A DNA stretch of 64,000 nucleotides from Candidatus Binatia bacterium (GTDB lineage Bacteria; Desulfobacterota; Binatia; UBA9968; JAJDTQ01), in contig JAJDXX010000235.1 in assembly GCA_022823055.1 (NCBI GenBank), positions 1,308 through 65,307 on the forward strand, read 5' to 3'. The notes below the pieces were generated by a model. It had not been told where the DNA came from, searched no databases, and saw only the letters and a program-made list of their open reading frames with translations. Shown piece by piece: positions 1 through 64,000 of the stretch. The translations under genes and the position numbers were made by a program. Numbering within the stretch: position 1 is the stretch's first letter; every line of letters starts with the position of its first letter.

Positions 1-580
1 CGCCGAAGAGATCGGTTTCCGTCTCGTCCTTGAAGGTGGTCTCGATGACCGCGGCGCGGGCGCCGCCGATGGCCGCGGCGTAGGCCAGACCCACGTCGCG
101 GGTGTCGCCGGACGGATCCTGCTGAATCGCCAGCAGGCACGGCACCCCCCTGCCGCGCTCGAACTCGCTGCGCACTAGGTGACCGGGACCCTTGGGCGCC
201 ACCATGAAGACGTTCACGTCCGCGGGCGGCACCACGCGCTTGAAGTGGATGTTGAAGCCGTGGCCGAAGGCCATGTAGTTTCCGGGCTTGAGATTGGGCT
301 GGATCACCTCTTGGTAGACGCCCCCCTGGAGCTCGTCCGGCAACAGCACCATCACCACGTCCCCCGCCGCCGTCGCTTCCGCCGTCTCCATCACCGTGAG
401 ACCCGCGTCCGCGGCCTTGGCCCAGGAGGCACTGTCGCGCCGCAGACCCACCACCACGTCGACGCCGGAGTCGCGCAGATTGGTGGCGTGCGCGTGTCCC
501 TGGCTGCCGTAGCCGAGCACCGTGACCTTGCGGTCGCGGATCCGGCTCAGATCCGCGTCCTGGTCATAATAGACTTGCAT
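1..580 (-). CDS. ilvC: Ketol-acid reductoisomerase, N-terminal ~193 codons (3' end lies beyond the window start)
   Basis: Minus-strand ORF open at the window edge, so it is absent from the track. ATG at 580-578 is preceded by GGGAGG. Translation [47 protein letters not shown]... is the IlvC Rossmann N-terminus. Lies downstream of ilvB-ilvN. Confidence 0.93.
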
Positions 581-618
581 GACTGACCTCCCTGATTGGC
601 GCTGGTCGGGGCAACCCG

Positions 619-1101
619 TTACAGAGCGTCGCGCGCGATGGCGATCCGGCCGGTGCGGACGATCTCCTTGATGCCCATGGGCTTCAGGCGATTGATCACC
701 GCCTGGATCTTGCCGGCGTCTCCCGACACCTCGAACGTGTAGGTCTGCGGGGTCGAATCGACGATGTTGGCGCGGAAGATCTCCGCGATGCGGATGGCTT
801 CGTCCCGCTGTTGTGCCTGCTTGGTGAGGATCTTGATGAGCGCCGTTTCCCGCTCGATGTGATCCTCTTCGGTCAGGTCGACGACCTTGAGAACCTCAAT
901 GACCTTGTTGAGCTGCTTCATGATCTGTTCGATGATGACCTCGTCCCCCGAAGTCACCACCGTGATCATGGACACCGTGGCGTCCGGCGTGGGCGCCACG
1001 GAGAGGCTTTCGATATTGTAGCCGCGGGCGCTGAACAGGCCCGCCACGCGCGCGAGCACACCCGGGTTGTTCTCGACCAGGACCGAAATCACATGTTCCA
1101 T
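619..1101 (-). CDS. ilvN: Acetolactate synthase small (regulatory) subunit
   Basis: Inner start [35 protein letters not shown]... (ACT domain) inside track ORF 619..1845. 160 aa. ATG lies 11 nt after the ilvB stop. Confidence 0.93.
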
Positions 1102-1112
1102 GCACGCAACCC

Positions 1113-2888
1113 TTACGCCGGCAGAACGGCGTCCGCATCCTCTCCCTTTTTCCGCGAGGGCTTGCGCGCGGTCTTCAGTTGCGGCGGGTCCTCCAGCACC
1201 ATCTCGTGCTGCGCCCCGCCGGCCGGGATCATCGGATAGCAGTTCTCGAACCGGTCGATGGCGAAGTCCATCATCACCGGACCCTTGTGCTTCAACCCTT
1301 CCTTGAGCACCGCCTCGACGTCCGCCGGCTCCTCGGAGCGCAGCCCGAGGATGCCGTAGGCCTCGGCGAGCTTGACGAAATCGGGAGTGTTGCCCAAGTC
1401 GCTGGAAGCGTAGCGCCCTTCGTAGAAGAGGTCCTGCCACTGACGCACCATCCCGTGGAACTGGTTGTTGAGCAGGATGATCTTCACCGGCAGCTTGTAG
1501 ATGGCCGCCACCGCCAGCTCCTGGAGATTCATCTGGAAGCTGCCTTCGCTGGTGATGCACAGCACGGTCTTGTTGGGATACGCCTTCTGCGCGCCGATGG
1601 CGGCGGGGAACCCGAAGCCCATGGTGCCGAGCCCGCCCGACGTGAGGAAGGTACGCTGGAGGCCGCTCTTGAAGTACTGCGCCGCCCACATCTGGTGTTG
1701 GCCCACGTCGGTGACCACGATGGCCTTGTGCTTCGTCAACTCGTACGCCTTGTCGATAACATACTGCGGCTTGGTCTGCTTCTTGCCCTCCTGCTGGTAC
1801 GCCAGCGGATGCTCCGCGGACCACGCGTTCACCTGCTTGAGCCACGGCCGGCGCTGCGCCTTGACGCTGGTGGGATTGCCGTCCATGGAGCTCAAGACCT
1901 GCACCAGCTCCTTCAGCACCACCTTGACGTCACCCACGATGGGAATGTGCGCGTGGACGTTCTTCTTGATCGACGTGGGATCGATATCGATGTGGATCAC
2001 GCGCGCGCGCGGCGAGAACTCGGACAGCTTCCCCGTCACCCGGTCGTCGAAGCGGGCACCCACGGCGATGAGGAGATCGGCCTCGTGCATGGCCATGTTG
2101 GCGCAATAGGTGCCGTGCATGCCCAGCATGCCCATGCACAGCGGATGGGTGCCGGGGAACGAGCCCAACCCCATCACCGTCATGGTCACCGGGATCTGGG
2201 TCAGGTCCGCCAGCTCGCGCACCTCGTTGGCCGCGCCCGAGAACACCGCGCCGCCGCCCACGTAGATCACCGGCCGCTTGGCCTTGAGGATCTCGCCGGC
2301 CGCCTGCTTGATCTGGAAGCGGTTGCCGGAGACCGTCGGTCGGTAACCCCTGAGCGAGACCTTGTCGGGATAATGGAACTCGGCGGACTCCGTGGTGACG
2401 TCCTTGGGGATGTCCACCAGGACCGGGCCGGGGCGGCCGGTGTTGGCGATGTAGAAGGCCTCCTTGATGACCGTGGCGAGGTCCTTGACGTCCTTCACCA
2501 GCACGTTGTGCTTGGTGCAGGGACGGCTGATGCCGATGTTGTCCGCTTCCTGGAAGGCGTCGTTGCCGATAAGGCTGGTGGGGACCTGCCCGGTGAACGC
2601 CACCAGCGGCACCGAATCCATCATGGCATCCGCCAGCCCGGTGACGATGTTGGTCATGCCCGGCCCCGAGGTCACCAGCGCCACGCCCGCCTTGCCCGTG
2701 GCCTTGGCGTGGCCCTCGGCCATGTGTATCGCGCCCTGCTCATGCCGGGTCAGGACAACCTCGACGTCGTTCTGCTGGTGCAGGACGTCAAACAGCTTGA
2801 GGACCACTCCGCCAGGGATGCCGAAAATGGTTTTCACTCCCTCGCACTTGAGCGACTCCACAAATATTTCCGACCCGGTCAACTTCAT
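1113..2888 (-). CDS. ilvB: Acetolactate synthase large (catalytic) subunit, ThDP-dependent
   Basis: 591-aa ORF. Motifs ...TSGPGMTNIVTGLADAMMDSVP... and ...GGLGTMGFGFPAAIGA... Operon position upstream of ilvN/ilvC. Confidence 0.95.
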   Translation of the reverse strand: MKLTGSEIFVESLKCEGVKTIFGIPGGVVLKLFDVLHQQNDVEVVLTRHEQGAIHMAEGHAKATGKAGVALVTSGPGMTNIVTGLADAMMDSVPLVAFTGQVPTSLIGNDAFQEADNIGISRPCTKHNVLVKDVKDLATVIKEAFYIANTGRPGPVLVDIPKDVTTESAEFHYPDKVSLRGYRPTVSGNRFQIKQAAGEILKAKRPVIYVGGGAVFSGAANEVRELADLTQIPVTMTVMGLGSFPGTHPLCMGMLGMHGTYCANMAMHEADLLIAVGARFDDRVTGKLSEFSPRARVIHIDIDPTSIKKNVHAHIPIVGDVKVVLKELVQVLSSMDGNPTSVKAQRRPWLKQVNAWSAEHPLAYQQEGKKQTKPQYVIDKAYELTKHKAIVVTDVGQHQMWAAQYFKSGLQRTFLTSGGLGTMGFGFPAAIGAQKAYPNKTVLCITSEGSFQMNLQELAVAAIYKLPVKIILLNNQFHGMVRQWQDLFYEGRYASSDLGNTPDFVKLAEAYGILGLRSEEPADVEAVLKEGLKHKGPVMMDFAIDRFENCYPMIPAGGAQHEMVLEDPPQLKTARKPSRKKGEDADAVLPA

Positions 2889-2900
2889 CGTTTTCTCCCC

Positions 2901-3128
2901 TCAACTCGCCGACTTGTACTTGCCGAGAATCTGCATGATCTTGTCCTTGCCGACGAGCTTCAGTTTCTGGATGCGCTTCTTCTCCATCTCCTCTTCGGGC
3001 GACAGGTAACCCTTGTCATGCAAGTCCCCCAGCAGACGCTCGTACTCGAGATGTTCTTCGTAGTATTTGCGCAGTTCCGGGTCCTTGTCCATGACGGAAG
3101 CAATCATCTGCTCCTCTCTTTCCTCCAT
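2901..3128 (-). CDS. DUF465 (YdcH-like) small coiled-coil protein
   Basis: 75-aa ORF MEEREEQMIASVMDKDPELRKYYEEHLEYERLLGDL...LSPEEEMEKKRIQKLKL, typical of the DUF465 family. Ends 12 nt before the ilvB start. Confidence 0.7.
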   Translation of the reverse strand: MEEREEQMIASVMDKDPELRKYYEEHLEYERLLGDLHDKGYLSPEEEMEKKRIQKLKLVGKDKIMQILGKYKSAS

Positions 3129-3221
3129 GTCGCGACCTCCTGATCGAAGAATTGGGACAAGTTACCAAATTTATCCAACGGCCGTTTCCTTGTCAACGCG
3201 AAACGGTCCGCCGGAGCGTGG

Positions 3222-3968
3222 TCAGGGCTGTCCCGCGGCGCCGCGGGCGGCGCTCGCCACCGCGTCGGGCGGGCGGATGTAGCGCGGCGCCAGCGAAGCG
3301 GCGGCGGTCTCCGGCGCGGCGCCGTACCCGGCTTCGGCAAGGCGCGCCACGGCGGCCGCGACGGAGGCATATTCGGTCCCGTCGCTCACGCGGGCGCGGG
3401 CCGCGCCGCACCGGGTGATCACGTCGGCGTAGGCCCGGGCGCCGCTCCCCAGGTAGAGGCACGAACCCGCCGCCGCTGACTCCACGCGCCGGACCATGGC
3501 CTCGGGCGCCGCCAGGGAATCCTCGATGAGGCACTCGAAGTCCGCCGCCGTGCGCCGGAAGAGGGCGGCGTAGACCTCGCCCTTGCGCGCGTCGATCATG
3601 GAACAGACGTAGACGGGGTCCTTTTCCGCCGGCACCCGGTATGCCGAGGCCTCCAGGGTGCGCACACCGAGCACCGGGATCTCCGAGCCGTACACCAGCC
3701 CCTTGGCCGTGCTGATGCCGATACGCAGCCCGGTGAACGAGCCCGGTCCCACGGCCACGCCCAGGAGCGAGAGGCTCGAGAACGTTGCGCCGGCGGCGTC
3801 GAGCACCTCTTCGATGAGCGGCAGCAGACCCTCGGCGTGGTTCGAGCGGCCAGGCCGCCGGTCACGCGGGCGCACCGACTCCCGCGCGCGCTCCGCCACC
3901 AACGCGCCGCCGTCCAGGACCGCGGCGCTCAGCAGCGCCGTCGAGGTGTCGAGTCCGAGTACTCTCAT
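3222..3968 (-). CDS. tsaB: tRNA threonylcarbamoyladenosine biosynthesis protein TsaB
   Basis: Last 248 codons of track ORF 3222..5273, starting MRVLGLDTSTALLSAAVL... Contains ...GPGSFTGLRIGISTAKGL... (YeaZ/TsaB fold). Confidence 0.85.
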   Translation of the reverse strand: MRVLGLDTSTALLSAAVLDGGALVAERARESVRPRDRRPGRSNHAEGLLPLIEEVLDAAGATFSSLSLLGVAVGPGSFTGLRIGISTAKGLVYGSEIPVLGVRTLEASAYRVPAEKDPVYVCSMIDARKGEVYAALFRRTAADFECLIEDSLAAPEAMVRRVESAAAGSCLYLGSGARAYADVITRCGAARARVSDGTEYASVAAAVARLAEAGYGAAPETAAASLAPRYIRPPDAVASAARGAAGQP

Positions 3969-3979
3969 CGCCGCGCCGG

Positions 3980-5053
3980 TCAGCCGAAAAGCCGCGCCAG
4001 ATCGTTGTAGAACGCGTACACCATGACGAAGAGCAACAGCACCAGGCCGAACTGCTGCGCCCGTTCCCGCTGCCTCGCCTCCAGGGGTCTTCCGCGCATG
4101 GCCTCGATGAAGAAGAACAGCAGGTGACCGCCGTCCAGCATGGGAATGGGCAGCAGGTTGAGCACGCCGAGGTTGATGCTCAGGAGCGCCACCAGGAACA
4201 GGTAGTTGGCCAAACCCCGCTGGGCCTGCTCCCCCGCCACCTGCGCGATCATCAGCGGGCCGCCGAGATTGGTGGAGTCGACCCGGCCCACCACCATCTT
4301 GACCAGCACCTCGACGGTGAGCAGCGTCATCTCCACGGTGCGCGTCACCGCCAGCCACGCCGCGGTCAGCGGGTTGGGCCGGTCCACCTCCACGGTGCCC
4401 GCGCTCTGGATGCCGATGAGCCACACCTCCTCGGTCTCGCCCAGGATATTGGGCGCCTGTCCCGCGGTGGGGCGCAAGGAGACCATGAACTCCCGTCCCT
4501 CCCGCGCCACCCCCAGCTCCAGTGCGCGGCCGCCGCTCTCCCGAACCGCGCGCGACAACGCGTCCCACGAACGGATGGGGCGGTCGCCGACCATGACGAC
4601 GCGGTCGCCGGCCTGGAGCCCGGCCGAGGCCGCGGGCGAACCCGGCTGGACGCCGCCGATCTCCGCCGTGCGGTAGGGGACGCCGAAAATGACGAAGACC
4701 AGCAGGAAGACCGCCACGGCCAGGACGAAGTTCGCCCCGGGGCCGGCCGCTACGATGGCGGTGCGGGCCGCCAGGCTTCGCTGGGAAAAGGACCGGTCCG
4801 GGTCCGCGTCGAGGACCTCGTCCCGCGGGTCCTCGCCCATCATCCGGACGTACCCGCCCAACGGAAAGGCGCTGATGCAGTATTCCGTTTCGCCGTAGCG
4901 GCGCACCAGGACCTTGGGGCCGAAGCCGATGGAGAAGGTGAGCACGCCCACGCCGGCCTTCTTGGCCACGAGGAAATGCCCCAGCTCGTGGAGGAACACC
5001 AGCACGCCGAACGCCACTACGGCGGCCGCGATCATGTAGACGACGTCGATCAA
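3980..5053 (-). CDS. rseP: RIP metalloprotease RseP (site-2 protease)
   Basis: HELGHF zinc motif, a PDZ region and the NLLPIPMLDGGH motif. TTG at 5053-5051 overlaps the dxr stop (cattga). The first ATG, at 5035, is the alternative start. Confidence 0.9.
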   Translation of the reverse strand: MIDVVYMIAAAVVAFGVLVFLHELGHFLVAKKAGVGVLTFSIGFGPKVLVRRYGETEYCISAFPLGGYVRMMGEDPRDEVLDADPDRSFSQRSLAARTAIVAAGPGANFVLAVAVFLLVFVIFGVPYRTAEIGGVQPGSPAASAGLQAGDRVVMVGDRPIRSWDALSRAVRESGGRALELGVAREGREFMVSLRPTAGQAPNILGETEEVWLIGIQSAGTVEVDRPNPLTAAWLAVTRTVEMTLLTVEVLVKMVVGRVDSTNLGGPLMIAQVAGEQAQRGLANYLFLVALLSINLGVLNLLPIPMLDGGHLLFFFIEAMRGRPLEARQRERAQQFGLVLLLFVMVYAFYNDLARLFG

Positions 5054-6216
5054 TGGGCCGACCCGTTGCGCTGCACGAGGTCCTCGGCGAACGCCCGCGC
5101 CCAGCGGTCGGCCTCCAGGACCTGCTCCAGGCGCCGCGGCCGGACCGGCTCGTGGGAGGCGATGGTCTCCCGGCTGATCTCGTGGATGCGGCGAAAGCCG
5201 ATGCGCCCTTCCAGGAAAGCCGACACCGCCACCTCGTTGGCGGCGTTGAGGACGGGGGGAACGGTGCCACCACGGGCGAGCGCGCCGTAGGCGATGTCCA
5301 GGGCGGGATAGCGCGGGCCTTCCACGTCCATGAAGGTGAGCTGGCCGCCCTGGGTCAGGTCGAGCGGCGACAGCCCGGTGTCGAGCCGTTCCGGGTACGA
5401 CAGGGCGTAGGCGATGGGGATGCGCATGTCGGGAATCCCGAGCTGCGCCATGACCGCGCCGTCGCGGTAGCGCACCATGGAGTGGACGATGCTCTGGGGA
5501 TGGATCATCACCTCCACGCGCTCCGCGGGCAGGCCGAAGAGCCAGCGCGCCTCGATGACCTCCAGTCCCTTGTTCATCATGGTGGCGGAATCGATGGTGA
5601 TCTTCGGCCCCATCTTCCACGTGGGATGCTCCAGCGCCTGACCGACGCTGACCTCCGGCAGTTGACCGAGCGGCGTGCGCAGGAACGGACCGCCCGAGGC
5701 GGTGAGGATGATCTTGTCCACGTCTTTCCGGCGGTTCCCTTCGAGGCACTGGAACACCGCGCTGTGCTCGCTGTCCACCGGCAGGAGGCGCACGCCGCGC
5801 TTGCGCGCCTCGTGCACGAAGAGTTCCCCGGACATCACCAGGGCTTCCTTGTTGGCCAGTCCCACGTCCTTGCCGGCCTGCACCGCGGCGAAGGTCGGCA
5901 CCAGGCCGGCGCCGCCCACGATGGCCGCGAGCACGAAGTCTGCGGTGGGCTCGGTGGCCGCGGCCACGGCGCCGTCCTCGCCGTACACGATCTCGGTCCG
6001 GCGCCGCCCGATGAGCTTGCGCAACGCATCCACGTCACCGCGTTCCGTGACGCTGACGATGCGCGGGGCGAACTCCGCCACCTGCTCCGCCAGCAGGTCC
6101 AGGTTGCGTCCGGCCACGAGCCCGCTGACCTTGAACCGGCGCTTGAACGTGCGGATCACGTCCAGGGCGTTGACCCCGATGGTCCCGGTGGAACCGAGGA
6201 TGACGATGCGTTTCAT
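5050..6216 (-). CDS. dxr: 1-deoxy-D-xylulose-5-phosphate reductoisomerase
   Basis: 388 aa. MKRIVILGSTGTIGVNALDV..., ...LANKEALV..., ...PVDSEHSA... Confidence 0.96.
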   Translation of the reverse strand: MKRIVILGSTGTIGVNALDVIRTFKRRFKVSGLVAGRNLDLLAEQVAEFAPRIVSVTERGDVDALRKLIGRRRTEIVYGEDGAVAAATEPTADFVLAAIVGGAGLVPTFAAVQAGKDVGLANKEALVMSGELFVHEARKRGVRLLPVDSEHSAVFQCLEGNRRKDVDKIILTASGGPFLRTPLGQLPEVSVGQALEHPTWKMGPKITIDSATMMNKGLEVIEARWLFGLPAERVEVMIHPQSIVHSMVRYRDGAVMAQLGIPDMRIPIAYALSYPERLDTGLSPLDLTQGGQLTFMDVEGPRYPALDIAYGALARGGTVPPVLNAANEVAVSAFLEGRIGFRRIHEISRETIASHEPVRPRRLEQVLEADRWARAFAEDLVQRNGSAH

Positions 6217-6218
6217 GG

Positions 6219-6989
6219 TTAAAGCAACCGCAGACAGTAGGTGCTCACGACACCCGGAAAGACGAGGCTGTCAAGCCGGTCCATCAGGCCGCCGTGACCC
6301 GGCAGGATGCTGCCCGAGTCCTTGGCGGCGAACCCACGCTTGATGAGCGACTCGAACAGGTCGCCGACCTGCGCGATGACGGCGATGGCCGGGGAAAGCC
6401 AAAGCAAGTGCGCCCACGGCAACGCCAGCAGCCACGCCCCCGATACCCATCCGGCCAGCGCGCCCGCCACGGTGGCGGCGATGGCGCCCTCCACCGTCTT
6501 TCCCGGACTGATTGAAGGATACAACTTTCTCCGGCCCACGGCCACACCGGCGAAGTAGGCGGCGCTGTCACTGCAGAACACCACGATCAACACCCACAAC
6601 ACCCACTCGTAGCCGCCGCGGTAAAGGACGATGAAGTGGGGGAACAGGTAGCCCAGGTAGAAGGCGCCGGCCAGGGCCAGGCCGAGGTGGCGGTAACGTT
6701 CCTCCGCCGCGCCCCCGATAAAGACGAACGCGGCGAACAGGAGCGCCATGATCAGCGGCAGCAGGCTCGACAGACCGGGCGCAACCAGGGTGAGGGAAAA
6801 CAGCATGCCGGCCGCCACTCCGGTGAGACGCACCTCCCGGTGAGCGGGGAAGACCATGCGGAAGTATTCGTAAAGGGCAACGAGGGCGAGGGCTTCGACG
6901 AACAGCGCGAACAGCCAGACGCGGTCCGCGACGACGATTCCGACGACGAAGGGGATTCCGACCAGTGCGGTCAGTACGCGGGCGCGCAT
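6219..6989 (-). CDS. cdsA: Phosphatidate cytidylyltransferase
   Basis: Multi-TM protein with the CDS signature ...SLIKRGFAAKDSGSILPGHGGLMDRLDSLVF. ATG at 6989. The track ORF begins at an upstream TTG (7007). Confidence 0.9.
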   Translation of the reverse strand: MRARVLTALVGIPFVVGIVVADRVWLFALFVEALALVALYEYFRMVFPAHREVRLTGVAAGMLFSLTLVAPGLSSLLPLIMALLFAAFVFIGGAAEERYRHLGLALAGAFYLGYLFPHFIVLYRGGYEWVLWVLIVVFCSDSAAYFAGVAVGRRKLYPSISPGKTVEGAIAATVAGALAGWVSGAWLLALPWAHLLWLSPAIAVIAQVGDLFESLIKRGFAAKDSGSILPGHGGLMDRLDSLVFPGVVSTYCLRLL

Positions 6990-7018
6990 CTGCGTAACCC
7001 CATGCAAGTGTCCACGGG

Positions 7019-7762
7019 TCAGCCCCGCAGGATCTGCTCGTCGGTCTTGCCGAATCGACGTTGGCGCCTCTGGAACTCCAGCAACGCCTCGATGTACTGA
7101 CGCTTGGAGAAGTCAGGCCACAGCGTCGGGGTGATGTAGAGCTCCGTGTAGGGTATCTGCCAAAGGAAGAAATTGCTGATGCGCATCTCTCCGCTGGTGC
7201 GGATCAAGAGGTCCGGATCGGGTATGCACCCGGTCTCCGTATGGGCCGCCACCAGGGATTCGTCGATCTCGGGAAGGTCGTACTCCCCTTCCTTCACCTT
7301 GCGGGCGATGTCCCGGACCGTCCTGACGATGTCGTCACGACCGCTGTAGCTCAACGCCAGGATGACGGTGATGGCGGTGTTGTGGCGCGTGAGGTCTATG
7401 TTCTGGTCCAGCACCCGGCGCACCGACACGGGCAGGCGTTTGCGGTCGCCGATGGCCATGAGCCGGATGCCCTCGCGCATCATGCGCTCCCGCTCGCACT
7501 CCAGGTAGCTCTCCAGCAACGCCATCAACCCCTCCACCTCATCGTGCGGGCGGTTCCAGTTTTCCGAGGAGAACGCGTACAGGGAAAGGTAGCGAATGCC
7601 CAGGTCGCGGCTCAATTCCACCGTGGCACGCACCGCGGCCGTACCCTCCCGGTGGCCTTCCAGACGACTCTTGCCGCGCAGCCTGGCCCAGCGTCCATTG
7701 CCGTCCATGATGATCGCGACATGAGTGGGGAGCCGGCTCTTTTCCAGCCCGTGGAGATTCAT
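7019..7762 (-). CDS. uppS: Isoprenyl transferase (undecaprenyl diphosphate synthase)
   Basis: 247 aa. ...HVAIIMDGNGRWA..., ...LSLYAFSSENWNRP... Confidence 0.95.
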   Translation of the reverse strand: MNLHGLEKSRLPTHVAIIMDGNGRWARLRGKSRLEGHREGTAAVRATVELSRDLGIRYLSLYAFSSENWNRPHDEVEGLMALLESYLECERERMMREGIRLMAIGDRKRLPVSVRRVLDQNIDLTRHNTAITVILALSYSGRDDIVRTVRDIARKVKEGEYDLPEIDESLVAAHTETGCIPDPDLLIRTSGEMRISNFFLWQIPYTELYITPTLWPDFSKRQYIEALLEFQRRQRRFGKTDEQILRG

Positions 7763-7819
7763 TGTGAAGACCCGAAAGGTGGCAGCCCGGGGGCTGCACC
7801 AGTGCCGTGTCCCACGACA

Positions 7820-8377
7820 CTAAACCTCCATGATCTCCTCTTCCTTGGCCTTGAGGAACCCGTCCACCTTGCCGACGAAATCCGTGGTGATCTTCTGGAT
7901 GCGGTCCTGGCCGTGCTTGACGTCGTCCTCGGTGATCTCCTTGCCCTTCTGCATCGACTTCAGCTCTTCGATGGCGGCGCGCCGATGGTTGCGCACGGAG
8001 ACCCGGTACTCCTCCGCGGTCTTGCGCACCTGCTTCACCAGGTCCTTGCGCCGCTCCTCGCTGAGCTCCGGAATCGGCACCCGGATGAGCTGACCGTCGT
8101 TGGCGGGGGTGAGGCCCAGATCCGCCTTGAGAATGGCTCTTTCGATGCCGGCGATGGCGCTGCGATCATAGGCCTGGATCGTCACCAGCCGAGGCTCGGG
8201 CACGGCGACGGTGGCGATCTGGTTCAAGGGCGTCTGGGTGCCGTAGTATTCCACCACGACCCCGTCGAAGAGAGAGGCCGAAGCCCTGCCGGTGCGCACC
8301 CGTCCCAACTCCTTGCGCATGGCCGCCAGGGTGGTCTCCAGGTCGTCCTGAAAAGCCTGAAAGAAGACATCGTCCAT
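7820..8377 (-). CDS. frr: Ribosome recycling factor
   Basis: 185 aa. ...LGRVRTGRASASLFDGVVVEYYG..., ...IRVPIPELSEERRKDLVK... Confidence 0.96.
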   Translation of the reverse strand: MDDVFFQAFQDDLETTLAAMRKELGRVRTGRASASLFDGVVVEYYGTQTPLNQIATVAVPEPRLVTIQAYDRSAIAGIERAILKADLGLTPANDGQLIRVPIPELSEERRKDLVKQVRKTAEEYRVSVRNHRRAAIEELKSMQKGKEITEDDVKHGQDRIQKITTDFVGKVDGFLKAKEEEIMEV

Positions 8378-8399
8378 CTGTCACCACCTACGGACCTGG

Positions 8400-9131
8400 T
8401 TACCCGGTTCCCATGCTCACCAGGGTGCCGATGGGCTGGCCGCTGACCACCTTGCGTATGTTGCCCCGTTCCATGACGTTGAAGACGATGATGGGAAGCC
8501 GGTTGTCCATGCAGAGCGAGATGGCGGTCGAGTCCATCACCTTGAGCTCCTTGCTGAGCACCTCCATGTGGGTCAACTCGCGGAAGAGCTTCGCCTCGTG
8601 ATTCTTCAGCGGATCGGTGTCGTATACGCCGCGCACCTTGGTGGCCTTCAGGATCACCTCGGCGCCCACCTCCATGGCGCGCAGGCTGGCGGTCGTGTCC
8701 GTGGTGAAGAAGGGGTTGCCGGTGCCGCCCGCCAGAATCACGACGCGGCCCTTCTCCAGGTGCCGCACGGCGCGCCGGCGAATGTACAGCTCGGCCACCT
8801 GTCGCATCTCGATCGCCGACATCACCCGCGTGGAGACGCCGATCTTCTCGAGCGCGTCCTGCAGCGCCATGCTGTTGATGACCGTGGCGAGCATGCCCAT
8901 GTAGTCGGCGCTGGCCCGGTCGATGCCGTGTTCGCTCGCCTCGGCGCCACGCAGGATGTTGCCGCCGCCGATAACCAGGGCCATCTCGCAGCCCAGCTCG
9001 TGGACCTCCCGAATCTCCTCCACGAACCGCGCGACGGTGGCTGGATCGATGCCGTACTGGCGTTCTCCCGCGAGAACCTCCCCCGTGATCTTCAGAATGA
9101 CTCGCCTGTATCTCAGCTCCGCGTCCGTCAT
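8400..9131 (-). CDS. pyrH: UMP kinase
   Basis: 243 aa. ...[13 protein letters not shown]..., ...[10 protein letters not shown]..., ...[15 protein letters not shown]... Confidence 0.96.
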
Positions 9132-9162
9132 TCGATGGGACCCTGGTGAATGCTGGCGGCCT

Positions 9163-9768
9163 CTAGTCCTTCATCCCTTCGCCGACCGAGTAGCGGACGA
9201 AACGCCGAACGCGGATGTTCTCCCCCAAGCGCGCGACGGCGTCCTGGATCAGGTCCTTCACGCGGCGGGTGGGTTCCTTGATGAAGGCCTGCTCCATGAG
9301 GCACGCGTCCTCGTAGAAGCGCTCCATCTTGCCGTCAACGATCTTGTCCAACACGGCCGCGGGCTTGTTGAGCTCCTCGGCCTGCTGCCGGTAAATGGAC
9401 CGTTCCCGATCCAGCTCCTCTTCGCCGACGTCCTCGCGTTGTACGTAACGCGGGTTGGCCGCGGCGATCTGCATCGAGATGTCCTTCACCAGCGCCTGGA
9501 ACTCCTCCGTCCGGGCCACGAAGTCGGTCTCGCAGTTCACCTCCAACAGAACCCCGATCTTGCTGCCGCCGTGGATGTACGCACCCACCAGGCCTTCGCT
9601 GGCCTCGCGCTCCGACTTGCGCGCCGCCAGCGCGAGCCCCTTCGCCCGCAGATGGTCCACGGACTTCTCGAAGTCACCCTCGCATTCCAGGAGGGCCTTC
9701 TTGCAGTCCATGAAACCCGCGCCGGTCTTATCTCGCAGCTCCTTGACTAGACTCGCGTCGATGGCCAT
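9163..9768 (-). CDS. tsf: Translation elongation factor Ts (short, ~200-aa form)
   Basis: [41 protein letters not shown]... (UBA-like N-terminus). Lies downstream of rpsB. Confidence 0.95.
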
Positions 9769-9774
9769 GCTCTC

Positions 9775-10749
9775 TCAACTCCCAACCACGGTAGCGTCCG
9801 TGGACTTCTCTCCGTCCGCATTCTCCTGAACTTCCTCGACCGCCGGCGCTGCCGGCGACGACTCGGGGGCCGCCGCCTGCTCCGCCGCGCCCGGTTCGGC
9901 TGGTGCTTGCGCCGGCGGCGCTTCCGGAGACGGCTCCGCCACCGCTTCGTCCGCCGCGGATTCGCCGGCCGCTTCGTCTCCGGCCGACTCGCCTTCCTCC
10001 GCTTCCTCGGCCCGGGCGGCTTCCTCGGCGCGCGCGGCTTCGGCCTCCATGCGCGCTTGGTCGCCGAGCGCCTGGCCCTCTCTCACCGCCTCGGCCATCA
10101 GGCTGCAGAACAGCCGGATGGCGCGTATGGCGTCGTCGTTGCCGGGTATCTTGTAATCCACCAGATCCGGATCGCAGTCGGTGTCGATGATCGCGATCAC
10201 CTTGATGCCGAGCTTGCGCGCCTCGCGCACCGCGATGGCTTCATGCCCGGGATCGATGATGAACACAGCGTCCGGCAGCTTCTTGATGTCCTTGATGCCG
10301 CCCAGGGCGCGCTCCAGCTTGGCGCGCTCGCGGCTGTGGGCGAGCATTTCCTTCTTGGTGAGGGCCTCGACGATCTTGGGATCGTTGGCCATCTCCTCGA
10401 GTTTCTTGAGGCGTTCGATGCTCTGACGCACGGTCTGGAAGTTCGTCAACGTGCCGCCCAGCCAACGATGGTGGACATAGGACATGCCGCAGCGTTCGGC
10501 TTCTTCCCTCACCGAGTCCTGCGCCTGCTTCTTGGTGCCCACGAAAAGGATGTGGCCTCCGGCCGTGATCAAGTCGCGCACCTGGGCGCAAACGTCCTTG
10601 ACCATCTTCACCGTCTGCTGGAGGTCGATGATGTGAATCCCGTTGCGCGCCCCGAAAATGTAGGGCTTCATCTTGGGATTCCAGCGACTGGTCTGGTGCC
10701 CGAAATGGACCCCGGCTTCCAGAAGCTGCTTCATGGATATTTCCATCAT
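9775..10749 (-). CDS. rpsB: 30S ribosomal protein S2 with a ~75-aa Ala/Glu/Pro-rich C-terminal tail
   Basis: [33 protein letters not shown]... aligns with the S2 N-terminus. The tail is ...[31 protein letters not shown]...[13 protein letters not shown]... Confidence 0.96.
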
Positions 10750-10928
10750 AGTGCCGAAACCTCGATTGATACGAACGTCAACATACTCTTCTCTCGCGCA
10801 TTAGTCAGTGGGCTGAGGTGACTGCCCCGGCGGCCCCGCCCAAGCTGCCGGGATGGAGAAAAACTCGAAGGGCTATTAACAAAATTGGTACGGCCACGCA
10901 AGGGAATGCCGGACGGCCGGACAGGACG

Positions 10929-12293
10929 CTAGGTGTTCATGGACTCCAGGAATTCCTTGTTGTCCTTGGTCCCGTGGAGCTTGTCGATGAGAAACTCCAT
11001 GGCCTCCACCACATTGAGCTGCGACAGCACCTTGCGCAGGATCCAGATGCGGTTGAGATCCTCCTTGGGGATCAGCAGCTCTTCCTTGCGGGTGCCGGAC
11101 TTGTTGATGTCCACGGCCGGGAACACGCGCTTGTCCATCAGCCTGCGGTCGAGGTTGATCTCCATGTTGCCGGTTCCCTTGAACTCCTCGAAGATGACCT
11201 CGTCCATGCGGCTTCCCGTATCGATCAGCGCGGTGGCGATGATGGTGAGGCTGCCGCCGTCCTCGATGTTGCGGGCCGCGCCGAAGAACTTCTTGGGCTT
11301 GTGCAGCGCGTTGGAGTCGACGCCGCCGGAGAGGATCTTGCCGCTCGGCGGCACCACCGTGTTGTAGGCCCTGGCCAGGCGCGTGATGCTGTCGAGGAGG
11401 ATGATGACGTCCTTGCCGTGCTCCACGAGCCGCTTGGCCTTCTCGATGACCATCTCCGCCACCTGCACGTGGCGCGTCGCGGGCTCGTCGAAGGTGGAGC
11501 TCACCACTTCGCCGATCACCGACCGCTGCATGTCGGTGACCTCCTCGGGGCGTTCGTCGATGAGCAGGACGATGAGGACCGCGTCCGGATGGTTGTGGGC
11601 GATGGCCTTGGCCATGTTCTGCAGCATCATGGTCTTGCCCGTGCGCGGCGCCGCCACCACCAGCCCGCGCTGCCCCATGCCGATGGGCGTCAGCAAGTCG
11701 ATGAAGCGGGTCGTGTACTCTTCCGGGTCGTGCTCCAGGCTGATGCGCTTGTCGGGATAGAGCGGGGTCAGGTTGTCGAAGAGGATCTTGTCGCGCACCT
11801 TGTCCGGATCGCCGTTGTTGATGCTCTCCACCTTCAACAGCGCGAAATACCGCTCGCCGTCCTTCGGCGGACGGATCTGGCCGGAGATGATGTCGCCCGT
11901 GCGCAGGCCGAAACGGCGGATCTGGCTCGGCGAGACGTAGATGTCGTCGGGGCCCGGGAGGTAGTTGTAGTCCGGCGCGCGCAGGAAGCCGAAACCGTCG
12001 GGCAAGGTCTCCAGCACGCCCTCTCCGTACACGTAACCGTTCTTCTCGGTCTGCGCCTGCAGGATCGCGAAAATCAGATCCTGCCGCCGCATGTTCGCCG
12101 CGCTCTCGATGCTGAAGCCTTTGCCGATGTTGGCCAGCTCGGCGATCTTCTTGGACTTGAGCGAGCTCAGGTTCAGGCCGTTCTGATGCACAAGGTCGGG
12201 CGCGGGAGCCGGCCGGTTTCTGCGGTGGGTGGGTGCGGAGTCTGCCTTGGTGTCGCTTTCCGCCACTGCGGAGCGCGTCCGAACGTTAGCCAT
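10929..12293 (-). CDS. rho: Transcription termination factor Rho
   Basis: ATG at 12293 with AAGGAAG SD; the track ORF starts at an upstream TTG (12308). Walker A ...[12 protein letters not shown]... and the N-terminal RNA-binding region ...[14 protein letters not shown]... A ~35-aa basic N-terminal extension is present. Confidence 0.96.
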
Positions 12294-12482
12294 GGAACTT
12301 CCTTTCAATTACGCTGCCGGGTCATCCGTCGAGGGGGCGAGCATTGCCCGCGCGGCGGGCAAGCCAACTCTCTACCGTTCAAAAGGGCCTGGGATGTAAT
12401 GTGATAAAGCGGATTGGAACGGAAATGGGTCACTTCAGACTGGAATCGCACCAGACTGGATCACGCCGTTGCCAGACGTTGG

Positions 12483-13457
12483 CTAGATACTAGGTGATGC
12501 AGCCGGCTTTGTCAAGCAGGGCACGGCCGCCCCGTCGGGGCCGGCACGGCCCAACACCCGGCGGGCCAGGACGACGTCGTCCTCGATTTGCCGGACGAGT
12601 TGGTCCACCGAAGGAAAGTTGCGCTCTTCCCTGAGCCTTTCCACGAAGAATACACGCAGCCGGCGGCCGTACAAATCCCCGTCGAAATCCAGGATGTAGG
12701 TCTCGATGGTCCGGGGTCCCGCGCCGAACGTCGGATTCACCCCGACGCTGGTGACGCTGGGCAACCGCTGTCCGCCCGTCTCGACCACGGTGGCGTAGAT
12801 CCCGTTGGCCGGCACGATCTCGGTCCGGCTGCGCACGTTGGCGGTGGGAAAGCCGAGCTCCCGGCCCCGCTGATGCCCCCGCTCCACCGTTCCCTCGATG
12901 AAATGACTGCGTCCGAGCTGACGCCGGGCGACCTCTACGCGGCCCTCTTCGAGCAATGCGCGTATCCGGCTGCTGCTGACCGCGTGTTCGGATTCCGCGA
13001 CGGGCCCGATGACCTTCACTTCCATCCCGGCGGCCGGGCCCCACTCCATGAGATCGCCGACGGTGCCGGCCCGGTCCTTGCCGAAGCGGAAATCCTCGCC
13101 GACCCAAAGAGCCTCGACTCCGAGCCCGGCCAGGTAGCGGTTCACGAACTCACGCGCCGGCACGGCGCAGAAACTCGGCGTGAAGCGCTGAATCACCACG
13201 CAGTCGATGCCCGCGCGCCGGAGGAGCGCCAGCTTGTCCTTGCGCGACAGGATCAACCGCGGAGCGTATTCCGGCGCGAGGAACTTGAGCGGATGGGGCT
13301 CGAACGTCAGGACGACGGAGGATCCGCCCCGTGCCCGCGCGTCCGCAATCACCCGCCGGAGCAGGTCCTGGTGGCCGAGATGCACCCCGTCGAAGTTCCC
13401 GATGGTCATGACGGGACGGTGAAGGGGTCCCTTGACGTGCCGCAGAATCCGCATCAT
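12483..13457 (-). CDS. ribF: Bifunctional riboflavin kinase / FMN adenylyltransferase
   Basis: Inner start MMRILRHVKGPLHRPVMTIGNFDGVHLGHQ... C-terminal kinase part ...GFPTANV...GVNPTF... Confidence 0.93.
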   Translation of the reverse strand: MMRILRHVKGPLHRPVMTIGNFDGVHLGHQDLLRRVIADARARGGSSVVLTFEPHPLKFLAPEYAPRLILSRKDKLALLRRAGIDCVVIQRFTPSFCAVPAREFVNRYLAGLGVEALWVGEDFRFGKDRAGTVGDLMEWGPAAGMEVKVIGPVAESEHAVSSSRIRALLEEGRVEVARRQLGRSHFIEGTVERGHQRGRELGFPTANVRSRTEIVPANGIYATVVETGGQRLPSVTSVGVNPTFGAGPRTIETYILDFDGDLYGRRLRVFFVERLREERNFPSVDQLVRQIEDDVVLARRVLGRAGPDGAAVPCLTKPAASPSI

Positions 13458-13544
13458 GCGTGGAGTTTGGAGGGGTGACCCGACCCGCGCCCCTGCCCAG
13501 GGCCGTGTACACACACCGCCGAAGGGGGAGCCGTCCGGTGCGAG

Positions 13545-14432
13545 TCAAGCGCCCAGGGACTGGAGCCTCTCGCGCGCCTTTCCCGCTTCCTCGGAATCGG
13601 GATACCGGTTGATGACTTCCTGGAGGACGAGCCTGGCGTCGACACGATTCCCAAGCTCGGCGAAAGCGTACCCGATCTTGAGCCACGCCGCGGGCGCCTT
13701 GTCGCCGTCGGGATATTTCTTCCGCACCACGTCGAACTCCAGGATGGCCTCGTCGAACTCCTGGAGCGCGTAATGGCTCTCGCCGATCCAGTATTGTGCG
13801 TTGTCGGTCAAAGGGCTGTCCGGATGTTTTTCGACGAACTGCTTGAACTGTTCGATGGCGCCGCGAAAGTCCCTTTCCCGCAGCCGTTTCCATGCGTTCT
13901 CGTAGTCCTGTTGAAACGTGGGCGCCTCGGGTTCGGGGCGTGGAGCCGGACGCGCCACCTGCGGAAGCCCGCCCGGGGCGGCCGGCGCCTGGGGCGGTTC
14001 GGCAGTCGGTTCGGCCTCGGGAGGGCGCGGCGCGCCCTGGAGAACGGCGTCGCGCAGAAGCCGGAGTTCGTCCTCGCGCACCTTCAGGAGATCCCGTTGC
14101 GCGCGCACTTCCGACTCGAGCGCCGCCAGCCTGCGATCGATCTCCGTGGCGTTCCCGGCCGCGCCCCCGCTTCCGTTGCGCAGTTCCTGGAGATTCCCCT
14201 CGACGGTGTTCATGCGGTTTTGCATGGCCGTGACCTCGGCCCGGGTATCCGCCAACTGGGTGCGCGCCTGATCGAGCTCCGCCTTCAAGGCGTTGATCAC
14301 CGCCCACTCGCCCTCGGTCAACTGTGCCTGGACGGGAGGCGCCGGCGCCGCGTGATAGTCGACGGTACAACCCCACGCCGAGACAAGCGACAGAACGACC
14401 AACCATGTACGGACAACGATTCGCATGGACAT
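13545..14432 (-). CDS. cpoB: Tol-Pal system protein CpoB/YbgF (coiled coil + TPR), lipoprotein-type signal
   Basis: Signal/lipobox ...LVSAWGC. Coiled-coil region, then a TPR C-terminus ...AQYWIGESHYALQEFDEAILEFDVVRKKYPDGDKAPAAWLKIGYAF... Last gene of the tol-pal row. Confidence 0.85.
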   Translation of the reverse strand: MSMRIVVRTWLVVLSLVSAWGCTVDYHAAPAPPVQAQLTEGEWAVINALKAELDQARTQLADTRAEVTAMQNRMNTVEGNLQELRNGSGGAAGNATEIDRRLAALESEVRAQRDLLKVREDELRLLRDAVLQGAPRPPEAEPTAEPPQAPAAPGGLPQVARPAPRPEPEAPTFQQDYENAWKRLRERDFRGAIEQFKQFVEKHPDSPLTDNAQYWIGESHYALQEFDEAILEFDVVRKKYPDGDKAPAAWLKIGYAFAELGNRVDARLVLQEVINRYPDSEEAGKARERLQSLGA

Positions 14433-14524
14433 TCACTCTGGCAGGACAGGGAGCGCGAAAGGTTCCGGTGCCGGGCGTCGCGAATCGCGAGCGTCGTTCG
14501 CGACGCGGGACACGGATTGGGTGA

Positions 14525-15109
14525 TCAGGAAGAAGGCCTTTGCGCCCGAACGACGAAATGCGCACGTCGGTTCATCTGCCAACATTCCTCCGAGCTCTCG
14601 CCGCAGACCGGAAGTTCCTCGCCGTAGCTGATGGTCGAAAAGCGCTCCGGCGCGACCCCCAGGGTCACCAGGTAGTCCTTGACCGCCTGTGCTCTTCTTG
14701 AGCCGAGAGCAAGATTGTACTCGTTGGTACCTCGGTTGTCGGCGTGCCCTTCGATCTCGATTTGAACGCCGGGATTCTCCTTGATCCAGTCCGAATTGCG
14801 CTGCAGGACCTCGCGCGCTTCGGCGGCCAACTCGGAGCGGTCAAATTCGAAGTAGACATCGGCGAGGACGCCGGTTTGCGGCGTCGTGCCCTCCTTGAGG
14901 GCTTCGAGGCTGCCCTGGCCGGTCACCCCCGGACCCTGCTGAGCGAGGTCGCCCTCCGTGATGCCGCCGGTATTGCCTTCGGCCGGCACGGTGCCCTCGC
15001 CCGGCACGGCCGCAGCCGGCTCTTCCGTTTCGGGGGGCGGCGCGGCGCAACCGGCGACGATCATGAGAGTGATGGAGCACAACAGCAGCACGAACGCCCT
15101 TCTAATCAT
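14525..15109 (-). CDS. pal: Peptidoglycan-associated lipoprotein Pal (OmpA-like domain)
   Basis: MIRRAFVLLLCSITLMIVAGC lipobox. OmpA-like ...GHADNRGTNEYNLALGSRRAQAV...NRRAHFVV. The alternative ATG at 15136 adds 9 aa. Confidence 0.9.
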   Translation of the reverse strand: MIRRAFVLLLCSITLMIVAGCAAPPPETEEPAAAVPGEGTVPAEGNTGGITEGDLAQQGPGVTGQGSLEALKEGTTPQTGVLADVYFEFDRSELAAEAREVLQRNSDWIKENPGVQIEIEGHADNRGTNEYNLALGSRRAQAVKDYLVTLGVAPERFSTISYGEELPVCGESSEECWQMNRRAHFVVRAQRPSS

Positions 15110-15176
15110 CGGCTCGGTCTCTCTTGTCTTTCCCATGTCTGGGTTGCGCGGAGTTGAGATGTGTTGCTGCACGGGA

Positions 15177-16556
15177 TCACTGCAGCCGGGGTGACCAGGA
15201 CGGATTTGTATCACCTGCGGTGGAGCCTGTCAATCTGCGCTGACTCTCACCGTCCCGGCGCATGGTGTAGATGCGGCGCGAACCTGACCGGTCGGAGGTG
15301 AACGCCAGAAAGCGTCCGTCCGGAGCCCATGACGGATCCTCGTCGTTGGAGCGGTTGGCGGTGAGCATCCGCAGGCCGCTGCCGTCCGGCCGTATGGTGA
15401 AGATGTTCATCACGCCGTTGGTTCGTCCCGTGAACGCGATCAACTCGCCGGTCGGCGACCAGTCGGGCGACGTATTGTAGGACCCCTTGAACGTGAGCCG
15501 CCTGATGGCGCCGGTGGCGACCTCCAGAACGTAGATCTGAAGGGAACCGTGCCGGTCGGACGAAAAAGCGATCCGGTCTCCCTCGGGGGACCACGTGGGC
15601 GAGGTATCGATGCCGGGGTGATGGGTCAGCCGCTCCACGACGTGCCCGGAACGATTCAACCGGTAGATATCGTGGTTGCCCCGCCGCTCCATCGGCGTGG
15701 CGAGATGCTGCCCATCCGGCGACCATTGCCCGCGCCCGTCACCTCTGGCGATCACCTTTTCGCGTTTGGTGAGGAGATCGAAGCCGAAGACCTGCCACTT
15801 GCCGGTCTTCACCGAAAGGTAGACCAGCCCCTTGCCGTCCCGTCTCCACCACGGAAACATGTTGATCGTCCGGTTGTGGGTCACCCTCTTCCTGTCGGTG
15901 CCGTCCAGGTGCGAAAAATGGATCTCCTTGAACCGGTCTCTCCCGGTGGACACGTAGGCGATCCTGGTATCGAACACGCCACGGGTCCCGGTCAGCTTCA
16001 GGATGATCTCGTCCACGAAACGGTGCGCCATGCGCCGCGCGTCCCGTACTTCTCCGGTGTAGGCCTTGCCGACCACTTGATTCCGCCGGAACGTATCGTA
16101 GAGCCAGAACTCGAACCGGATCTTTCCCTTGTCGAAGGTCTGGAAACCGCCCTTGATGAGGCCTTCCGCTCCGATGGTGGTCCAGTCCCGGAAGTCGAAA
16201 CCACCCAGCCGGATACCGGTCTTCTGCGGGTCTTCGATGTAGGCCGATCGATCGACTATCTCGAACCAGCCGGAGCGATCGAGGTCGTCGGCCATGACGT
16301 CGGCGATCCGTTCCGAGATCTTCTCGGTGTCCGGCCGGCTCCCCAGGTTCTTGAGCGGCGAGACCGCCAGCCGGAATCGCTCGGCCCCCGGTCCGACGAT
16401 CAGGCCTGTCACCTGAGCGCGCGCCGCCCCCGCCGACAGCCCCCACAGCATCAGGCCCGCGACCATCCACGCTGTCACCCGCACAAACGCACGGGCGGCG
16501 TCTTCGGCCCGGCTTGGTCTTCGCCGCAACGACGGCGGCGCGGTCATGCCTCCCAT
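15177..16556 (-). CDS. tolB: Tol-Pal system beta-propeller protein TolB
   Basis: TolB N-domain plus repeated ...PDWSPTGELIAFTG..., ...PSWAPDGRFLAFTS... blades. Start chosen at MGGMTAPP (ATG 16556), downstream of the tolA stop. The track ORF extends to 16640. Confidence 0.93.
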   Translation of the reverse strand: MGGMTAPPSLRRRPSRAEDAARAFVRVTAWMVAGLMLWGLSAGAARAQVTGLIVGPGAERFRLAVSPLKNLGSRPDTEKISERIADVMADDLDRSGWFEIVDRSAYIEDPQKTGIRLGGFDFRDWTTIGAEGLIKGGFQTFDKGKIRFEFWLYDTFRRNQVVGKAYTGEVRDARRMAHRFVDEIILKLTGTRGVFDTRIAYVSTGRDRFKEIHFSHLDGTDRKRVTHNRTINMFPWWRRDGKGLVYLSVKTGKWQVFGFDLLTKREKVIARGDGRGQWSPDGQHLATPMERRGNHDIYRLNRSGHVVERLTHHPGIDTSPTWSPEGDRIAFSSDRHGSLQIYVLEVATGAIRRLTFKGSYNTSPDWSPTGELIAFTGRTNGVMNIFTIRPDGSGLRMLTANRSNDEDPSWAPDGRFLAFTSDRSGSRRIYTMRRDGESQRRLTGSTAGDTNPSWSPRLQ

Positions 16557-16587
16557 GATTGGACGGTCCTTCTTCGCTTGCGGGCCA

Positions 16588-17628
16588 CTAACCATCGAGG
16601 TCGGTGGGCCGGAAAGTGATCTCGACCTGTGCGAAGTCACGCACGTGACTCGCAGGCGGCGGCGGCAAGGGGCTGGAACGACGCACCGCGCGAACCACCG
16701 ACTCGTCGAAGGAAGAATCCCCCGAGAACCTGAGCAGCTTGAGACCGAAGATTTCCCCGTCGACGCCGACGCCGAACCCGACGGTAACCTCGAGTTTGCC
16801 GCGTTTGCCGATCCACGTCCAGCGATCCTTGATGCGGTTGAGCATCTCCTGCCGGTAGGACAGGAAAGCCATTCCTCTCACGACGTCGCCGTTGCCCGAC
16901 GCCCCGGTCCCGGCGCCGACCGCGCCCCCACCTGCCCGGCGCTCGGCCCGCCGCAGCCGGGCACGTTCCCGGGCGACGGCCACCGCGTCGTCAATGCGCC
17001 GTTTCCGAAGGCGCTCCACCAGCTTGGAATCCGGATTCGCGACGCTCTTCCGTTTCGGCGCCTTCTTCGCGAGCTTCGGGGTTTTCTTGGCGGGCCGCTT
17101 CTTGGATAACTTCTTCTTGGACGCCTTCTTGGCGGCGGTCTTCTTCGGCGCGGGCTTCTCGCGCTTCACCACCTTGGGCTTGGGCGCGGGTTTCTTCTTG
17201 GGTTTGGCGACCTTCTTGGGCCGCGGCGGTTTCGCGGGCTCGACGACCTTCTTCTTCGGCTTTTCCGGAGGCACGGGCTCGGTCAGCGCCGGCGGCTCCT
17301 CCTTGGGTTCCGGCGCCTCCTTCACCTGTTCCTTGGGCGGAGCCTCGGCATCCCGCGGCGCCGCGGCGGGTTCCGGCGGCTCCGGCGCCGCCGGAGCCAA
17401 TGCAGGGGCCGCCTTCGCCGCCGGCGCGGGGCCGGGGGCCACGAGATCCACCGTGTACACCGGAGGGGGCGCATCGCGGAGCGCCGTGCTCGGCGGCACC
17501 AACAGCAGCATCGCCAGCAGGACCAAGTGAAGGACGCCGGAGAAGCAGACCCACCACCTCAATCGGTGGGACCCGGAGCCGCCGCTCATCCATCGGGTGT
17601 TACGTCTTCGAAACAAGGCTTTCCACAT
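16588..17628 (-). CDS. tolA: TolA-like protein (N-terminal TM anchor, Pro/Lys/Ala-rich linker, TonB-type C-terminal domain)
   Basis: Position between tolR and tolB. TM helix ...VCFSGVLHLVLLAMLLLV, a long low-complexity ...PKKKVVEPAKPPRPKKVAKPKKKPAPKPK... linker and a C-terminal globular domain. The start is uncertain (17628 or 17589). Confidence 0.7.
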   Translation of the reverse strand: MWKALFRRRNTRWMSGGSGSHRLRWWVCFSGVLHLVLLAMLLLVPPSTALRDAPPPVYTVDLVAPGPAPAAKAAPALAPAAPEPPEPAAAPRDAEAPPKEQVKEAPEPKEEPPALTEPVPPEKPKKKVVEPAKPPRPKKVAKPKKKPAPKPKVVKREKPAPKKTAAKKASKKKLSKKRPAKKTPKLAKKAPKRKSVANPDSKLVERLRKRRIDDAVAVARERARLRRAERRAGGGAVGAGTGASGNGDVVRGMAFLSYRQEMLNRIKDRWTWIGKRGKLEVTVGFGVGVDGEIFGLKLLRFSGDSSFDESVVRAVRRSSPLPPPPASHVRDFAQVEITFRPTDLDG

Positions 17629-17658
17629 CGTCCGGCGACCATCCCGCGAGGACGGCCC

Positions 17659-18078
17659 TCACTGACCGTCCAAAGGCAACGCCATCATGCCGAGCCTTTC
17701 GATGCCGGCGTCCTTGATCTCGCCGATGGCGGCGATCACCAAGCCGTAGCGCACGTCCCGGTCCGCCCTCAGGTAGACGGCCTTTTCCGCGTCCAGACGC
17801 CGGATGGCTTCCAGCTTCGTCCGCAACTCTGTAGCGGTGACCTCGTTGTCGTTCAGGTAGACGCGGCCGTCCCCGGAGATGGTGACGATCAGGGGATCCT
17901 CCGGCCCATCCACCGGGACGGCCTTGGCCTGGGGCAGATTCACCTCCACTCCCTGCTGGATGATGGGCGCCGTCACCATGAAAATCACCAGCAGCACCAG
18001 CATGACGTCCACGAACGGAGTCACGTTGATGTTGGACATCGGCAACTTTTCTCGTCCCTGGGTGACCTCGGCCGCCAT
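17659..18078 (-). CDS. tolR: Tol-Pal system protein TolR (ExbD/TolR family)
   Basis: ...NINVTPFVDVMLVLLVIFMVTAP... GAAGGAAGG SD upstream of ATG 18078. Confidence 0.88.
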   Translation of the reverse strand: MAAEVTQGREKLPMSNINVTPFVDVMLVLLVIFMVTAPIIQQGVEVNLPQAKAVPVDGPEDPLIVTISGDGRVYLNDNEVTATELRTKLEAIRRLDAEKAVYLRADRDVRYGLVIAAIGEIKDAGIERLGMMALPLDGQ

Positions 18079-18107
18079 GGCTCAGCCTTCCTTCGTGAAA
18101 CCCCTGC

Positions 18108-18854
18108 CTACGCCTTCTTCGTAAAATGCCGTTCCGCGATATTCAGGAACTCCTGGGTGAAATTTTCCATGTCGGCGGTGAGCACCCGGATCTCCTGGAG
18201 GAAGTGGTTGTAGGCGATGAGCGCGGGAATCGCCGCCAGCAGACCCGCGGCGGTGGCGATCAATGCCTCGGCGATGCCCGGCGCCACCGCCTGAATGGTG
18301 GACGACCGGCTTACGCTCAAGCCGAGGAACGCATTCATGATGCCCCATACGGTGCCGAAGAGGCCGATGAACGGCGTGGTGCCGGAGGTCGTCGCGAGAA
18401 AGGTCAGCGCCTGCTCCAGCTTCGTCAACTCGACCGTGGTGGCGCGCTTCATGGCCCGGGCCACGTTGTCCACGCCGCTCAAGTCGGTGGTCAGGTTGTC
18501 CGATTCCGTTGCGTTGCGGCGCGACACCCGCAACAACTCCTCGTAGCCGGCGATGAACACCTGCGCCACCGGACTGTCGGCCAGCTCCCGACTCGCCTCG
18601 TGGATCGACGCCAGGTTGCGGCTTTCCCAGAAGATCTCGATGAAACTGGCCGACTGCCGCTTGGCTGTGCGTACGCGCCTGAACTTGTAAAGGATGATCC
18701 CCCAGCTCACCACCGAGAACAGAATCAGGACATATAGGACCGACTGGACGACCGGCCCGGACCCGGTGACCAGGTCGAGGATGCCGTGTTGCTGCATTCC
18801 CAAAGTGTCCGGCTGGACCGCAAGCTGGTAAATCGAGAAGTACGGCATCAGCAT
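18108..18854 (-). CDS. tolQ: Tol-Pal system protein TolQ (MotA/TolQ/ExbB channel family)
   Basis: ...TTPFIGLFGTVWGIMNAF... Three TM segments. The internal ATG at 18797 (MQQHGILDL...) is an alternative start. Confidence 0.9.
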   Translation of the reverse strand: MLMPYFSIYQLAVQPDTLGMQQHGILDLVTGSGPVVQSVLYVLILFSVVSWGIILYKFRRVRTAKRQSASFIEIFWESRNLASIHEASRELADSPVAQVFIAGYEELLRVSRRNATESDNLTTDLSGVDNVARAMKRATTVELTKLEQALTFLATTSGTTPFIGLFGTVWGIMNAFLGLSVSRSSTIQAVAPGIAEALIATAAGLLAAIPALIAYNHFLQEIRVLTADMENFTQEFLNIAERHFTKKA

Positions 18855-18905
18855 CCTGCTGTCTTGAAAAGTTATTATAATCGAAGTACGTAGTCAAATT
18901 CGCCC

Positions 18906-20093
18906 ATGCTCCGGAGCGTTTCACAACTGGAAGTGGCCGGGAAGACCGTGTTCCTCCGTGCGGACTTCAACGTTCCTCTATCGCGCGGGACCATCACCGA
19001 AACACATCGCATCGACAGCACGCTGCCGACCATCGAGTTCCTGATGGAACGAGGCGCGCGGGTGCTCGTCGCGTCGCACCTGGGCCGTCCCGGCGGGACC
19101 GCCGATCCCCGGTGGAGCCTTGCCCCGGTGGCGCGCTGCCTGGAAGACAGGCTCGGCCGGCCGGTGCCGCTCGCGCCCGACTGCGTAGGACCCGCGGTGG
19201 CCCCGTCCCTGGCGGACCCGCGCGCGGCCGGCGTCGTGCTGCTGGAGAACCTCCGCTTTCACGCCGGCGAGGAGGCCAACGACCCTGCCTTCGCCGCCGC
19301 CCTCGCCGGACTGGCCGACGTGTACGTCAACGATGCGTTCGGCGCGGCGCATCGAGCCCACGCCTCCACCGCGGGGATGGCGGCACACTTCCGGGAAAAG
19401 GGCGCGGGGTTCCTGTTCCGGCGGGAGGTCGACTACCTCTCGCGCGTCATCGAGGCGCCCGAGCGGCCGGTGGCGGCCGTCCTGGGGGGCGCCAAGGTCT
19501 CCGACAAGATCGGCATCCTCAAGAACCTGATCCCACGGGTGGACCTGATCCTGGTGGGCGGGGCCATGGCCTACACGTTCCTTGCTGCCCGCAGCGTCGC
19601 GGTCGGGCGCTCCCTGCTGGAGGAGGACTTCCTCGACGTGGCGCGGGAGATCCTGGACGCGGCGGCGGCCGCCGGCGTGCCGTTCCTCCTCCCCATCGAC
19701 CACGTGGTCGCCGAGGACACGGCGGTCGAGGAACCGGCCGTTACCGGCGATGAGAGCGTTCCCGAAGGGCGTATGGCGCTGGACATCGGGCCGAGGACCG
19801 CGGCGCTCTTCGCCGAGCGGCTCAAGGACGCGGCCGTGACGCTGTGGAACGGGCCCCTCGGCTTGTTCGAACGGGAACCGTACCGCCACGGGACCGTGGC
19901 GGTGGCCAAGGCATTGGCGGCCTCCGCCGCCACCACCGTCATCGCCGGCGGCGACACCGTGGCGGCGGTGGGGCTCGCGGAGACCGCCGGCGCCATGACC
20001 CATCTCTCCACCGGAGGCGGCGCCGCGCTGGAGTTCCTCGAGGGGAAGACTCTTCCCGGGGTGCGGGCGCTGGAAGCCGGAGACTCCGCCTGA
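18906..20093 (+). CDS. pgk: Phosphoglycerate kinase
   Basis: 395 aa. ...VFLRADFNVPL..., ...ASHLGRP..., ...STGGGAALEFLEGK... Confidence 0.97.
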   Translation: MLRSVSQLEVAGKTVFLRADFNVPLSRGTITETHRIDSTLPTIEFLMERGARVLVASHLGRPGGTADPRWSLAPVARCLEDRLGRPVPLAPDCVGPAVAPSLADPRAAGVVLLENLRFHAGEEANDPAFAAALAGLADVYVNDAFGAAHRAHASTAGMAAHFREKGAGFLFRREVDYLSRVIEAPERPVAAVLGGAKVSDKIGILKNLIPRVDLILVGGAMAYTFLAARSVAVGRSLLEEDFLDVAREILDAAAAAGVPFLLPIDHVVAEDTAVEEPAVTGDESVPEGRMALDIGPRTAALFAERLKDAAVTLWNGPLGLFEREPYRHGTVAVAKALAASAATTVIAGGDTVAAVGLAETAGAMTHLSTGGGAALEFLEGKTLPGVRALEAGDSA

Positions 20094-20107
20094 ACCCGTC
20101 TCCGCCC

Positions 20108-20911
20108 ATGCCACGGTGCACGGTCATCGCCAACTGGAAGATGCACGGGACCCAGACCCAGGCGCGGGACCTCGCGCGCGCCGTCCGGCGGCTGGTGGGA
20201 AACCGTTTCCGCGCCGCTGAAGTCGTCCTGGCGCCCCCCTTCACCTCCCTCGAGACGGTGCGGCGGGCGCTCGCGGGAAGCCGGTTGCGCCTGGCCGCCC
20301 AGAACCTCTACTGGCAGCCTCACGGTGCGTTCACTGGAGAGGTTTCGGCCGACATGCTGCGGGACGCGGGGTGCAGCCACGTCATCGTCGGCCACTCCGA
20401 GAGGCGCCGGCTGTTCGGTGAGACCAACCGCGACGTCGGGCGCAAGCTGGGCGCCGCCCTGGAAGCCTCCCTGAAGCCCATCCTCTGCGTCGGCGAGACG
20501 CTGGAGGAGCGCCGCCGCGGCGACACGCACCGGACCCTCTCGGCCCAGCTCACGGGCGCGTTGAAGGGGGTGCCGAAAAGTGTTATTGAGTCTCTGACGG
20601 TGGCTTATGAGCCGGTCTGGGCCATCGGGACCGGCCGGCACGCGACACCGGCGCAGGTGGCCGAGACCCACGGGTGGATACGGCGCGCTCTGGCGCGCCG
20701 CTTTGGAACCGCGTCTGGGCGGGCGATTCCGATCGTCTACGGCGGCAGCGTCAACCCGGACAACGCCGCTGAACTGGCGCGGGTCACGGAGGTGGACGGC
20801 GTGCTGGTGGGAGGGGCAAGCCTGGATCACCAGAGCTTCGCCGCCATCGTCAAGGTATTTTCGACAGAGTTCTCGACAGCGACCGGCAAGACTCGGACAA
20901 CGGACAAATGA
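20108..20911 (+). CDS. tpiA: Triosephosphate isomerase
   Basis: Inner start MPRCTVIANWKMHG... of track ORF 19844..20911. ...VIVGHSERR..., ...AYEPVWAIGTG... Confidence 0.95.
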   Translation: MPRCTVIANWKMHGTQTQARDLARAVRRLVGNRFRAAEVVLAPPFTSLETVRRALAGSRLRLAAQNLYWQPHGAFTGEVSADMLRDAGCSHVIVGHSERRRLFGETNRDVGRKLGAALEASLKPILCVGETLEERRRGDTHRTLSAQLTGALKGVPKSVIESLTVAYEPVWAIGTGRHATPAQVAETHGWIRRALARRFGTASGRAIPIVYGGSVNPDNAAELARVTEVDGVLVGGASLDHQSFAAIVKVFSTEFSTATGKTRTTDK

Positions 20912-21228
20912 TCCTCCTGGTGACCACCGTTCATATTCTCGTTAGCCTGGGGCTCATCGTCGTGGTGCTGCTGCAGACCGGCAAGGGCACCGACATGGGC
21001 GCCGCCTTCGGCGGCGGCTCGAGCACGACGGTCTTCGGCAGCAGCGGCGCCGGCAACTTTCTCACGCGGTTGACCACGGGCATGGCGGTGGTGTTCATGC
21101 TGACCTGCCTGACGCTGGGCTATTTCTCCGAACAGGGCACGAGCTCGAGCGTCTTCGACAGCGTCACGCCGCAAACGCAAACCAGTCCGCAGCCCGGGCC
21201 GGGCGCGGAGACGCCGGCTTCTCCCTGA
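20908..21228 (+). CDS. secG: Preprotein translocase subunit SecG
   Basis: 106 aa. ...LIVVVLLQTGKGTDMGAAFGGGSSTTVFGSSGAGNFLTR... ATG overlaps the tpiA stop (ATGA). Confidence 0.9.
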   Translation: MILLVTTVHILVSLGLIVVVLLQTGKGTDMGAAFGGGSSTTVFGSSGAGNFLTRLTTGMAVVFMLTCLTLGYFSEQGTSSSVFDSVTPQTQTSPQPGPGAETPASP

Positions 21229-21248
21229 AGACCGGCCTGCCCAGATGT

Positions 21249-21335
21249 GCGAGGATGGCGGAATAGGCAGACGCGCTAGCTTGAGGGGCTAGTGCCAGCA
21301 ATGGCGTGGGGGTTCAAGTCCCCCTCCTCGCACCA
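21249..21335 (+). tRNA. tRNA-Leu (anticodon GAG), CCA encoded
   Basis: Cloverleaf read by eye. Acceptor GCGAGGA/TCCTCGC, anticodon stem CTAGC/GCTAG with loop TTGAGGG, long variable arm, T-arm GGGGG-TTCAAGT-CCCCC, and A-CCA end. The secG then tRNA-Leu(GAG) order matches secG-leuU of E. coli. Confidence 0.93.
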
Positions 21336-21409
21336 CACTCCTTCCCTCTTCCCGTTCCAACCCCGCCGCCGGGCTCCCTGGTGGCCCTGCGTCACGGCGT
21401 CCATCGCCG

Positions 21410-21709
21410 TTACTGCATGGCCCGGGCGATGTCGTAGAGCGATTGCACGAGGAAGGCGCGCAGGAACCACAGGATCAGCAGGGCCACGACAGGCGACATG
21501 TCGATGCCGCCGAAGGCCATGGGGAGGGTTTGCCTCAGCCGGTACAGCACCGGATCGGTGAGGTTGCAGAGCATGCGCACGATGGGGTTGTAGGGATCGG
21601 CGTTGACCCAGGAAATCACCGCGCGCGCGATGATCACCCACACGTAGAGGGTGATCACCAGGTTGAGGAGGCCCGCGATGGCCTCGATGAAATTACCCGC
21701 GACGAACAT
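21410..21709 (-). CDS. YggT family membrane protein
   Basis: 99 aa. ...LYVWVIIARAVISWVNADPYNPIVRMLCNLTDPVLYRLR... (YGGT repeat). Lies downstream of yggS, as usual. Confidence 0.85.
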   Translation of the reverse strand: MFVAGNFIEAIAGLLNLVITLYVWVIIARAVISWVNADPYNPIVRMLCNLTDPVLYRLRQTLPMAFGGIDMSPVVALLILWFLRAFLVQSLYDIARAMQ

Positions 21710-21715
21710 CTTCCA

Positions 21716-22438
21716 TCAGCCTCGTTCGTTGTTGTTGTCGGCTCGGTTTCGGCCGCGCGGTCCGAACAGCGCGGTCCCGACCCGTACCAGCGTCGACCCC
21801 TCCGCCACCGCCACCTCGTAGTCGTGCGTCATCCCCATGGAAAGCTCGTTCGGGAGCACATGGGGCAGTCCCAGGTCCGTGACCGCGTCGCGCAACTCCC
21901 GCAGCCGGCGAAAATGGGGCCGGCTCGCCTCCGGGTCCTCCGCCAAGGGCGGCACCGTCATCAGCCCCTTGACGCGGACGCGTTCAAGGCGCGACACCTC
22001 GCGCAGCAAGGGAACCAGGCCCTCCTCGGATACCCCAGACTTGGTGACCTCTCCGGCAAGGTTCACCTCCACCATCACGTCGATGTCCCGGTCCCGCTCG
22101 CGCCCCACCCGGTCGAGCGCCTGCGCGAGCCGGAGCTTGTCCAGAGTTTCAATCACCGCGAACAGGCCCGCGGCGGCGCGTGCCTTGTTGCGCTGAAGGT
22201 GTCCGATCAGGTGCCACTCGGCGGCGTCCCCGAGGATCTCCTTCTTGGCCTGGGCTTCCTGGACGTAGTTCTCGCCCACGAGGCGTACGCCCGCTTCCAC
22301 CGCGGCGCGCACCGCGGCGGCGCTCTGGGTCTTGGCGGCGGCGAGTAGCCTGACTTCGCTAGGGTCCCTGCCGCTCCGCTCCGCCGCGGCCGCGATGCCC
22401 TCCATGACCCGTTTGCAGTTGCCGGCGATGTCCACCAT
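21716..22438 (-). CDS. yggS: YggS-family pyridoxal-phosphate homeostasis protein
   Basis: 240 aa. ...VRLLAAAKTQSAAAV... (PLP Lys), ...HLIGHLQRNK..., ...LSMGMTHDYEVAV... Confidence 0.9.
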   Translation of the reverse strand: MVDIAGNCKRVMEGIAAAAERSGRDPSEVRLLAAAKTQSAAAVRAAVEAGVRLVGENYVQEAQAKKEILGDAAEWHLIGHLQRNKARAAAGLFAVIETLDKLRLAQALDRVGRERDRDIDVMVEVNLAGEVTKSGVSEEGLVPLLREVSRLERVRVKGLMTVPPLAEDPEASRPHFRRLRELRDAVTDLGLPHVLPNELSMGMTHDYEVAVAEGSTLVRVGTALFGPRGRNRADNNNERG

Positions 22439-22567
22439 TGGCCGGTTTCCCTGGAGACCGTTCCCCGAAGAGCCCTCCGTCGTTGGCGCAGACCCCAGTC
22501 GAGTATACCACAGCGTCGGAGGGAATGAATCGAGACCGGTCGAACCGGTCCTTGGCGGATGGTCTGC

Positions 22568-22596
22568 TTACCCCAGGGCGAACGTATTGCTATAAT
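22568..22596 (+). promoter_or_regulatory. Putative sigma70-type promoter of the transglycosylase gene (TTACCC-17 nt-TGcTATAAT)
   Basis: Extended -10 TGCTATAAT (22588-22596) in an AT-rich patch 17 nt upstream of ATG 22614. Weak -35 at 17-nt spacing. Motif reading only. Confidence 0.35.
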
Positions 22597-22613
22597 TTGC
22601 GAAACATCGTGGC

Positions 22614-24662
22614 ATGAAAATGAAAATCCGCACTTGCGCCGCCGCCTGGTTCCTCCTGTTCGGCCTCTGGGGGTCTTCGGTACACGGCCGGACGGGCACG
22701 GAAACGGAGTTCGCCCGGGCCTACCGACACTACGCGGGCGGCGAGCACGCCGCCGCGGAACCGCTCTTCCGGAAGGCACTGTCCGATGACGCATTCGTGC
22801 TCGGGGACTACGCCCTCTACTTCCTCGGACGCATCGCCGCCGACGCCCACCGGCACGGGGAAGCCCGGCGCCGTTTCACCGAGTTGAGGCAGGCGCATCC
22901 CCACAGCGTCTGGGCCATCGAGGCATCCTTCGAACTGATCGACCTCGATCTGGCCCAGGGAGGGCACAAGGCAGCCGCGCAACGGGCCGGTGCGATCAGG
23001 AAAACCGCGCGCGGAAAGGAGACTCGGGCCAGGGCCGCCCACAGCCTTGCGCGCGCGCGCGAAGCCGCAGGCCGGGATTCCGCGGCGTACGCCCTCTACC
23101 AGGAGGCGCGCCGGCGCGCGCCGCGCACTCCCTGGAGCAGCCGCGCGAAGCAGCGGGTCCGGGAGCTCCGCCGCAAGCACCCGCGTCAACTCGGGTTGAA
23201 GAACGGCCAGGAGATGCTGCGGGAAGCCCGGCAGCTCGAACGCGAACGGGACTACGAAGCGGCGGCCGACCTCTACCGGCGCATCCTGCGCGAAACCAAC
23301 TACCGCCGGCTGTCCCTCGAAGGCTTGTCCGACGTGTACCGGAAACTGCGTCTGCGGGCGGAGGAAGAAGAGGTCCTGCGCCGGTACGTGCGGCACTATC
23401 CGAAACGCGATCGCGCGGGGGCGGCGCTGACGCGCATCGCCACCATCCAGTGGAACCGCAACGACGACACGGAAGCGTTGAAGACGCTCCGGAAATTCAT
23501 GAAGAAGTATCCCGGCCATCTTCATCGACGTTACGCAATCTACGTGACCGGGCGCATCCGCGAGTCCATGGGCCGGTGGCAGGCGGCGGCCCGCACCTAC
23601 CGGCAACTCTTCGCCAAGGAGCACCGCTACAGCCGGTTCCGAGGCGACGCGGCGTGGCGCCTGGCATGGATGCAGTACCTTCGCGCCGACTACCGCGCGG
23701 CCCGGGAAACCTTCCGCGACATCGCCGGCAGGCGCGGCAACTTCCGGCTAGCCGCCGTCTTCTGGGAGGCGCGCACCACCGAGCGGCTCAAGGACGGCGC
23801 CGGCGCCCGGCGGCTGTACCGCCAGGTCGTCAAGAGAGACGCCGGGTCCTACTACGCGATCCTGGCGTCCCGGCGGCTCGCGGAGCTCGGCGAAGCCCTG
23901 CCCGAGCCATCCTCCGCCGCACGGCGCGGGCCGGCGGAGCGCGCTCCCACCCTGGGCGAGCGCGCCAGGTTTCACCTTGCGCGCGCACGCGCGCTGGCGC
24001 GCATCGGCCTGAACCAGCTTGCGCACGCCGAGATCGACCGGGTCCGCCGGCATTCGAAGCGCACGAAGGGCCTCAGGCTTCTGCTCATGCGCGAGTACGC
24101 ACGTACCCACGCTCATCATCGAAGCCTCTCGCTGGCGGTGCAGTCGCCATCATCCCCCGAGGTGCTGCGGCTCCGGTATCCGCTGGCCCACTGGGATGCG
24201 GTGCGGCGGCACGCGACCGAGAACGGGCTCGACCCTTACCTGGTGTTGTCGCTGATGCGGCAGGAGAGCCTGTTCAGGCCGCGGGCCGTGTCCCCCGCCA
24301 ACGCGTTGGGGCTCATGCAAATGCTTCACGAAACCGCGCGCGCCGAGGCGTCGAAGATGGGGCTTTCGGAACCCGACGCCCGCGACCTTTTCGATCCGGA
24401 ACTGAACATCCGGCTCGGCGCCCACCACCTCAAGGGGTTGCTGGAAGACTACGACCAGAGCCACGCCAAGGCGCTGGCGGCCTACAATGCCGGCAAGGAA
24501 GCGGTGGAACGCTGGGCGCGGGATCTGGAAGACGCCGACGACGTGGAGTTCATCGAGCGCATCTCCTACCGGGAAACGCGCCGTTACGTGAAGGCCGTGC
24601 TGCGCAACTACCATGCGTACCGCACCCTTTACGGCGACACGCCGCCTGCAGACCGTTCCTAG
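22614..24662 (+). CDS. slt: Soluble lytic murein transglycosylase (superhelical TPR-like N-domain + SLT domain), secreted
   Basis: Signal peptide MKMKIRTCAAAWFLLFGLWGSSVHG. C-terminal ...LSLMRQESLFRPRAVSPANALGLMQML...AAYNAG... (goose-type lysozyme SLT motifs). Confidence 0.85.
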   Translation: MKMKIRTCAAAWFLLFGLWGSSVHGRTGTETEFARAYRHYAGGEHAAAEPLFRKALSDDAFVLGDYALYFLGRIAADAHRHGEARRRFTELRQAHPHSVWAIEASFELIDLDLAQGGHKAAAQRAGAIRKTARGKETRARAAHSLARAREAAGRDSAAYALYQEARRRAPRTPWSSRAKQRVRELRRKHPRQLGLKNGQEMLREARQLERERDYEAAADLYRRILRETNYRRLSLEGLSDVYRKLRLRAEEEEVLRRYVRHYPKRDRAGAALTRIATIQWNRNDDTEALKTLRKFMKKYPGHLHRRYAIYVTGRIRESMGRWQAAARTYRQLFAKEHRYSRFRGDAAWRLAWMQYLRADYRAARETFRDIAGRRGNFRLAAVFWEARTTERLKDGAGARRLYRQVVKRDAGSYYAILASRRLAELGEALPEPSSAARRGPAERAPTLGERARFHLARARALARIGLNQLAHAEIDRVRRHSKRTKGLRLLLMREYARTHAHHRSLSLAVQSPSSPEVLRLRYPLAHWDAVRRHATENGLDPYLVLSLMRQESLFRPRAVSPANALGLMQMLHETARAEASKMGLSEPDARDLFDPELNIRLGAHHLKGLLEDYDQSHAKALAAYNAGKEAVERWARDLEDADDVEFIERISYRETRRYVKAVLRNYHAYRTLYGDTPPADRS

Positions 24663-24706
24663 CAGGGTGTCTGGCTGATGCCGACGGGGCGCTCGTGCGG
24701 CCCGCG

Positions 24707-24735
24707 TTGGACAAATCCCGGCGGTTCTCTATATT
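24707..24735 (+). promoter_or_regulatory. Putative promoter of egtD (TTGGAC-17 nt-TATATT), giving a leaderless or near-leaderless mRNA
   Basis: -35 at 24707-24712, 17-nt spacer, -10 at 24730-24735. Only 6 nt (gggccg) and no SD lie before ATG 24742. Confidence 0.45.
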
Positions 24736-24741
24736 GGGCCG

Positions 24742-25782
24742 ATGCAACGCGAACACAAGGAGATCATCTCCGCGGAGGACCGCACCACCTGGGCCGTCAC
24801 CGGTCCGGCGATCCTGACCCCGCGGGAGCGCGGGTCGGACCAAGCGGCCGCCAGCATGGTGCGCACCCTGTTCGACCGCCCGCGCTGGCTCGAACCCTGC
24901 CACCTCTACGACGAAAAGGGCTCGCTCCTGTTCGAGGACATCTGCGAGCTGCCGGAGTACTATCCGACCCGCACCGAAGCCGCGATCCTCGAACGCGAGG
25001 CCGGCGCGCTCATGAGCCTGGCGCCGGTGGAGTGCATCGTGGAGCTGGGCGCCGGCTTCTCCAAGAAGACCGTCCATATCCTGAAGGCGCTCACCAACGC
25101 GCGCGGCCGCGGCACCTTCGCCCCGGTGGACGTGAGCAACACCGCGCTCATGGCGTCCAAGCGCATGGCCGAGGAGCTGTTCCCGGAGTTGGCCTTCACC
25201 GGAATCGAGGCGCGCTTCGAGGACGCCATCACCAGCATCACCCGTGAGATCCCCAAGCTCGTGGTGTTCCTGGGCAGCACCATCGGCAACTTCACCCCCA
25301 CGGACATGCTGCACTTCTTCAGCCACCTCACCGAAAACATGGGGCCTGAAGATTATCTCCTGCTGGGGGTGGACCGGATCAAGGACCCGGCCATCATCGA
25401 GCCCGCCTACGACGACTCCCGCGGCACCACCGCCGCCTTCATCCTCAACGGATTCCACAACGTCAACCGCGTCACCGGCGCCAACTTCCGGTTGGAAAAG
25501 ATCGCCTTCCGGAGCCGCTACAACCACAAGCGCGCCCAAGTGGAGATGTGCGGCATCGCACGGGAAACCCACAAGGTGGAGTTTCCGCGCCAGTCCGCGT
25601 CGTTCGTCTGGGAGAAGGACGAAGCGATCCTGATGGAGACCAGCCGCAAGTTCGACCCGGAGGACCTGCAGGTGCAGCTCCGCTGCTTCGGGCTCGAAAC
25701 CCTGGGCCACTGGACCGACCCGGAACAATGGTTCTCGTTGCTCCTGTTCCGGCGCAACGCGCCCTCCGCAGAGTCGCCATGA
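24742..25782 (+). CDS. egtD: L-histidine N-alpha-methyltransferase (hercynine synthase, EgtD family)
   Basis: 346 aa. ...LYDEKGSLLFEDICELPEYYPTRTEAAIL..., ...VELGAGFSKKT..., ...VFLGSTIGNF..., ...ILNGFHNVNR... match the EgtD/DUF2260 methyltransferase family. Confidence 0.85.
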   Translation: MQREHKEIISAEDRTTWAVTGPAILTPRERGSDQAAASMVRTLFDRPRWLEPCHLYDEKGSLLFEDICELPEYYPTRTEAAILEREAGALMSLAPVECIVELGAGFSKKTVHILKALTNARGRGTFAPVDVSNTALMASKRMAEELFPELAFTGIEARFEDAITSITREIPKLVVFLGSTIGNFTPTDMLHFFSHLTENMGPEDYLLLGVDRIKDPAIIEPAYDDSRGTTAAFILNGFHNVNRVTGANFRLEKIAFRSRYNHKRAQVEMCGIARETHKVEFPRQSASFVWEKDEAILMETSRKFDPEDLQVQLRCFGLETLGHWTDPEQWFSLLLFRRNAPSAESP

Positions 25783-27095
25783 TGAAGAAAGTCCCGGACA
25801 AGACGCCGGCCTACGATCTCAGGGACGCGGGCTTCTGGGACGAGCAGGACCTGCGCTCGGAGGTGGAGCGCGTCTTCCACCTGTGCGCCGAGTGCCGGCT
25901 GTGCGTGAAGTTCTGCGGCAGCTTCCCCAAGCTCTTCGACGCCATCGACTCCTACTGCACCGAAGAGGAGTTCGCGGAAGTGGACTCCACCAAGCTCAAG
26001 GCCGAGGACGTGGACGAGGTCGTAGACCTGTGTTTCCAGTGCAAGCTGTGCAACATCAACTGCCCCTACACGCCCGGCGACCACGACTGGGCCATCGACT
26101 TCCCACGGCTGATGGCGCGGGCCAAGGCCCAGCACGTGAAGAAGCACGGGGTGCCGTTCACGGACCGCATGCTCGCGAAACCGGACCTCGTGGGCAAGCT
26201 GGGCTCCGCCACCGCGCCCATGGCCAACTGGGCCAACGAGAACCGCGTGCACCGGCTGTTCATGCAGGGCGCCCTGGGCGTGCACAAGGACAAGAAGCTG
26301 CCGCCGTTCGCGTGGAAGACCTTCGCCTCCCGGTACCGTTCGGCGTACAAGCCGCCGGCGGGCGAGCCCGTGGCCAAGGTGGCCTATTTCGCCACCTGCT
26401 TCGTCAACTACAACGAACCGGGCATCGGCACGGACCTGCTGGAAGTCATGGCACGGAACGGGGTGGACGTGGTGCTCGCCTACCGGGAATGCTGCGGCAT
26501 GCCGGCGTGGCACAACGGCGACCTGGACGAGGCCAAAGCCCAGGCGCAACGGAACGTGGATCTGCTGGCGCCCTTCGTGGCCGAGGGGCGGACCGTCATC
26601 GCCACCAACCCCACGTGCTCGCTGACCATGAGCGACGAGTACCCGCGCCTGCTGGACACCCAGGAAGCCCGGGACGTGGCCGCGCACACCACTGACCCCA
26701 CGGCGTTCCTCGCCTCCCTCCACGCCGAGGGCAAGCTCAACCGCGACTTCAAGACCGGCCCCGGCAAGGTGGCCTACCACATGCCCTGCCACCTGCGGGC
26801 ACAGCGGCTGGGCAACCGCACAGCCACGCTGCTGTCCCTGCTGCCCGATACCGAGGTCCGGACCGTCCAGGCCTGCTCGGGACACGACGGCACCTGGGCC
26901 ATGAAGCGGGAGAACTTCGAAGCCTCTATGCGCTGGGGGCGGCAGGCGTTCCGCGGCATCGACGAGGCCGACGCCGCGGTGGCATGCTCCGACTGCCCGC
27001 TGGCCGCCATCCAGATCGAGCAGGCCACCGGCAAGCACCCGCTCAACCCCATGCAGATCCTGGCCAAGAGCTACCGCGGGGAAGACGACTGGTAA
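25779..27095 (+). CDS. (Fe-S)-binding protein, HdrD/GlpC-like (two ferredoxin-type 4Fe-4S motifs + Cys-rich CCG-type half)
   Basis: Inner start MMKKVPDKTPAYDL... ATG 25779 overlaps the egtD stop (ATGA). CAECRLCVKFC and CFQCKLCNINCPY motifs. C-terminal Cys-rich repeats ...YFATCFVNY...RECCGMP...YHMPCHL...ACSGHDG... Confidence 0.8.
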   Translation: MMKKVPDKTPAYDLRDAGFWDEQDLRSEVERVFHLCAECRLCVKFCGSFPKLFDAIDSYCTEEEFAEVDSTKLKAEDVDEVVDLCFQCKLCNINCPYTPGDHDWAIDFPRLMARAKAQHVKKHGVPFTDRMLAKPDLVGKLGSATAPMANWANENRVHRLFMQGALGVHKDKKLPPFAWKTFASRYRSAYKPPAGEPVAKVAYFATCFVNYNEPGIGTDLLEVMARNGVDVVLAYRECCGMPAWHNGDLDEAKAQAQRNVDLLAPFVAEGRTVIATNPTCSLTMSDEYPRLLDTQEARDVAAHTTDPTAFLASLHAEGKLNRDFKTGPGKVAYHMPCHLRAQRLGNRTATLLSLLPDTEVRTVQACSGHDGTWAMKRENFEASMRWGRQAFRGIDEADAAVACSDCPLAAIQIEQATGKHPLNPMQILAKSYRGEDDW

Positions 27096-27237
27096 CCGTG
27101 GTCCCGGCACCCATCCCGCGCTGGGGCCATGTCCTGCATCACGATGGCCGCGATCAAGGCACAACAGCAAGTAGAGTAGAACAGGGGGCGGGTGTGGCTT
27201 AAACAGGACCCTGGCGACATGATCCATGACCCCGGAA

Positions 27238-27286
27238 TACACCTTAACTCCGCAGCCAGCCTGTCCAAGAAACCAGGATCACCTCA
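27238..27286 (+). mobile_element. Solo IS3-family terminal inverted repeat (right-end copy), no transposase attached
   Basis: 48/51 identical to 38327-38377, which follows an IS3 transposase C-terminal remnant. Its reverse complement TGAGGTGATCCTGGTTTCTTGGACAGGC... begins with TG, as IS3-family IRs do. Confidence 0.55.
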
Positions 27287-27367
27287 GTTCCAAACCCTCC
27301 GGCAGAAGGCCGGTCTTCCGCAGCGGTAACGCGTCACCCAAGGCCATTCTGTTCAGCCGGTGGGCGC

Positions 27368-28140
27368 CTACCAATCCGCCGGTTTGACTATCTCTGTTCC
27401 CGGCAGCGAATCGGGAAACTGCGCCGCCCGCAGCATCGCTGGACGGATGTGGCGTACATGGCTCGCGGCGTTCCGCAACTGTGAAGCGATCTGCCACCGG
27501 CCCGGACAGGCGACGAAGATCGGGCGTTTCAACTCCCCGGTGACCATACGGATCGGCACCACCAAGTCCGTGTCATTCGACACGACCACTGCTGCATCGA
27601 CAGGTCCTTCCACGCGTCGTTTAGCAGGTGGGCCGCAAGATTCACGTCCGAGCCCTTCTCCTCCATGGTGTGGAACTCCGCGATCACGGCGTCCGGGATG
27701 GGTATCTTTATCCCGCGACCGCTGCCCTCGCGTCCCCCACGTCTGTCGGGATAGACGCCCACCGGTAGTGTCTGGAGTCGATCCCCGAGCACCCGGTGGT
27801 CGCCTTCGGGCAGCGTGACCGGCCGAGGCGCATCAATCCGTCTGCCGGCGACCGGGAGGTTGGCGAGGGGACGCCACGCGGTCTTGGCCAGGAAACGCCC
27901 GTAGTGAATTTCAACTTCAGGCAGGGTGACAAGCGCCTTGAGGTAGAGCTGCTGACGAGCCGGCGCCTGTGGATCGAGTTTCCCGGAAACACGCGCCGTG
28001 AAGTAGCAGAGCCGGTCGATCGTGCACTCGCGGGGAAGCAGGAGGGCGGTTAGCTTGACCGGATCGAGCCACCTGAAGGGTGTCCCCTTGAGGGCTCCGT
28101 AGTACAGGTTGAAGCCATCGACATAGACCCTCGTCCTCAT
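27368..28140 (-). pseudogene. NYN (LabA/PIN-like) domain protein, interrupted by a 1-nt frameshift near 27598-27606
   Basis: N-part MRTRVYVDGFNLYYGALKG...EEKGSDVNLAAHLLNDAWKD (track ORF 27529..28152) continues in another frame as ...VDAAVVVSNDTDLVVPIRMV...AAQFPDSLPG...KPADW (track ORF 27368..27613). Confidence 0.75.
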
Positions 28141-28150
28141 GTCCGTCCCC

Positions 28151-28186
28151 AAAAAAGCAAGGGCCGCTCTCTTGGAGCAGCCCTTG
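28151..28186 (-). terminator. Rho-independent terminator (minus strand)
   Basis: Minus-strand reading CAAGGGCTGCTC-caaga-GAGCGGCCCTTG followed by CTTTTTT. 12-bp stem with one mismatch. Located between the low-GC segment and the NYN gene. Confidence 0.6.
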
Positions 28187-28537
28187 AGCCGACAGCACGC
28201 TGCCGGCGGGTAATTGCGATAACCTTACAACCATTCCGCCCAGCCGGCAAGCGGATATCCCGTCCGGCGTCCGTGCATAACGGGCCACGTCATGCTCGAT
28301 GTGCTGGTCAACATTGCCTTGTTGGTCAAGCAGGTCGGTAACGTACAAGAGCTAATGTCCTCGTGCACTACACGTCCAACCAGTTCGAAGAGTCTTAGAT
28401 CCGCAGGGAGGTCGGATAGGGTCATTTCTAGCCGTTCTTCTTTCGACAGCAGGTCAGGACGAATGAATTCTACCAGCGTGGCCAGATGGCCAGTACCGGT
28501 GGCCTAAGGAGCATGTTCGAGAGACGGAACCGAGCGC

Positions 28538-28828
28538 CTATGAGTAGTTCACGGCTCGCTGAGCATGCTCCCGAAGCACGCGGTTGATCTCGGTCTGGTA
28601 CCCGCGCCCTCCTGGGGCGTTTGCCCTGAACCATGCCAACACGTCGGCATCCAATCTCAGGGTGATCTGTTGTTTCACCGGCCGGTAGAGCATGCCGCGC
28701 CTGGCTCCGGACCAGTCGAGAATCTCGGGTATGTCGGTTGTATCGATCTTCTCCTCCGGAAGGTTCGCAAGTGCTTTGATCTCCGCCTTCTGCTCCTTTT
28801 CAGGTGCTCTAGAAGTCGCCTTCTTCAT
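28538..28828 (-). CDS. brnA: BrnA antitoxin (RHH/CopG-like) of the BrnT/BrnA type II TA system
   Basis: Inner start MKKATSRAPEKEQK... with AAGGGGAG SD. ...DIPEILDWSGARRGMLYRPVKQQITLRLDADVLAWFRA...GYQTEINRVLRE... is typical BrnA. Overlaps the brnT 3' end by 20 nt. Confidence 0.8.
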   Translation of the reverse strand: MKKATSRAPEKEQKAEIKALANLPEEKIDTTDIPEILDWSGARRGMLYRPVKQQITLRLDADVLAWFRANAPGGRGYQTEINRVLREHAQRAVNYS

Positions 28829-29099
28829 AGGCTCCCCTTTCGTGGGCGGTCGCTTTCCGGGCACTGATGATGCGACCCACTTCGATGCCGGTCCCACGTT
28901 CCGCCCTGGGCCAGGTGTGTGCCACGATCACGACCACGTTGCCTACCATGCCGATGGTGTGCCAGCGTTCCTCGTCTGTATTCGGATCCGGCCGGTGGGC
29001 TGCCAAAGGATCTTCGAACACCAGCTTGGCAGTGTCGAAGCCGAGCCCGTGCTTTCGCCTGTTGGCTTGGCTCTTGTCTTCGTCCCATGTCCAGTGCAA
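28809..29099 (-). CDS. brnT: BrnT toxin (DUF497 ribonuclease)
   Basis: 96 aa, TTG start. WTWDEDKSQANRRKHGLGFDTAKLVFEDPLA...RWHTIGMVGNVVVIVAHTW...IISARKATAHERGAYEE matches the BrnT/DUF497 pattern. Confidence 0.85.
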   Translation of the reverse strand: MHWTWDEDKSQANRRKHGLGFDTAKLVFEDPLAAHRPDPNTDEERWHTIGMVGNVVVIVAHTWPRAERGTGIEVGRIISARKATAHERGAYEEGDF

Positions 29100-29112
29100 C
29101 GGTCAGGTCCAG

Positions 29113-29126
29113 ACTGTAACTACAGT
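29113..29126. promoter_or_regulatory. Palindrome ACTGTA-AC-TACAGT in the AT-rich brnTA upstream region (candidate BrnA operator)
   Basis: Perfect 6-bp arms 14-27 nt upstream of the brnT TTG start. The surrounding ~50 bp are markedly AT-rich (gtatgatagctacaat). Function inferred only. Confidence 0.3.
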
Positions 29127-29318
29127 ATGATAGCTACAATCGAGCTTCTCGTCAACCGGTGCCGGCTTCGCTGGTTGGTCGAGGAGGTGGCTGGTTGGGG
29201 ATAACGAGGAGCACAGGCAGATTGCTCGGCAGAGTGTTATAGTTGCAGGACATACGCTACGCGGCTAGGTTTGAAACCCGCCCGCACCGGCGACCGATGG
29301 AATCTGCGAGGATGCCCC

Positions 29319-31301
29319 ATGAACATCACCCTGGTCATCGAGGAACGCACGCCCTTTGCCGAAGGAGCTGACTCCGGCCCGGTGGGCGCATACGAACGGA
29401 TCAAGGGACGGGCGTGTTTCGCCATCGACCCGCGCCATGCCGCCAACCGGAAGATCGTGGACCTGTCGCTGGCGCCCGCCGGCGACGGCGGCCTGGTGGA
29501 GTACTCGACGGAGTTCTTCATCGTCAAGCCCGTGGACATGAGCCGCGGCAACCGGCGGCTGCTCTACGACGTCAACAACCGCGGCAACAAGCGCGCGCTT
29601 CAGTTCTTCAACGACGCCCCTCCCAACAACGATCCGCGCACGGCGGAAGACGCCGGCCACGGATTCCTGATGCGCCGGGGCTACACGGTGGTGTGGTGCG
29701 GCTGGCAGGGCGACCTGCTCCCGGGAGACGGGCGCCTGACCATGGACCTGCCCGTCGCCGCCGGACCCGACGGGCCGGTCACCGGACCTCTCCGGGCCGA
29801 GTACATCGTCGAGCAGCCCGGGGTGACGACCGTATCCCTGGGCGGGCACGACTATATCCGGCCCTGTCCGGCCGTGGACCTGGACACGGAGCGGGCCAGC
29901 CTCACGTGCCGGCGGTTGCAGCAGGACCCGCGCGAGCCCGTACCTCCAGGCGACTGGCGGTTCGCCGCCGCGGACGCGGCCGGCAACGTCTGGCCGTCGG
30001 ACACGAGCTGCCACCTGCCCGGGGGGTTCCGGCCCGGCTGGATCTATGAACTGATCTACACCGCCAAGGATCCGCTGGTCCTGGGGCTCGGCTTTGCCGC
30101 CGTGCGCGACCTCATCGACTTCCTGCGCCATGCCGACGAGGACGCTGCCGGACAGGCCAATCCGTTGCGCGAAGGGTCGCCGGGCATCGAGAAAGCCTAT
30201 GGCTGGGGACGCTCCCAGAGCGGCCGTTTCCTGCGCGGTTTCGTCTACGAGGGTTTCAACGTCTCGGACGGCGACCGGCGCATCTTCGACGGCATCTTCT
30301 CCCACGTGGCGGGAGGCGGACGGCTGCAGCTCAACTACCGCTTCGCACAGCCCGACCGCTATCCGCGCCAGCACGAGGACCACCTCTATCCGTCGGAGGA
30401 GTTCCCCTTCGCCTACGGCAGCACCCAAGACCCGTTTACCGGAAAACAGGACGCCGTCCTGAAACGGCCGGAGACGGACCCCCGGGTCATCCACACGCAG
30501 ACCGCCACAGAGTACTGGCAGCGGCGTGGCTCTCTGGTGCACACGGACCCCAGCGGCAACGACCTCCCGGAGCACGAGAACGCCCGGGTCTACCTGCTCT
30601 CGTCCCTGCAGCACAACGACGCGGCCGCCGCCCTGGAAGGCGGAGTGCCGCGATATCCGCTGAACCCGCTGCCCGCCAACCCGGTGCTCCGGGCCCTCCT
30701 GAGCGACCTGGACGAGTGGGTGACGGACGGCGTGGCGCCCCCCGACAGCCGCGTTCCGCGGCGGTCCGACGGCGGGCTCGTCAACGGCAAGGCTTTCCGA
30801 AACGGCTTCCCGGCGGTGCCGGGGAGCGCCTGTCCCGAACCCCACGCGATGCACCCCGTGGACCGCGGGGCGGATTTCGCCAACGGGGTCATCGCGAGCG
30901 AGCCGCCGCGGGAAGACTTGACCCGCGAGTATCCGGTCCTGGTGCCCGCGGTGGACGCAGACGGCAACGAGACCGCGGGAGTCCGGGTGCCGGAGGTGAC
31001 CGCACCCCTGGCCACCTACGTGGGCTGGAACCTGCGCAAGGACTCGGAAGTGATGGCGGGCATCGTCGGCAGCGCCCTGCCCTTCGCCGTGACCGAGCGG
31101 GCGCGTGCCGCGCAAAAGGACCCGCGCCCTTCCATCGAGGCGCGCTATCCCTCGCGGGGGGCTTATCTGGGCGAGGTGCGCGCCGCCGCCGAGGAACTCA
31201 GGGAGCGGCGCCTGTTGCTGGCCGAGGACGTGGAGCGCTGCGTAGCGCTGGCGGGCAAACGCTGGGACGCGCGGCGGGGAAACGGGTCCGGGAACGCATA
31301 G
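29319..31301 (+). CDS. Large alpha/beta-hydrolase-domain protein of unknown function (~660 aa)
   Basis: GAGGA SD 6 nt before ATG 29319; the track ORF starts at 29271. ...RLLYDVNNRGNKR..., ...GYTVVWCGWQGD... and nucleophile-elbow-like ...GWGRSQSGRFL... resemble the uncharacterised Abhydrolase_10-type family. Assigned from memory, without a search. Confidence 0.6.
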   Translation: MNITLVIEERTPFAEGADSGPVGAYERIKGRACFAIDPRHAANRKIVDLSLAPAGDGGLVEYSTEFFIVKPVDMSRGNRRLLYDVNNRGNKRALQFFNDAPPNNDPRTAEDAGHGFLMRRGYTVVWCGWQGDLLPGDGRLTMDLPVAAGPDGPVTGPLRAEYIVEQPGVTTVSLGGHDYIRPCPAVDLDTERASLTCRRLQQDPREPVPPGDWRFAAADAAGNVWPSDTSCHLPGGFRPGWIYELIYTAKDPLVLGLGFAAVRDLIDFLRHADEDAAGQANPLREGSPGIEKAYGWGRSQSGRFLRGFVYEGFNVSDGDRRIFDGIFSHVAGGGRLQLNYRFAQPDRYPRQHEDHLYPSEEFPFAYGSTQDPFTGKQDAVLKRPETDPRVIHTQTATEYWQRRGSLVHTDPSGNDLPEHENARVYLLSSLQHNDAAAALEGGVPRYPLNPLPANPVLRALLSDLDEWVTDGVAPPDSRVPRRSDGGLVNGKAFRNGFPAVPGSACPEPHAMHPVDRGADFANGVIASEPPREDLTREYPVLVPAVDADGNETAGVRVPEVTAPLATYVGWNLRKDSEVMAGIVGSALPFAVTERARAAQKDPRPSIEARYPSRGAYLGEVRAAAEELRERRLLLAEDVERCVALAGKRWDARRGNGSGNA

Positions 31302-31304
31302 ATC

Positions 31305-31385
31305 CTCCCCGTTCGTCCTGAGCCCTTCGACAAGGCTCAGGACAGGCCTCGCGAAGCGAAGTCGAGGGACAACCTGCTTTCCCGG
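31305..31385. repeat. REP-like intergenic hairpin element between convergent genes
   Basis: CCTGAGCC-9 nt-GGCTCAGG (31317-31341) followed by CCTCG-cgaagcgaagt-CGAGG. Resembles the GTCCTGAGC...TTCGACAAGCTCAGG type intergenic repeats seen in many environmental genomes. Confidence 0.45.
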
Positions 31386-31402
31386 ACGGACTCCCGGTTA
31401 AC

Positions 31403-32185
31403 TCATTCCATCAGGCCGTTGTCCCGCAGGAACTCGATGACGAAGGCGTCGAATCCCGCGGGATCCTCGATGCAGCAGGCGTGACCCGTTCCGGGCAGCA
31501 CCCGGTGCACCGCCCCCGGCGTCAGTGCCGCGGTCTTCCGGCCGCCTTCCAGGGACATGTCGTGCTCGCCGTTGATGACCAGGGTGGGCACCTTCATCTC
31601 CGAGAGGCGCGGGGTCATGTCGGTGCCGCCACGGGCATGGAAGATCTGGGCGATGGACTTGCCCGAAAGCCACGGGTTGCGCTCAAGGAAGACGTCCAGA
31701 AGGTACTTGCCGAGCCGGGTGCTCTCGAAGCCCGGCGCCACCAGTTCCTTGATGTGCTTCCCGTGATAGGTGCTCACATCGTCCGTGTAGCCCGCGATGC
31801 GGTCGCCGATGCGCCCGCCCCCGCCGCTGCTTCCGCCCACCAGGATCACGGCCCGGAACATCTCCGGATGGTCGAGGCCCAGGAGCAGCGCGATGCCCGA
31901 CCCCACGCTGACGCCGCCGATGATCGCTTCCGTGACGCCTTCCGCCCGGCACACCGCAAGCACGTCGCCCGCCATGTCGCCCAGCGAGAACGGCGTCTCC
32001 GGCTTGTCCGACCGGCCGTAGCCCCGGATGTCCAGCGAGATCACCCGGAAGTACGTCGAGAAATGGGCCACCTGGTACATGAGGAGGTTGTGGTCGAACG
32101 GGTTGGCGTGCACCCAGATGAAGGGCAACCCCTCTCCGGACACCTCGTAGTAGATGCGGACGCTGTCGGAATCGGCATAAGGCAT
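31403..32185 (-). CDS. Alpha/beta hydrolase (intact copy)
   Basis: Inner start MPYADSDSVRIYYEVSGEGLPFIWVHANPFDH... ...ISLDIRGYGRSDKP..., nucleophile elbow ...GGVSVGSGIAL..., ...PGTGHACCIEDP... Confidence 0.85.
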   Translation of the reverse strand: MPYADSDSVRIYYEVSGEGLPFIWVHANPFDHNLLMYQVAHFSTYFRVISLDIRGYGRSDKPETPFSLGDMAGDVLAVCRAEGVTEAIIGGVSVGSGIALLLGLDHPEMFRAVILVGGSSGGGGRIGDRIAGYTDDVSTYHGKHIKELVAPGFESTRLGKYLLDVFLERNPWLSGKSIAQIFHARGGTDMTPRLSEMKVPTLVINGEHDMSLEGGRKTAALTPGAVHRVLPGTGHACCIEDPAGFDAFVIEFLRDNGLME

Positions 32186-32280
32186 GGAAAACCTCAATTC
32201 GTTCCAACCACGAAACCCGGCACACTGCAAACGGAGCAGTGATCCGGACCGATCCATCCAAATCATGCTATAATGGTCCC

Positions 32281-32451
<171 letters not shown>

Positions 32452-32534
32452 GGATTGACGCCCATCCCTCTGCCGAACGCGCTTCTCCGCCGGCGCTTTC
32501 CCGAAATCGGATCCTGTCAGCGGGAGGAAACAGC

Positions 32535-33590
32535 ATGGCTTCTTTCGAGGTGAAGGTTTACCGGATTCAGGTCGAGGAACATCCGAACGCGGATGCCCTG
32601 GAGCTGGCCCGCGTGGGCGGGTACGTGAGCCTTGTCAAGAAGGACTCATTCTCGACCGGAGACCTGGCGGTTTACATTCCCGAGGCGTCCATCGTTCCCG
32701 AGGACGTGATTCAGGAACTCGGGCTCGAGGGCCGCCTGGCCGGGAAGGCGAAGAACCGGGTCAAGGCAATCAAGCTTCGCGGCGTCCTGTCCCAGGGCCT
32801 GGTCTACCCCGTGACGGGGAACCGCCTCCACGGGGTTCCCGTGAGCGAGGGCGACGACGTGATGGAGGCTCTCGGCGTGGAGAAGTGGGAGCCCCCGATC
32901 CCGGTCCACTTGTCCGGCAAGGTGCAGAATTCTCATGGGGCAACGCTTCACTACGACATCGAGGACATCAAGAAGCATCCGGAGGTCTTCAAGGCCGGGG
33001 AAGAGGTGGGAGTCACGGAGAAGATCCACGGGACCTGGTGCTGTCTCGGCTGGAATCGGGAGCGCGGGCCGATCGTGGCGTCGAAGGGGTTGTCCTCCCA
33101 AGGGTTGTCCTTCAAGGTCGAGGACCCGGACAACGCGGACAACCTGTACGTCCGGACGTGGAAGGAGTACGGGGACGTCGTAAGGCGGCGGGCAGAGGAC
33201 CTGGGCCGGTCGGTGTACGTCCTGGGGGAGATCTTCGGCCGTTCGGTCCAGGACCTTCGATACGGCGAGAAGGCGCAGGCGTTCGCCGTCTTCGACGTGT
33301 ACGTCGGAGACCCCGGTTCCGGCAGGTATCTAACCTGGTCCGAGGTGCTGGAGTTCGCGGGCGAGGACTTCCCGATGGTTCCGGCCCTGTATCGGGGTCC
33401 GTTCGATGAAGGACTTGTCCCCGGTTGGACCACCGGCAAGACCCTGTGGGGGGACAGGGTCGACCAGATGCGAGAGGGGGTCGTGATTCGGGATTGCGCC
33501 GAAGGGCGGGATTACGAGATCGGGCGGCGGATCCTCAAGAGCGTTTCCGAGGGTTATCTCCTGCGAAAGGGAGGAACGGAGTTCAACTAA
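32535..33590 (+). CDS. ATP-dependent RNA ligase, DRB0094/Rnl5 type (N-terminal OB-like domain + nucleotidyltransferase domain)
   Basis: GGGAGGAAACAGC-ATG at 32535; the track ORF N-extension is rejected. MASFEVKVYRIQVEEHPNADALELARVGGYVSLVKKDSFSTGDLAVYIPEAS... plus the lysine-nucleotidyl motif ...VGVTEKIHGTW... 351 aa. Confidence 0.8.
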   Translation: MASFEVKVYRIQVEEHPNADALELARVGGYVSLVKKDSFSTGDLAVYIPEASIVPEDVIQELGLEGRLAGKAKNRVKAIKLRGVLSQGLVYPVTGNRLHGVPVSEGDDVMEALGVEKWEPPIPVHLSGKVQNSHGATLHYDIEDIKKHPEVFKAGEEVGVTEKIHGTWCCLGWNRERGPIVASKGLSSQGLSFKVEDPDNADNLYVRTWKEYGDVVRRRAEDLGRSVYVLGEIFGRSVQDLRYGEKAQAFAVFDVYVGDPGSGRYLTWSEVLEFAGEDFPMVPALYRGPFDEGLVPGWTTGKTLWGDRVDQMREGVVIRDCAEGRDYEIGRRILKSVSEGYLLRKGGTEFN

Positions 33591-33651
33591 CACCAGGAGT
33601 CAGCGTCGCGGGAAGGAGACTCGCTCTCCACGCTGCGCACGCCCGTGAAGG

Positions 33652-35223
33652 TCAATTCAGGATCCGGCGCGCCAGTTCCCGGGCTTCGTCGCGGGTGTCG
33701 ACGATCCGCTCGGCGGCTACGTGCTGGAGCACGTCGAAGGCGTAGAACACTTCACGTACCTTCTGCCGGATTCCCGCGAATACGATCTCGGTTCCGGACT
33801 GTCTCGCGCGGCCGATGAGGAGGGCCATGAGGTGCGCCGCGCTGTCGTCCATGTGCGTCAGGTTCGACAGGTCGAAGATCACGAGCTCGTGTTCCCTGAT
33901 GTCGTCTCCGATCATGCGCACGAGCTTCCTGGACGATGCGACCGTGAAAGCGCCGCGGAACTCCAGCAACCCGGCGCGTGCCCTGAAGGGATCGCCTTCG
34001 GTCTCCTTCCCGAAGAAGACGCTGTCGAGCAGAGGGACCGAGATCACGCTATCCAGCTCGAGCTGCTCCAGGCGGTCCGTGTTGATGACACTGGCCGCGA
34101 TCACGCCGAAGATGACGGCGATGAGCGGATCCACGAAGCACGCCAACCCCATGGTGATGAGCATGACGACAACGAAGTCGGTCCGGATCGTGAAGATCCT
34201 GCGCAGGAACCGCCATTCGATCAGGCCCATTCCGACACGGAGAATGATGGCGGAGAGCGCGGCAATGGGAACCCATGAGACATAGGGGCCGAAGAATGCC
34301 AAGGCGGCCGCCAGAAGAAGCGCCGTGATGACCCCGGCCATGACCGTGCGGCCGCCGAAGCGGATGACCGTCAGCGTGTTGAGATTGCCGGAGCCGGGCA
34401 TCGTGCCGACGAAACCGGCGGTGATGTTGGCGACCCCGAGGGAAACCAGTTGCCGGTTTGAATTATGCTGGCCGCCGGTGAAGGTATCGGCCGTAATGGC
34501 GAGCAGGAGGGTGTAGGCGGTACTGATCAGGGCCAACACGATGGCCGAATGGAGCGCACTGCCCAGGGAGCCGGCGGACGGCATCGATATGACGGGCACG
34601 GGCAGCCCCGTCGGCAATTCGCCGAGCAGCGCGGCTCCCGGGAGGAAGAGGGAGAGAAGGATACCGGACCCGACGCCGGCCAGCGGGCCGGGAAAGTACT
34701 TTTCGATCTTCCTCGGCCAGAGCAGCATCACCGCGAGGGAAACGCCGACGATGGCGGCGTCGTCCATGCCGAGAGGGACTATCTTGGCGACCTGCGTCCA
34801 CAGGATACGCACTCCTATGCCGGACAGGAATCCGGCCATCACGATATGCGGCAAGTAGGAGGCGAAGCGTCCGATCCCGAAGAGGCCCAACAGGACCTGC
34901 ATGACGCCGGCCAGGACGGCGATGAGGGCGAGTTCGCCCAGGTCCCCGCCGTTGTCGGCGAGGATGGTGGCGACAATGACGGCTATGGCGACGCTCGGAC
35001 CGCAGACCAGTATCCTCGCACCACCGAACACCGCGGCCACGAGACCGACGATGATGAAGCAGTGAACGCCCGCGACCGGGCCCATGCCGGACACGACACC
35101 CAGGGCCATGGTGACCGGCAGGGCAGCAGCGAAACCGATCATGCCGGCCTTTGAATCGGCCCAGAGCTTCGTCCCGCTATAGGGCTCGCGGGCTTCCGAT
35201 CGCAGGGTTTCGAGGACGCCCAT
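33652..35223 (-). CDS. SulP-family anion transporter with C-terminal STAS domain
   Basis: 523 aa and multi-TM. ...VANITAGFVGTMPGSGNLNTLTVIRFGGRT... STAS tail ...VIFDLSNLTHMDDSAAHLMALL... Confidence 0.92.
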   Translation of the reverse strand: MGVLETLRSEAREPYSGTKLWADSKAGMIGFAAALPVTMALGVVSGMGPVAGVHCFIIVGLVAAVFGGARILVCGPSVAIAVIVATILADNGGDLGELALIAVLAGVMQVLLGLFGIGRFASYLPHIVMAGFLSGIGVRILWTQVAKIVPLGMDDAAIVGVSLAVMLLWPRKIEKYFPGPLAGVGSGILLSLFLPGAALLGELPTGLPVPVISMPSAGSLGSALHSAIVLALISTAYTLLLAITADTFTGGQHNSNRQLVSLGVANITAGFVGTMPGSGNLNTLTVIRFGGRTVMAGVITALLLAAALAFFGPYVSWVPIAALSAIILRVGMGLIEWRFLRRIFTIRTDFVVVMLITMGLACFVDPLIAVIFGVIAASVINTDRLEQLELDSVISVPLLDSVFFGKETEGDPFRARAGLLEFRGAFTVASSRKLVRMIGDDIREHELVIFDLSNLTHMDDSAAHLMALLIGRARQSGTEIVFAGIRQKVREVFYAFDVLQHVAAERIVDTRDEARELARRILN

Positions 35224-35224
35224 T

Positions 35225-35542
35225 CTATTGCATCAACCCATTGTCCCGCAGGGAACTCCATGACCAGGGCGTCGAACACGGGTTGCGCTCCAGGAAGATG
35301 TCCAGCAGGTATTTTCCCAGCCGGGTGCTCTCCAAACCCGGCGCCACCAGCTCCTTGATGTGCTTCTCGTGATACGTTGTCACGTCGTCCGTGTAACCCT
35401 CGATGCGGTCGCCGGTGCGCCCTCCCCCGCCGCTGCTTCCACCCACCAGGATCACGGCCCGGAACCTCTCCGGATGGTCCAGCCCCAGCAGCGCGGTTGG
35501 GTCGTTCCAACCACGAAAACAGCCGCACTGCAAACAAACCAT
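35225..35542 (-). pseudogene. Alpha/beta hydrolase remnant (decayed duplicate of 31403-32185 with two internal deletions)
   Basis: ...LLGLDHPERFRAVILVGGSSGGGGRTGDRIEGYTDDVTTYHEKHIKELVAPGLESTRLGKYLLDIFLERNP... is about 85% identical to the middle of the intact copy. The N-terminal (nucleophile) and C-terminal thirds are missing. Confidence 0.75.
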
Positions 35543-35556
35543 GCTATAGAAGCGGC

Positions 35557-35946
35557 ATGCCGGACAACGAGAACGTCCGCCTGGACAAGTGGCTGTGGGC
35601 CGCGCGTTTCTTCAAGACACGCTCGCTCGCGGCCGCGGCTGCCCAAGGCGGCAAGGTCCAGATCGGTGGTGACCGCGCCAAGCCGGCCCGGGCCGTTCGC
35701 GTCGGGGACGAACTGCAGATCCGGCGCGGCCCCTACGAGTGGGCGGTGACGGTCAAGGGCCTGTCGACAAGGCGAGGTCCCGCCAAGGAGGCCGCACTGC
35801 TCTACGAAGAGACCGAGGAAAGCGTGCGCAACCGGGATGCGGCGCGCGCCCGGATCCAGGCCGAAGCAACTCCCTTCCGGGAACGCGGCGGGCGCCCCAC
35901 CAAGAAGGACCGCAGGGACTGGGCGCGCTTGGCATCGGACGACTAG
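35557..35946 (+). CDS. hslR: Ribosome-associated heat-shock protein Hsp15 (S4 RNA-binding domain), intact copy
   Basis: MPDNENVRLDKWLWAARFFKTRSLAAAAAQGGKVQIGGDRAKPARAVRVGDELQIRRG...AALLYEETEESV...KKDRRDW aligns along its length with E. coli HslR. -10-like TGcTATAGA lies 6 nt upstream of the ATG and there is no SD. Confidence 0.9.
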   Translation: MPDNENVRLDKWLWAARFFKTRSLAAAAAQGGKVQIGGDRAKPARAVRVGDELQIRRGPYEWAVTVKGLSTRRGPAKEAALLYEETEESVRNRDAARARIQAEATPFRERGGRPTKKDRRDWARLASDD

Positions 35947-35967
35947 CCCCCGCCGGAATTCCTGTAC

Positions 35968-35996
35968 GTGGGTAAAATAGCCGCTATTTTACCCAC
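35968..35996. repeat. 29-bp perfect AT-rich palindrome GTGGGTAAAATAGC-c-GCTATTTTACCCAC between convergent hslR and cinA
   Basis: 14-bp arms with a single central nucleotide. The only strongly AT-rich sequence in this interval. May be a protein-binding site or a bidirectional terminator-like hairpin. Confidence 0.5.
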
Positions 35997-36038
35997 ATGT
36001 CCGAAACGGCACTTGTTCCCCGATTGGCGGAGGCCGCC

Positions 36039-37286
36039 TTACATCCCCTCCAGCAGCACGGTGCGGATCATCGAGATGGCGTTGAGGCTCATGCGGGTGC
36101 GGTCTGGGCCGCCGCGGCCGCCGAGGTTGTAGGTGCGGGTCTGGAACTTCTCGCCGTCGGTCACCGAGATGTAGGTCTGGCCCCTGGCGAGGTTCACGGC
36201 GGTGTCGCCCGGGTTCTCCACCGCGTGGAGCGCCAGGCCCAGGTCGCTGCCGGCCTGCCGCCGGATGGTCCAGGCCAGTTCCTCGGTGAGCGCCTCGGGC
36301 TGCTCCAGCAACGCTTCGGCGTCGTCCGGCCGGCGTGAGTTCGCCAGCAACCTGCGCGTCCCCCGCTCTCCCGGCGCCACCATGCCCTCCACGAAGTGCT
36401 CCTTGCTGGCGCGCTGCAGGCGGTCGGCCACGAGGCCGGCCGTCATGTCCTCGAACACGGCCACGCTGCAGTCCTTTTCCTGGAGCAGCCGGCCCACCGC
36501 GTCCTCCATGGTCTCGTCATCCACGGCGAAGATGTGGGTGGTGAGGAGCTCGCGGACCTGCGCCTCCACCGGCGCGATGAGCTTCATGGCTTCCTCGCGG
36601 CTCGACGCCTTGGCGGTGATGCGCACGTCCACCTGTCCGGGATGGGCGAGCACCCCCACCGTGGGGTTGCTTGAGTTGGCGATGAGGTCGCCGATCTCGT
36701 GGTCCACGGAGCTCTCGCCCATGTCGGTTACCTTGAGCACCCGGTAGGTGATGGTCTCCGAGAGGTCCCACTTGCGCCGCGCGTACGGGGTGACCTCGTT
36801 CTCGAAGAGCCACTTCATCTCGTGGGGCACGCCCGGCAGCGCGAAGACCACGCCCTTCTCGTGCTCGACGATGAACGACGGCGCGGTGCCGTTGGGGTTC
36901 TCCACCGGGATGGCGCCCTCGGGGATGTCGGCCTGGCGCTCGTTGTTGGGGGTCATGATCATGCCGCGGCGGCGGAAGCGGCGGTCGATCTGATCCAGCA
37001 GGCCCGGGTCACGCACCAGCTTGCGGCCGCACACCTCGGCGATGATCTCCCGGGTGAGGTCGTCCTGGGTGGGCCCGAGCCCGCCGCTGGTGATGACGAA
37101 GTCCGCCCGGTCCAACGCCCGGCCGATGACGTCCTTCATGCGTCCGGGGTTGTCGCCGACGATAGTCTTGAAGAAAAGGTTGACGCCCAAGTCCGACAGG
37201 CGCTGGGCCATCCACGCGGAGTTGGTGTCCACGATCTGCCCCAGCAGCAGCTCCGATCCGATGGCGACGATTTCAGCGTTGGGCAC
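36039..37286 (-). CDS. cinA: CinA family protein (MoCF-binding domain + nicotinamide-nucleotide amidohydrolase PncC domain)
   Basis: 415 aa. MPNAEIVAIGSELLLGQIVDTNSAWMAQRL...ITSGGLGPTQDDLTRE... Confidence 0.9.
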   Translation of the reverse strand: MPNAEIVAIGSELLLGQIVDTNSAWMAQRLSDLGVNLFFKTIVGDNPGRMKDVIGRALDRADFVITSGGLGPTQDDLTREIIAEVCGRKLVRDPGLLDQIDRRFRRRGMIMTPNNERQADIPEGAIPVENPNGTAPSFIVEHEKGVVFALPGVPHEMKWLFENEVTPYARRKWDLSETITYRVLKVTDMGESSVDHEIGDLIANSSNPTVGVLAHPGQVDVRITAKASSREEAMKLIAPVEAQVRELLTTHIFAVDDETMEDAVGRLLQEKDCSVAVFEDMTAGLVADRLQRASKEHFVEGMVAPGERGTRRLLANSRRPDDAEALLEQPEALTEELAWTIRRQAGSDLGLALHAVENPGDTAVNLARGQTYISVTDGEKFQTRTYNLGGRGGPDRTRMSLNAISMIRTVLLEGM

Positions 37287-37322
37287 GATGCGCTCCTGTT
37301 CCGTGTTCGTTGGTGACTTACG

Positions 37323-37640
37323 TCAGGCGACAGCTCCGAGGCCGTTCTTCGCGACCAGCGTCAACAGCTTCAACGAGGCGCCCCTGGGCCGCTTCTCTCC
37401 CCGCTCCCATTGGCTCACCAAACTCGTGGTCACGTTGAGGTGCCGGGCGAAGACCGCCTGACTCGCGTTCTCGCGAATCCGGAGTTCGCGGATCTTCTCC
37501 GCCGTCATCTCCTCAATCGGCGTGAGACACATCTCGTCGAAGACCTTCATGGTCCGCTTGGGCATGACCCCGGCTTCTGCCAAACCCACCGCTGTCTCGT
37601 GCACGGCGGCCAGGGCCTCACTCTTGTACTGCTTAGCCAT
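37323..37640 (-). CDS. XRE-family HTH antitoxin (YiaG/NadS-like, COG2944 type)
   Basis: 105 aa. ...IRELRIRENASQAVFARHLNVTTSLVSQWERGEKRPRGASLKLL... Overlaps the upstream toxin gene by 8 nt. Confidence 0.8.
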   Translation of the reverse strand: MAKQYKSEALAAVHETAVGLAEAGVMPKRTMKVFDEMCLTPIEEMTAEKIRELRIRENASQAVFARHLNVTTSLVSQWERGEKRPRGASLKLLTLVAKNGLGAVA

Positions 37641-38007
37641 CTTCCGTCACCTCGATGATCGTTCCATTCGCCAGCGCTGCCTGAAGGTCCACCTCGTCCA
37701 GCTTGAGCATCTCGTCCGCCAGCAGTCGGAAAGCCCCCAGTTCGTCCCGGCGGAGATTCTGCCGATCACTCTTGGCGAACCCATAGACAAAAAACGCGAG
37801 TTCGCCCCTTCGGAACAGCACGATCGAACGGAACCCGCCGGACCTGCCTTGACCCTTCCGGGCAATACGCTGCTTGATGACTCCTCCACCGAGATCAGCA
37901 TCGATCAGGCCCTCTCCGGCGCGCCGAACCGCGTCGCGCAAGGCCGCATCATCCATCCCCTCACGGTCAGCGAAGCGGGCGAACACCTTGGTCTTGAAGG
38001 TACGCAA
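37633..38007 (-). CDS. Type II toxin, RelE/ParE-superfamily (COG4737/DUF1044-like), toxin-first arrangement
   Basis: 124 aa. MRTFKTKVFARFADREGMDDAALRDAV...GGGVIKQRIARKGQGRSGGFRSIVLFRRGELAFFVYGFAKSDRQNL... is the typical family pattern. Paired with the XRE antitoxin. Confidence 0.75.
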   Translation of the reverse strand: MRTFKTKVFARFADREGMDDAALRDAVRRAGEGLIDADLGGGVIKQRIARKGQGRSGGFRSIVLFRRGELAFFVYGFAKSDRQNLRRDELGAFRLLADEMLKLDEVDLQAALANGTIIEVTEDG

Positions 38008-38130
38008 TCCGGACCTCGCCGTCGCATTTCATCATCGTCTAACCTATAGCACCAAGTGTGATGGTTATCAATCCATGCGCGCTAGCGTCCTGAAGCAGCA
38101 CTGCCTCCCGTGAAACTCCCAGCACCCACG

Positions 38131-38375
38131 CGCGATTTTGGCACAGCCGGTGGACTCAGAGTAGTCAACTGGTTCAATCACCGCCGACTCCTCGAAGGGA
38201 TCGGTATGTGCCCGCCGGCTGAACTCGAAGAGGCGTTTCACCGGTAGTGCGAAGAGTCGACCATGGTGGCGTGAATCACGCCAATCCGACTCCGGTAAAC
38301 CCGGTGTCAGGCGAATACCCTATCTGTACACCTTAACTCCGCCGCCTGCCTGTCCAAGAAACCAGGACCACCTCA
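38131..38375 (+). mobile_element. IS3-family insertion sequence remnant: last ~38 codons of the transposase (orfB) plus the right terminal inverted repeat
   Basis: Frame ending TAG 38245-38247 reads RDFGTAGGLRVVNWFNHRRLLEGIGMCPPAELEEAFHR, the conserved IS3 OrfB C-terminus (WFNHRRL...PPAE.E). The IR ends ...CCACCTCA at 38375. No upstream transposase body is present. Confidence 0.7.
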
Positions 38376-38389
38376 GTCTACGCCCAAAC

Positions 38390-38515
38390 GTCATTCCCGC
38401 ACCCCGCCGTCATTCCCGCGAAAGCGGGAATCCAGGAGTGCAGAGGGCCGGGCGGCGTCCCCGCCTCACCCCGCCTGGATTCCCGCTTTCGCGGGAATGA
38501 CGGAAGGTGGGGCGG
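38390..38515. repeat. Nested-palindrome intergenic repeat, copy A (arms CCGTCATTCCCGCGAAAGCGGGAATCCAGG / reverse complement)
   Basis: Left arm 38407-38436 and right arm 38474-38503, a perfect 30-bp inverted repeat with a 37-bp spacer. Each arm contains its own TTCCCGC-GAAA-GCGGGAA hairpin. An extra GTCATTCCCGC half-site lies at 38390. Gives the SFPRKRES/IPAFAGMT pseudo-peptides in the track. Confidence 0.7.
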
Positions 38516-38520
38516 CGGGT

Positions 38521-41500
38521 TCAATCGACTCCGGGCGCCGCTTCCGGTGCGGGCACTGACGGCGTGGGGACGGCCTCGGGCGCCCGCCGGCGCCGGACCT
38601 TCGCCAGCACATCCAGCCACAGGGAGTAGAGTGTTGGCGTGAGCACCAGCGTGAACAGGGTGGAGACGGCCAGTCCGCCCAGCACGGCGGAGCCGAGGCC
38701 GCGGTAGAGTTCGGAGCCGGCGCCGCGGGACAGTACCAGGGGCAACATGCCGAACACGGTGGTGGCGGTGGTCATGAAGATGGGGCGGATGCGGGTGCGG
38801 ACGCTGGCGAGCAGGGCGGCCTGGGGTTCTTCCCCGGCGCGGATGAAGTTGAGGGTCTGGTGCACGATGAGGATGGCGTTGTTCACCACGATGCCGGTGA
38901 GGATGATGAACCCCAGCATGGTGACGGTGTCCATCTTGATGGTGGGCTCGGTGGCGTGGCCGAGGCTCACGGCGAGGATGCCGCCGGTGGCCGCCAGCGG
39001 CACGCTGAACATGATGATCAGCGGATAGCTCCAGGATTCGAAGAGCGAGCACATCACCAGGTAGACCACCACGACGGCCAGCAGGAACGTCCATTTGAAG
39101 GCGTCCCAGGTTTCCGCCAGCTTCTGGGCCTGGCCGCTGACCCCTATCGAGTAGCCCAGCGGCAGGTTGCGCCGCACCTCCTCCACCGCGCCTTTCTGCA
39201 CGAGGCGCACGGCCTCCTCCAGCGGCAGCGCGTGGTGCATGTTGGCGTTCAGCTTGATGGCGCGGTCGAGATCCACGTGCTCGACCTTGGTGGGACCGTC
39301 GCCCGGCCGGATCTCCGCGATGTCCGAGAGCTGCACCAGCCTGCCGGCGCCGTCGGAGAGCATGAGTGCGCCCAGGTCCTGGGTGTGCGCCATCTCGCCC
39401 CGCGGCCCCTTGAGGATGATGTCGATCTCCTTGCCGCGCTCGCGGAAACGGCCGGCGCGGGTGCCCTCCACCGCGGTCTCGATGACGTCGCCCACGTCGG
39501 AGGCCCGCAGGCCCAGTGCCGACACCCGGTCCCGGTCCAGCAGCACGCGGATCTCGGGATTGCCCCACTCGAAGGACGAGTTGACGAAGTTGACCCCCTC
39601 CACCCCACGGATGCGCCCTTCGAGGCCGCTGGCGATGTTCCGGATGGCCTGCAGGTCGTCTCCCTTGACGTCGAGGGCCACGTTGTTGCCGCCGATGAAG
39701 CCTCCCCGCTGGCGGAAGAGCGAGGCCTGGGTGACGAATACCGCCCGGGTCCCGGGAATGCCGCCGAGGGCGCGGCGCATGGTCCCGACCACCCGGCGCA
39801 TGCCGTCGAGGCTGGTATGCGGCTCTTTCACGATGGCGCCCATGATGGGGGTGTCCAGGCGTATGACGGCGAACATGCGGTCGATCTCGGGAATGGCCCG
39901 GACGCGCGACTCGATCTCCTTGATGATCGATTCCTTCTGGTCCGTGTTGAACCCCGGCGGCATCCTCACCACGCCGAAGATGAAGTTGCGGTTGCCCCGC
40001 GGGAGGTAGTCCAGCGGCGGCGCGAACCACCAGGCCAAGGCCACCGATCCGCCGACGATGAAGAGCACCACCGCCACCCGCCGGACGGCTCCGCGCTGAA
40101 GCCACGCCAGCAGGCCCAGCACCATCGCGGAGAACCCCGCTCCAGCCCGGTCCAGCACGGACATGGCCGCGCGCAGGCGCCGGAACCGCTCCTTCGCCTG
40201 TTCCGGAAGGATGTGCGCGGAGAGCATGGGGACCACGGTGAGAGCCACCACCAGCGACAACGCCACCGCCACGGACACCGCCAAGGCGATGTCCCGGAAG
40301 AGCTGCCCGGCCTCCTGCCGGACGAACAGCACCGGAACGAACACGGCCACGGTGGTGAGCGTCGAGGCCAGAATGGCGCCACCCACCTCGCGGGCGCCGT
40401 CCACGGCGGCGCGCACGCGGCCCTTGCCCATGTCGCGGTGCCGGAACACGTTCTCCAGCACCACCACGGCGTTGTCCACCACCATGCCGGTGGCGAAGGC
40501 CAGGCCGGCCAGCATGACGACGTTGAGGGAGGAGCCCGCGATGTTGAGGACCACGAAGGTGGTGACGATGGACACGGGAATCGCCACCGCCACCACGACG
40601 ATGCTGGCCGGGCTGCGCAGGAACAGCAGCAGCACCAGCACCGCCAGGGTCACCGCGAAGTAGACGTTGCGGGTCACCAGGTCGATGGAGTCGTGGATGT
40701 AGTCGGTCTCGTCATAGGCCATCTTCAGGCGGATGCCCTTGTCGCGGTAGCGCTCGTCCAGGCGGGTCAGGGTCTGCCGGACGCCCTCCATGACCTCCAT
40801 GGTGTTGGCCCCGGAACGGCGCAGCACGCCCATGCCGAGGGCAGGCTTGCCGTCGATGCGCACGGCGAAGTCCCGGTCCTCGTGCCCGAAGGAGACGGCG
40901 GCCACGTCGCGCACGTAGACCGGTCCCTGGGCGTCGTGCCGCACCACCACGTCGGCGATGTGACGGAGCTCCTCGAACTCGCCCAGGGTGCGCACCACGT
41001 GGCGGCGCTTGCCCTCGCTCAAGTCGCCGCCCTTGACGTTGCGGTTCTCGCGGGTGATGGCCTGCCGCACCTCGGCCACGGTGATGCCGCGGGCGGCCAT
41101 GGCGCGCGGGTCCAGGGTCACGTGCACCTGCCGGTCGCGCCCGCCGAAACGCCACACCGCGCCGACCCCGGGGACCCGTTCCATCTGCGGCACGATGACG
41201 TCCTTCAGCTCCTCCCACACCTCGTTGAGGTCGCGCTCCGTGTCCACCATGATCCACGAGATCGGGCTCTCCTCGTCGGTGTTGACCGCGCGGATGCGCG
41301 ACTCGCCCACGTCCGGCGGCAGGTCCCGGACCGTGTCGAGCTTCTCGGACACGCCCAGGCGGGCGATGTCCTTGTTGGTGCCCCAGTCGAACTTGAGGAC
41401 GACGCGGGAGCGGCCCTCGATGGAGCTGGAAGAGACCTGCTTGAGGCCCTCCACCGCGTTGAGCCGGTCCTCCAGCCGGTCCGTCACCTCGCGTTCCACC

Positions 41501-41673
41501 TCCAGGGGCCCAGCCCCGGAGTACTCCGTCTCGACCGTGATCTCGGGCCGGTCCACGGTGGGGATCATCTGGACCGGCAGGCGCAGCAACGCGATGGTCC
41601 CGAACAGCACCGCCAGGATGATGCCGACGGTCACCGAGACCGGGTTGCGGACGCAGAAGTCAACGATTCCCAT
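38521..41673 (-). CDS. Efflux RND transporter permease subunit (AcrB/HAE1-like)
   Basis: 1050 aa. MGIVDFCVRNPVSVTVGIILAVLFG... 12-TM/two-large-loop architecture, ...AFATGMVVDNAVVVLENV... Confidence 0.95.
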   Translation of the reverse strand: MGIVDFCVRNPVSVTVGIILAVLFGTIALLRLPVQMIPTVDRPEITVETEYSGAGPLEVEREVTDRLEDRLNAVEGLKQVSSSSIEGRSRVVLKFDWGTNKDIARLGVSEKLDTVRDLPPDVGESRIRAVNTDEESPISWIMVDTERDLNEVWEELKDVIVPQMERVPGVGAVWRFGGRDRQVHVTLDPRAMAARGITVAEVRQAITRENRNVKGGDLSEGKRRHVVRTLGEFEELRHIADVVVRHDAQGPVYVRDVAAVSFGHEDRDFAVRIDGKPALGMGVLRRSGANTMEVMEGVRQTLTRLDERYRDKGIRLKMAYDETDYIHDSIDLVTRNVYFAVTLAVLVLLLFLRSPASIVVVAVAIPVSIVTTFVVLNIAGSSLNVVMLAGLAFATGMVVDNAVVVLENVFRHRDMGKGRVRAAVDGAREVGGAILASTLTTVAVFVPVLFVRQEAGQLFRDIALAVSVAVALSLVVALTVVPMLSAHILPEQAKERFRRLRAAMSVLDRAGAGFSAMVLGLLAWLQRGAVRRVAVVLFIVGGSVALAWWFAPPLDYLPRGNRNFIFGVVRMPPGFNTDQKESIIKEIESRVRAIPEIDRMFAVIRLDTPIMGAIVKEPHTSLDGMRRVVGTMRRALGGIPGTRAVFVTQASLFRQRGGFIGGNNVALDVKGDDLQAIRNIASGLEGRIRGVEGVNFVNSSFEWGNPEIRVLLDRDRVSALGLRASDVGDVIETAVEGTRAGRFRERGKEIDIILKGPRGEMAHTQDLGALMLSDGAGRLVQLSDIAEIRPGDGPTKVEHVDLDRAIKLNANMHHALPLEEAVRLVQKGAVEEVRRNLPLGYSIGVSGQAQKLAETWDAFKWTFLLAVVVVYLVMCSLFESWSYPLIIMFSVPLAATGGILAVSLGHATEPTIKMDTVTMLGFIILTGIVVNNAILIVHQTLNFIRAGEEPQAALLASVRTRIRPIFMTTATTVFGMLPLVLSRGAGSELYRGLGSAVLGGLAVSTLFTLVLTPTLYSLWLDVLAKVRRRRAPEAVPTPSVPAPEAAPGVD

Positions 41674-43063
41674 CGCGCCTCGAATCGGGTTTGGCGCCGG
41701 GTCCCGGTCCAGCGCCTGGTCCGGGTTTGGCTCCGGGCCGGCCGGCCCATGCTCCCGGTTTCGCTCCGGGTTTTCCTCCCCCAGGCCGCCCGCCCGGCCC
41801 GCGCCCGCCGCCCAGCAGGACCTTGGCGCCGTCCCGCAGCACTTCGTTGCCCAGCGTCACCACCTGCTGGCCGGGCTTGAGAGCCCCGTTGGAGATCTCC
41901 AGGAACGCCCGCCAGCCGCGCCCCGTGCTGACCTTCACCGCCTTCGCCTGACCGTCGGACACGACGAAAACCATCTCGTCCGGGCCGCGGCGCACCACCG
42001 CGTCCTTGGGCACCAGCACGCTCGGCTCGCCGCTCGAGACGACCACCGCGATCCGCGCCAGCATCCCGGCCTTGAGCCGCCCTTGTGCGTTGGAAAGCCG
42101 GATCTTCACCGGGAAGCTGCGGCTGCGCGTATCCGCCTGGGGAACGATGTGCGCCACCTCCCCGGAAAAGGCCTCTCCGGGAAACGCGTCCAGGGCCACC
42201 GTGGCGGACTGGCCGGGGCGCAGCAGCGCGATCTTCCGCTCCCCTACCGGCCCGGCGGCAAAGACCGGATCCAGGTCCACCAGGTCCGCCACCGGCTCGC
42301 CCGCGTTCACCCAGTCGCCCACATCCACGTGCTTCCTGACGATGAAACCCGAGATGGGGGCGAGCAGCGTGCTCTTCTCGATCTCGTAGGACACCGCGTC
42401 CATGCGCGCGCGGGCCTCGTCGTGCTCGGCCTCGGCCATGGCGATGTCCTCGGCCCTTGCGCCCGAGCGGGTGAGCTTCAAGGCGGCGCGGGCGCTGCCA
42501 TACTTCTCCCGCGCGGCCAGGTAGTCGCTCTCGGCCTTCTGCAACTCCGCCAGGCTCACGAGCTGATCGTCATAGAGCTGCTTGGCCCGTTCGAAGTCGC
42601 GGCGAGCGCGTTCCAGCAGCGCCTCCTGTTCCTTGGCCGCGGCGAGCCGCTGCTCCACTTCCTCGGAGCGGGAACCCTCCCGCACCTTCTCCCATTGCTT
42701 CTTCGCCCGCGCCACCGCGGCCGCGCGTTCGCGCAGCGCGATCTCGCGCCGTCCGCGGTCCAGTTGCAGCAGGACGGTCCTGCCCGCGGTGACGGCGTCG
42801 CCTTCCCGGAAGCCGGCAGCCGACACCCGGCCCGCCACCACCGCGGCCACCGTGGTGGCGACGTTGGGCTCGATGGTGCCGATGAAGGAAACCTCCTGCG
42901 GGATCGCCTTCGACTGTACCGGCGCCGTCTTGACGGCTACCGGGCGCGGCCCCCAGCGCTGAGGCCACGCCTGATCTGCGACCAGCATGAATGCCGTCAG
43001 CAGGCAGGCGACCAGGAGCAACGGCCGGGTGGCGGATCGAGGATGGGGGAAATACGTTGACAT
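41660..43063 (-). CDS. Efflux RND transporter periplasmic adaptor subunit (MFP) with a Gly/Pro/Lys-rich C-terminal tail
   Basis: Inner start MSTYFPHPRSATRPLLLVACLL... (ATG 43063). Coiled-coil hairpin ...AAVARAKKQWEKVREGSRSEEVEQRLAAAKEQEALLERARRDFERAKQL... Tail ...GGGRGPGGRPGGGKPGAKPGAWAGRPGAKPGPGAGPGPGAKP overlaps the RND start by 14 nt. Confidence 0.9.
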   Translation of the reverse strand: MSTYFPHPRSATRPLLLVACLLTAFMLVADQAWPQRWGPRPVAVKTAPVQSKAIPQEVSFIGTIEPNVATTVAAVVAGRVSAAGFREGDAVTAGRTVLLQLDRGRREIALRERAAAVARAKKQWEKVREGSRSEEVEQRLAAAKEQEALLERARRDFERAKQLYDDQLVSLAELQKAESDYLAAREKYGSARAALKLTRSGARAEDIAMAEAEHDEARARMDAVSYEIEKSTLLAPISGFIVRKHVDVGDWVNAGEPVADLVDLDPVFAAGPVGERKIALLRPGQSATVALDAFPGEAFSGEVAHIVPQADTRSRSFPVKIRLSNAQGRLKAGMLARIAVVVSSGEPSVLVPKDAVVRRGPDEMVFVVSDGQAKAVKVSTGRGWRAFLEISNGALKPGQQVVTLGNEVLRDGAKVLLGGGRGPGGRPGGGKPGAKPGAWAGRPGAKPGPGAGPGPGAKPDSRRDGNR

Positions 43064-43428
43064 CTTGTTTCTGGTTCGGGCGGTCGGTTTGAAACAGGAC
43101 CCTAGTTTAGACGACTCGGGGTTCCCTTGCCATTCGGTGCGGACGACGCGGGCATGGCCGAGAATAGGGCTTTTTGAGGGACGGGGCAACTGCCTTCGGA
43201 GCATTGGGGACCCGCACGGACCCCCGTTCCACCAGCATCCCGACGCTCACAAACCCTGGACTTCCCGGCCCCGAACCAGTACGTTTCTCCTCGAAACGTA
43301 CCCCCGATCCCGCCCCGCTTGTGGTAACCCCGCACATGCGTTCGAGATGCTTTGGCCCCGTCTCGTTGGCCCCGCCTGTTTCGCGGGCGGTCGGGTAGCA
43401 ACGTCGGTGAGAGGTTCACCGGGACCGT

Positions 43429-43775
43429 ATGAGCAAGGTTGGAGAGCAGTTCGACGTGATCGTCGCCGGAGGCGGCAGCGCGGGAGTGGGCGCCGCGGTG
43501 GGCAGCGCGAGATGCGGCGCGCGGACGCTATTGACCGAACGCTACTACTGCCTCGGCGGGGCGTCGACCATGCGGAACGTCCTCACCTATTGCGGCCTGT
43601 ACACGCTGGACGAGGGGCTCGACGTCGAGCTCAAGTTCTTCCAGGCGGCCCAGCCCATCGCCGTGGCCATTGCCTCGGGTGACATCGACTTCGGCGTCAC
43701 CGCTCTCACCGGCGGCTTCTACAACCTCGCGGACAAGGGCGCGCTCAAGGTCATCGGCGGCGCCGGTACCCTATC
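43429..43775 (+). pseudogene. Chimeric remnant: N-terminal ~60 aa of an FAD-dependent oxidoreductase fused in frame to a ~50-aa fragment of an NMT1/SsuA-type ABC substrate-binding protein
   Basis: MSKVGEQFDVIVAGGGSAGVGAAVGSARCGARTLLTERYYCLGGASTMRNVLTYCGLYT (FAD GxGxxG fold) followed abruptly by ...VELKFFQAAQPIAVAIASGDIDFGVTALTGGFYNLADKGALKVIGG (SBP internal segment). The rest of track ORF 43429..43935 is out-of-frame permease DNA. Confidence 0.6.
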
Positions 43776-43802
43776 GGGGCGGCGGATTTCCAGCCCAGGC
43801 CC

Positions 43803-44457
43803 GTGGGGGTGGTGGGCCCGCTGGTGTTCGCGGCGTTCATCGGCCTGTGGGAGATCGCCTCCCGGGCGGGGTGGATCAGCCCGATCTTCATCCCGGCGCC
43901 CAGTCTGGCCATGGCCGCTCTGCTCGACCTGGTGAAGACCGGCCAGCTCTGGCTGCATCTTGCGGCTTCCCTTCAGCGGCTGGTCCTGGGCTGGACCCTG
44001 GGCACCGCCGCCGGACTGCTGGTGGGCTTCGCCGCCGGCCTGTTCTCCCTCGCCCGCGCGGGCATCGTCCCGTTCGTGGCCGCCATCTTCTTCGGCACGT
44101 TCTTCCCCACCGTCATCTCGGTCTACGGGCGGCGTCGACAACGTCGACCGCACCCTGATCCGCATGGGCCGGTCGTTCGACCTCACGTGGTCCTCCATCG
44201 TGCGCAAGATCATCCTGCCCGGCGCCATGCCGGCGATTCTTTCCGGCTTCCGCATATCCACGTCCATCGCCATCATCCTGCTGGTAGCGGCCGAGATGAT
44301 CGGCGCCGAGTTCGGCGTGGGCGCCTACATCCTGCTGGCCGGCAACCTCATGGCCACCGACCAGCTCATCGCCGGGGCCGCGCTGCTGTCTATCATGGGC
44401 CTGACCGTGAGCTGGCTCATCGGCAAGGCGGAGAAGAGCATATTGCGGTGGCGCTAG
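43803..44457 (+). pseudogene. ABC transporter permease (SsuC/TauC-like), with a frameshift near 44125 and an internal deletion
   Basis: Frame 1 reads ...LWEIASRAGWISPIFIPAPSLAMAALLDLVKTGQLWLHLAASLQRLVLGW...GIVPFVAAIFFGTFFPTVISVYG. Frame 2 continues GVDNVDRTLIRMGRSFDLTWSSIVRKIILPGAMPAILSGFRISTSIAIILLVAAEMIGAEFGVG... The EAA-loop region is shortened and no ATPase gene follows. Confidence 0.7.
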
Positions 44458-44615
44458 CGCAAGTCCCGGCGCCCGGCTTCGACCCCGCCCGTGACGCGGC
44501 CGGGGAGCCGCGTGCCCGCTTGACAGCCCACCGGCAACGGCCTACGATTCGGGCATTCCGGCACCGCAAGCCGTCCCGCCCTCGGGGGCAATTTTCGTTC
44601 GCGGAGGAGGCAGAC

Positions 44616-45740
44616 ATGGCGAAACAAGGCTTCAAGGCGATGGACTCCGACATGCACGTGTTCGAGCCCCACGACCTGTGGGACCGCTACATCGACCCGG
44701 AGTTCAAGGACCGCGCGCCCAAGGGCCTGCAGCGCGATTTCCGGGACCTCGGCGTCGAGGTCGAAGGGAAGATCCTCCCGATCCCGAGACGGCCGGAGAA
44801 CCCGGGTCTCAGGGACTACCGCCTGAGCACCCTGAAGGAGAAGTACTCCGACGTGGCCGCGCGCAACTTCGACGGAGTCAGCCAGGTCATGGCCATGGAC
44901 AAGGAAGGGCTTGACGTGGCGTTCCTTTTCCCCACCCGCGGCCTCTTCGTCCTCGGTATCGACGGCCTCGACCCGGAGCTGGCCGCGGCCATCTCCCGGG
45001 CCTACAACGACTGGCTCTACGACTTCGCCCAGACCGCCCCCGACCGCATGGTCTGCGTCGCCATGGTGCCGCCCCAGAACGTCGAGGCGGCGGTGGCCGA
45101 GACCAAGCGCACGGTGAACGAGAAGGGCTTCCGGGGCATCTTCATGCGTCCCAACCAGACCAACGGACTGTGCTGGAGCGATCCCTACTACGATCCCCTG
45201 TGGGAGGTATGCCAGAGCCTGAACGTGCCGGTGGGCTTCCACGAGGCCGGGCGCGTCTATCAGCCCCAGCCGGCCATCTCGCAGTTCATCCCGTCCTTCT
45301 CCATGTTCAACACCCTGAGCTTCCCGCTGGCCAACATGTTCGCGTGCGCGGACATGATCTACGGCGGCGTCATGGAGCGCTTCCCCAAGCTCCGCGTGGC
45401 CTTCCTGGAAGGCAACTGCTCCTGGCTCCCGTGGCTCCTGTACCGCATGGGGGACTACATGGAATCGGTGGGCAAGGCCGAGTACCCGGACCTGAAGCTC
45501 GAGCCGCTGGAGTACTTCCAGCGCCAGTGCTTCGGCGCCGTCGAATGCGACGAGATCACCGCCAGGAACATCCCGGACTTCGGCCTGGAGGACAACGTGG
45601 TGTTCTCCACCGACTATCCGCACCTGGACGTCAAGTATCCCCACTCGCTGGATACCTTCCTGGAGATGCCGTTCTCCGACGAGTCCAAGCGGAAGTACCT
45701 CTGGGACAACTGCGCCCGGCTCTACAACATGGGTCAGTAA
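44616..45740 (+). CDS. Amidohydrolase-2 family metal-dependent hydrolase/decarboxylase
   Basis: GGAGGAGG SD then ATG 44616; it is the inner part of track ORF 43803..45740. MAKQGFKAMDSDMHVFEP..., ...VVFSTDYPHLD... are typical of the ACMSD-like TIM-barrel family. Confidence 0.8.
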   Translation: MAKQGFKAMDSDMHVFEPHDLWDRYIDPEFKDRAPKGLQRDFRDLGVEVEGKILPIPRRPENPGLRDYRLSTLKEKYSDVAARNFDGVSQVMAMDKEGLDVAFLFPTRGLFVLGIDGLDPELAAAISRAYNDWLYDFAQTAPDRMVCVAMVPPQNVEAAVAETKRTVNEKGFRGIFMRPNQTNGLCWSDPYYDPLWEVCQSLNVPVGFHEAGRVYQPQPAISQFIPSFSMFNTLSFPLANMFACADMIYGGVMERFPKLRVAFLEGNCSWLPWLLYRMGDYMESVGKAEYPDLKLEPLEYFQRQCFGAVECDEITARNIPDFGLEDNVVFSTDYPHLDVKYPHSLDTFLEMPFSDESKRKYLWDNCARLYNMGQ

Positions 45741-45810
45741 CATCCCGGGTTCACCAACCACATTCGAGCGGCGGGGGATCGTTGAAGGCTTCTTCGGTCC
45801 CCCGTGGAGC

Positions 45811-46869
45811 ATGGCGCACCGGGCGGCGATGTTCGCGTTCGGCGCCGCGCGCGGCATGAACACCTACCTCTACGCGCCCAAGGACGACCCTTACCACCGC
45901 GAGCGCTGGCAACTGGCCTATCCCGAGCCGGAGTGGCGGGAGCTGTGCCGGCTCATCGAAACGGCCCAGTCCCACGGCATCGACTTCGTTTACGGCTTTC
46001 ACCCGGGCAAGGACCTGTGCTTCACCGCGGCGGAACCGGTGCGCATCCTGCTCGACAAGGCGGCGCGGCTTTACGACCGGGGCGTGCGCACCTTCGCCGT
46101 GCTGTTCGACGACATCCCGTCCCACCTGACGGACGCCGGCGACATCAAGAGGTTCGACGGCAGCCTGGCCAAGGCCGAATCCCTGTGGCTGGAGGCGGTG
46201 CTGGAGCGGCAGCCCGCGGACTGGGACGCGGAGTGGTGGTTCTGTCCCTCATACTACACCCCCGACCCGCTGCTGGCCCGGGTCTTCGGCGAGTTCGAGC
46301 CCGGGTTCCCCGAGACCGTGAGGCGCTACCTGCCGCCACAGGTAGCCTGCTTCTGGACCGGGCCCAAGGTGGTGCCGGAGAGCGTCACCCTGGACCACAT
46401 GGCGGAGATGGACGAGAGGATGGGGCACAGGCTGCTGTTCTGGGACAACTACCCGGTCAACGACCTCACCATGGCCGACGAGATGCACATCGGACCGCTG
46501 ACCGGCCGGGACCCGCGCCTGCCGGAGCGAGTGCACGCGCACCTGGCCAACCCGCTCTTGCAGGAGGAGCTGAGCTTCGTTCCCCTGGCCACCTGCTTCG
46601 ACTACGCGCGGGATCCATCGGGCTACGATCCGGAGACGAGCTGGGAGGCCGCGGTGACGGAGCGGTTCGGCGCGGCCAGCGTGGAGCACTGGCGGGCGCT
46701 CCGGCGATTCTGTGAGAAGGAAGCGCAGACCGGCGCGCCGGCGACGTTGCCGGAACCGGAGCGCGCCGCGCTGGAAGCCGCCAACGGCTACCTGCTGGCC
46801 CACCGTCGCGAAGGGTGGTGCCGGGAGTTCGAGCCGTGGCGGGAGAGACTGGAGCACGCGCTCCGGTAG
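45811..46869 (+). CDS. GH84 beta-N-acetylglucosaminidase (O-GlcNAcase/NagJ-like). The true N-terminus probably lies upstream (about 45742), where there is no canonical start codon
   Basis: ...GMNTYLYAPKDDPYHRERW... and the catalytic Asp pair ...FAVLFDDIP... The in-frame upstream codons read IPGSPTTFERRGIVEGFFGPPWS, the conserved first strand of the GH84 barrel, with no ATG/GTG/TTG. Confidence 0.8.
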   Translation: MAHRAAMFAFGAARGMNTYLYAPKDDPYHRERWQLAYPEPEWRELCRLIETAQSHGIDFVYGFHPGKDLCFTAAEPVRILLDKAARLYDRGVRTFAVLFDDIPSHLTDAGDIKRFDGSLAKAESLWLEAVLERQPADWDAEWWFCPSYYTPDPLLARVFGEFEPGFPETVRRYLPPQVACFWTGPKVVPESVTLDHMAEMDERMGHRLLFWDNYPVNDLTMADEMHIGPLTGRDPRLPERVHAHLANPLLQEELSFVPLATCFDYARDPSGYDPETSWEAAVTERFGAASVEHWRALRRFCEKEAQTGAPATLPEPERAALEAANGYLLAHRREGWCREFEPWRERLEHALR

Positions 46870-46932
46870 TGTCCTGTCCTGCGAAAGACCGGCAGATGAT
46901 CGCGTGAACTGACCGGACAGCACACCGAAATC

Positions 46933-48237
46933 ATGGAAGACAAGACCGTATCCACCCGTGAGATACTGGACACCCTGAACGAGGTGCGTTCCCGGACCCT
47001 GGGCTTGGTGGAAGATCTGTCGGGCGAGCAACTCACCGTGCCCATGCTGAACATCGTCAATCCCCCGCTCTGGGAGATCGGGCACGTGTCCTGGTTTCAC
47101 GAGCGGTGGGCGCTTCGGCATCTGCGCGGCCGCGACCCCATCATCTCCAACGGCGACGAGCTCTACGACTCCGCGGCGGTGCGCCACGACACCCGCTGGG
47201 TGCTGGCGCTGCCGCCCCTGGCGGAAACCCTCGCCTACAAGGAGCGCGTGCTGCGGCAGATCAGCGAGGAGTTGCCCGCCGAGCGGCTGAGCCCGGAGGA
47301 AACCTACTTCCACAAGCTGGTCATCTTCCACGAGGACATGCACGCGGAGGCCATGACCTACACGCGCCAGACCCTGGGGTATCCGCCGCCTCCGTTCATG
47401 GGCGAGCCCAGGGCCGTGTCCGGCGGCTCCTGCCCCGGCGACGTGGAGGTGCCGGGCGGCGAGTTCGTTCTCGGCGGCACTCCGGACCTTCCCTTCGTCT
47501 TCGACAACGAGAAGTGGGGCCACCCGATAACCGTGGTGCCCTTCCGCATCGCCCGCGCCCCGGTGACCAACCAGGAGTTCGCAGCGTTCGCCGACGACGG
47601 AGGGTACGGGGACCCGCGCTGGTGGAGCGAAGACGGCTGGAGTTGGCGGCAGGCCGAGGGCGCGACGTACCCCGTCTACTGGCGACGGGAGGCGCCGGGA
47701 CGTTGGCAAGAGCGGATATTCAACCGGTGGGGGTCGCTCCAGGCGGAGTTGCCGGTGATCCACGTCAACTGGTACGAGGCCGAGGCGTACTGCCGGTGGG
47801 CCGGGCGGAGGCTGGCGACGGAGACGGAGTGGGAGATGGCGGCGGCCGTGGACCCGGCCGGCAAAAAGGAGCCGGGAGCAGCCAAGCGGGGCTATCCCTG
47901 GGGCGAAGCGCCGCCCGACCCGTCCTGCGGCAACCTCGACTGGGCCGCCGGAGGCCGGCTGCCGGTGGACGCGCTTTCGGCCGGCGACAGCGCCGCCGGC
48001 TGCCGGCAGATGATCGGCAACGTCTGGGAGTGGACGGCCGACGCCTTCCACCCCTATCCCGGCTTCGTCCGGGACCCCTACAAGGAATACTCCGAGCCCT
48101 GGTTCGGCGACCGCAAGGTGCTGCGCGGAGGCTGCTGGGCCACCCGCTCCCACCTGATCCGCAACACTTGGCGGAACTTCTTCACGCCGGACCGGCGCGA
48201 CGTGCTGGCGGGGTTCCGGACGTGCGCGCGGGACTGA
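46933..48237 (+). CDS. EgtB/SenA-family non-heme iron enzyme (DinB-like N-domain + FGE-sulfatase/SUMF1 C-domain): hercynine C-S or C-Se bond-forming sulfoxide/selenoxide synthase
   Basis: 434 aa. ...NPPLWEIGHVSWFHERW... (DinB His ligands), ...FHEDMHAE..., C-terminal ...VNWYEAEAYCRWAGRRLATETEWE...GNVWEWT...RGGCWAT... (FGE-sulfatase fold). Confidence 0.8.
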   Translation: MEDKTVSTREILDTLNEVRSRTLGLVEDLSGEQLTVPMLNIVNPPLWEIGHVSWFHERWALRHLRGRDPIISNGDELYDSAAVRHDTRWVLALPPLAETLAYKERVLRQISEELPAERLSPEETYFHKLVIFHEDMHAEAMTYTRQTLGYPPPPFMGEPRAVSGGSCPGDVEVPGGEFVLGGTPDLPFVFDNEKWGHPITVVPFRIARAPVTNQEFAAFADDGGYGDPRWWSEDGWSWRQAEGATYPVYWRREAPGRWQERIFNRWGSLQAELPVIHVNWYEAEAYCRWAGRRLATETEWEMAAAVDPAGKKEPGAAKRGYPWGEAPPDPSCGNLDWAAGGRLPVDALSAGDSAAGCRQMIGNVWEWTADAFHPYPGFVRDPYKEYSEPWFGDRKVLRGGCWATRSHLIRNTWRNFFTPDRRDVLAGFRTCARD

Positions 48238-48295
48238 CCGGGGACTTAGTTTCGGCGAAGGCCCCGCCGGGTTCCAGCCGAACACGTCCGTTGGA

Positions 48296-49285
48296 TTGGA
48301 AAACGACTTGGCACGGAAGAACACCCAAACGACCCGAATCGCCCTCGTAACGCCGGCCGGCCCCACCCGCCGCACGGGCAACCGTATCTCGGGCAACAGG
48401 TGGGCGCGAATCCTGCGGGCGTCGGGACACCGGGTCATCCCCCTGGATCGCTACGAGCGCGAGCGTTGCGACGTGTTGATCGCGCTCCACGCCCGGCGCA
48501 GTCATGACTCCGTCCGGCGGTTCCGCGATCTGAACCCCGGCAAGCCGATAGTGGTGGTCCTGACCGGAACCGACCTGTACCGCGACATCCATGAGGACGA
48601 AGATTCACGGGAGTCCCTCCGGCTGGCCGACCGCCTGGTAGTGCTGCAACGCAAGGGGCTTGACGAGCTCGAGCCGGCGCTGCACGAGAAGACTTGGGTC
48701 ATCTACCAATCCGCGCCGGCCAGCCCCGGGCAGCCCGGCAATCCCGTAAAACAGTTCACCGTGGCGGTGGTGGGCCACATGCGCCCCGAGAAGGACCCGT
48801 TCCGGACAGCCATGGCAGTACGCTCGTTGCCGCGCGCGTCGCGGATCCGCGTCGTTCACATCGGCGCCGCGTTCGGCGACAACTTTCTGCGCCGCGCCGA
48901 GCAGGAGGCCGAGCGCAACCCGCGCTACCGCTGGGTCGGCGAGTGGCCTCACTGGAAGACGCGCCGGTTCATGGCCCGCAGCCACATCCTGTCCATCACC
49001 TCACGCATGGAAGGCAGTTCCAACGTCCTGTGCGAGGCGCTGGCCTCGGGGGTGCCCGTGGCAGCCTCCCGGATCTCGGGATTGATGGGAACCCTGGGCG
49101 ACGACTATCCGGGCTACTACGAGCTCGGCGACACCGCGGGGCTCAAACGCCTGCTGCTCCGCGCCGAGACCGACCCGGCGTTCTACGAGAGCTTGGCACG
49201 GCACTGCGCCGAGGCGGCACCGCTGGTGAACCCGGAGCGAGAGATCTGGACCTGGCAGGGGTTGGTCCGTGAAGTGACGCGTTGA
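48296..49285 (+). CDS. GT-B (GT4-like) glycosyltransferase, candidate selenosugar/thiosugar synthase (SenB-like)
   Basis: 329 aa, TTG start. ...RIALVTPAGPTRRTGNRISGNRWARILRASGHRV... EX7E-type motif ...SRMEGSSNVLCEALASGVPV... Lies immediately downstream of the EgtB/SenA-family gene, as in described sen clusters. The SenB assignment is inference. Confidence 0.6.
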   Translation: MENDLARKNTQTTRIALVTPAGPTRRTGNRISGNRWARILRASGHRVIPLDRYERERCDVLIALHARRSHDSVRRFRDLNPGKPIVVVLTGTDLYRDIHEDEDSRESLRLADRLVVLQRKGLDELEPALHEKTWVIYQSAPASPGQPGNPVKQFTVAVVGHMRPEKDPFRTAMAVRSLPRASRIRVVHIGAAFGDNFLRRAEQEAERNPRYRWVGEWPHWKTRRFMARSHILSITSRMEGSSNVLCEALASGVPVAASRISGLMGTLGDDYPGYYELGDTAGLKRLLLRAETDPAFYESLARHCAEAAPLVNPEREIWTWQGLVREVTR

Positions 49286-49295
49286 CCACGCGTCG

Positions 49296-49445
49296 AACCC
49301 CTCCGTCATTTGTCCTGTTTCCCGGTCATTCCTAGTTCCCCGTCATTCCCGCGAAAGCGGGAATCCATGGGTCCTGGCGGGGCGCTACAGCGGTGTTCCC
49401 CCGCTCCACCCCGCCTGGATTCCCGCTTTCGCGGGAATGACGGGA
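49296..49445. repeat. Nested-palindrome intergenic repeat, copy B
   Basis: GTCATT half-sites at 49305, 49325 and 49342. Left arm ~49339-49367 (ends CCATGG instead of CCAGG). Right arm 49414-49443 is identical to copies A and C and is preceded by the same CACCCCG. Confidence 0.7.
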
Positions 49446-49542
49446 GGGGGTACGGGAATGAAGGAAGGGGGACGCGGGAATGCCCGAGAGGGACCGGGTT
49501 GACGGAAAGGGGCCGGGTCGACGGAAAGGGTTTGGGGTTGGT

Positions 49543-49602
49543 GGCAGCGGTATGGGGTTGACGGCAGCGGTATGGGGTTGACGGCAGCGGTGCAGGGTCG
49601 AT
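49543..49602. repeat. Tandem repeat, 3 x 20 bp (GGCAGCGGTATGGGGTTGAC; third unit diverged)
   Basis: Units at 49543-49562, 49563-49582 and 49583-49602. Preceded by two further short duplications (GGGACCGGGTTGACGGAAAGG / GGCCGGGTCGACGGAAAGGG). Confidence 0.7.
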
Positions 49603-49623
49603 GGGACGGGCGCGCTGCGAGCC

Positions 49624-50778
49624 TTACGACAGCACCTCGATGAGTTTCTCCGCCACCGTGTCCAGCTCGGCGTGGGTGATGACCAGGGGCGGCAACAACC
49701 TTACCACGGTCGCTCCCGCGGGCAGCGCCAGGACGCCTTTTTCCATGAGGCGCACGAGGTGGGGCTGGGACTTTTCCTTGAGCTCGATGCCGATCATGAG
49801 ACCGAGTTGGCGGATCTCTCTCACCTTCGGCAGGTCCGCGGCCTGAAGCCGTTCCAGCAGGTAGGCGCCCTTCTCCGTTGCGGCCGCGGCCAGCCCTTCC
49901 TCCTCCATGGCGTCGATGGCGGCCAGCGACGCGGCGCACGCGAGCGGGTTGCCGCCGAAGGTGCTGCCGTGGCGGCCGACGGGGACCTCGAGCTTGTCGG
50001 AGCAGAGCACCGCGCCCATGGGGATGCCGCCGGCCATAGCCTTGGCGAGACACAGGATGTCGGGCTCCAAGCCGAAGTGCTCGCAGGCGAACATCTTGCC
50101 GGTGCGGCAGAAGCCGGTCTGGACCTCGTCGATGATGAGGAGGACGCCCCGCTCCCGGCAGAGCTCGCCCACCTGCTCGAAGAACTCGGCCTTGCCGAGG
50201 TTCACGCCGCCTTCGCCCTGGACGATCTCCAACATCACGGCGGCGGTGTTGTCGTTCACCTTCTCTTCCAGCTTGGCGAAGTTGTTGAAGGGGGTGTACT
50301 GGAAGCCTTCCACGATGGGCACGAAGGGCTCGCGGTATTCCTTGGTGAAGGTGGCGCTCAGCGCCCCCATGGTGCGGCCGTGGAAGCCGCGCATGGCGCA
50401 CACGAACTCCTGCTTGCCGGTGGCGAAGCGGGCGAACTTGATGGCCGCCTCGATGGTCTCGGTGCCCGAGTTGCACAGGAAGGCGCGGTTCAGGTTGCCG
50501 GGGGCGATGCCGGCCAGTCGCTCCAGCAGGCGCGCCTTGACGTCGTTGTAGAAGACCCCGGAGCAGCTCAGGAGCCTCTGGGCCTGCTCGGACACCGCCT
50601 GCACCACCTTGGGGTGGCAGTGTCCCAGGTTGGCAACGCCGTGGCCGGCGACGCAGTCGATGTACTCCCGGCCCTCGTGGTCCCAGACCCTGGCGCCCTC
50701 GCCGCGCACCAGCACGATGTCGCGCTTGGGATAGACGTCGAACTCGTGCCGTTGCTGCAACTCCTTGAAATCAGTCAC
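49624..50778 (-). CDS. lysJ: Class-III aminotransferase of the LysW pathway (LysJ/ArgD-type acetylornithine/[LysW]-aminoadipate semialdehyde transaminase)
   Basis: 384 aa. ...VRGEGARVWDHEGREYIDCVAGHGVANLGHCHP..., ...LLIIDEVQTGFCRTGKMFA... Last gene of the lysW operon. Confidence 0.85.
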   Translation of the reverse strand: MTDFKELQQRHEFDVYPKRDIVLVRGEGARVWDHEGREYIDCVAGHGVANLGHCHPKVVQAVSEQAQRLLSCSGVFYNDVKARLLERLAGIAPGNLNRAFLCNSGTETIEAAIKFARFATGKQEFVCAMRGFHGRTMGALSATFTKEYREPFVPIVEGFQYTPFNNFAKLEEKVNDNTAAVMLEIVQGEGGVNLGKAEFFEQVGELCRERGVLLIIDEVQTGFCRTGKMFACEHFGLEPDILCLAKAMAGGIPMGAVLCSDKLEVPVGRHGSTFGGNPLACAASLAAIDAMEEEGLAAAATEKGAYLLERLQAADLPKVREIRQLGLMIGIELKEKSQPHLVRLMEKGVLALPAGATVVRLLPPLVITHAELDTVAEKLIEVLS

Positions 50779-51566
50779 TGGATCACCGTTCCTTTCCCGG
50801 CCAGGGCGTCCCGCACTGGATGTTCCGTGCGGCCGTCGCTCATGATGACCTTTTCCGCGCCTTCCTCGAACAGCTTCCGGAGCGCCAGCATCTTGCGCTT
50901 CATGCGCCCCTCCACCTGGGCTTCCCGCTGCTCCAGCTCGGGCGCGCGGATCTCGGGCACCACCGTGCTCTCGTCGTCCTTGTCGGCGAGAAAGCCCGGC
51001 GCCTCGATGAGCTGCAGCACCACCTCGGCGTGGAAGGCGGCCTGGAGCACGTTGATGATGTCGTCGTTCTCCGAGTTGATGGCGGTGTGGCGTTCGTCGA
51101 TGATGGGAATCGACAGCACCGGCGCGTAGCCGCCGTCGAGCAGCAATTGGAACAGCTCCTTGTTGGCGCTCCGGGGCTTGCCCGAGAAGTCCCGCACGAT
51201 AAGGGTCTTGCCGTTCTTCCGCACCCGGATGCCCTTGTTGCGCTGTCCCTGGATGGCCCGCCCGTCGATGCCGGAGAGGCCCACGGCGTTCACGCCGTTC
51301 TGCTGCAGCAGCTCGACGATGCGCTTGTTCTGCACGCCCGCGTAGCCCATCAGGATGGCGTCCAGCGCCGCCTTGTCGGACAGCACGCTGGTGTAGCCCG
51401 ACACCGACGTCACCACCTGGGTCGGGTTGCCGAGCTTGGCCGCGATGGCGTCCCGCACCGCGTTGGCGCCGTGCACCACGATGAAAGGGGCGGACACCTC
51501 GGCCAGGTCTTCGGCGATGCCGGGCAGGTTGATGTCGCTGCCGCCGCCGATCTTCACGAGTATCAT
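50775..51566 (-). CDS. lysZ: [LysW]-aminoadipate/[LysW]-glutamate kinase (amino-acid kinase family, LysZ/ArgB-like)
   Basis: Inner start MILVKIGGGSDINL...FIVVHGANAV... The ATG overlaps the stop of the upstream Ntn gene and the stop overlaps the lysJ ATG. Confidence 0.85.
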   Translation of the reverse strand: MILVKIGGGSDINLPGIAEDLAEVSAPFIVVHGANAVRDAIAAKLGNPTQVVTSVSGYTSVLSDKAALDAILMGYAGVQNKRIVELLQQNGVNAVGLSGIDGRAIQGQRNKGIRVRKNGKTLIVRDFSGKPRSANKELFQLLLDGGYAPVLSIPIIDERHTAINSENDDIINVLQAAFHAEVVLQLIEAPGFLADKDDESTVVPEIRAPELEQREAQVEGRMKRKMLALRKLFEEGAEKVIMSDGRTEHPVRDALAGKGTVIQ

Positions 51567-52201
51567 CGAAGTTGCTCCACCGTGTCGTTGGGGATGATGC
51601 GCCACGATCCGTTTTTGGGCACGGTCTCCGAGCTCACCACGAAGCCGCCCTCGTCGTCCCGGGCGCGAAGCCTGAAATACTCCGGTTGCTCATTGTAGAC
51701 CGATCCCACGTAGACGTTCTCCCGGTCGGCGATGACCATGTTCATGGCGCGCACGTAACGGGTTCTGCGGACGATGACGTCCATCCCTTTCCGCATGGCC
51801 GCCGCTATGTCGCCCTTGTCGAAGCGCTTGACGAAGTTGAACACCTTCTCCGCGCCGATGCGGCCCTCCGCCGCGATCCGGACGCCCCGCAACTCGCCGT
51901 TGAACGCGAACACGTAACGGTCGTCCGAGAACGGCATGTTGTTCTCCACCACGATGTTCTCGTCCCGGAACGCGCTGCGAGCGTGGCCCACCAGCAGCGT
52001 GGTAGCGCCGAACTGGTCCAGGTCGTCCTCCCAGATGGGCTTGATGTTGTGGTAGACCCTCCACTCCCCGTCGACGATGTAGGCGCAGCCCCAGCCGTGC
52101 CCCTGGTACTCGGGGCTGTTGCGGGCGATACCGGCGAGATCCGCCAGGCGTTCGCCGATGTCGAACGACTCACGGTTCTTGACGCACATGAGGCGGCACA
52201 T
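51563..52201 (-). CDS. Class-II (Cys-Ntn) glutamine amidotransferase-like hydrolase, YafJ/EgtC type
   Basis: 212 aa beginning MCRLM (Cys2 nucleophile after Met removal). ...GHGWGCAY..., ...LVGHARSAFRDENIVVENNMPF..., ...FAFNGELRG... Embedded between lysY and lysZ. Confidence 0.8.
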   Translation of the reverse strand: MCRLMCVKNRESFDIGERLADLAGIARNSPEYQGHGWGCAYIVDGEWRVYHNIKPIWEDDLDQFGATTLLVGHARSAFRDENIVVENNMPFSDDRYVFAFNGELRGVRIAAEGRIGAEKVFNFVKRFDKGDIAAAMRKGMDVIVRRTRYVRAMNMVIADRENVYVGSVYNEQPEYFRLRARDDEGGFVVSSETVPKNGSWRIIPNDTVEQLR

Positions 52202-52213
52202 GGCGCTTGCCTG

Positions 52214-53260
52214 CTAGGGGTGGAGCCCCGGGAACTCGAGGCCCTCCGTTTCCTCGAAGCCGTTCATGAGGTTGAAGGCCTGGACCGCCTGGCCGGCGGC
52301 GCCCTTCATCAGGTTGTCGAGGGCGCTCAGCACCACCAGGCGGTCCGAGCCCTTCTCCTTCTGGAAGCCGATGTCGCAGTAGTTGGTGCCGCTCAAGAGC
52401 TTGGGCTCCGGGTAGCGGTAGATGCCGTCGGCCTCCTTGACAATGCGGATGAAAGGCTCCTTGCCGTAGGCCTCGCGGTAGATCTTCCACACGTCCTTCT
52501 CTTCCAGCGGCTCGCGGAGGAAGAGGTGCGCCGTCGCCAGCACACCCCGCACCATCTCGATGGAGGTGGCGGAGAAGTAGAACCGGATCGGCTCGCCGAA
52601 ACCCAGCTCCTGGTAGATCTCGGCGCTGTGGCGGTGCAGGGTGGGCATGAACGAACGCACCGCGCCGCTCCGTTCCGGGTGGTGGGACGCGTCGCTGGCG
52701 GCGTTGCCGCCCTCGCTGGAGCCCACCTTGACCTCCACCACCGTGCGTTCGCGGTCCACCAACCCCTTCCTGAAGAACGGGTAGACGCCGAGGATCGTGG
52801 CGGTGGCGTTGCAGCCGGCGCCGGTGACGAAGTTCGCTCCCCGAATCTCGTCGCGGTGCAGCTCCGGGACCCCGTAGACGAACTCCTTCATGAGCTCCGG
52901 GCGCTGGTGCGGCTTGCCGTACCAGCGCTGGTACTCGTCGGCGCCGTTCAGCCTGAAGTCGGCGCTCAGGTCCACCAGCTTCGGGGCCAGCTCCCGGAAC
53001 GAATCGATACGCTCCTGGGCCTGACCGTGGGGCAGGCAGAGGAACAGCAGGTCGCACGGGTTCAGCTCGTCCATCTTGCAGAAGCGAAGCTGCGTCCGCT
53101 TGCGCAGGTTGGGGTGGGCCTTGAACACGAACTTGCCGGCGAAGCGCTCCGAGGTGACCTCGCACACCTCCACCCGCGGGTGCCCGAGCAGCAGCCGCAG
53201 AAGCTCCCCCCCGGTGTAGCCGGACGCTCCGACGATGGAGACCTTCAGCTTGTCGGCCAC
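52214..53260 (-). CDS. lysY: [LysW]-aminoadipyl/glutamyl-phosphate reductase (ArgC/LysY family)
   Basis: 348 aa. MADKLKVSIVGASGYTGGELLRLL... Active-site region ...VTGAGCNATATIL... Confidence 0.88.
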   Translation of the reverse strand: MADKLKVSIVGASGYTGGELLRLLLGHPRVEVCEVTSERFAGKFVFKAHPNLRKRTQLRFCKMDELNPCDLLFLCLPHGQAQERIDSFRELAPKLVDLSADFRLNGADEYQRWYGKPHQRPELMKEFVYGVPELHRDEIRGANFVTGAGCNATATILGVYPFFRKGLVDRERTVVEVKVGSSEGGNAASDASHHPERSGAVRSFMPTLHRHSAEIYQELGFGEPIRFYFSATSIEMVRGVLATAHLFLREPLEEKDVWKIYREAYGKEPFIRIVKEADGIYRYPEPKLLSGTNYCDIGFQKEKGSDRLVVLSALDNLMKGAAGQAVQAFNLMNGFEETEGLEFPGLHP

Positions 53261-53314
53261 GACTGCCCCGTTTCCTTCCGGTCCGTCCCGCTCATCGATT
53301 CCCGCGCAGCCGAA

Positions 53315-54187
53315 TCAGGCTGCGCCCCTGCGTTCCTGCTCCTCACGGCCCACCTTGAGCACATGCTCGACGACGAGGCCGGGGATGTTCACCCCGGTGG
53401 TGTCGATGCTGTTCCGGAACTCCATGGTGTAGTTCACTTCGTTGACAAGCAGTCCGTCCGGGGTCTCGAAGAGATCCACGGCGACGATGCCGCCTCCCAC
53501 CGCGCGGCACGCGCCAACCGAGAGGTCCCGCAGCTCGTCCGTCACCGGGCAGTTCTCGGCGCGCCCGCCCCGGGCCGTGTTGGTGATCCAGTGGTCGCTG
53601 TAGCGGTAGATGGCGGCCACGCAGTCGTCGCCGATGACGAAGCTCCGGATGTCGCGCCCGGTCTTCTCGACGTACTGCTGGATGTAGAAGATGGAGTGGT
53701 GGTAGCTGCCCAGGATCGCCTTGTGCTCCAGGATGGTCTCCGCGGCGTCCCGGTCGTTCACCTTGGCCAGCAGCCGGCCCCAGGAACCCACCGCGGGTTT
53801 CAGCACCACGGGATAGCCCATCTCCTCGATGGCCTCCAGGGTGGATTCCTCGGTGAAGGCGATGCGCACCTCGGGCTGGGGCACGTCGTGCTCCTGGAGG
53901 TGCACCGAAGTGAGGATCTTGTCGCCGCACACGGTGGCCACCGACGACGCGTTCACGCAGCGCACGCCGGCGCTCTCGAACAGCCGCAGGCCGTGCAGCG
54001 CCCGGGAGTGGTTGATGCACCGCTCCAGCAGCACGTCCAGGTCGAACTCGTCCCGGCCCAGGTTGAACGAGAGCTTCCGGTCGTCGATCATTTGGAGCTC
54101 CACGCCGGGATGCTTCCGGAACTCCTTGATGAGGAGCTTCTCCTCGGGCCGGACCAGTGAATGCAGCAAACCGATCTTCAAGCTCAT
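53315..54187 (-). CDS. lysX: ATP-grasp ligase LysX (RimK family; attaches the substrate to the LysW C-terminus)
   Basis: 290 aa. [23 protein letters not shown]..., ...[17 protein letters not shown]..., ...[26 protein letters not shown]... Confidence 0.88.
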
Positions 54188-54348
54188 TCCCCCCAGTCTT
54201 CCTCTTCCGAGGGCGCCTCTTCCACCGTGGGCGGATCGAGGCTGGTGACCTCCAGCTCGGTGCCGCAGTCGGCGCAGGCGATCAACTCGCCTTCCACCGC
54301 GTCGTCCTCCAGTTCAAATTCCGCTCCGCAAACCGGACACTCAACCAT
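54184..54348 (-). CDS. lysW: Amino-group carrier protein LysW (54 aa; below the ORF-track size cut-off)
   Basis: Own translation: [54 protein letters not shown]. Zinc-ribbon CPVC...CADC plus an acidic tail ending EDWGE (LysW hallmark). GGGAGG SD. The stop overlaps the lysX ATG. Confidence 0.85.
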
Positions 54349-54394
54349 CGGCGGATACCTCCCTAATCAAACGGATCCATTGAAGCACGTCGTT

Positions 54395-54665
54395 CGCCTG
54401 GTTCGTCATTTCCAGTTGCGCCCGCTCGCGTCATTTCCAGCGGCCTCCCTCCACATTCGCGACGGCGCCCCTCCGTCATTCCTTGCGGCGCCTCTCCGTC
54501 ATTGCCAGCGCTTCTCCGTCATTCCCGGCCTCCCTCCGTCATTCCCGCGAAAGCATGCCCTCGACCCCGATCGGGGGCGGGAATCCAGGGGCGGAGCAGG
54601 TTGCGGCGGCACTTCCCGCCACCACCCCGCCTGGATTCCCGCTTTCGCGGGAATGACGGAGGAGA
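54395..54665. repeat. Nested-palindrome intergenic repeat, copy C, with six upstream GTCATT half-sites and a 22-bp insertion in the left arm
   Basis: GTCATT at 54405, 54430, 54475, 54498, 54518 and 54538. The left arm is split: ...CCGTCATTCCCGCGAAAGC[atgccctcgaccccgatcgggg]GCGGGAATCCAGG. Right arm 54630-54659 is intact. Confidence 0.7.
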
Positions 54666-54803
54666 GGCGGAATTGACGGCCGTCCGATGATACCGCCGTC
54701 CGACGACACGAGCGCTGGACGATACCGCGATGCGAGCGCTGGACGATACCAGCGTCGAACGATACGGCCTTCGGATACGACCTTCGGCGGATCGCGGGTT
54801 GTC

Positions 54804-56192
54804 TTACGACAGCACGGCCTTGGCGACCGTGGTGATGGCGTTCCGCAGGATCGCGACGATCTCGTCGATCTGCTCTTTCGTGACCACCAGCGGCGGGCAC
54901 ACCGCCAGGGCGTGGGTGCCGCATACCCGCAGCAACAGGCCGTTGGCGAGGCACTCGTCGTAGACCTGCCGGGGCACCTGCTGCTCCACCGCGAAGGACT
55001 CCCGGGTCTCCTTGTCCTTCACCAGCTCCACCGCGGCGATGAGCCCCCGGCCACGCACCTGCCCCACCATGGGCAGCTCCGAAAGCGCCCCGAGCCGTTC
55101 CTGCATGTACGCCCCCACCTCCGCGGCCCGCTCCACCAGCCGTTCCCGCTCGATGATGTCGAGGTTGGCCAGCGCCGCGGCGCACACCACCGGATGCCCG
55201 GTGTAGGTGTAGCCGTGGTAGAACGCGTCGTCGGCCCTGGCCAGCAGCGTCTGGAAGATTTCTTCCCGGAACAGCATGGCGCCCATGGGCAGGTAGCCGC
55301 TGGTGATGCCCTTGGCGGTCACCAGCACGTCGGGCGTGACGCCCTCGCCCGCGCACGCGAACAGGCTGCCGGTGCGTCCGAAACCGGTGATCACCTCGTC
55401 ACAGACCATCAGGATGCCATGCCGGTCGCAGATCTCCCGGATCCTTGCGAGCCACCCTTCGGGCGGCACGATGACCCCGCCCACGCCCTGCACGGGCTCG
55501 GCCACGAAGGCCGCTATGGCATCCGCGCCCTCCCGCTCCACCAACCGCTCCAGCTCGTCGGCGCAGGCAAGCTTACAGTCCGGCCAGGTCTTCCCCAGCT
55601 CGCAGCGGTAGCAGTGGGGCCGCGCCATGTGATGCACGTCCGGGAGGCCGGGCGCCATCTGCTCGTTGAACAGCGGGATGCCGGTCAGCATGGCGGCACC
55701 GCTCGACGAGCCGTGATAGCCCTGGTTCAGGGTGACGAACCGCGTCCGTTGGGGCTGCCCCATGGCCTTCCAGTAGGCCCGCACCAGCCGGATCATGCTC
55801 TCGTTGGTCTCCGAGCCCCCCGACGTGAACACGACCCGGGTCAACCCCTCCGGCGCCATCTCGGCGAGCCGGGACGCCAGCCGGACGGTGGGCTCCGAGG
55901 TGGGCCCGATGAGCGTGGGCGCGTAGGCGAGCCGGTCCATCTGGTCCGCCACCGCCCGGGTGATCTCCTTCCGGCCGTGGCCCACGTGGACGTTCCACAG
56001 GGTGGAGAGGCCGTCGATGTAGCGCTTGCCCAAGGAGTCCCAGAAATAGACCCCTTCGGCCCGGACGAACACCGGCAACCCGTCCTTTTGATGCTTCGAC
56101 AGCGGCACGAAGCCATGGACGAGATGGTCCCGGTCGGCGCGGCTCATGGCCGCGGTGCGTTCGAGGTCAACGTTTTCTTGAGCTTTCGTCAT
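54804..56192 (-). CDS. Class-III (omega-type) aminotransferase
   Basis: 462 aa. ...FVRAEGVYFWDSLGKRYIDGLSTLWNVHVGHG..., ...ILMVCDEVITGFGRTGSLFA..., ...YTYTGHPV... Confidence 0.85.
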   Translation of the reverse strand: MTKAQENVDLERTAAMSRADRDHLVHGFVPLSKHQKDGLPVFVRAEGVYFWDSLGKRYIDGLSTLWNVHVGHGRKEITRAVADQMDRLAYAPTLIGPTSEPTVRLASRLAEMAPEGLTRVVFTSGGSETNESMIRLVRAYWKAMGQPQRTRFVTLNQGYHGSSSGAAMLTGIPLFNEQMAPGLPDVHHMARPHCYRCELGKTWPDCKLACADELERLVEREGADAIAAFVAEPVQGVGGVIVPPEGWLARIREICDRHGILMVCDEVITGFGRTGSLFACAGEGVTPDVLVTAKGITSGYLPMGAMLFREEIFQTLLARADDAFYHGYTYTGHPVVCAAALANLDIIERERLVERAAEVGAYMQERLGALSELPMVGQVRGRGLIAAVELVKDKETRESFAVEQQVPRQVYDECLANGLLLRVCGTHALAVCPPLVVTKEQIDEIVAILRNAITTVAKAVLS

Positions 56193-56261
56193 GGGTCCGA
56201 TGTACGCCGGACGCCGCGGAAGGTCGGTGTCTCCGGCCTCGCGTCATCGGCCGCCGGCGCC

Positions 56262-57293
56262 TTAGAGTCCGTAGTAGCGCTTCGGGTTGTCGCACAGGAT
56301 CTTCTTGCGCACATCGGGGTTGATGTCCTCCCGTGCGAAGAAGTCCGGCAGATCGTGGAAGAAGTCCGCGCGCGCCCGCTCGTGGGGATAGTCCGAGGCC
56401 CACAGCACCTGGTCCCCGCCGAGCTGCTCCAGCACGTACGGCAGGCTCCGTTCGTCCACCTCGCAGGTGAAGAAGATGTTGCCGCCGCGGATGATGTCGC
56501 TGGGGCGCTGCTTCACCGCCAGCGCGTGGCCGCGCCGCTCCCAGTTCTCGTCCAGCGCGTCCATCATGAACGGCACCCAGCCGGTGCCGCACTCCAGGTA
56601 GGCCACGCGCAGGTTGGGGAAGCGGTCGTACACGCCGGCGTTGATCATGCTCATCATCTGCACCATCTGCGGCATGGCGTGCTCCAGCGGCCTCGCCTCG
56701 GCCAGACTCTCGAAGATGTCCAGGCCAAGGCCCGCCACCGGACCGCCGTGGACCGCCAGGGCGCAGTCGAGCCGCTCGGCTTCCGCGTAGATCGGGTCGA
56801 ACTGGCGGCCGCCCAGCCCCACCAGCGGCGCCATCACCGACGGGATCACCCCGGCCACCATGCCCAGCTCCTCCACGCACCGGCGCAGCTCCGCCACCGC
56901 GGCGTCGATGTCCTGGACCGGCAGCAGCGCCACCCCCTTGAGCCGGTCCGACTGGCGGCCGAAACAGTCGTACAGCCAGTCGTTGTAGGCCTGGGCCACG
57001 GCCACCGCCCAGCCCTTGTTGCGGATCTGGCCGTGGAACAGCGCGTTGCTGGGATAGAGGATGGTCTGCTCGATCTTCGACTCGTCCAGGAAGCTCAGCC
57101 AGTTGGCCGCGTCCGGCACCTCGGCCTTGTGGCGGGACGACATGCCGCGCATCCAGCCGTCGGTAAGCGGGAAGAGGTAGTACTCGCGGGTCCAGTCCTT
57201 CTCGTTCCACGGAGCCGGCAGGTAGTTGCGCAGGTCCTTGTCCTGGTCCACCACGTGGCCGTCGGCGTCGATGATAGCGTGTTCACATTCCAT
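56262..57293 (-). CDS. Amidohydrolase-2 family protein (second paralogue in the window)
   Basis: 343 aa. [16 protein letters not shown]..., ...[12 protein letters not shown]... Confidence 0.8.
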
Positions 57294-57333
57294 GATCGGT
57301 CTCCCCTGCCGGATCCGAGGCGCGCCGCGTGCT

Positions 57334-58803
57334 TCAGCGGATCATCAGCCGGCCGGACTGGCCGGAGTAGTTGATGAAGACGGTCTTGAGCTCGGTGAAG
57401 AAGTTGACGCCCTCCTCGGACATCTCCCGCTCGCCCACGCCGGTGGCCTTGATGCCGCCGAACGGGAGCTGTGCCTCGCCGCCGATGGTGGGCTCGTTCA
57501 CGTGCACCATGCCCGTCTCCACCTCCTCCACGAAGCGCATGACCTTGTCCACGTCCTGGGTGAAGATGGAGGTGGTGAGGCCGAAGTCCACCGAGTTGGC
57601 GAACTGGATGGCTTCATCGAGGTCCGAGGCCGCCGCCACCGAAAGCACCGGACCGAAGATCTCCTCCCGGAAGATGCGCATGTCCGGGGTGACGTCGTCG
57701 AACACCGTGGGCTCGACGTAGTAGCCGTGGTCCAGCCCCTTGGGGGTATTGCCGCCCACCACCAGCCGGGCGCCCTCCTGCTTGCCGATCTCGATGTACT
57801 CCAGGTCGGTCTTCCACTGGCCCTCGTCCACCGCCGGCCCCATGTCCACCTCCGCGTCCAGGCCCGGGCCCACGCGGATCTTCTTCGCGTGTTCTTCCAG
57901 CCGGGCCACCAGCTCGCTCCGGGTGTCGCCGATGGCGATGACCCGGGAGGTGGCGGTGCAGCGCTGGCCGGTGGAGCCGAAGGCGCCGTCCCGTATCGCC
58001 ACCGCCGCCTTGTCGAGGTCGCAATCGGGCATGACGATGACCGCGTTCTTGCCGCCCATCTCGCAGGTGACCTTGGCGCCCCGGGAGGCGGCCTTGACGT
58101 AGAGGTCGCTGCCGATCTCGTTGGAGCCGGTGAACGACACCACCGGGATGCGCCGGGAGTTGACGATGGTTTCGCCCACGTCGCCGCCGGAGCCCACCAC
58201 CACGTTGAAGACGCCCTTGGGAATGCCGGCTTCCTCGTAGACCTCCGCCAGGAGGCCCGCCGTGGACGGGGTCAGGGACGCCGGCTTGAGCAGCACCGCG
58301 TTGCCCGCCACCAGCGCCGGCGCCGACTTCCACACCGGTATCGCCCAGGGGAAGTTCCACGGCGCGATGAGCCCCACGACGCCCATGGGCTGGCGGATGG
58401 TGTAGGTGAAGGTGTCCCGGGCCTCGGACGGGAGCGTCTTGCCGCCCAGCCGGTAGCCGGCGCCGGCGTTGTACTCCATGAGCGAGATCCCCTTGAGCAC
58501 CTCGCCCCGTGCCTCCTTGAAGATCTTCCCTTCCTCCCGGGTCATCATCTCGGCAATCTCGTCCACGCGCCGGCGCGCGATGTCCGCGGCGCGCCAGATC
58601 GCCCGGCCGCGCTCCGGTCCCGGCGTCTTGCGCCAACCCTGGAACGCCTCCGCTGCCGCGTCGATGGCCCGTTCCGTGTCCGCCGCCGTGGCCATGGGGA
58701 ACTCGGCGATGACGTCGCGGGTGTCGGCGGGGTTGACGTTGCGGATCTGTCTTTCGGAGTTGGGCTGGTACCATTCTCCGTTGATGTAGGAACCGGTTTG
58801 CAT
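57334..58803 (-). CDS. NAD(P)-dependent aldehyde dehydrogenase
   Basis: Inner start [14 protein letters not shown]... with AAGGAGA SD (ATG 58803). ...FTGSNEIG..., ...[10 protein letters not shown]..., ...GQRCTATSR..., ...EEIFGPV... Confidence 0.92.
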
Positions 58804-58971
58804 GGGTTGTGTCTCCTTGGGGGCCGTGTCGTGGGTCGCGGAGGGGTCTTGCGGCGCAAGACACCGGCGTTGGACGTGTGTCGGATTAAAAAAGACATGG
58901 GGTTCCGTGTCAAGCGTTCCGGGCATTTGCGGCGCCGGGCAGGCGCCCTCTATACTCTTGAACGGGCAACC

Positions 58972-59451
58972 ATGAAGCACGTCACCATCTATACCGACGG
59001 AGCCTGCATCGGGAACCCAGGGCCAGGGGGTTACGGTGCCGTGCTCCTCTATGAAGGCAACCGCCAGGAACTGAGCGGAGGGTACCGCCGGACCACCAAC
59101 AACCGCATGGAGATCAGGGCCGTGCTGGCCGGGCTCCGGTCCCTGAAAGAACCGTGCCGGGTGACCGTGTTCAGCGACTCCCGGTACGTCGTGGACGCCA
59201 TGTCCAAGGGCTGGGCAGAGAGTTGGCGCGACAAGGGGTGGAGGAAGCGCGACAAGACCCCCGCCCTGAATCCCGATCTCTGGGAGGAGATGCTGGACCT
59301 GTCGGAGCGCCACCAGGTCGAGTTTCGCTGGGTCAAAGGCCACGCGGGCGACCCGGAGAACGAGCGATGCGACGAGCTGGCGGTGGCAGCGGCGAGCGGA
59401 GGGGATCTGGCCCATGACGAGGTTTATGAGAAGAAGGGCGCAAAACGTTGA
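58972..59451 (+). CDS. rnhA: Ribonuclease HI
   Basis: Last 159 codons of track ORF 57226..59451. [25 protein letters not shown]...[10 protein letters not shown]...VFSDSRYVV...[18 protein letters not shown]. Confidence 0.95.
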
Positions 59452-59538
59452 AATGTCAGCGGCTACCGCTCAGATTTCAAGCGTTTACCAGACCAAACGC
59501 CACTATGAATAATCCGGCCCGGTGTTAAATTGGAGTCC

Positions 59539-60597
<1,059 letters not shown>

Positions 60598-60748
60598 AGG
60601 AGTTGGTAGCCGCCACTCGCGCGGGCCGCGGGCATCAAGGCGTTCACGTCCGACCAGACATGGAGGTTCCCGGATGGAGAAGTCTCCAGCGTCCGAACAA
60701 CCCCCTCCGGACCATTACGTTGTCAAGCCTCAACACGGAGGTACCCGA

Positions 60749-61117
60749 ATGAAGCAGTATACGGTGTTCCAGCACCCCACGTCCGGCTATGAGGCCGTCA
60801 AGAACGGCTGGAGCTGGCCCGCGTTCTTCTTCACCTGGATCTGGGCGTTCGTGAAAAGACTCTGGCTGGTCGGCGTGATCGTATTCCTGTTCGGGATCCT
60901 CGCGAGCTCGATCCCGGAGGCCTGGCTGGTCGGCGAGCTGATCATTTCGATCGTGATGGGCGTGAAGGGCAATGAACTACGGTGCAAACGACTGAGCGAT
61001 TCCGGATACGAACAGGTGGCGACCGTGGAGGCAAGGACACCCGATCACGCGCTGTCGGTGCATCTCGCTTCACAGAGCGGTGAGAACCCCATCCCCCCGG
61101 AAGGCATCGTCAGGTAG
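60749..61117 (+). CDS. DUF2628-domain membrane protein (paralogue 1)
   Basis: GGAGG SD then ATG 60749 (inner start of the track ORF). MKQYTVFQHPTSGYEAVKNGWSWPAFFFTWIWAFVKRLW... Two TM segments. Confidence 0.75.
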   Translation: MKQYTVFQHPTSGYEAVKNGWSWPAFFFTWIWAFVKRLWLVGVIVFLFGILASSIPEAWLVGELIISIVMGVKGNELRCKRLSDSGYEQVATVEARTPDHALSVHLASQSGENPIPPEGIVR

Positions 61118-61167
61118 TTCGCGCCGGCCGGCCGCGTTCGCCGCACCATTGGAAAGGAGCATTCCGA

Positions 61168-61542
61168 ATGACGAAGTTTTCCATTTTCCAACACCCTGAC
61201 CTAGGCCATGAAGCCGTCAAGAACGGCTGGAGCTGGCCGGCGTTCCTCTTAACCTGGATTTGGGCGTTCGTAAAGCGACTATTCCTGATTGGCTGGTTTG
61301 TGCTGTTGCTCGTGATGGCCTTGAGCTCGATCCCGTCCCCGGAGGTCTGGCTGGTCGGCAACCTGATCATTTCCATCGCGATGGGCGCGAAAGGAAATGA
61401 ACTACGGGCCAAACGGCTGCGCGGCTTCGGATACGAAGAGGTGGCGACCGTGGAGGCGAGGACGCCGGACGGTGCGCTGGCGGTGCATCTTGCTTCGCAG
61501 GGGGATGAGGGCGCGGTGCCGCCGGAGGGGATTGTGAGGTAG
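61168..61542 (+). CDS. DUF2628-domain membrane protein (paralogue 2)
   Basis: AAAGGAG SD. MTKFSIFQHPDLGHEAVKNGWSWPAFLLTWIWAFVKRLF... About 70% identical to paralogue 1, including the identical C-terminus PPEGIVR. Confidence 0.75.
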   Translation: MTKFSIFQHPDLGHEAVKNGWSWPAFLLTWIWAFVKRLFLIGWFVLLLVMALSSIPSPEVWLVGNLIISIAMGAKGNELRAKRLRGFGYEEVATVEARTPDGALAVHLASQGDEGAVPPEGIVR

Positions 61543-61586
61543 GTTGCGGGGTCGGGCGCATTTGCCGGACATCCCGCTTCTGGATC

Positions 61587-61617
61587 CCGGGTCAAGCTTG
61601 TCCCGGGCTTGACCCGG
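61587..61617. repeat. GC-rich hairpin (11-bp stem CCGGGTCAAGC/GCTTGACCCGG, 9-nt loop) between convergent genes; REP-like element or bidirectional terminator
   Basis: Perfect stem read directly. Embedded in ...GGATCCCGGG...CCCGGGATGACGG... No T-tract. Confidence 0.5.
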
Positions 61618-61634
61618 AGCCCGGGATGACGGAA

Positions 61635-62939
61635 TCACCGGATCATCGTGTTCGGCAGGAACAGCGCGATGTCCGGGAACGCCACCAGGATGGCCAGGCA
61701 GACGGCCATGGCGATCCAGAACGGGAAGATGCCGGCGAAGATCCGGCTCATGGGCACGTCCTCGGCGATGCCCTTGACCACGAAGACGTTGACTCCCACC
61801 GGCGGGCTGATGAGGCCCATCTCCAGCACGATGACCATGACCACGCCGAACCAGATGGGGTCGTAGCCCAGGGTGAGGATGATGGGGTGCACGATGGGGA
61901 GGGTCAGCACCAGCATGGCGAAGCCCTCCAGGAACATCCCCAGCACGATGTAGGCGGCCAGCAGGATGCCGAGCACGGCCAGCCGGGGCAGCTCCATGCC
62001 CACCAGCAGCTCGGCCAGGTCGCTGGGGATGTGGGTCAGCGCCAGGAACGGGTTGAAGATGTGGGCGCCCACCAGGATGAGGAATACCAGGGCGGTAGTG
62101 CGCGTGCTCTCCAGCGCCAGCGACGACAGCGAGGACACCGTCAGCCGGCCGCGTATCAGCGCCAGCAGGGCCGCCAGGAAGGCGCCTACGCCGGCGGCCT
62201 CGGTGGGGGTGAAGAGGCCGGCGTAGATCCCGCCGATGGTCACCGTCACCACGCCGATCATGGCGCTGGCCTGGCGGAAGGCGCGGATGCGGTCCATCAC
62301 GCTGGAAGCCGGCCCCGGCGGCCCCAGGTCCGGGTTGATGCGGGTCTGGATGAAGATCGACAGGATGAACAGCGCGGTCAGCAGCAGCCCCGGGAAGAAC
62401 CCGGCCAGGAACAGGCGGCCGATGGATTCCTCGGTGAGGATGGCGTAGATCACGAAGCCCGTGCTGGGCGGTATCAGGATGCCCAAGGTGCCGCCGGCGG
62501 CGATGGCGCCGGTGGAGAGGCGCGAGTCGTAGCGGTAGGTGCGCATCTCGGGTAGCGCTACCTTGCCCATGGTCACGGCCGCGGCCACCGAAGAGCCGGA
62601 GAGCGCCGCGAAACCCGCGCAGGCGGCGATGGTGGCCGATGCCAGCCCGCCGCGCCAGTGCCCGAACCAAGCATAGGCGGCGGCGTAGAGGTCGCGGCTC
62701 ATGCCGGAAACCGTGGCGAAGTTCCCCATGAGCACGAACAGCGGGATGACGATGAGCTCGTAGTTGGTGGAGATGACGAAGGGCTCGCTGCCGAGCACGG
62801 CCATGGCCGGACCCCAGCCGTGGAGGGTGCCGAATCCCAGCACCCCTATGAGCATCATGGCGATGCCCACGGGCATCCTGAGCGCCAGGAGCACGAAAAG
62901 CCCCGCCAACCCCAGAAGACCCGCGGAGGTGGGACTCAT
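61635..62939 (-). CDS. dctM: TRAP transporter large permease subunit (DctM family)
   Basis: 434 aa and multi-TM. ...GSLGILIPPS-type motif (...GTLGILIPPSTGFVIYA...). Confidence 0.93.
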   Translation of the reverse strand: MSPTSAGLLGLAGLFVLLALRMPVGIAMMLIGVLGFGTLHGWGPAMAVLGSEPFVISTNYELIVIPLFVLMGNFATVSGMSRDLYAAAYAWFGHWRGGLASATIAACAGFAALSGSSVAAAVTMGKVALPEMRTYRYDSRLSTGAIAAGGTLGILIPPSTGFVIYAILTEESIGRLFLAGFFPGLLLTALFILSIFIQTRINPDLGPPGPASSVMDRIRAFRQASAMIGVVTVTIGGIYAGLFTPTEAAGVGAFLAALLALIRGRLTVSSLSSLALESTRTTALVFLILVGAHIFNPFLALTHIPSDLAELLVGMELPRLAVLGILLAAYIVLGMFLEGFAMLVLTLPIVHPIILTLGYDPIWFGVVMVIVLEMGLISPPVGVNVFVVKGIAEDVPMSRIFAGIFPFWIAMAVCLAILVAFPDIALFLPNTMIR

Positions 62940-63463
62940 TCAGCCTTCTCTTGGGGAGTCTGTGGCGGCCGGAAGATGCCGGCCGCCGCCTGAAGCAGCA
63001 GCACCAGGGCGAACAGCAGCCAGCCGAAGCTCATCAGGAACATGAAAGGATGGTGGGCGATCTCCACGAGGTTGCTGGCCTCGCCGTATTCCAGTGCGTC
63101 GAGCCCCTGGTGCATGGCCTGCCACGCGACGATGGCGAACAGCACGGCGCCCAGCAGCCGCATGAGGGTGTCGGTGTAGCGGAGCCGCGCCTCCCCCACC
63201 ACCGTGCTGATGAGGTCCACGGCTACGTGGCCGCCGGTCCAGCCGCAGTAGGGGATCCCCAGAAACACCACCACGGCCAGACTCAGTTCGGAGATGTCCT
63301 GCGCGCCCAGGATGGGCGCGTTGAAGACGTAGCGCATCACCACCGCCACCACCGTCAGCAGCATCAGCCACAGCAACGCGGCGCCGGCCGCGTAGGCCAG
63401 GAACCGGGTGGTCCGGTCGGCCACCGCGGTCCCCGGCAACGCGGCACGCGATTCGTCACCCAT
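62936..63463 (-). CDS. dctQ: TRAP transporter small permease subunit (DctQ family)
   Basis: 175 aa with four TM segments. The stop overlaps the dctM ATG (4 nt). Lies downstream of the dctP-like gene. Confidence 0.85.
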   Translation of the reverse strand: MGDESRAALPGTAVADRTTRFLAYAAGAALLWLMLLTVVAVVMRYVFNAPILGAQDISELSLAVVVFLGIPYCGWTGGHVAVDLISTVVGEARLRYTDTLMRLLGAVLFAIVAWQAMHQGLDALEYGEASNLVEIAHHPFMFLMSFGWLLFALVLLLQAAAGIFRPPQTPQEKAE

Positions 63464-63488
63464 GGGTGCGTGGGATCAGGCTGGCGCC

Positions 63489-64000
63489 CTATCCGCCCAT
63501 GGCGGCGAGGATCTTCTCGGCGTCGATGCCCTTGGCGGACAGCGCCTTGACGGTCGCGGCCCGGACCCCGCTCAGGGCCTTGCGGAAACGCTTGTCCTCG
63601 GCGTCCGAAAGCGTGATCACCTCGCCGCGGCCGCTCTTCTTCTCGCCCGCCAGGGAGCCGGCGCCGGCCTTCTTGTAGATGCCCGCCGCCTTGACGCTCA
63701 GAGCCTCGCCCGAGGTCTCGTCGACGATCTTCTTGTGCTCGGCGGAAAGCCCGTCGTAGGCCTTCTTGTTCATGACCAGGAAGAACGCCGTGTTGGCGAA
63801 CGGTCCGACGGTGTAGTACTTGGCCACCTCGCCGATCTTGAAGCTCCGGATGACGCTCGGCGCCACCATGAGGCCGTCCACCACGCCGGTCTTGAGGGCG
63901 TTGTACATGCGCGTCACCGGCATGGCCACGGGGGTGGCCCCCAGGGCCTTGATGATGTCGCCCTGGAGCTTCGACGGAGTGCGGATCTTCATGCCCTTGA
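63489..64000 (-). CDS. dctP: TRAP transporter substrate-binding protein (DctP family), C-terminal part; the 5' end lies beyond the window
   Basis: ...KIRTPSKLQGDIIKALGATPVAMPVTRMYNALKTGVVDGLMVAPSVIRSFKIGEVAKYYT... is typical DctP. The ORF is open at the window end. Confidence 0.85.
   Translation of the reverse strand, partial: KGMKIRTPSKLQGDIIKALGATPVAMPVTRMYNALKTGVVDGLMVAPSVIRSFKIGEVAKYYTVGPFANTAFFLVMNKKAYDGLSAEHKKIVDETSGEALSVKAAGIYKKAGAGSLAGEKKSGRGEVITLSDAEDKRFRKALSGVRAATVKALSAKGIDAEKILAAMGG

Follow-up and report, generated by a model that had tools for sequence, protein, structure and literature searches.

A gene for a single-domain GH84 beta-N-acetylglucosaminidase, together with senA and senB downstream on the same strand, makes up a conserved variant of the sen operon; senC is absent from it, and many uncultured bacteria share the arrangement. 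We describe it here in a 64-kb stretch of DNA (the window). On balance, we favour the view that selD elsewhere in the genome supplies selenophosphate to this operon and that GH84 is a dedicated enzyme cleaving the selenoether hercynyl-SeGlcNAc, with moderate confidence in this reading. A preliminary description of the window had listed four co-directional genes with short gaps, for an amidohydrolase, GH84, an EgtB/SenA-family protein and a GT-B glycosyltransferase. All four are present (Table 1), with 63–70 nt between neighbouring genes, and an independently assembled 6.5-kb sequence (L001) matches the window at 100% identity over 42844-49365.

Table 1. Features of the GH84-sen locus and the egtD-like gene within the 64-kb window.
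Feature	Coordinates	Strand	Details
egtD-like histidine N-alpha-trimethylase, putative hercynine supplier	24763..25755	+	PF10017, 298.7 bits
Sigma-70-like promoter match, TTGACA-17-TACGAT	44520..44548	+	upstream of amidohydrolase; 10/12 matches
Amidohydrolase_2 superfamily protein	44616..45740	+	PF04909, 120.8 bits
Single-domain GH84 beta-N-acetylglucosaminidase, sen-linked subfamily	45742..46869	+	PF07555, 246.2 bits
SenA, selenoneine synthase (non-haem-iron selenoxide synthase, NHISS)	46933..48237	+	NF041186, 508.1 bits
SenB, selenosugar synthase (Se-glycosyltransferase)	48296..49285	+	TIGR04348, 385 bits vs cut-off 300
Palindromic repeat element, ~105 nt	49339..49444	.	directly 3' of senB; 51-nt arms, 80% complementary

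The promoter match may mark the start of a four-gene transcript; it is weak evidence, as shuffled sequence already gives an expectation of 0.7 sites where the window has one. The palindromic repeat may be a terminator or a REP-like element; another copy is at 38407-38503, with more in two related loci (L002 and L003). When the window was scanned with tRNA and Rfam models for tRNA-Sec or other selenium-related RNAs, a tRNA-Leu was the sole find.

Both sen genes could be assigned with equivalog models. The protein encoded by senA, with an N-terminal DinB_2 (PF12867) and a C-terminal FGE-sulfatase (PF03781) domain, scores above the NCBIfam SenA cut-off of 420 and below that for EgtB (TIGR03440, 340.6 bits vs cut-off 360). 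Its residues N,E,H / H,R / H,H / Y,Y / N,F,F / R match the published composite active-site motif of SenA, xNEH--HRHxHYYN(F/Y)(F/Y)R (PMC11030361), the positions having been picked by alignment to OvsA and not from the alignment in that paper. OvsA, from the ovoselenol (ovs) cluster, is the best-scoring solved relative (333 bits), and despite this best PDB match we rejected an OvsA identity on the strength of SenA-type discriminating residues. At these positions wild-type OvsA has Y,M,Q,A,Y, and where it carries M401, Q430 and A431 the window protein has Y, N and F. The latter is therefore predicted to accept hercynine and to act at C2, joining this carbon to SeGlcNAc via selenium.

The glycosyltransferase likewise passes the SenB equivalog cut-off (Table 1); its start codon is TTG 48296 or, alternatively, that at 48308, and it matches the Variovorax paradoxus SenB structures with 197 bits. 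Structural work has defined a selenophosphate pocket in SenB (N20, H58, R61, T83, T85, R155) together with D86 and the catalytic K158 (PMC10891094), and alignment to 8jjn/8fbx and within the family showed that the window protein keeps every one of these residues. Among the sugar-donor elements, N20 and E231 are unchanged, S stands in place of T23, and the motif reads EGSSNV, not EGGAHV (H235 to N). The EGSSNV type was seen in 24 of 26 GH84-linked SenBs, and EGGAHV in 73/77 canonical loci. Since EGGAHV has been described for beta-proteobacterial SenBs only, we take it as a subclade marker and no bar to membership of the SenB family. Overall, SenA and SenB are ~35–47% identical to the canonical clade. 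In the tree of sampled sequences, SenA forms a clade of its own. A neighbour-joining tree of SenB gave no clean GH84-linked clade, owing to one or more aberrant ORF extractions.

We then characterized the GH84 protein. Counted from ATG 45811, its first canonical start, the PF07555 match spans profile positions 15-293 of 295. In-frame codons ahead of this ATG specify TFERRGIVEGFFGPPWS, a conserved strand of the N-terminus. The real start lies further upstream and is non-canonical, the in-frame ATC 45742 being one candidate. In the 17 codons before ATG 45811, a hand count from the alignment with relatives gave ~8 synonymous changes and one non-synonymous change; as these codons are under purifying selection, we rejected a pseudogene or an N-terminal truncation. 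When the upstream in-frame codons are included, the alignment with the best solved match, the OGA of Thermobaculum (5diy, 208 bits), begins at strand beta-1. The catalytic pair FDDI aligns with WDDI of CpNagJ and the DD pair is invariant in the family, as are, across 27 members, the GlcNAc-site residues G in EGFFG, K in YAPKDD, WDNYPVND and NPLLQ. The roles of the adjacent Asp residues, one polarising and the other general acid/base, are assigned in line with the mechanism description in PMC10636738.

The protein shares its TIM-barrel NAGidase domain, DD pair and GlcNAc-binding residues with the bacterial cytoplasmic GH84 O-GlcNAcases (Thermobaculum terrenum OGA, C. perfringens NagJ, B. thetaiotaomicron BT_4395). 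However, it reached only 154.4 bits against the cut-off of 1000 for the multi-domain NagJ-type equivalog (NF041654), covering profile positions 161-427 of 732, which marks it, by sequence, as a GH84 catalytic domain and not as a NagJ-type enzyme. It also differs in belonging to a tight clade of its own on a long branch, whose single-domain members of ~380 residues are at most ~40% identical to other GH84s, and in being linked to senA/senB, not to glycan-degradation or OGT genes. No signal peptide could be read by eye in the aligned N-terminus (MxTFERRG), and the enzyme is predicted to be cytoplasmic.

To place the locus among its relatives, we compared 40 loci of the GH84 subfamily (L002-L041), 40 generic loci with distant GH84s and 80 canonical Variovorax-type SenB loci. 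In the subfamily, SenA was found downstream on the same strand in 27/40 loci and SenB in 24/40; loci without them were mostly cut by contig ends. The linkage spans MAGs labelled Binatia, Deltaproteobacteria and Verrucomicrobia, so that the GH84 adjacency, which might have been peculiar to the window, is kept under several phylum-level labels. In several relatives the distance from GH84 to SenA is as short as ~7–10 nt (from tblastn match ends), and the SenA and SenB proteins of distant GH84-linked loci pass the NCBIfam equivalog cut-offs too. Conversely, none of the 40 generic GH84 loci carried SenA or SenB, and none of the 80 canonical loci carried GH84. Our literature search found no paper describing a link between GH84 and sen genes. 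An AmpG-family permease (GlcNAc-muropeptide type) follows senB in convergent orientation in ~15 loci; an AmpG-like gene is absent from the window.

The amidohydrolase behaves differently. It adjoins GH84 only in the closest relatives (L002-L007, 91–99% identity), and in L012 a 49% homologue lies ~9 kb off. It has no NCBIfam match, its nearest solved relative is PtmU3, and a paralogue is encoded at 56262-57293 in the window. The module proposed in the preliminary description therefore stands as regards the linkage of GH84, senA and senB, whereas the amidohydrolase is a lineage-specific upstream neighbour that lies outside it.

A tblastn search for selD with E. coli SelD gave no match in the 64-kb window, including at a threshold as loose as E<=10. 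It gave none within 10 kb in the 40 GH84-subfamily loci either, extending to these relatives the lack of a SelD-like gene first reported for the window. The same search did find a match in an unrelated locus, L066, which served as positive control. In contrast, SelD adjoins SenB in 54/80 canonical loci, and GH84 and SelD were mutually exclusive in the sampled loci. The hercynine-forming egtD had been placed 21 kb from the module, and an egtD-like gene does lie there (Table 1), upstream among housekeeping genes and unlinked to the sen genes. It scores 281.4 bits with TIGR03438 (equivalog cut-off 290.9) and is 52% identical to egtD genes within GH84-senAB neighbourhoods; the L029 copy passes the EgtD cut-off at 298.2.

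Compared with canonical senABC (Variovorax paradoxus; Kayrouz et al. 2022), the module thus has the same SenA and SenB equivalogs, SenA motif, and selenophosphate pocket with K158; frequent proximity of an egtD gene is a further common trait. It differs in gene content and in the SenB motif as detailed above, and also in layout: in most canonical loci with a senA, that gene sits ahead of senB-senC and is read from the other strand, while the window has a co-directional GH84, senA, senB.

In the pathway we propose, SenB would convert UDP-GlcNAc and selenophosphate, the latter from a SelD presumably encoded outside the window, into 1-seleno-beta-GlcNAc. SenA would join this selenosugar oxidatively to C2 of hercynine, which the unlinked EgtD at 24.8 kb would provide. 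Thiols may reduce the SenA selenoxide before elimination, leaving the hercynyl-SeGlcNAc selenoether as a dead end. As a cytoplasmic, GlcNAc-specific retaining hydrolase devoted to the selenoneine pathway, GH84 would then cut the beta-GlcNAc-Se bond of the selenoether to give selenoneine and GlcNAc, so that scarce selenium would be recovered and the sugar recycled. More broadly, we infer that the most likely task of GH84 is hydrolysis of Se-GlcNAc linkages or else salvage of GlcNAc arising as a by-product.

The selenoether role is consistent with the observation of this shunt product in vitro (Kayrouz preprint) and with the cleavage of thioglycosides by a GH84 OGA without general-acid catalysis (Macauley 2005, as related in PMC10636738). 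On the other hand, selenoxide elimination is spontaneous in the canonical pathway, which can therefore do without a glycosidase, and human OGA does not hydrolyse alkyl S-GlcNAc on cysteine (PMC10636738), suggesting that cleavage hinges on leaving-group quality. Moreover, in one locus of the subfamily (L013) SenB comes straight after GH84 and SenA is absent over 10 kb, an arrangement easier to reconcile with the selenosugar itself as substrate than with the SenA product. In weighing this role we also counted the AmpG-family permease after senB in its favour, and the non-adjacent Burkholderiales GH84 subclade (see below) and the missing canonical start codon of the window GH84 against it.

A bolder claim, which we offer tentatively and would not expect to hold, is that GH84 is an unrecognised fourth selenoneine enzyme, a Se-glycosidase that frees selenoneine from hercynyl-SeGlcNAc. 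If so, these bacteria would not depend on spontaneous elimination to make selenoneine, and the same might hold for living cells in general, given selenoxide reduction by thiols. The GlcNAc-capped selenoether could then be a real intermediate, perhaps a transported one that the AmpG-like permease beside senB in related loci would handle. A more radical version of this claim has the senC-less GH84 module running on sulfur and making ergothioneine.

Several other activities could explain the association. The best of them, though an unlikely one, is that GH84 hydrates 2-acetamidoglucal, the by-product of selenoxide elimination, to GlcNAc via an oxazoline, thereby salvaging the sugar and removing a potential hexosaminidase inhibitor. 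2-Acetamidoglucal is an observed product of the OvsA/SenA-type reaction, and the DD pair for substrate-assisted catalysis is intact in GH84. Glycal hydration is common among retaining glycosidases, and the oxazoline through which GH84 catalysis proceeds would also form from protonated 2-acetamidoglucal. However, selenium flux is trace-level, so very little glucal should arise and an enzyme devoted to its salvage would be only weakly selected for; GH84 and SenB alone, as in L013, would yield no glucal; and the literature searched held no paper on glycal hydration by a hexosaminidase.

The arrangement in L013 would be better explained if GH84 acted on the free selenosugar or on imported Se-GlcNAc conjugates, releasing selenide or a selenol plus GlcNAc for remobilisation, proofreading or uptake, in concert with the AmpG-like permease and not as the finishing step of selenoneine synthesis. 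We rate this somewhat lower again: hydrolysis of the free selenosugar would be a futile cycle in one operon with SenB, SenA is present in most of the subfamily loci, and the window has no AmpG-like gene, even if the permease beside senB elsewhere and the existence of senB-senC cassettes without SenA (ovs clusters and several SenB-SelD loci) are in keeping with it.

It is improbable that GH84 has no part in the pathway and that the sen genes just happen to adjoin a general cytoplasmic O-GlcNAcase or cell-wall-recycling enzyme. Gaps are very short, and adjacency and gene order persist across MAGs of different phylum-level labels; in none of the 40 generic loci is a distant GH84 linked to sen genes, and no OGT-like gene recurs in the subfamily neighbourhoods. 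In favour of this reading, the nearest solved structure is a bacterial OGA, the GH84 gene of the window no longer has a canonical start codon, and a Burkholderiales subclade of GH84 stands apart from sen genes among unrelated ones. However, such unlinked members are nested inside the sen-linked ones in the tree. Four loci without sen genes (L019, L031, L035, L040) had no alternative conserved partner downstream of GH84.

Finally, the thio-sugar route to ergothioneine raised in the preliminary description, in which the SenB-like enzyme makes thio-GlcNAc, the SenA-like enzyme a hercynyl-S-GlcNAc sulfoxide, and GH84 breaks the non-eliminating S-glycosidic bond, would account for the missing SelD, its mutual exclusion with GH84 and the stable sulfoxide that SenA forms with thiosugar and that needs another enzyme, but is very improbable and went unsupported, given the fully conserved SenB pocket with its Se-P-cleaving K158, a chalcogen-sugar motif identical to that of canonical SenA, thioglucose being a very poor SenA substrate, no biological thiophosphate donor that we know of, and a complete selD/egtB trio being in any case missing within 5 kb of ~65% of NCBI TIGR04348 genes.

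Two known systems offer parallels for the favoured pathway, in which GH84 would act on the selenoether. The ovs cluster (OvsA/OvsM with SenB/SenC) shares the SeGlcNAc donor and the 2-acetamidoglucal elimination; an OvsM-like methyltransferase was not seen among the genes annotated beside the window module, and the window genome has an egtD-like gene. Mycobacterial EgtC/EgtE are a conceptual analogue, being extra enzymes that strip the carrier from an EgtB-type adduct to free the thione/selenone. They are, however, an amidotransferase and a PLP-dependent C-S lyase, unrelated to glycoside hydrolases, and their carrier is gamma-Glu-Cys where here it would be GlcNAc. In current accounts, selenoneine is made by SenA, SenB and SenC, with an elimination that proceeds spontaneously. 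The company that a GlcNAc-specific hydrolase keeps with senA/senB across many lineages from soil and groundwater suggests that the cellular pathway includes one more enzymatic step, for release or for salvage. This GH84 is a candidate gene for better heterologous selenoneine yields and a first natural candidate for a selenoglycoside hydrolase. Altogether, the module represents a second sen cluster architecture, one that selD-anchored genome mining misses by design.

Four co-directional genes lie at 44616-49285, just as the preliminary description had it. Their intergenic gaps are 63-70 nt, and the two that it had taken for an EgtB/SenA-family enzyme and a SenB-like glycosyltransferase are SenA and SenB by their NCBIfam scores. 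The first reached 508.1 bits on the SenA model NF041186 (cut-off 420) but only 340.6 bits on the EgtB model (cut-off 360), while the second reached 385 bits on TIGR04348 (cut-off 300). The gene arrangement does not stem from misassembly of the window, since L001, an independent public assembly of the same region (6.5 kb), is 100% identical to it over 42844-49365.

Features of the window discussed in the text
Feature	Position	Strand	Basis
egtD-like methyltransferase	24763-25755	+	PF10017 299 bits; TIGR03438 281, cut-off 291
SulP-family anion transporter	33652-35232	-	
Palindromic repeat, after RND pump gene	38407-38503		
FAD-dependent oxidoreductase remnant and ABC permease fragments	43443-44457		
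Amidohydro_2 protein	44616-45740	+	Pfam
GH84 NAGidase	45811-46869 (from first canonical start)	+	Pfam
DinB_2 + FGE-sulfatase protein (SenA)	46933-48237	+	Pfam, NCBIfam
GT-B group-1 glycosyltransferase (SenB)	48296-49285	+	Pfam, NCBIfam
Palindromic repeat, directly after senB	49339-49444		
LysW-type lysine/arginine biosynthesis set	49624-54187	-	
Second Amidohydro_2 paralogue	56262-57293		

Among solved relatives, the window SenA scored best with OvsA of the ovoselenol cluster (333 bits; Variovorax paradoxus SenA, 252 bits). The composite motif is xNEH--HRHxHYYN(F/Y)(F/Y)R in SenA and ...HYMQAYR in OvsA (PMC11030361). Although OvsA scores best, the window protein has Y / N-F-F / R at the discriminating positions, and by these residues it is a SenA of the predicted hercynine-accepting type. 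In SenB, the selenophosphate pocket comprises N20, H58, R61, T83, T85 and R155, K158 starts Se-P cleavage, and the sugar elements are N20/T23/E231 and an EGGAHV motif (PMC10891094). Alignment to 8jjn and 8fbx showed that the window SenB conserves K158 and all pocket residues; of the sugar elements, T23 is replaced by S, E231 is retained and the motif reads EGSSNV.

The window GH84, whose catalytic residues are intact, belongs to a large single-domain family (~380 residues, 60-89% mutual identity). When one genome per species was scanned with this family's alignment, the hits fell into two groups: 40 loci of the same subfamily (L002-L041; GH84 identity of 50% or more), whose MAGs bear the labels Binatia, Deltaproteobacteria, Syntrophobacterales, Thermodesulfobacteriota, Verrucomicrobia and Burkholderiales, and 40 generic GH84 loci (at most 42% identical). 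The adjacency of GH84 to the sen genes proved to be conserved in relatives: downstream of GH84 and on its strand, 27/40 subfamily loci have a SenA homologue (identity of 49% or more) and 24/40 have SenB, most of the remainder being cut off by contig ends, and neither occurs in any of the 40 generic loci. GH84 and SenA matches are only about 7-10 nt apart in several relatives, and SenA and SenB of five distant GH84-linked loci also exceed the NCBIfam cut-offs. Complete MAG chromosomes with the operon include OZ243984.1, OZ251459.1 and OZ220710.1. In a neighbour-joining tree the subfamily forms a tight clade on a long branch, with Burkholderiales GH84s that lack adjacent sen genes nested among the sen-linked members.

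These loci differ from 80 canonical-type loci, which were obtained by scanning metagenomes with an alignment of SenB sequences that had V. paradoxus SenB as its first entry. As both samples are nearest neighbours of two queries, intermediate clades may exist; the following counts, moreover, are not phylogenetically independent. SelD is adjacent in 54 of the 80 canonical loci (absent from 5 informative loci, with 21 too short) and lies within about 10 kb in none of the 40 GH84-type loci (tblastn, E. coli SelD); GH84 occurs in 0/80 of the canonical loci; and the SenB motif is EGSSNV in 24/26 of the GH84-linked set and EGGAHV in 73/77 of the canonical set. Canonical senA, where carried, is mostly on the opposite strand upstream of senB, whereas the window genes are co-directional. 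The SenA proteins of the two sets are reciprocally monophyletic and 35-45% identical to each other.

The same tblastn search, whose query was confirmed against PDB 3u0o (767 bits, full length), found no SelD in the window at E<=10 and recovered a 44%-identical SelD in one unrelated locus as a positive control, which bears out the earlier claim that these 64 kb hold no SelD-like gene, and the tRNA and Rfam scans found no tRNA-Sec or other selenium-linked RNA there. An unlinked selD is not unusual, because only 827 complete trios occur among 2,353 TIGR04348 genes (Kayrouz et al.). Since SenB keeps an intact selenophosphate pocket, we expect selD to lie elsewhere in the genome, outside the window. 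The egtD-like gene lies 21 kb from the module, as described before, and is flanked by genes for a lytic transglycosylase and a GlpC-like protein; the whole 64-kb window holds no EgtB paralogue. Upstream of the module, at a distance of about 10 kb, the window encodes a SulP-family anion transporter; Kayrouz et al. noted that some sen clusters have a putative selenate transporter nearby, which may or may not be of that family.

Many Binatia-type loci share an order running from an OpuC-type betaine-like ABC transporter through egtD, a fatty-acid-desaturase-like protein, LysE, a secreted FGE-like protein, GH84, sometimes VOC and alpha/beta hydrolase proteins, and SenA to SenB, followed by a convergent AmpG-family permease; the window retains only the GH84-senA-senB core. 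The OpuC-type transporter (fused permease/substrate-binding) and its ATPase adjoin egtD upstream in L011, L012, L016, L029, L032, L035 and L036, and resemble EgtUV-type ergothioneine/betaine uptake systems. The two-domain VOC/glyoxalase-like protein (~266 aa) and the alpha/beta hydrolase (~272 aa) lie between GH84 and senA in L008, L011, L022, L023, L030 and L032, are absent from the window, and may carry out additional processing steps or form a selenoneine-dependent detoxification pair. The AmpG-family MFS permease, on the opposite strand just downstream of senB in about 15 of the loci L008-L041, is likewise absent from the window and scored 252 bits on TIGR00901, under the cut-off of 350. 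AmpG proteins transport GlcNAc-containing muropeptides, which hints that this permease may move a GlcNAc-selenium conjugate.

Upstream of the module the window carries an RND efflux pair along with the decayed remains of genes, namely the first ~53 residues of an FAD-dependent oxidoreductase and frameshifted ABC permease fragments. Relative to the subfamily loci L002, L003 and L007, the window has lost about 1.35 and 1.5 kb in two deletions, and with them most of the oxidoreductase gene and the ABC ATPase gene; L001 is in the same state. A palindromic repeat of about 100 nt (CCGTCATTCCCGCGAAAGCGGGAATCC...), present twice in the window and in several copies of both orientations in L002 and L003, resembles REP or MITE elements. 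The LysW-type set downstream, convergent with senB (LysJ/ArgD-like aminotransferase, amino-acid kinase, semialdehyde dehydrogenase, LysX ATP-grasp), serves housekeeping and has no connection with the sen module. Only the six closest relatives also have the amidohydrolase beside GH84. Its identity among close relatives (91-99%) exceeds the conservation of GH84, SenA and SenB. Among solved proteins it is closest to PtmU3, a di-iron monooxygenase that has an amidohydrolase fold, and it is 28% identical to its paralogue in the window.

No canonical start codon precedes the conserved first beta-strand of the window GH84 (45742-45813): the homologous start position reads ATG in L003 and L004, GTG in L005, ATA in L002, L006 and L007, and CCA in the window. 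Across the 17 codons that precede ATG 45811, nearly all differences from relatives are synonymous, so these codons are translated. An in-frame ATC at 45742, 1 nt past the amidohydrolase stop codon, suggests that GH84 may start at a near-cognate codon or by termination-reinitiation.

What might GH84 do in this pathway? SenB makes SeGlcNAc from UDP-GlcNAc and selenophosphate, and SenA joins it to hercynine as a selenoxide. The selenoxide either eliminates spontaneously with release of 2-acetamidoglucal, or thiols reduce it to hercynyl-SeGlcNAc selenoether, which is stable (sen/ovs papers). In GH84 enzymes the 2-acetamido group acts as the nucleophile alongside a DD pair, and OGA is reported to cleave thioglycosides without general-acid catalysis (PMC10636738). 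GH84 would hydrolyse beta-GlcNAc-Se linkages of the sen pathway, the most likely substrate being the selenoether, which would yield selenoneine and GlcNAc. Alternatively, it might hydrolyse free or imported selenosugar. This fits the AmpG-like permease and also L013, where at 10001-12338 a bona fide SenB (407 bits) comes straight after GH84 and no SenA is encoded within 10 kb, an order suggesting that GH84 is tied to the selenosugar itself. GH84 might also hydrate 2-acetamidoglucal. A sulfur-based route for the GH84-senA-senB module is an improbable alternative that has no positive support.

The sen/ovs literature examined does not mention a glycosidase, and a full-text literature search found no link between GH84 and selenoneine. 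Because the original discovery strategy began from selD neighbourhoods (Kayrouz et al.), the GH84-senA-senB architecture would be missed by it. The GH84-containing sen architecture yields a candidate extra step of the pathway, and one that is directly testable.

Follow-up and report, generated by a model that had tools for sequence, protein, structure and literature searches.

In the canonical LysW/AmCP (amino-group carrier protein) pathways of Thermus, Sulfolobus, and Thermococcus, LysW acts together with LysX, LysZ, LysY, and LysJ, and the product is released by LysK. LysK (Thermus thermophilus, PDB 5xoy), a dinuclear-metal M20 peptidase of ~350 aa, cleaves the isopeptide bond between the γ-carboxyl of the C-terminal Glu of LysW and the α-amine of lysine or ornithine; in Thermus its gene lies outside the main lys cluster. 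The bifunctional Sulfolobus system has LysX/ArgX pairs and argG/argH, and AmCP systems have also been recruited into secondary metabolism. Class-II (Ntn) amidotransferase-like hydrolases show a four-layer α/β/β/α fold, and in class-II amidotransferases the position of GlmS Asp123 binds the free α-amine of glutamine. Stand-alone domains of this type include EgtC (ergothioneine γ-glutamyl amidohydrolase, PDB 4zfj/4zfk/4zfl), which carries an N-terminal Cys and cleaves the γ-glutamyl amide of a free small molecule, and the YafJ-type proteins (E. coli YafJ; PDB 1te5, 3mdn), which are ~255 aa long, retain the Asp, and have no established function. To our knowledge, the YafJ group has not been linked to lysW operons.

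The operon described here is located on the minus strand (49624-54348) of the window, i.e. the whole 64-kb stretch of Candidatus Binatia DNA under analysis, in the order lysW-lysX-lysY-Ntn-lysZ-lysJ. It shares orthologous LysW, LysX, LysZ, LysY, and LysJ proteins and the EDWGE tail with the canonical pathways. Operons of the Binatia type differ from these in lacking LysK, in harboring a gene for an N-terminal-cysteine nucleophile (Cys-Ntn) hydrolase between lysY and lysZ or in last position, and, in some cases, in encoding a LysW that ends in Gln. The Ntn protein is probably a non-homologous [LysW]-lysine hydrolase that replaces LysK, a reading for which we infer both the substrate and every catalytic step. 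The genes are as follows:

lysW, 54184-54348, minus strand: amino-group carrier protein of 54 aa with a zinc ribbon and the C-terminal tail EDWGE
lysX, 53315-54187, minus strand: ATP-grasp LysW-aminoadipate ligase; starts at the ATG of an ATGA shared with the end of lysW
lysY, 52214-53260, minus strand: ArgC-type [LysW]-aminoadipyl-phosphate reductase with a GTG start
Ntn gene, 51563-52201, minus strand: Cys-Ntn amidohydrolase of 212 aa, starting MCRLM; proposed [LysW]-lysine hydrolase
lysZ, 50775-51566, minus strand: [LysW]-aminoadipate kinase; starts at the ATG of an ATGA shared with the end of the Ntn gene
lysJ, 49624-50778, minus strand: class-III aminotransferase; starts at the GTG of a GTGA shared with the end of lysZ

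All six same-strand genes are present where the initial annotation had placed them, and the 54-aa LysW with its EDWGE tail was borne out on reading the sequence. The overlapping starts of lysX, lysZ, and lysJ likewise stand, except that lysJ begins with GTG and not with ATG. A Shine-Dalgarno-like GGGAGG precedes lysW, and the Ntn gene starts 12 nt past the lysY stop. The longest lysZ ORF extends to a GTG at 51605; orthologues match the ATG start at 51566. Profile searches support the assignments of LysW (TIGR01206, 70.8 bits, cut-off 53.2; Pfam Zn_ribbon_LysW PF21344, 69.8 bits), LysX (TIGR02144, 346.5 bits, cut-off 275.6; E = 1.4e-91 to Thermus LysX 3vpd), LysY (argC model TIGR01850, 388 bits, above cut-off; Pfam Semialdhyde_dh and Semialdhyde_dhC_1), LysZ (NF010659 [LysW]-aminoadipate kinase, 246.7 bits, cut-off 223), and LysJ (TIGR00707, 439 bits, cut-off 410). 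Among the dedicated LysJ models, NF042418 (472.8 bits, rank 1) and NF045491 (365.8 bits, rank 6) both remained under their strict cut-offs. The operon genes are real: their GC3 is 0.90-0.95, and conserved orthologues number in the hundreds.

The Ntn protein belongs to an unnamed, unannotated family, and databases call its members 'class II glutamine amidotransferase'. Its earlier assignment to the Cys-Ntn class is weak by sequence alone, with scores under the gathering thresholds of Pfam GATase_4 (16.6 vs 23 bits) and GATase_6 (21.3 vs 27 bits) and under the trusted cut-off of the EgtC model TIGR03442 (36.5 vs 218.65 bits); some orthologues carry a precomputed PF13230 match. The class was confirmed by the predicted structure, which indicates an EgtC-like Ntn fold: with an AF2 model (pLDDT 85.6, pTM 0.86; lowest confidence at residues 110-113, adjoining the Gly116 motif), Foldseek matched EgtC, 1te5, 3mdn, GlmS, GFAT, and PurF at E = 1e-12 to 1e-6, EgtC being the top match (TM 0.80, 18-20% identity). 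Homology to YafJ covers the full length (hhalign probability 96.6) and includes Cys2 and the HxR and NG motifs. Orthologues share 55-60% identity across phyla, and Cys2, Arg75, Asn101, and Gly102 are kept in 101/101 full-length sequences, none of which lacks the N-terminal Cys. Arg75 of the HARSA motif and Asn101-Gly102 of FNGEL align with GlmS Arg73 and Asn98-Gly99. The invariant Gly116 of GRIGAEK aligns at GlmS Asp123, the Asp of YafJ 'ETDSE' (motif ETD[ST]E); a Gly in place of this α-amine-binding Asp fits a peptide-bonded C-terminal glutamyl substrate.

EgtC and the Ntn protein are alike as stand-alone class-II-amidotransferase-like domains with an N-terminal Cys and, as predicted for the latter, in the cleavage of a γ-glutamyl amide. 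They differ in the conserved Asp, and the predicted Ntn substrate is a protein C-terminus instead of a free γ-glutamyl small molecule. An egtA, egtB, egtD, and egtE context is lacking around the Ntn gene, which has SenA and SenB as neighbors and lysW-X-Y-Z-J as its context across phyla. The proposed reaction and operon role are those of LysK, to which the Ntn protein is unrelated in sequence, fold, and mechanism, as it would act via a covalent thioester intermediate.

The linkage of the Ntn gene to lysW operons is found in ~10 phyla, as seen in 80 genome loci collected with the Ntn protein as query, with lineage labels comprising Binatia, Ignavibacteria/Melioribacter, Calditrichaceae/Caldithrix, Gemmatimonadota, Acidobacteriota, Bacteroidota, Gammaproteobacteria/Arenicellales, Planctomycetota, and KSB1. 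Among loci with enough flanking sequence, it directly follows lysY in 66 of 72 and directly precedes lysZ in 70 of 77, and the sampled lys operons (80 loci) have no other conserved gene outside the canonical set. The Ntn gene of some Gammaproteobacteria does not adjoin lysZ and lysJ, which counts against the replacement of LysK.

The absence of LysK from the window, claimed before, holds: phmmer searches, for which ArgE of E. coli and three authentic LysK sequences served as queries, detected no M20/LysK gene in its six-frame ORFs, nor within ±10 kb in any of the 80 Ntn-anchored loci. The sensitivity is considered adequate because the ArgE query finds Thermus LysK (PDB 5xoy) at E = 1.8e-8. Operon-level absence by itself proves little, since Thermus lysK lies outside the main cluster. 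An anticorrelation with lysK, as had been suggested for a survey of lysW-lysX neighborhoods, was observed in 80 metagenome loci that were sampled independently, with LysX as anchor and without selection on the Ntn gene: among the 40 that carry lysY, lysZ, and lysJ, the Ntn gene alone is present in 15 and a true LysK alone in 21, none has both, and four have neither; two of these four stop no more than 1 bp from the lysJ match. LysK directly follows lysJ in the 21 LysK-type operons. All seven M20 genes tested had NF003367 ([LysW]-lysine hydrolase) as top match with 342-421 bits, five of them reaching the 363-bit cut-off, and all seven passed TIGR01902. The Fisher p of 1.4e-6 was computed on a first count of 19 LysK loci and overstates independence, as several sampled loci are near-identical and the anticorrelation may stem from one or few ancestral events, given that operons of the Ntn type and those of the LysK type fall into two clades (363 vs 168 bits for LysZ). 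Together with the co-occurrence, the kept Cys, and the subfamily described next, this exclusivity at the operon level supports the non-orthologous replacement of LysK put forward in the initial annotation, which withstood each of its proposed refuting conditions that the analysis covered.

A divergent Ntn subfamily of ~220 aa closes lysW-X-Y-(hcs, homoaconitase, HICDH)-Z-J-Ntn operons in five of six sampled places, the organisms being Patescibacteria wherever the source names one; in a Fischerbacteria locus (L084) it is likewise the last gene of the lys operon. This position after lysJ is the slot that LysK holds in the 21 sampled operons. No M20 gene occurs in the sampled operons of the subfamily, and a lysyl-tRNA-synthetase-like gene usually comes next. 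A divergent member from Chloroflexi (L168) is not found beside lys genes and counts against the replacement. The occupation of the LysK slot in Patescibacteria and Fischerbacteria goes beyond what had been predicted and supports the replacement.

In the proposed mechanism, the operon would provide the second half of the LysW-dependent α-aminoadipate route to lysine. LysX would attach aminoadipate, through its α-amino group, to the γ-carboxyl of Glu54 at the C-terminus of LysW, and the tethered aminoadipate would be converted to tethered lysine by LysZ, LysY, and LysJ. The Cys-Ntn protein would then do the work of LysK, the M20 metallopeptidase: once Met1 has been cleaved off, its free N-terminal Cys would attack the γ-glutamyl amide of LysW-γ-Lys and release lysine, leaving an enzyme-bound LysW γ-glutamyl thioester that is stabilized by an Asn101-Gly102 oxyanion hole and resolved by water to free LysW. 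Arg75 would grip the free α-carboxylate of Glu54, and Gly116, where an Asp usually binds the free α-ammonium, would leave space for the LysW backbone. A LysW ending in Gln was found for 12 of the 65 LysW genes from genome loci anchored on Ntn, in addition to four further Ntn-type loci, and for 0 of 18 LysW genes of LysK-type loci; such variants would be deamidated by the same chemistry. More tentatively, and with somewhat less than even odds, the Cys-Ntn protein is the sole LysW-releasing hydrolase in ~10 phyla, some Patescibacteria thus having a complete lysine pathway, and also activates LysW-Gln 'pro-carriers' by deamidation. The charging site of a carrier protein would then be made by its own product-release enzyme, via a covalent LysW-thioester. 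A replacement of LysK would close an apparent gap in the lysine synthesis of many uncultured bacteria; no prior description of an Ntn hydrolase in this role was found.

The restriction of LysW-Gln to Ntn-type operons also suits an accessory enzyme that deamidates LysW-Gln or clears mis-charged or dead-end adducts, with an M20 LysK elsewhere releasing lysine; the absence of LysK is established for the window and loci, and Thermus lysK is unlinked to its cluster. This is unlikely, since ~80% of Ntn-type operons encode LysW-Glu, for which no maturation is needed, yet keep a highly conserved Ntn protein, which in the sampled loci never occurs with an in-operon LysK and takes its slot in the sampled operons of the Patescibacteria-dominated subfamily. 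The database name and the presence of the class-II catalytic Cys, Arg, and Asn-Gly would agree with a genuine glutamine amidotransferase subunit supplying ammonia from free glutamine to another enzyme of this or another pathway. However, the surroundings of the Ntn gene show no conserved synthase domain or partner, the Asp for the glutamine α-ammonium is an invariant Gly, the amino group is already supplied by LysJ, and the nearest fold is that of the stand-alone hydrolase EgtC, not of GlmS or PurF, which makes this role very improbable. That EgtC is the best structural match and that an EgtB-family gene lies 1.4 kb past lysJ (46933-48237) could point to an EgtC-type partner of this gene in ergothioneine or selenoneine synthesis that simply lies among lys genes. 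Such a role has hardly any probability, given the low EgtC-model score and a neighbor that scores as SenA (508 bits, cut-off 420), followed by SenB (385 bits, cut-off 300), i.e. selenoneine genes on the opposite strand. A SenB-like gene of this cluster, which encodes 329 aa on the opposite strand immediately beyond lysJ, is present in only 15 of 80 loci and is not among 18 listed loci of other lineages, whereas the Ntn-lys linkage spans phyla. We know of no need for a γ-glutamyl hydrolase in the selenoneine pathway.

The product of the operon bears on the alternative raised by the initial annotation, a non-canonical carrier-protein pathway for a non-proteinogenic amino acid, as in the AmCP-dependent secondary metabolism of Streptomyces, with the Ntn protein acting on that product. 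It draws on the recruitment of AmCP systems into secondary metabolism and on the absence of homocitrate synthase from the 64-kb window, in which homoaconitase and homoisocitrate dehydrogenase are missing as well; because homocitrate synthase is missing there, the choice of lysine over ornithine as product in this genome rests on orthology. However, LysX and LysZ both score above cut-off in lysine equivalog models, no tailoring enzymes are conserved nearby, and related operons carry the three α-aminoadipate (AAA) genes, have lysyl-tRNA-synthetase-like genes behind them, or carry argG/argH, so that a secondary-metabolite pathway is not supported and appears highly improbable. As in Sulfolobus, LysX/ArgX pairs with argG/argH occur in some relatives. 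Homocitrate synthase is encoded in the same operons at 24 of the Ntn-anchored genome loci and the full AAA upstream set at four, and one orthologous operon (L167) includes genes for homocitrate synthase, homoaconitase, and homoisocitrate dehydrogenase.

The putative Cys-Ntn hydrolase (Ntn) is encoded within a tightly packed series of six genes on the minus strand of the window.

Genes of the lysW operon in the window
54184-54348 (-): lysW, 54 aa, tail EDWGE; above the specific model cut-off
53315-54187 (-): lysX, ATGA overlap with the lysW stop; above the specific model cut-off
52214-53260 (-): lysY, GTG start; above the specific model cut-off
51563-52201 (-): Ntn, 212 aa, MCRLM start, 12 nt past the lysY stop
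50775-51566 (-): lysZ, ATGA overlap with the Ntn stop; above the specific model cut-off
49624-50778 (-): lysJ, GTG start, GTGA overlap with the lysZ stop; above the argD-family cut-off

The five canonical lys genes are confirmed by curated models, and the six-gene operon of the initial annotation stands except for two start codons, as lysY and lysJ begin with GTG instead of ATG. Its statement that the window lacks LysK, the M20 [LysW]-lysine hydrolase usually acting last in the pathway, is borne out: no M20/LysK gene was found in the 64 kb with E. coli ArgE and three genuine LysK sequences as queries. This search is regarded as sensitive enough because E. coli ArgE finds Thermus LysK in the PDB. 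Promoter/terminator and Rfam scans yielded neither promoter nor terminator nor lysine riboswitch for the operon; the sole Rfam match at the gathering threshold in the window is a tRNA gene (21249-21332, +). The window shares ~95% DNA identity with an uncultured Candidatus Binatia MAG.

By sequence alone, the Ntn protein is classified as a sub-threshold class-II amidotransferase or EgtC relative, and neither NCBIfam release 20 nor Pfam holds a model of its family. A word-indexed search yielded > 2,800 relatives of ~212 aa, and an exhaustive profile search 116 clusters (50% identity) at E ≤ 1e-30 and 305 at E ≤ 1e-10. The AlphaFold2 model (pLDDT 85.6, pTM 0.86; confidence low at residues 110-113, beside the Gly116 motif) has as its top PDB match the ergothioneine γ-glutamyl amidohydrolase EgtC (TM 0.80, 18-20% identity), ahead of the uncharacterised YafJ-like 1te5 and 3mdn and, further down, the GlmS, GFAT, and PurF glutaminase domains. 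Cys2, Arg3, Arg75 (HARSA), Asn101-Gly102 (FNGEL), and the stretch G113-R-I-G116-A-E-K are kept in 101/101 full-length orthologues. In profile and multiple alignments, Gly116 coincides with the Asp of YafJ ‘GETDSEK’ and GlmS ‘SETDTEV’; YafJ served as a bridge, since the GlmS-only profile comparison was too weak (probability 0.8). In GlmS, this Asp is Asp123, the residue binding the free α-ammonium of glutamine. Read in this way, the machinery for γ-glutamyl amide cleavage is intact and the site reading a free α-amine is lost, a combination that would be expected if the glutamyl moiety stood at the C-terminus of a polypeptide. As a sign of LysW binding, the family's net charge and pI were uninformative (median pI 7.7, range 5.1-11.1).

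The distribution of the gene was surveyed in one genome per GTDB species, where the best 80 loci of 518 relatives were kept. These are labelled as Binatia, Ignavibacteria/Melioribacter (including cultured Melioribacter and Rosettibacter), Calditrichaceae/Caldithrix, Gemmatimonadota, Acidobacteriota, Bacteroidota/Rhodothermaceae, Gammaproteobacteria/Arenicellales, Planctomycetota, KSB1, and a few others. Where the flank sufficed, Ntn lies directly 3' of lysY in 66/72 loci (median gap 21 nt) and directly 5' of lysZ in 70/77 (median gap 11 nt), and it is the sole conserved non-canonical gene of these operons. None of the 80 loci harbors an M20 gene within ±10 kb. Homocitrate synthase (hcs) is encoded between lysW and lysX in 24 of them, and four carry the complete set, in which hcs is joined by genes for the two homoaconitase subunits and homoisocitrate dehydrogenase (HICDH); in one, argG and argH come after a pair of LysX paralogues. 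For the window itself, lysine is preferred to ornithine as the product on the grounds of orthology to operons linked with hcs and of the equivalog scores of LysX and LysZ.

Some of these loci deviate in arrangement (L-numbers denote individual loci). In the Gammaproteobacteria MAGs L052, L057, L058, L060, L061, L071, and L080, lysY, as well as lysW and lysX where found, precedes Ntn, and lysZ/lysJ do not follow it; in this lineage, Ntn remains linked to the operon's first half. L057 carries lysZ and lysJ 9 kb downstream of Ntn, and in L060 Ntn directly follows lysX. A Binatia chromosome (L016, OZ253480.1, about 3834-12168) shows lysY-Ntn-lysZ-lysJ twice in tandem with the second lysZ truncated; this is a recent duplication or an artefact of the assembly.

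Independently of the Ntn gene, 80 LysX loci were chosen from metagenomes without taxonomy, using LysX/ArgX queries of Thermus, Thermococcus, and Sulfolobus rebuilt from PDB alignments. Among the 40 loci in which lysY, lysZ, and lysJ are all present, 15 harbor only Ntn, always between lysY and lysZ, and 21 only LysK, normally right after lysJ (19 detected by ArgE, two more by true LysK queries). None encodes both, and four encode neither, two of which break off no more than 1 bp from the lysJ match. The Fisher test (p = 1.4e-6; first count, 19 LysK loci) overstates independence because the two operon types form separate clades and several loci are near-duplicates; LysZ scores against the window protein differ accordingly between the types (363 vs 168 bits). 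NF003367 ‘[LysW]-lysine hydrolase’ is the top match of all seven M20 genes tested (342-421 bits), five of which reach its 363-bit cut-off; TIGR01902 is passed by all seven. Two further loci found via LysX matches carry Ntn in the internal position. The co-occurrence with lysW operons, the N-terminal Cys of the orthologues, and the anticorrelation with LysK, on which the initial annotation had based the fate of its proposal that Ntn substitutes for LysK, have thus all been observed.

Exhaustive searching also uncovered a second, divergent subfamily of ~220 aa (MCRFL...QGDGWG...HARSASF...NQPY...FNG...GxIGAQK), which likewise lacks the Asp. Its named sources are mostly Patescibacteria (Gottesman-, Roizman-, Levy-, Pace-, and Falkowbacteria) and one Chloroflexi. 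Six places were inspected; in five, the divergent gene closes the operon lysW-lysX-lysY-(hcs, homoaconitase, HICDH)-lysZ-lysJ-Ntn, starting within 30 nt of lysJ or overlapping it, and no M20 gene is found near these five operons; in the sixth (Chloroflexi), it is unlinked to lys genes. L167 (Gottesmanbacteria), L169 (Pacebacteria), L170, L171, and the place P0422 all encode lysW, lysX, lysY, lysZ, and lysJ besides Ntn. L167 adds hcs, the genes for the two homoaconitase subunits, and that for HICDH, whereas L170 and L171 add hcs. A lysyl-tRNA-synthetase-like gene directly follows Ntn in 4/5 (class II-type in three, class I family PF01921 in one), replaced in L167 by a YchF-type GTPase gene. Patescibacteria are generally viewed as unable to make amino acids, a view with which the lysW operons of these Patescibacteria-dominated contigs are at odds. 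The order lysW-hcs-lysX-lysY-lysZ-lysJ followed by a divergent MCRFLL... homologue also occurs in Candidatus Fischerbacteria (L084), a locus likewise reached via LysX matches. This Ntn gene (13758-14510) contains masked N runs and an insert resembling a repeat just upstream (‘CVRPQ...’), which could reflect a faulty assembly of the gene or a small mobile repeat within it.

A further peculiarity concerns the carrier. LysW ends in EDWGQ instead of EDWGE in 12/65 LysW genes of the Ntn-anchored genome loci, from several lineages (L023, L029, L031, L041, L046, L047, L055, L057, L058, L060, L071, and L080), in four further Ntn-type loci (L086, L089, L103, and L105), and in the truncated, untyped L095. 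Every typeable EDWGQ locus is Ntn-type, and the tail is found in 0/18 LysW genes of LysK-type loci. ATP-grasp ligases need a carboxylate; LysX can therefore use a LysW ending in Gln only after its deamidation, which suggests that LysW-Gln carriers are deamidated post-translationally. We infer, from small numbers, that a glutamine-amidase-like enzyme acting on the γ-amide of the last LysW residue would perform this step.

Ntn is probably the hydrolase releasing lysine from LysW. LysX, LysZ, LysY, and LysJ would act as in Thermus and Sulfolobus. Removal of Met1 would expose the N-terminal Cys of Ntn for attack on the γ-glutamyl-lysine isopeptide; lysine would leave, a LysW γ-glutamyl thioester would form on the enzyme, and its hydrolysis would regenerate LysW. 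It is unlikely that LysK is encoded elsewhere and Ntn acts as an accessory enzyme maturing or repairing LysW, a role into which the Gln tails would fit; two subfamilies in two architectures of LysK-less operons, one in the exact LysK position, constitute the strongest single argument for functional replacement.

A true glutamine amidotransferase, as suggested by the source names of the relatives (‘class II glutamine amidotransferase’, ‘predicted glutamine amidotransferase’, or ‘hypothetical’), is very improbable for a protein with the predicted loss of the α-amine site. Slightly less credible still is a secondary-metabolite carrier pathway, the alternative put forward in the initial annotation: it is contradicted by the hcs/homoaconitase/HICDH and argG/argH context of related operons, which indicates primary lysine metabolism, sometimes together with arginine. 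Hardly any weight is given to the idea that Ntn is EgtC-like and works with the neighbouring EgtB-like gene. This neighbour, rejected as functional partner, scores as SenA and is followed by SenB. The two are oriented opposite to the operon, and only 15/80 related loci have a SenB-like gene of this cluster in the position (e.g. the Binatia locus L012).

Selenoneine biosynthesis genes beside the operon
46933-48237 (+): senA, NF041186, 508 bits (cut-off 420)
48296-49285 (+): senB, TIGR04348, 385 bits (cut-off 300)

We would class the case as a known pathway with its last step performed by an unrelated enzyme. The Caldithrix abyssi genome paper describes a LysWXZYJ+Hcs locus of eight genes and flags lysine synthesis as a possible non-orthologous displacement (PMC5317091). 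Lysine is not discussed in the Melioribacter genome paper. Full-text literature searches turned up no paper tying an Ntn/amidotransferase gene to LysW; subscription journals lie outside this coverage, and an earlier description is possible. Two matches on ‘lysW/lysX’ were rejected, as the names are used there for unrelated transporter/regulator genes.

If the proposed lysine-releasing role holds, two unrelated enzymes would serve the last step of LysW-dependent lysine (possibly ornithine) synthesis, the Ntn solution being as common as LysK among the sampled LysX-bearing metagenome loci (15 vs 21). It would also represent a new specificity of the Ntn/class-II amidotransferase fold, a γ-glutamyl amide at a protein C-terminus, and explain how LysW genes ending in Gln can function. 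Because annotation is generic and a family model is lacking, a reconstruction requiring LysK (e.g. KEGG K05831) would score the pathway as incomplete. Binatia, Ignavibacteriota, Calditrichota, Gemmatimonadota, and some Gammaproteobacteria/Patescibacteria could then be miscalled lysine auxotrophs.

In the window, senA and senB converge on the lysJ end. A palindromic REP-like element (core GTCATTCCCGCGAAAGCGGGAATCC; five copies against none expected by chance) closely flanks the lys operon on both sides.

REP-like element, core GTCATTCCCGCGAAAGCGGGAATCC
38409-38501, 49339-49444, and 54516-54679 (strand not given)

Tandem repeats of ~20 nt adjoin it at 49496-49614 and 54463-54545, and many spurious ORFs (translations ‘IPAKAGIQ’, ‘FRGNDG’) probably derive from these repeats. 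Upstream of lysW, a separate, probably catabolic cluster on the same strand (54804-59415, -) encodes another class-III aminotransferase (462 aa), an Amidohydro_2 protein (343 aa), and an aldehyde dehydrogenase (693 aa). The dehydrogenase resembles α-ketoglutaric semialdehyde dehydrogenase most, though below cut-off, and its N-terminus is extended by ~200 aa that remain unmatched. This cluster is kept in Binatia loci.
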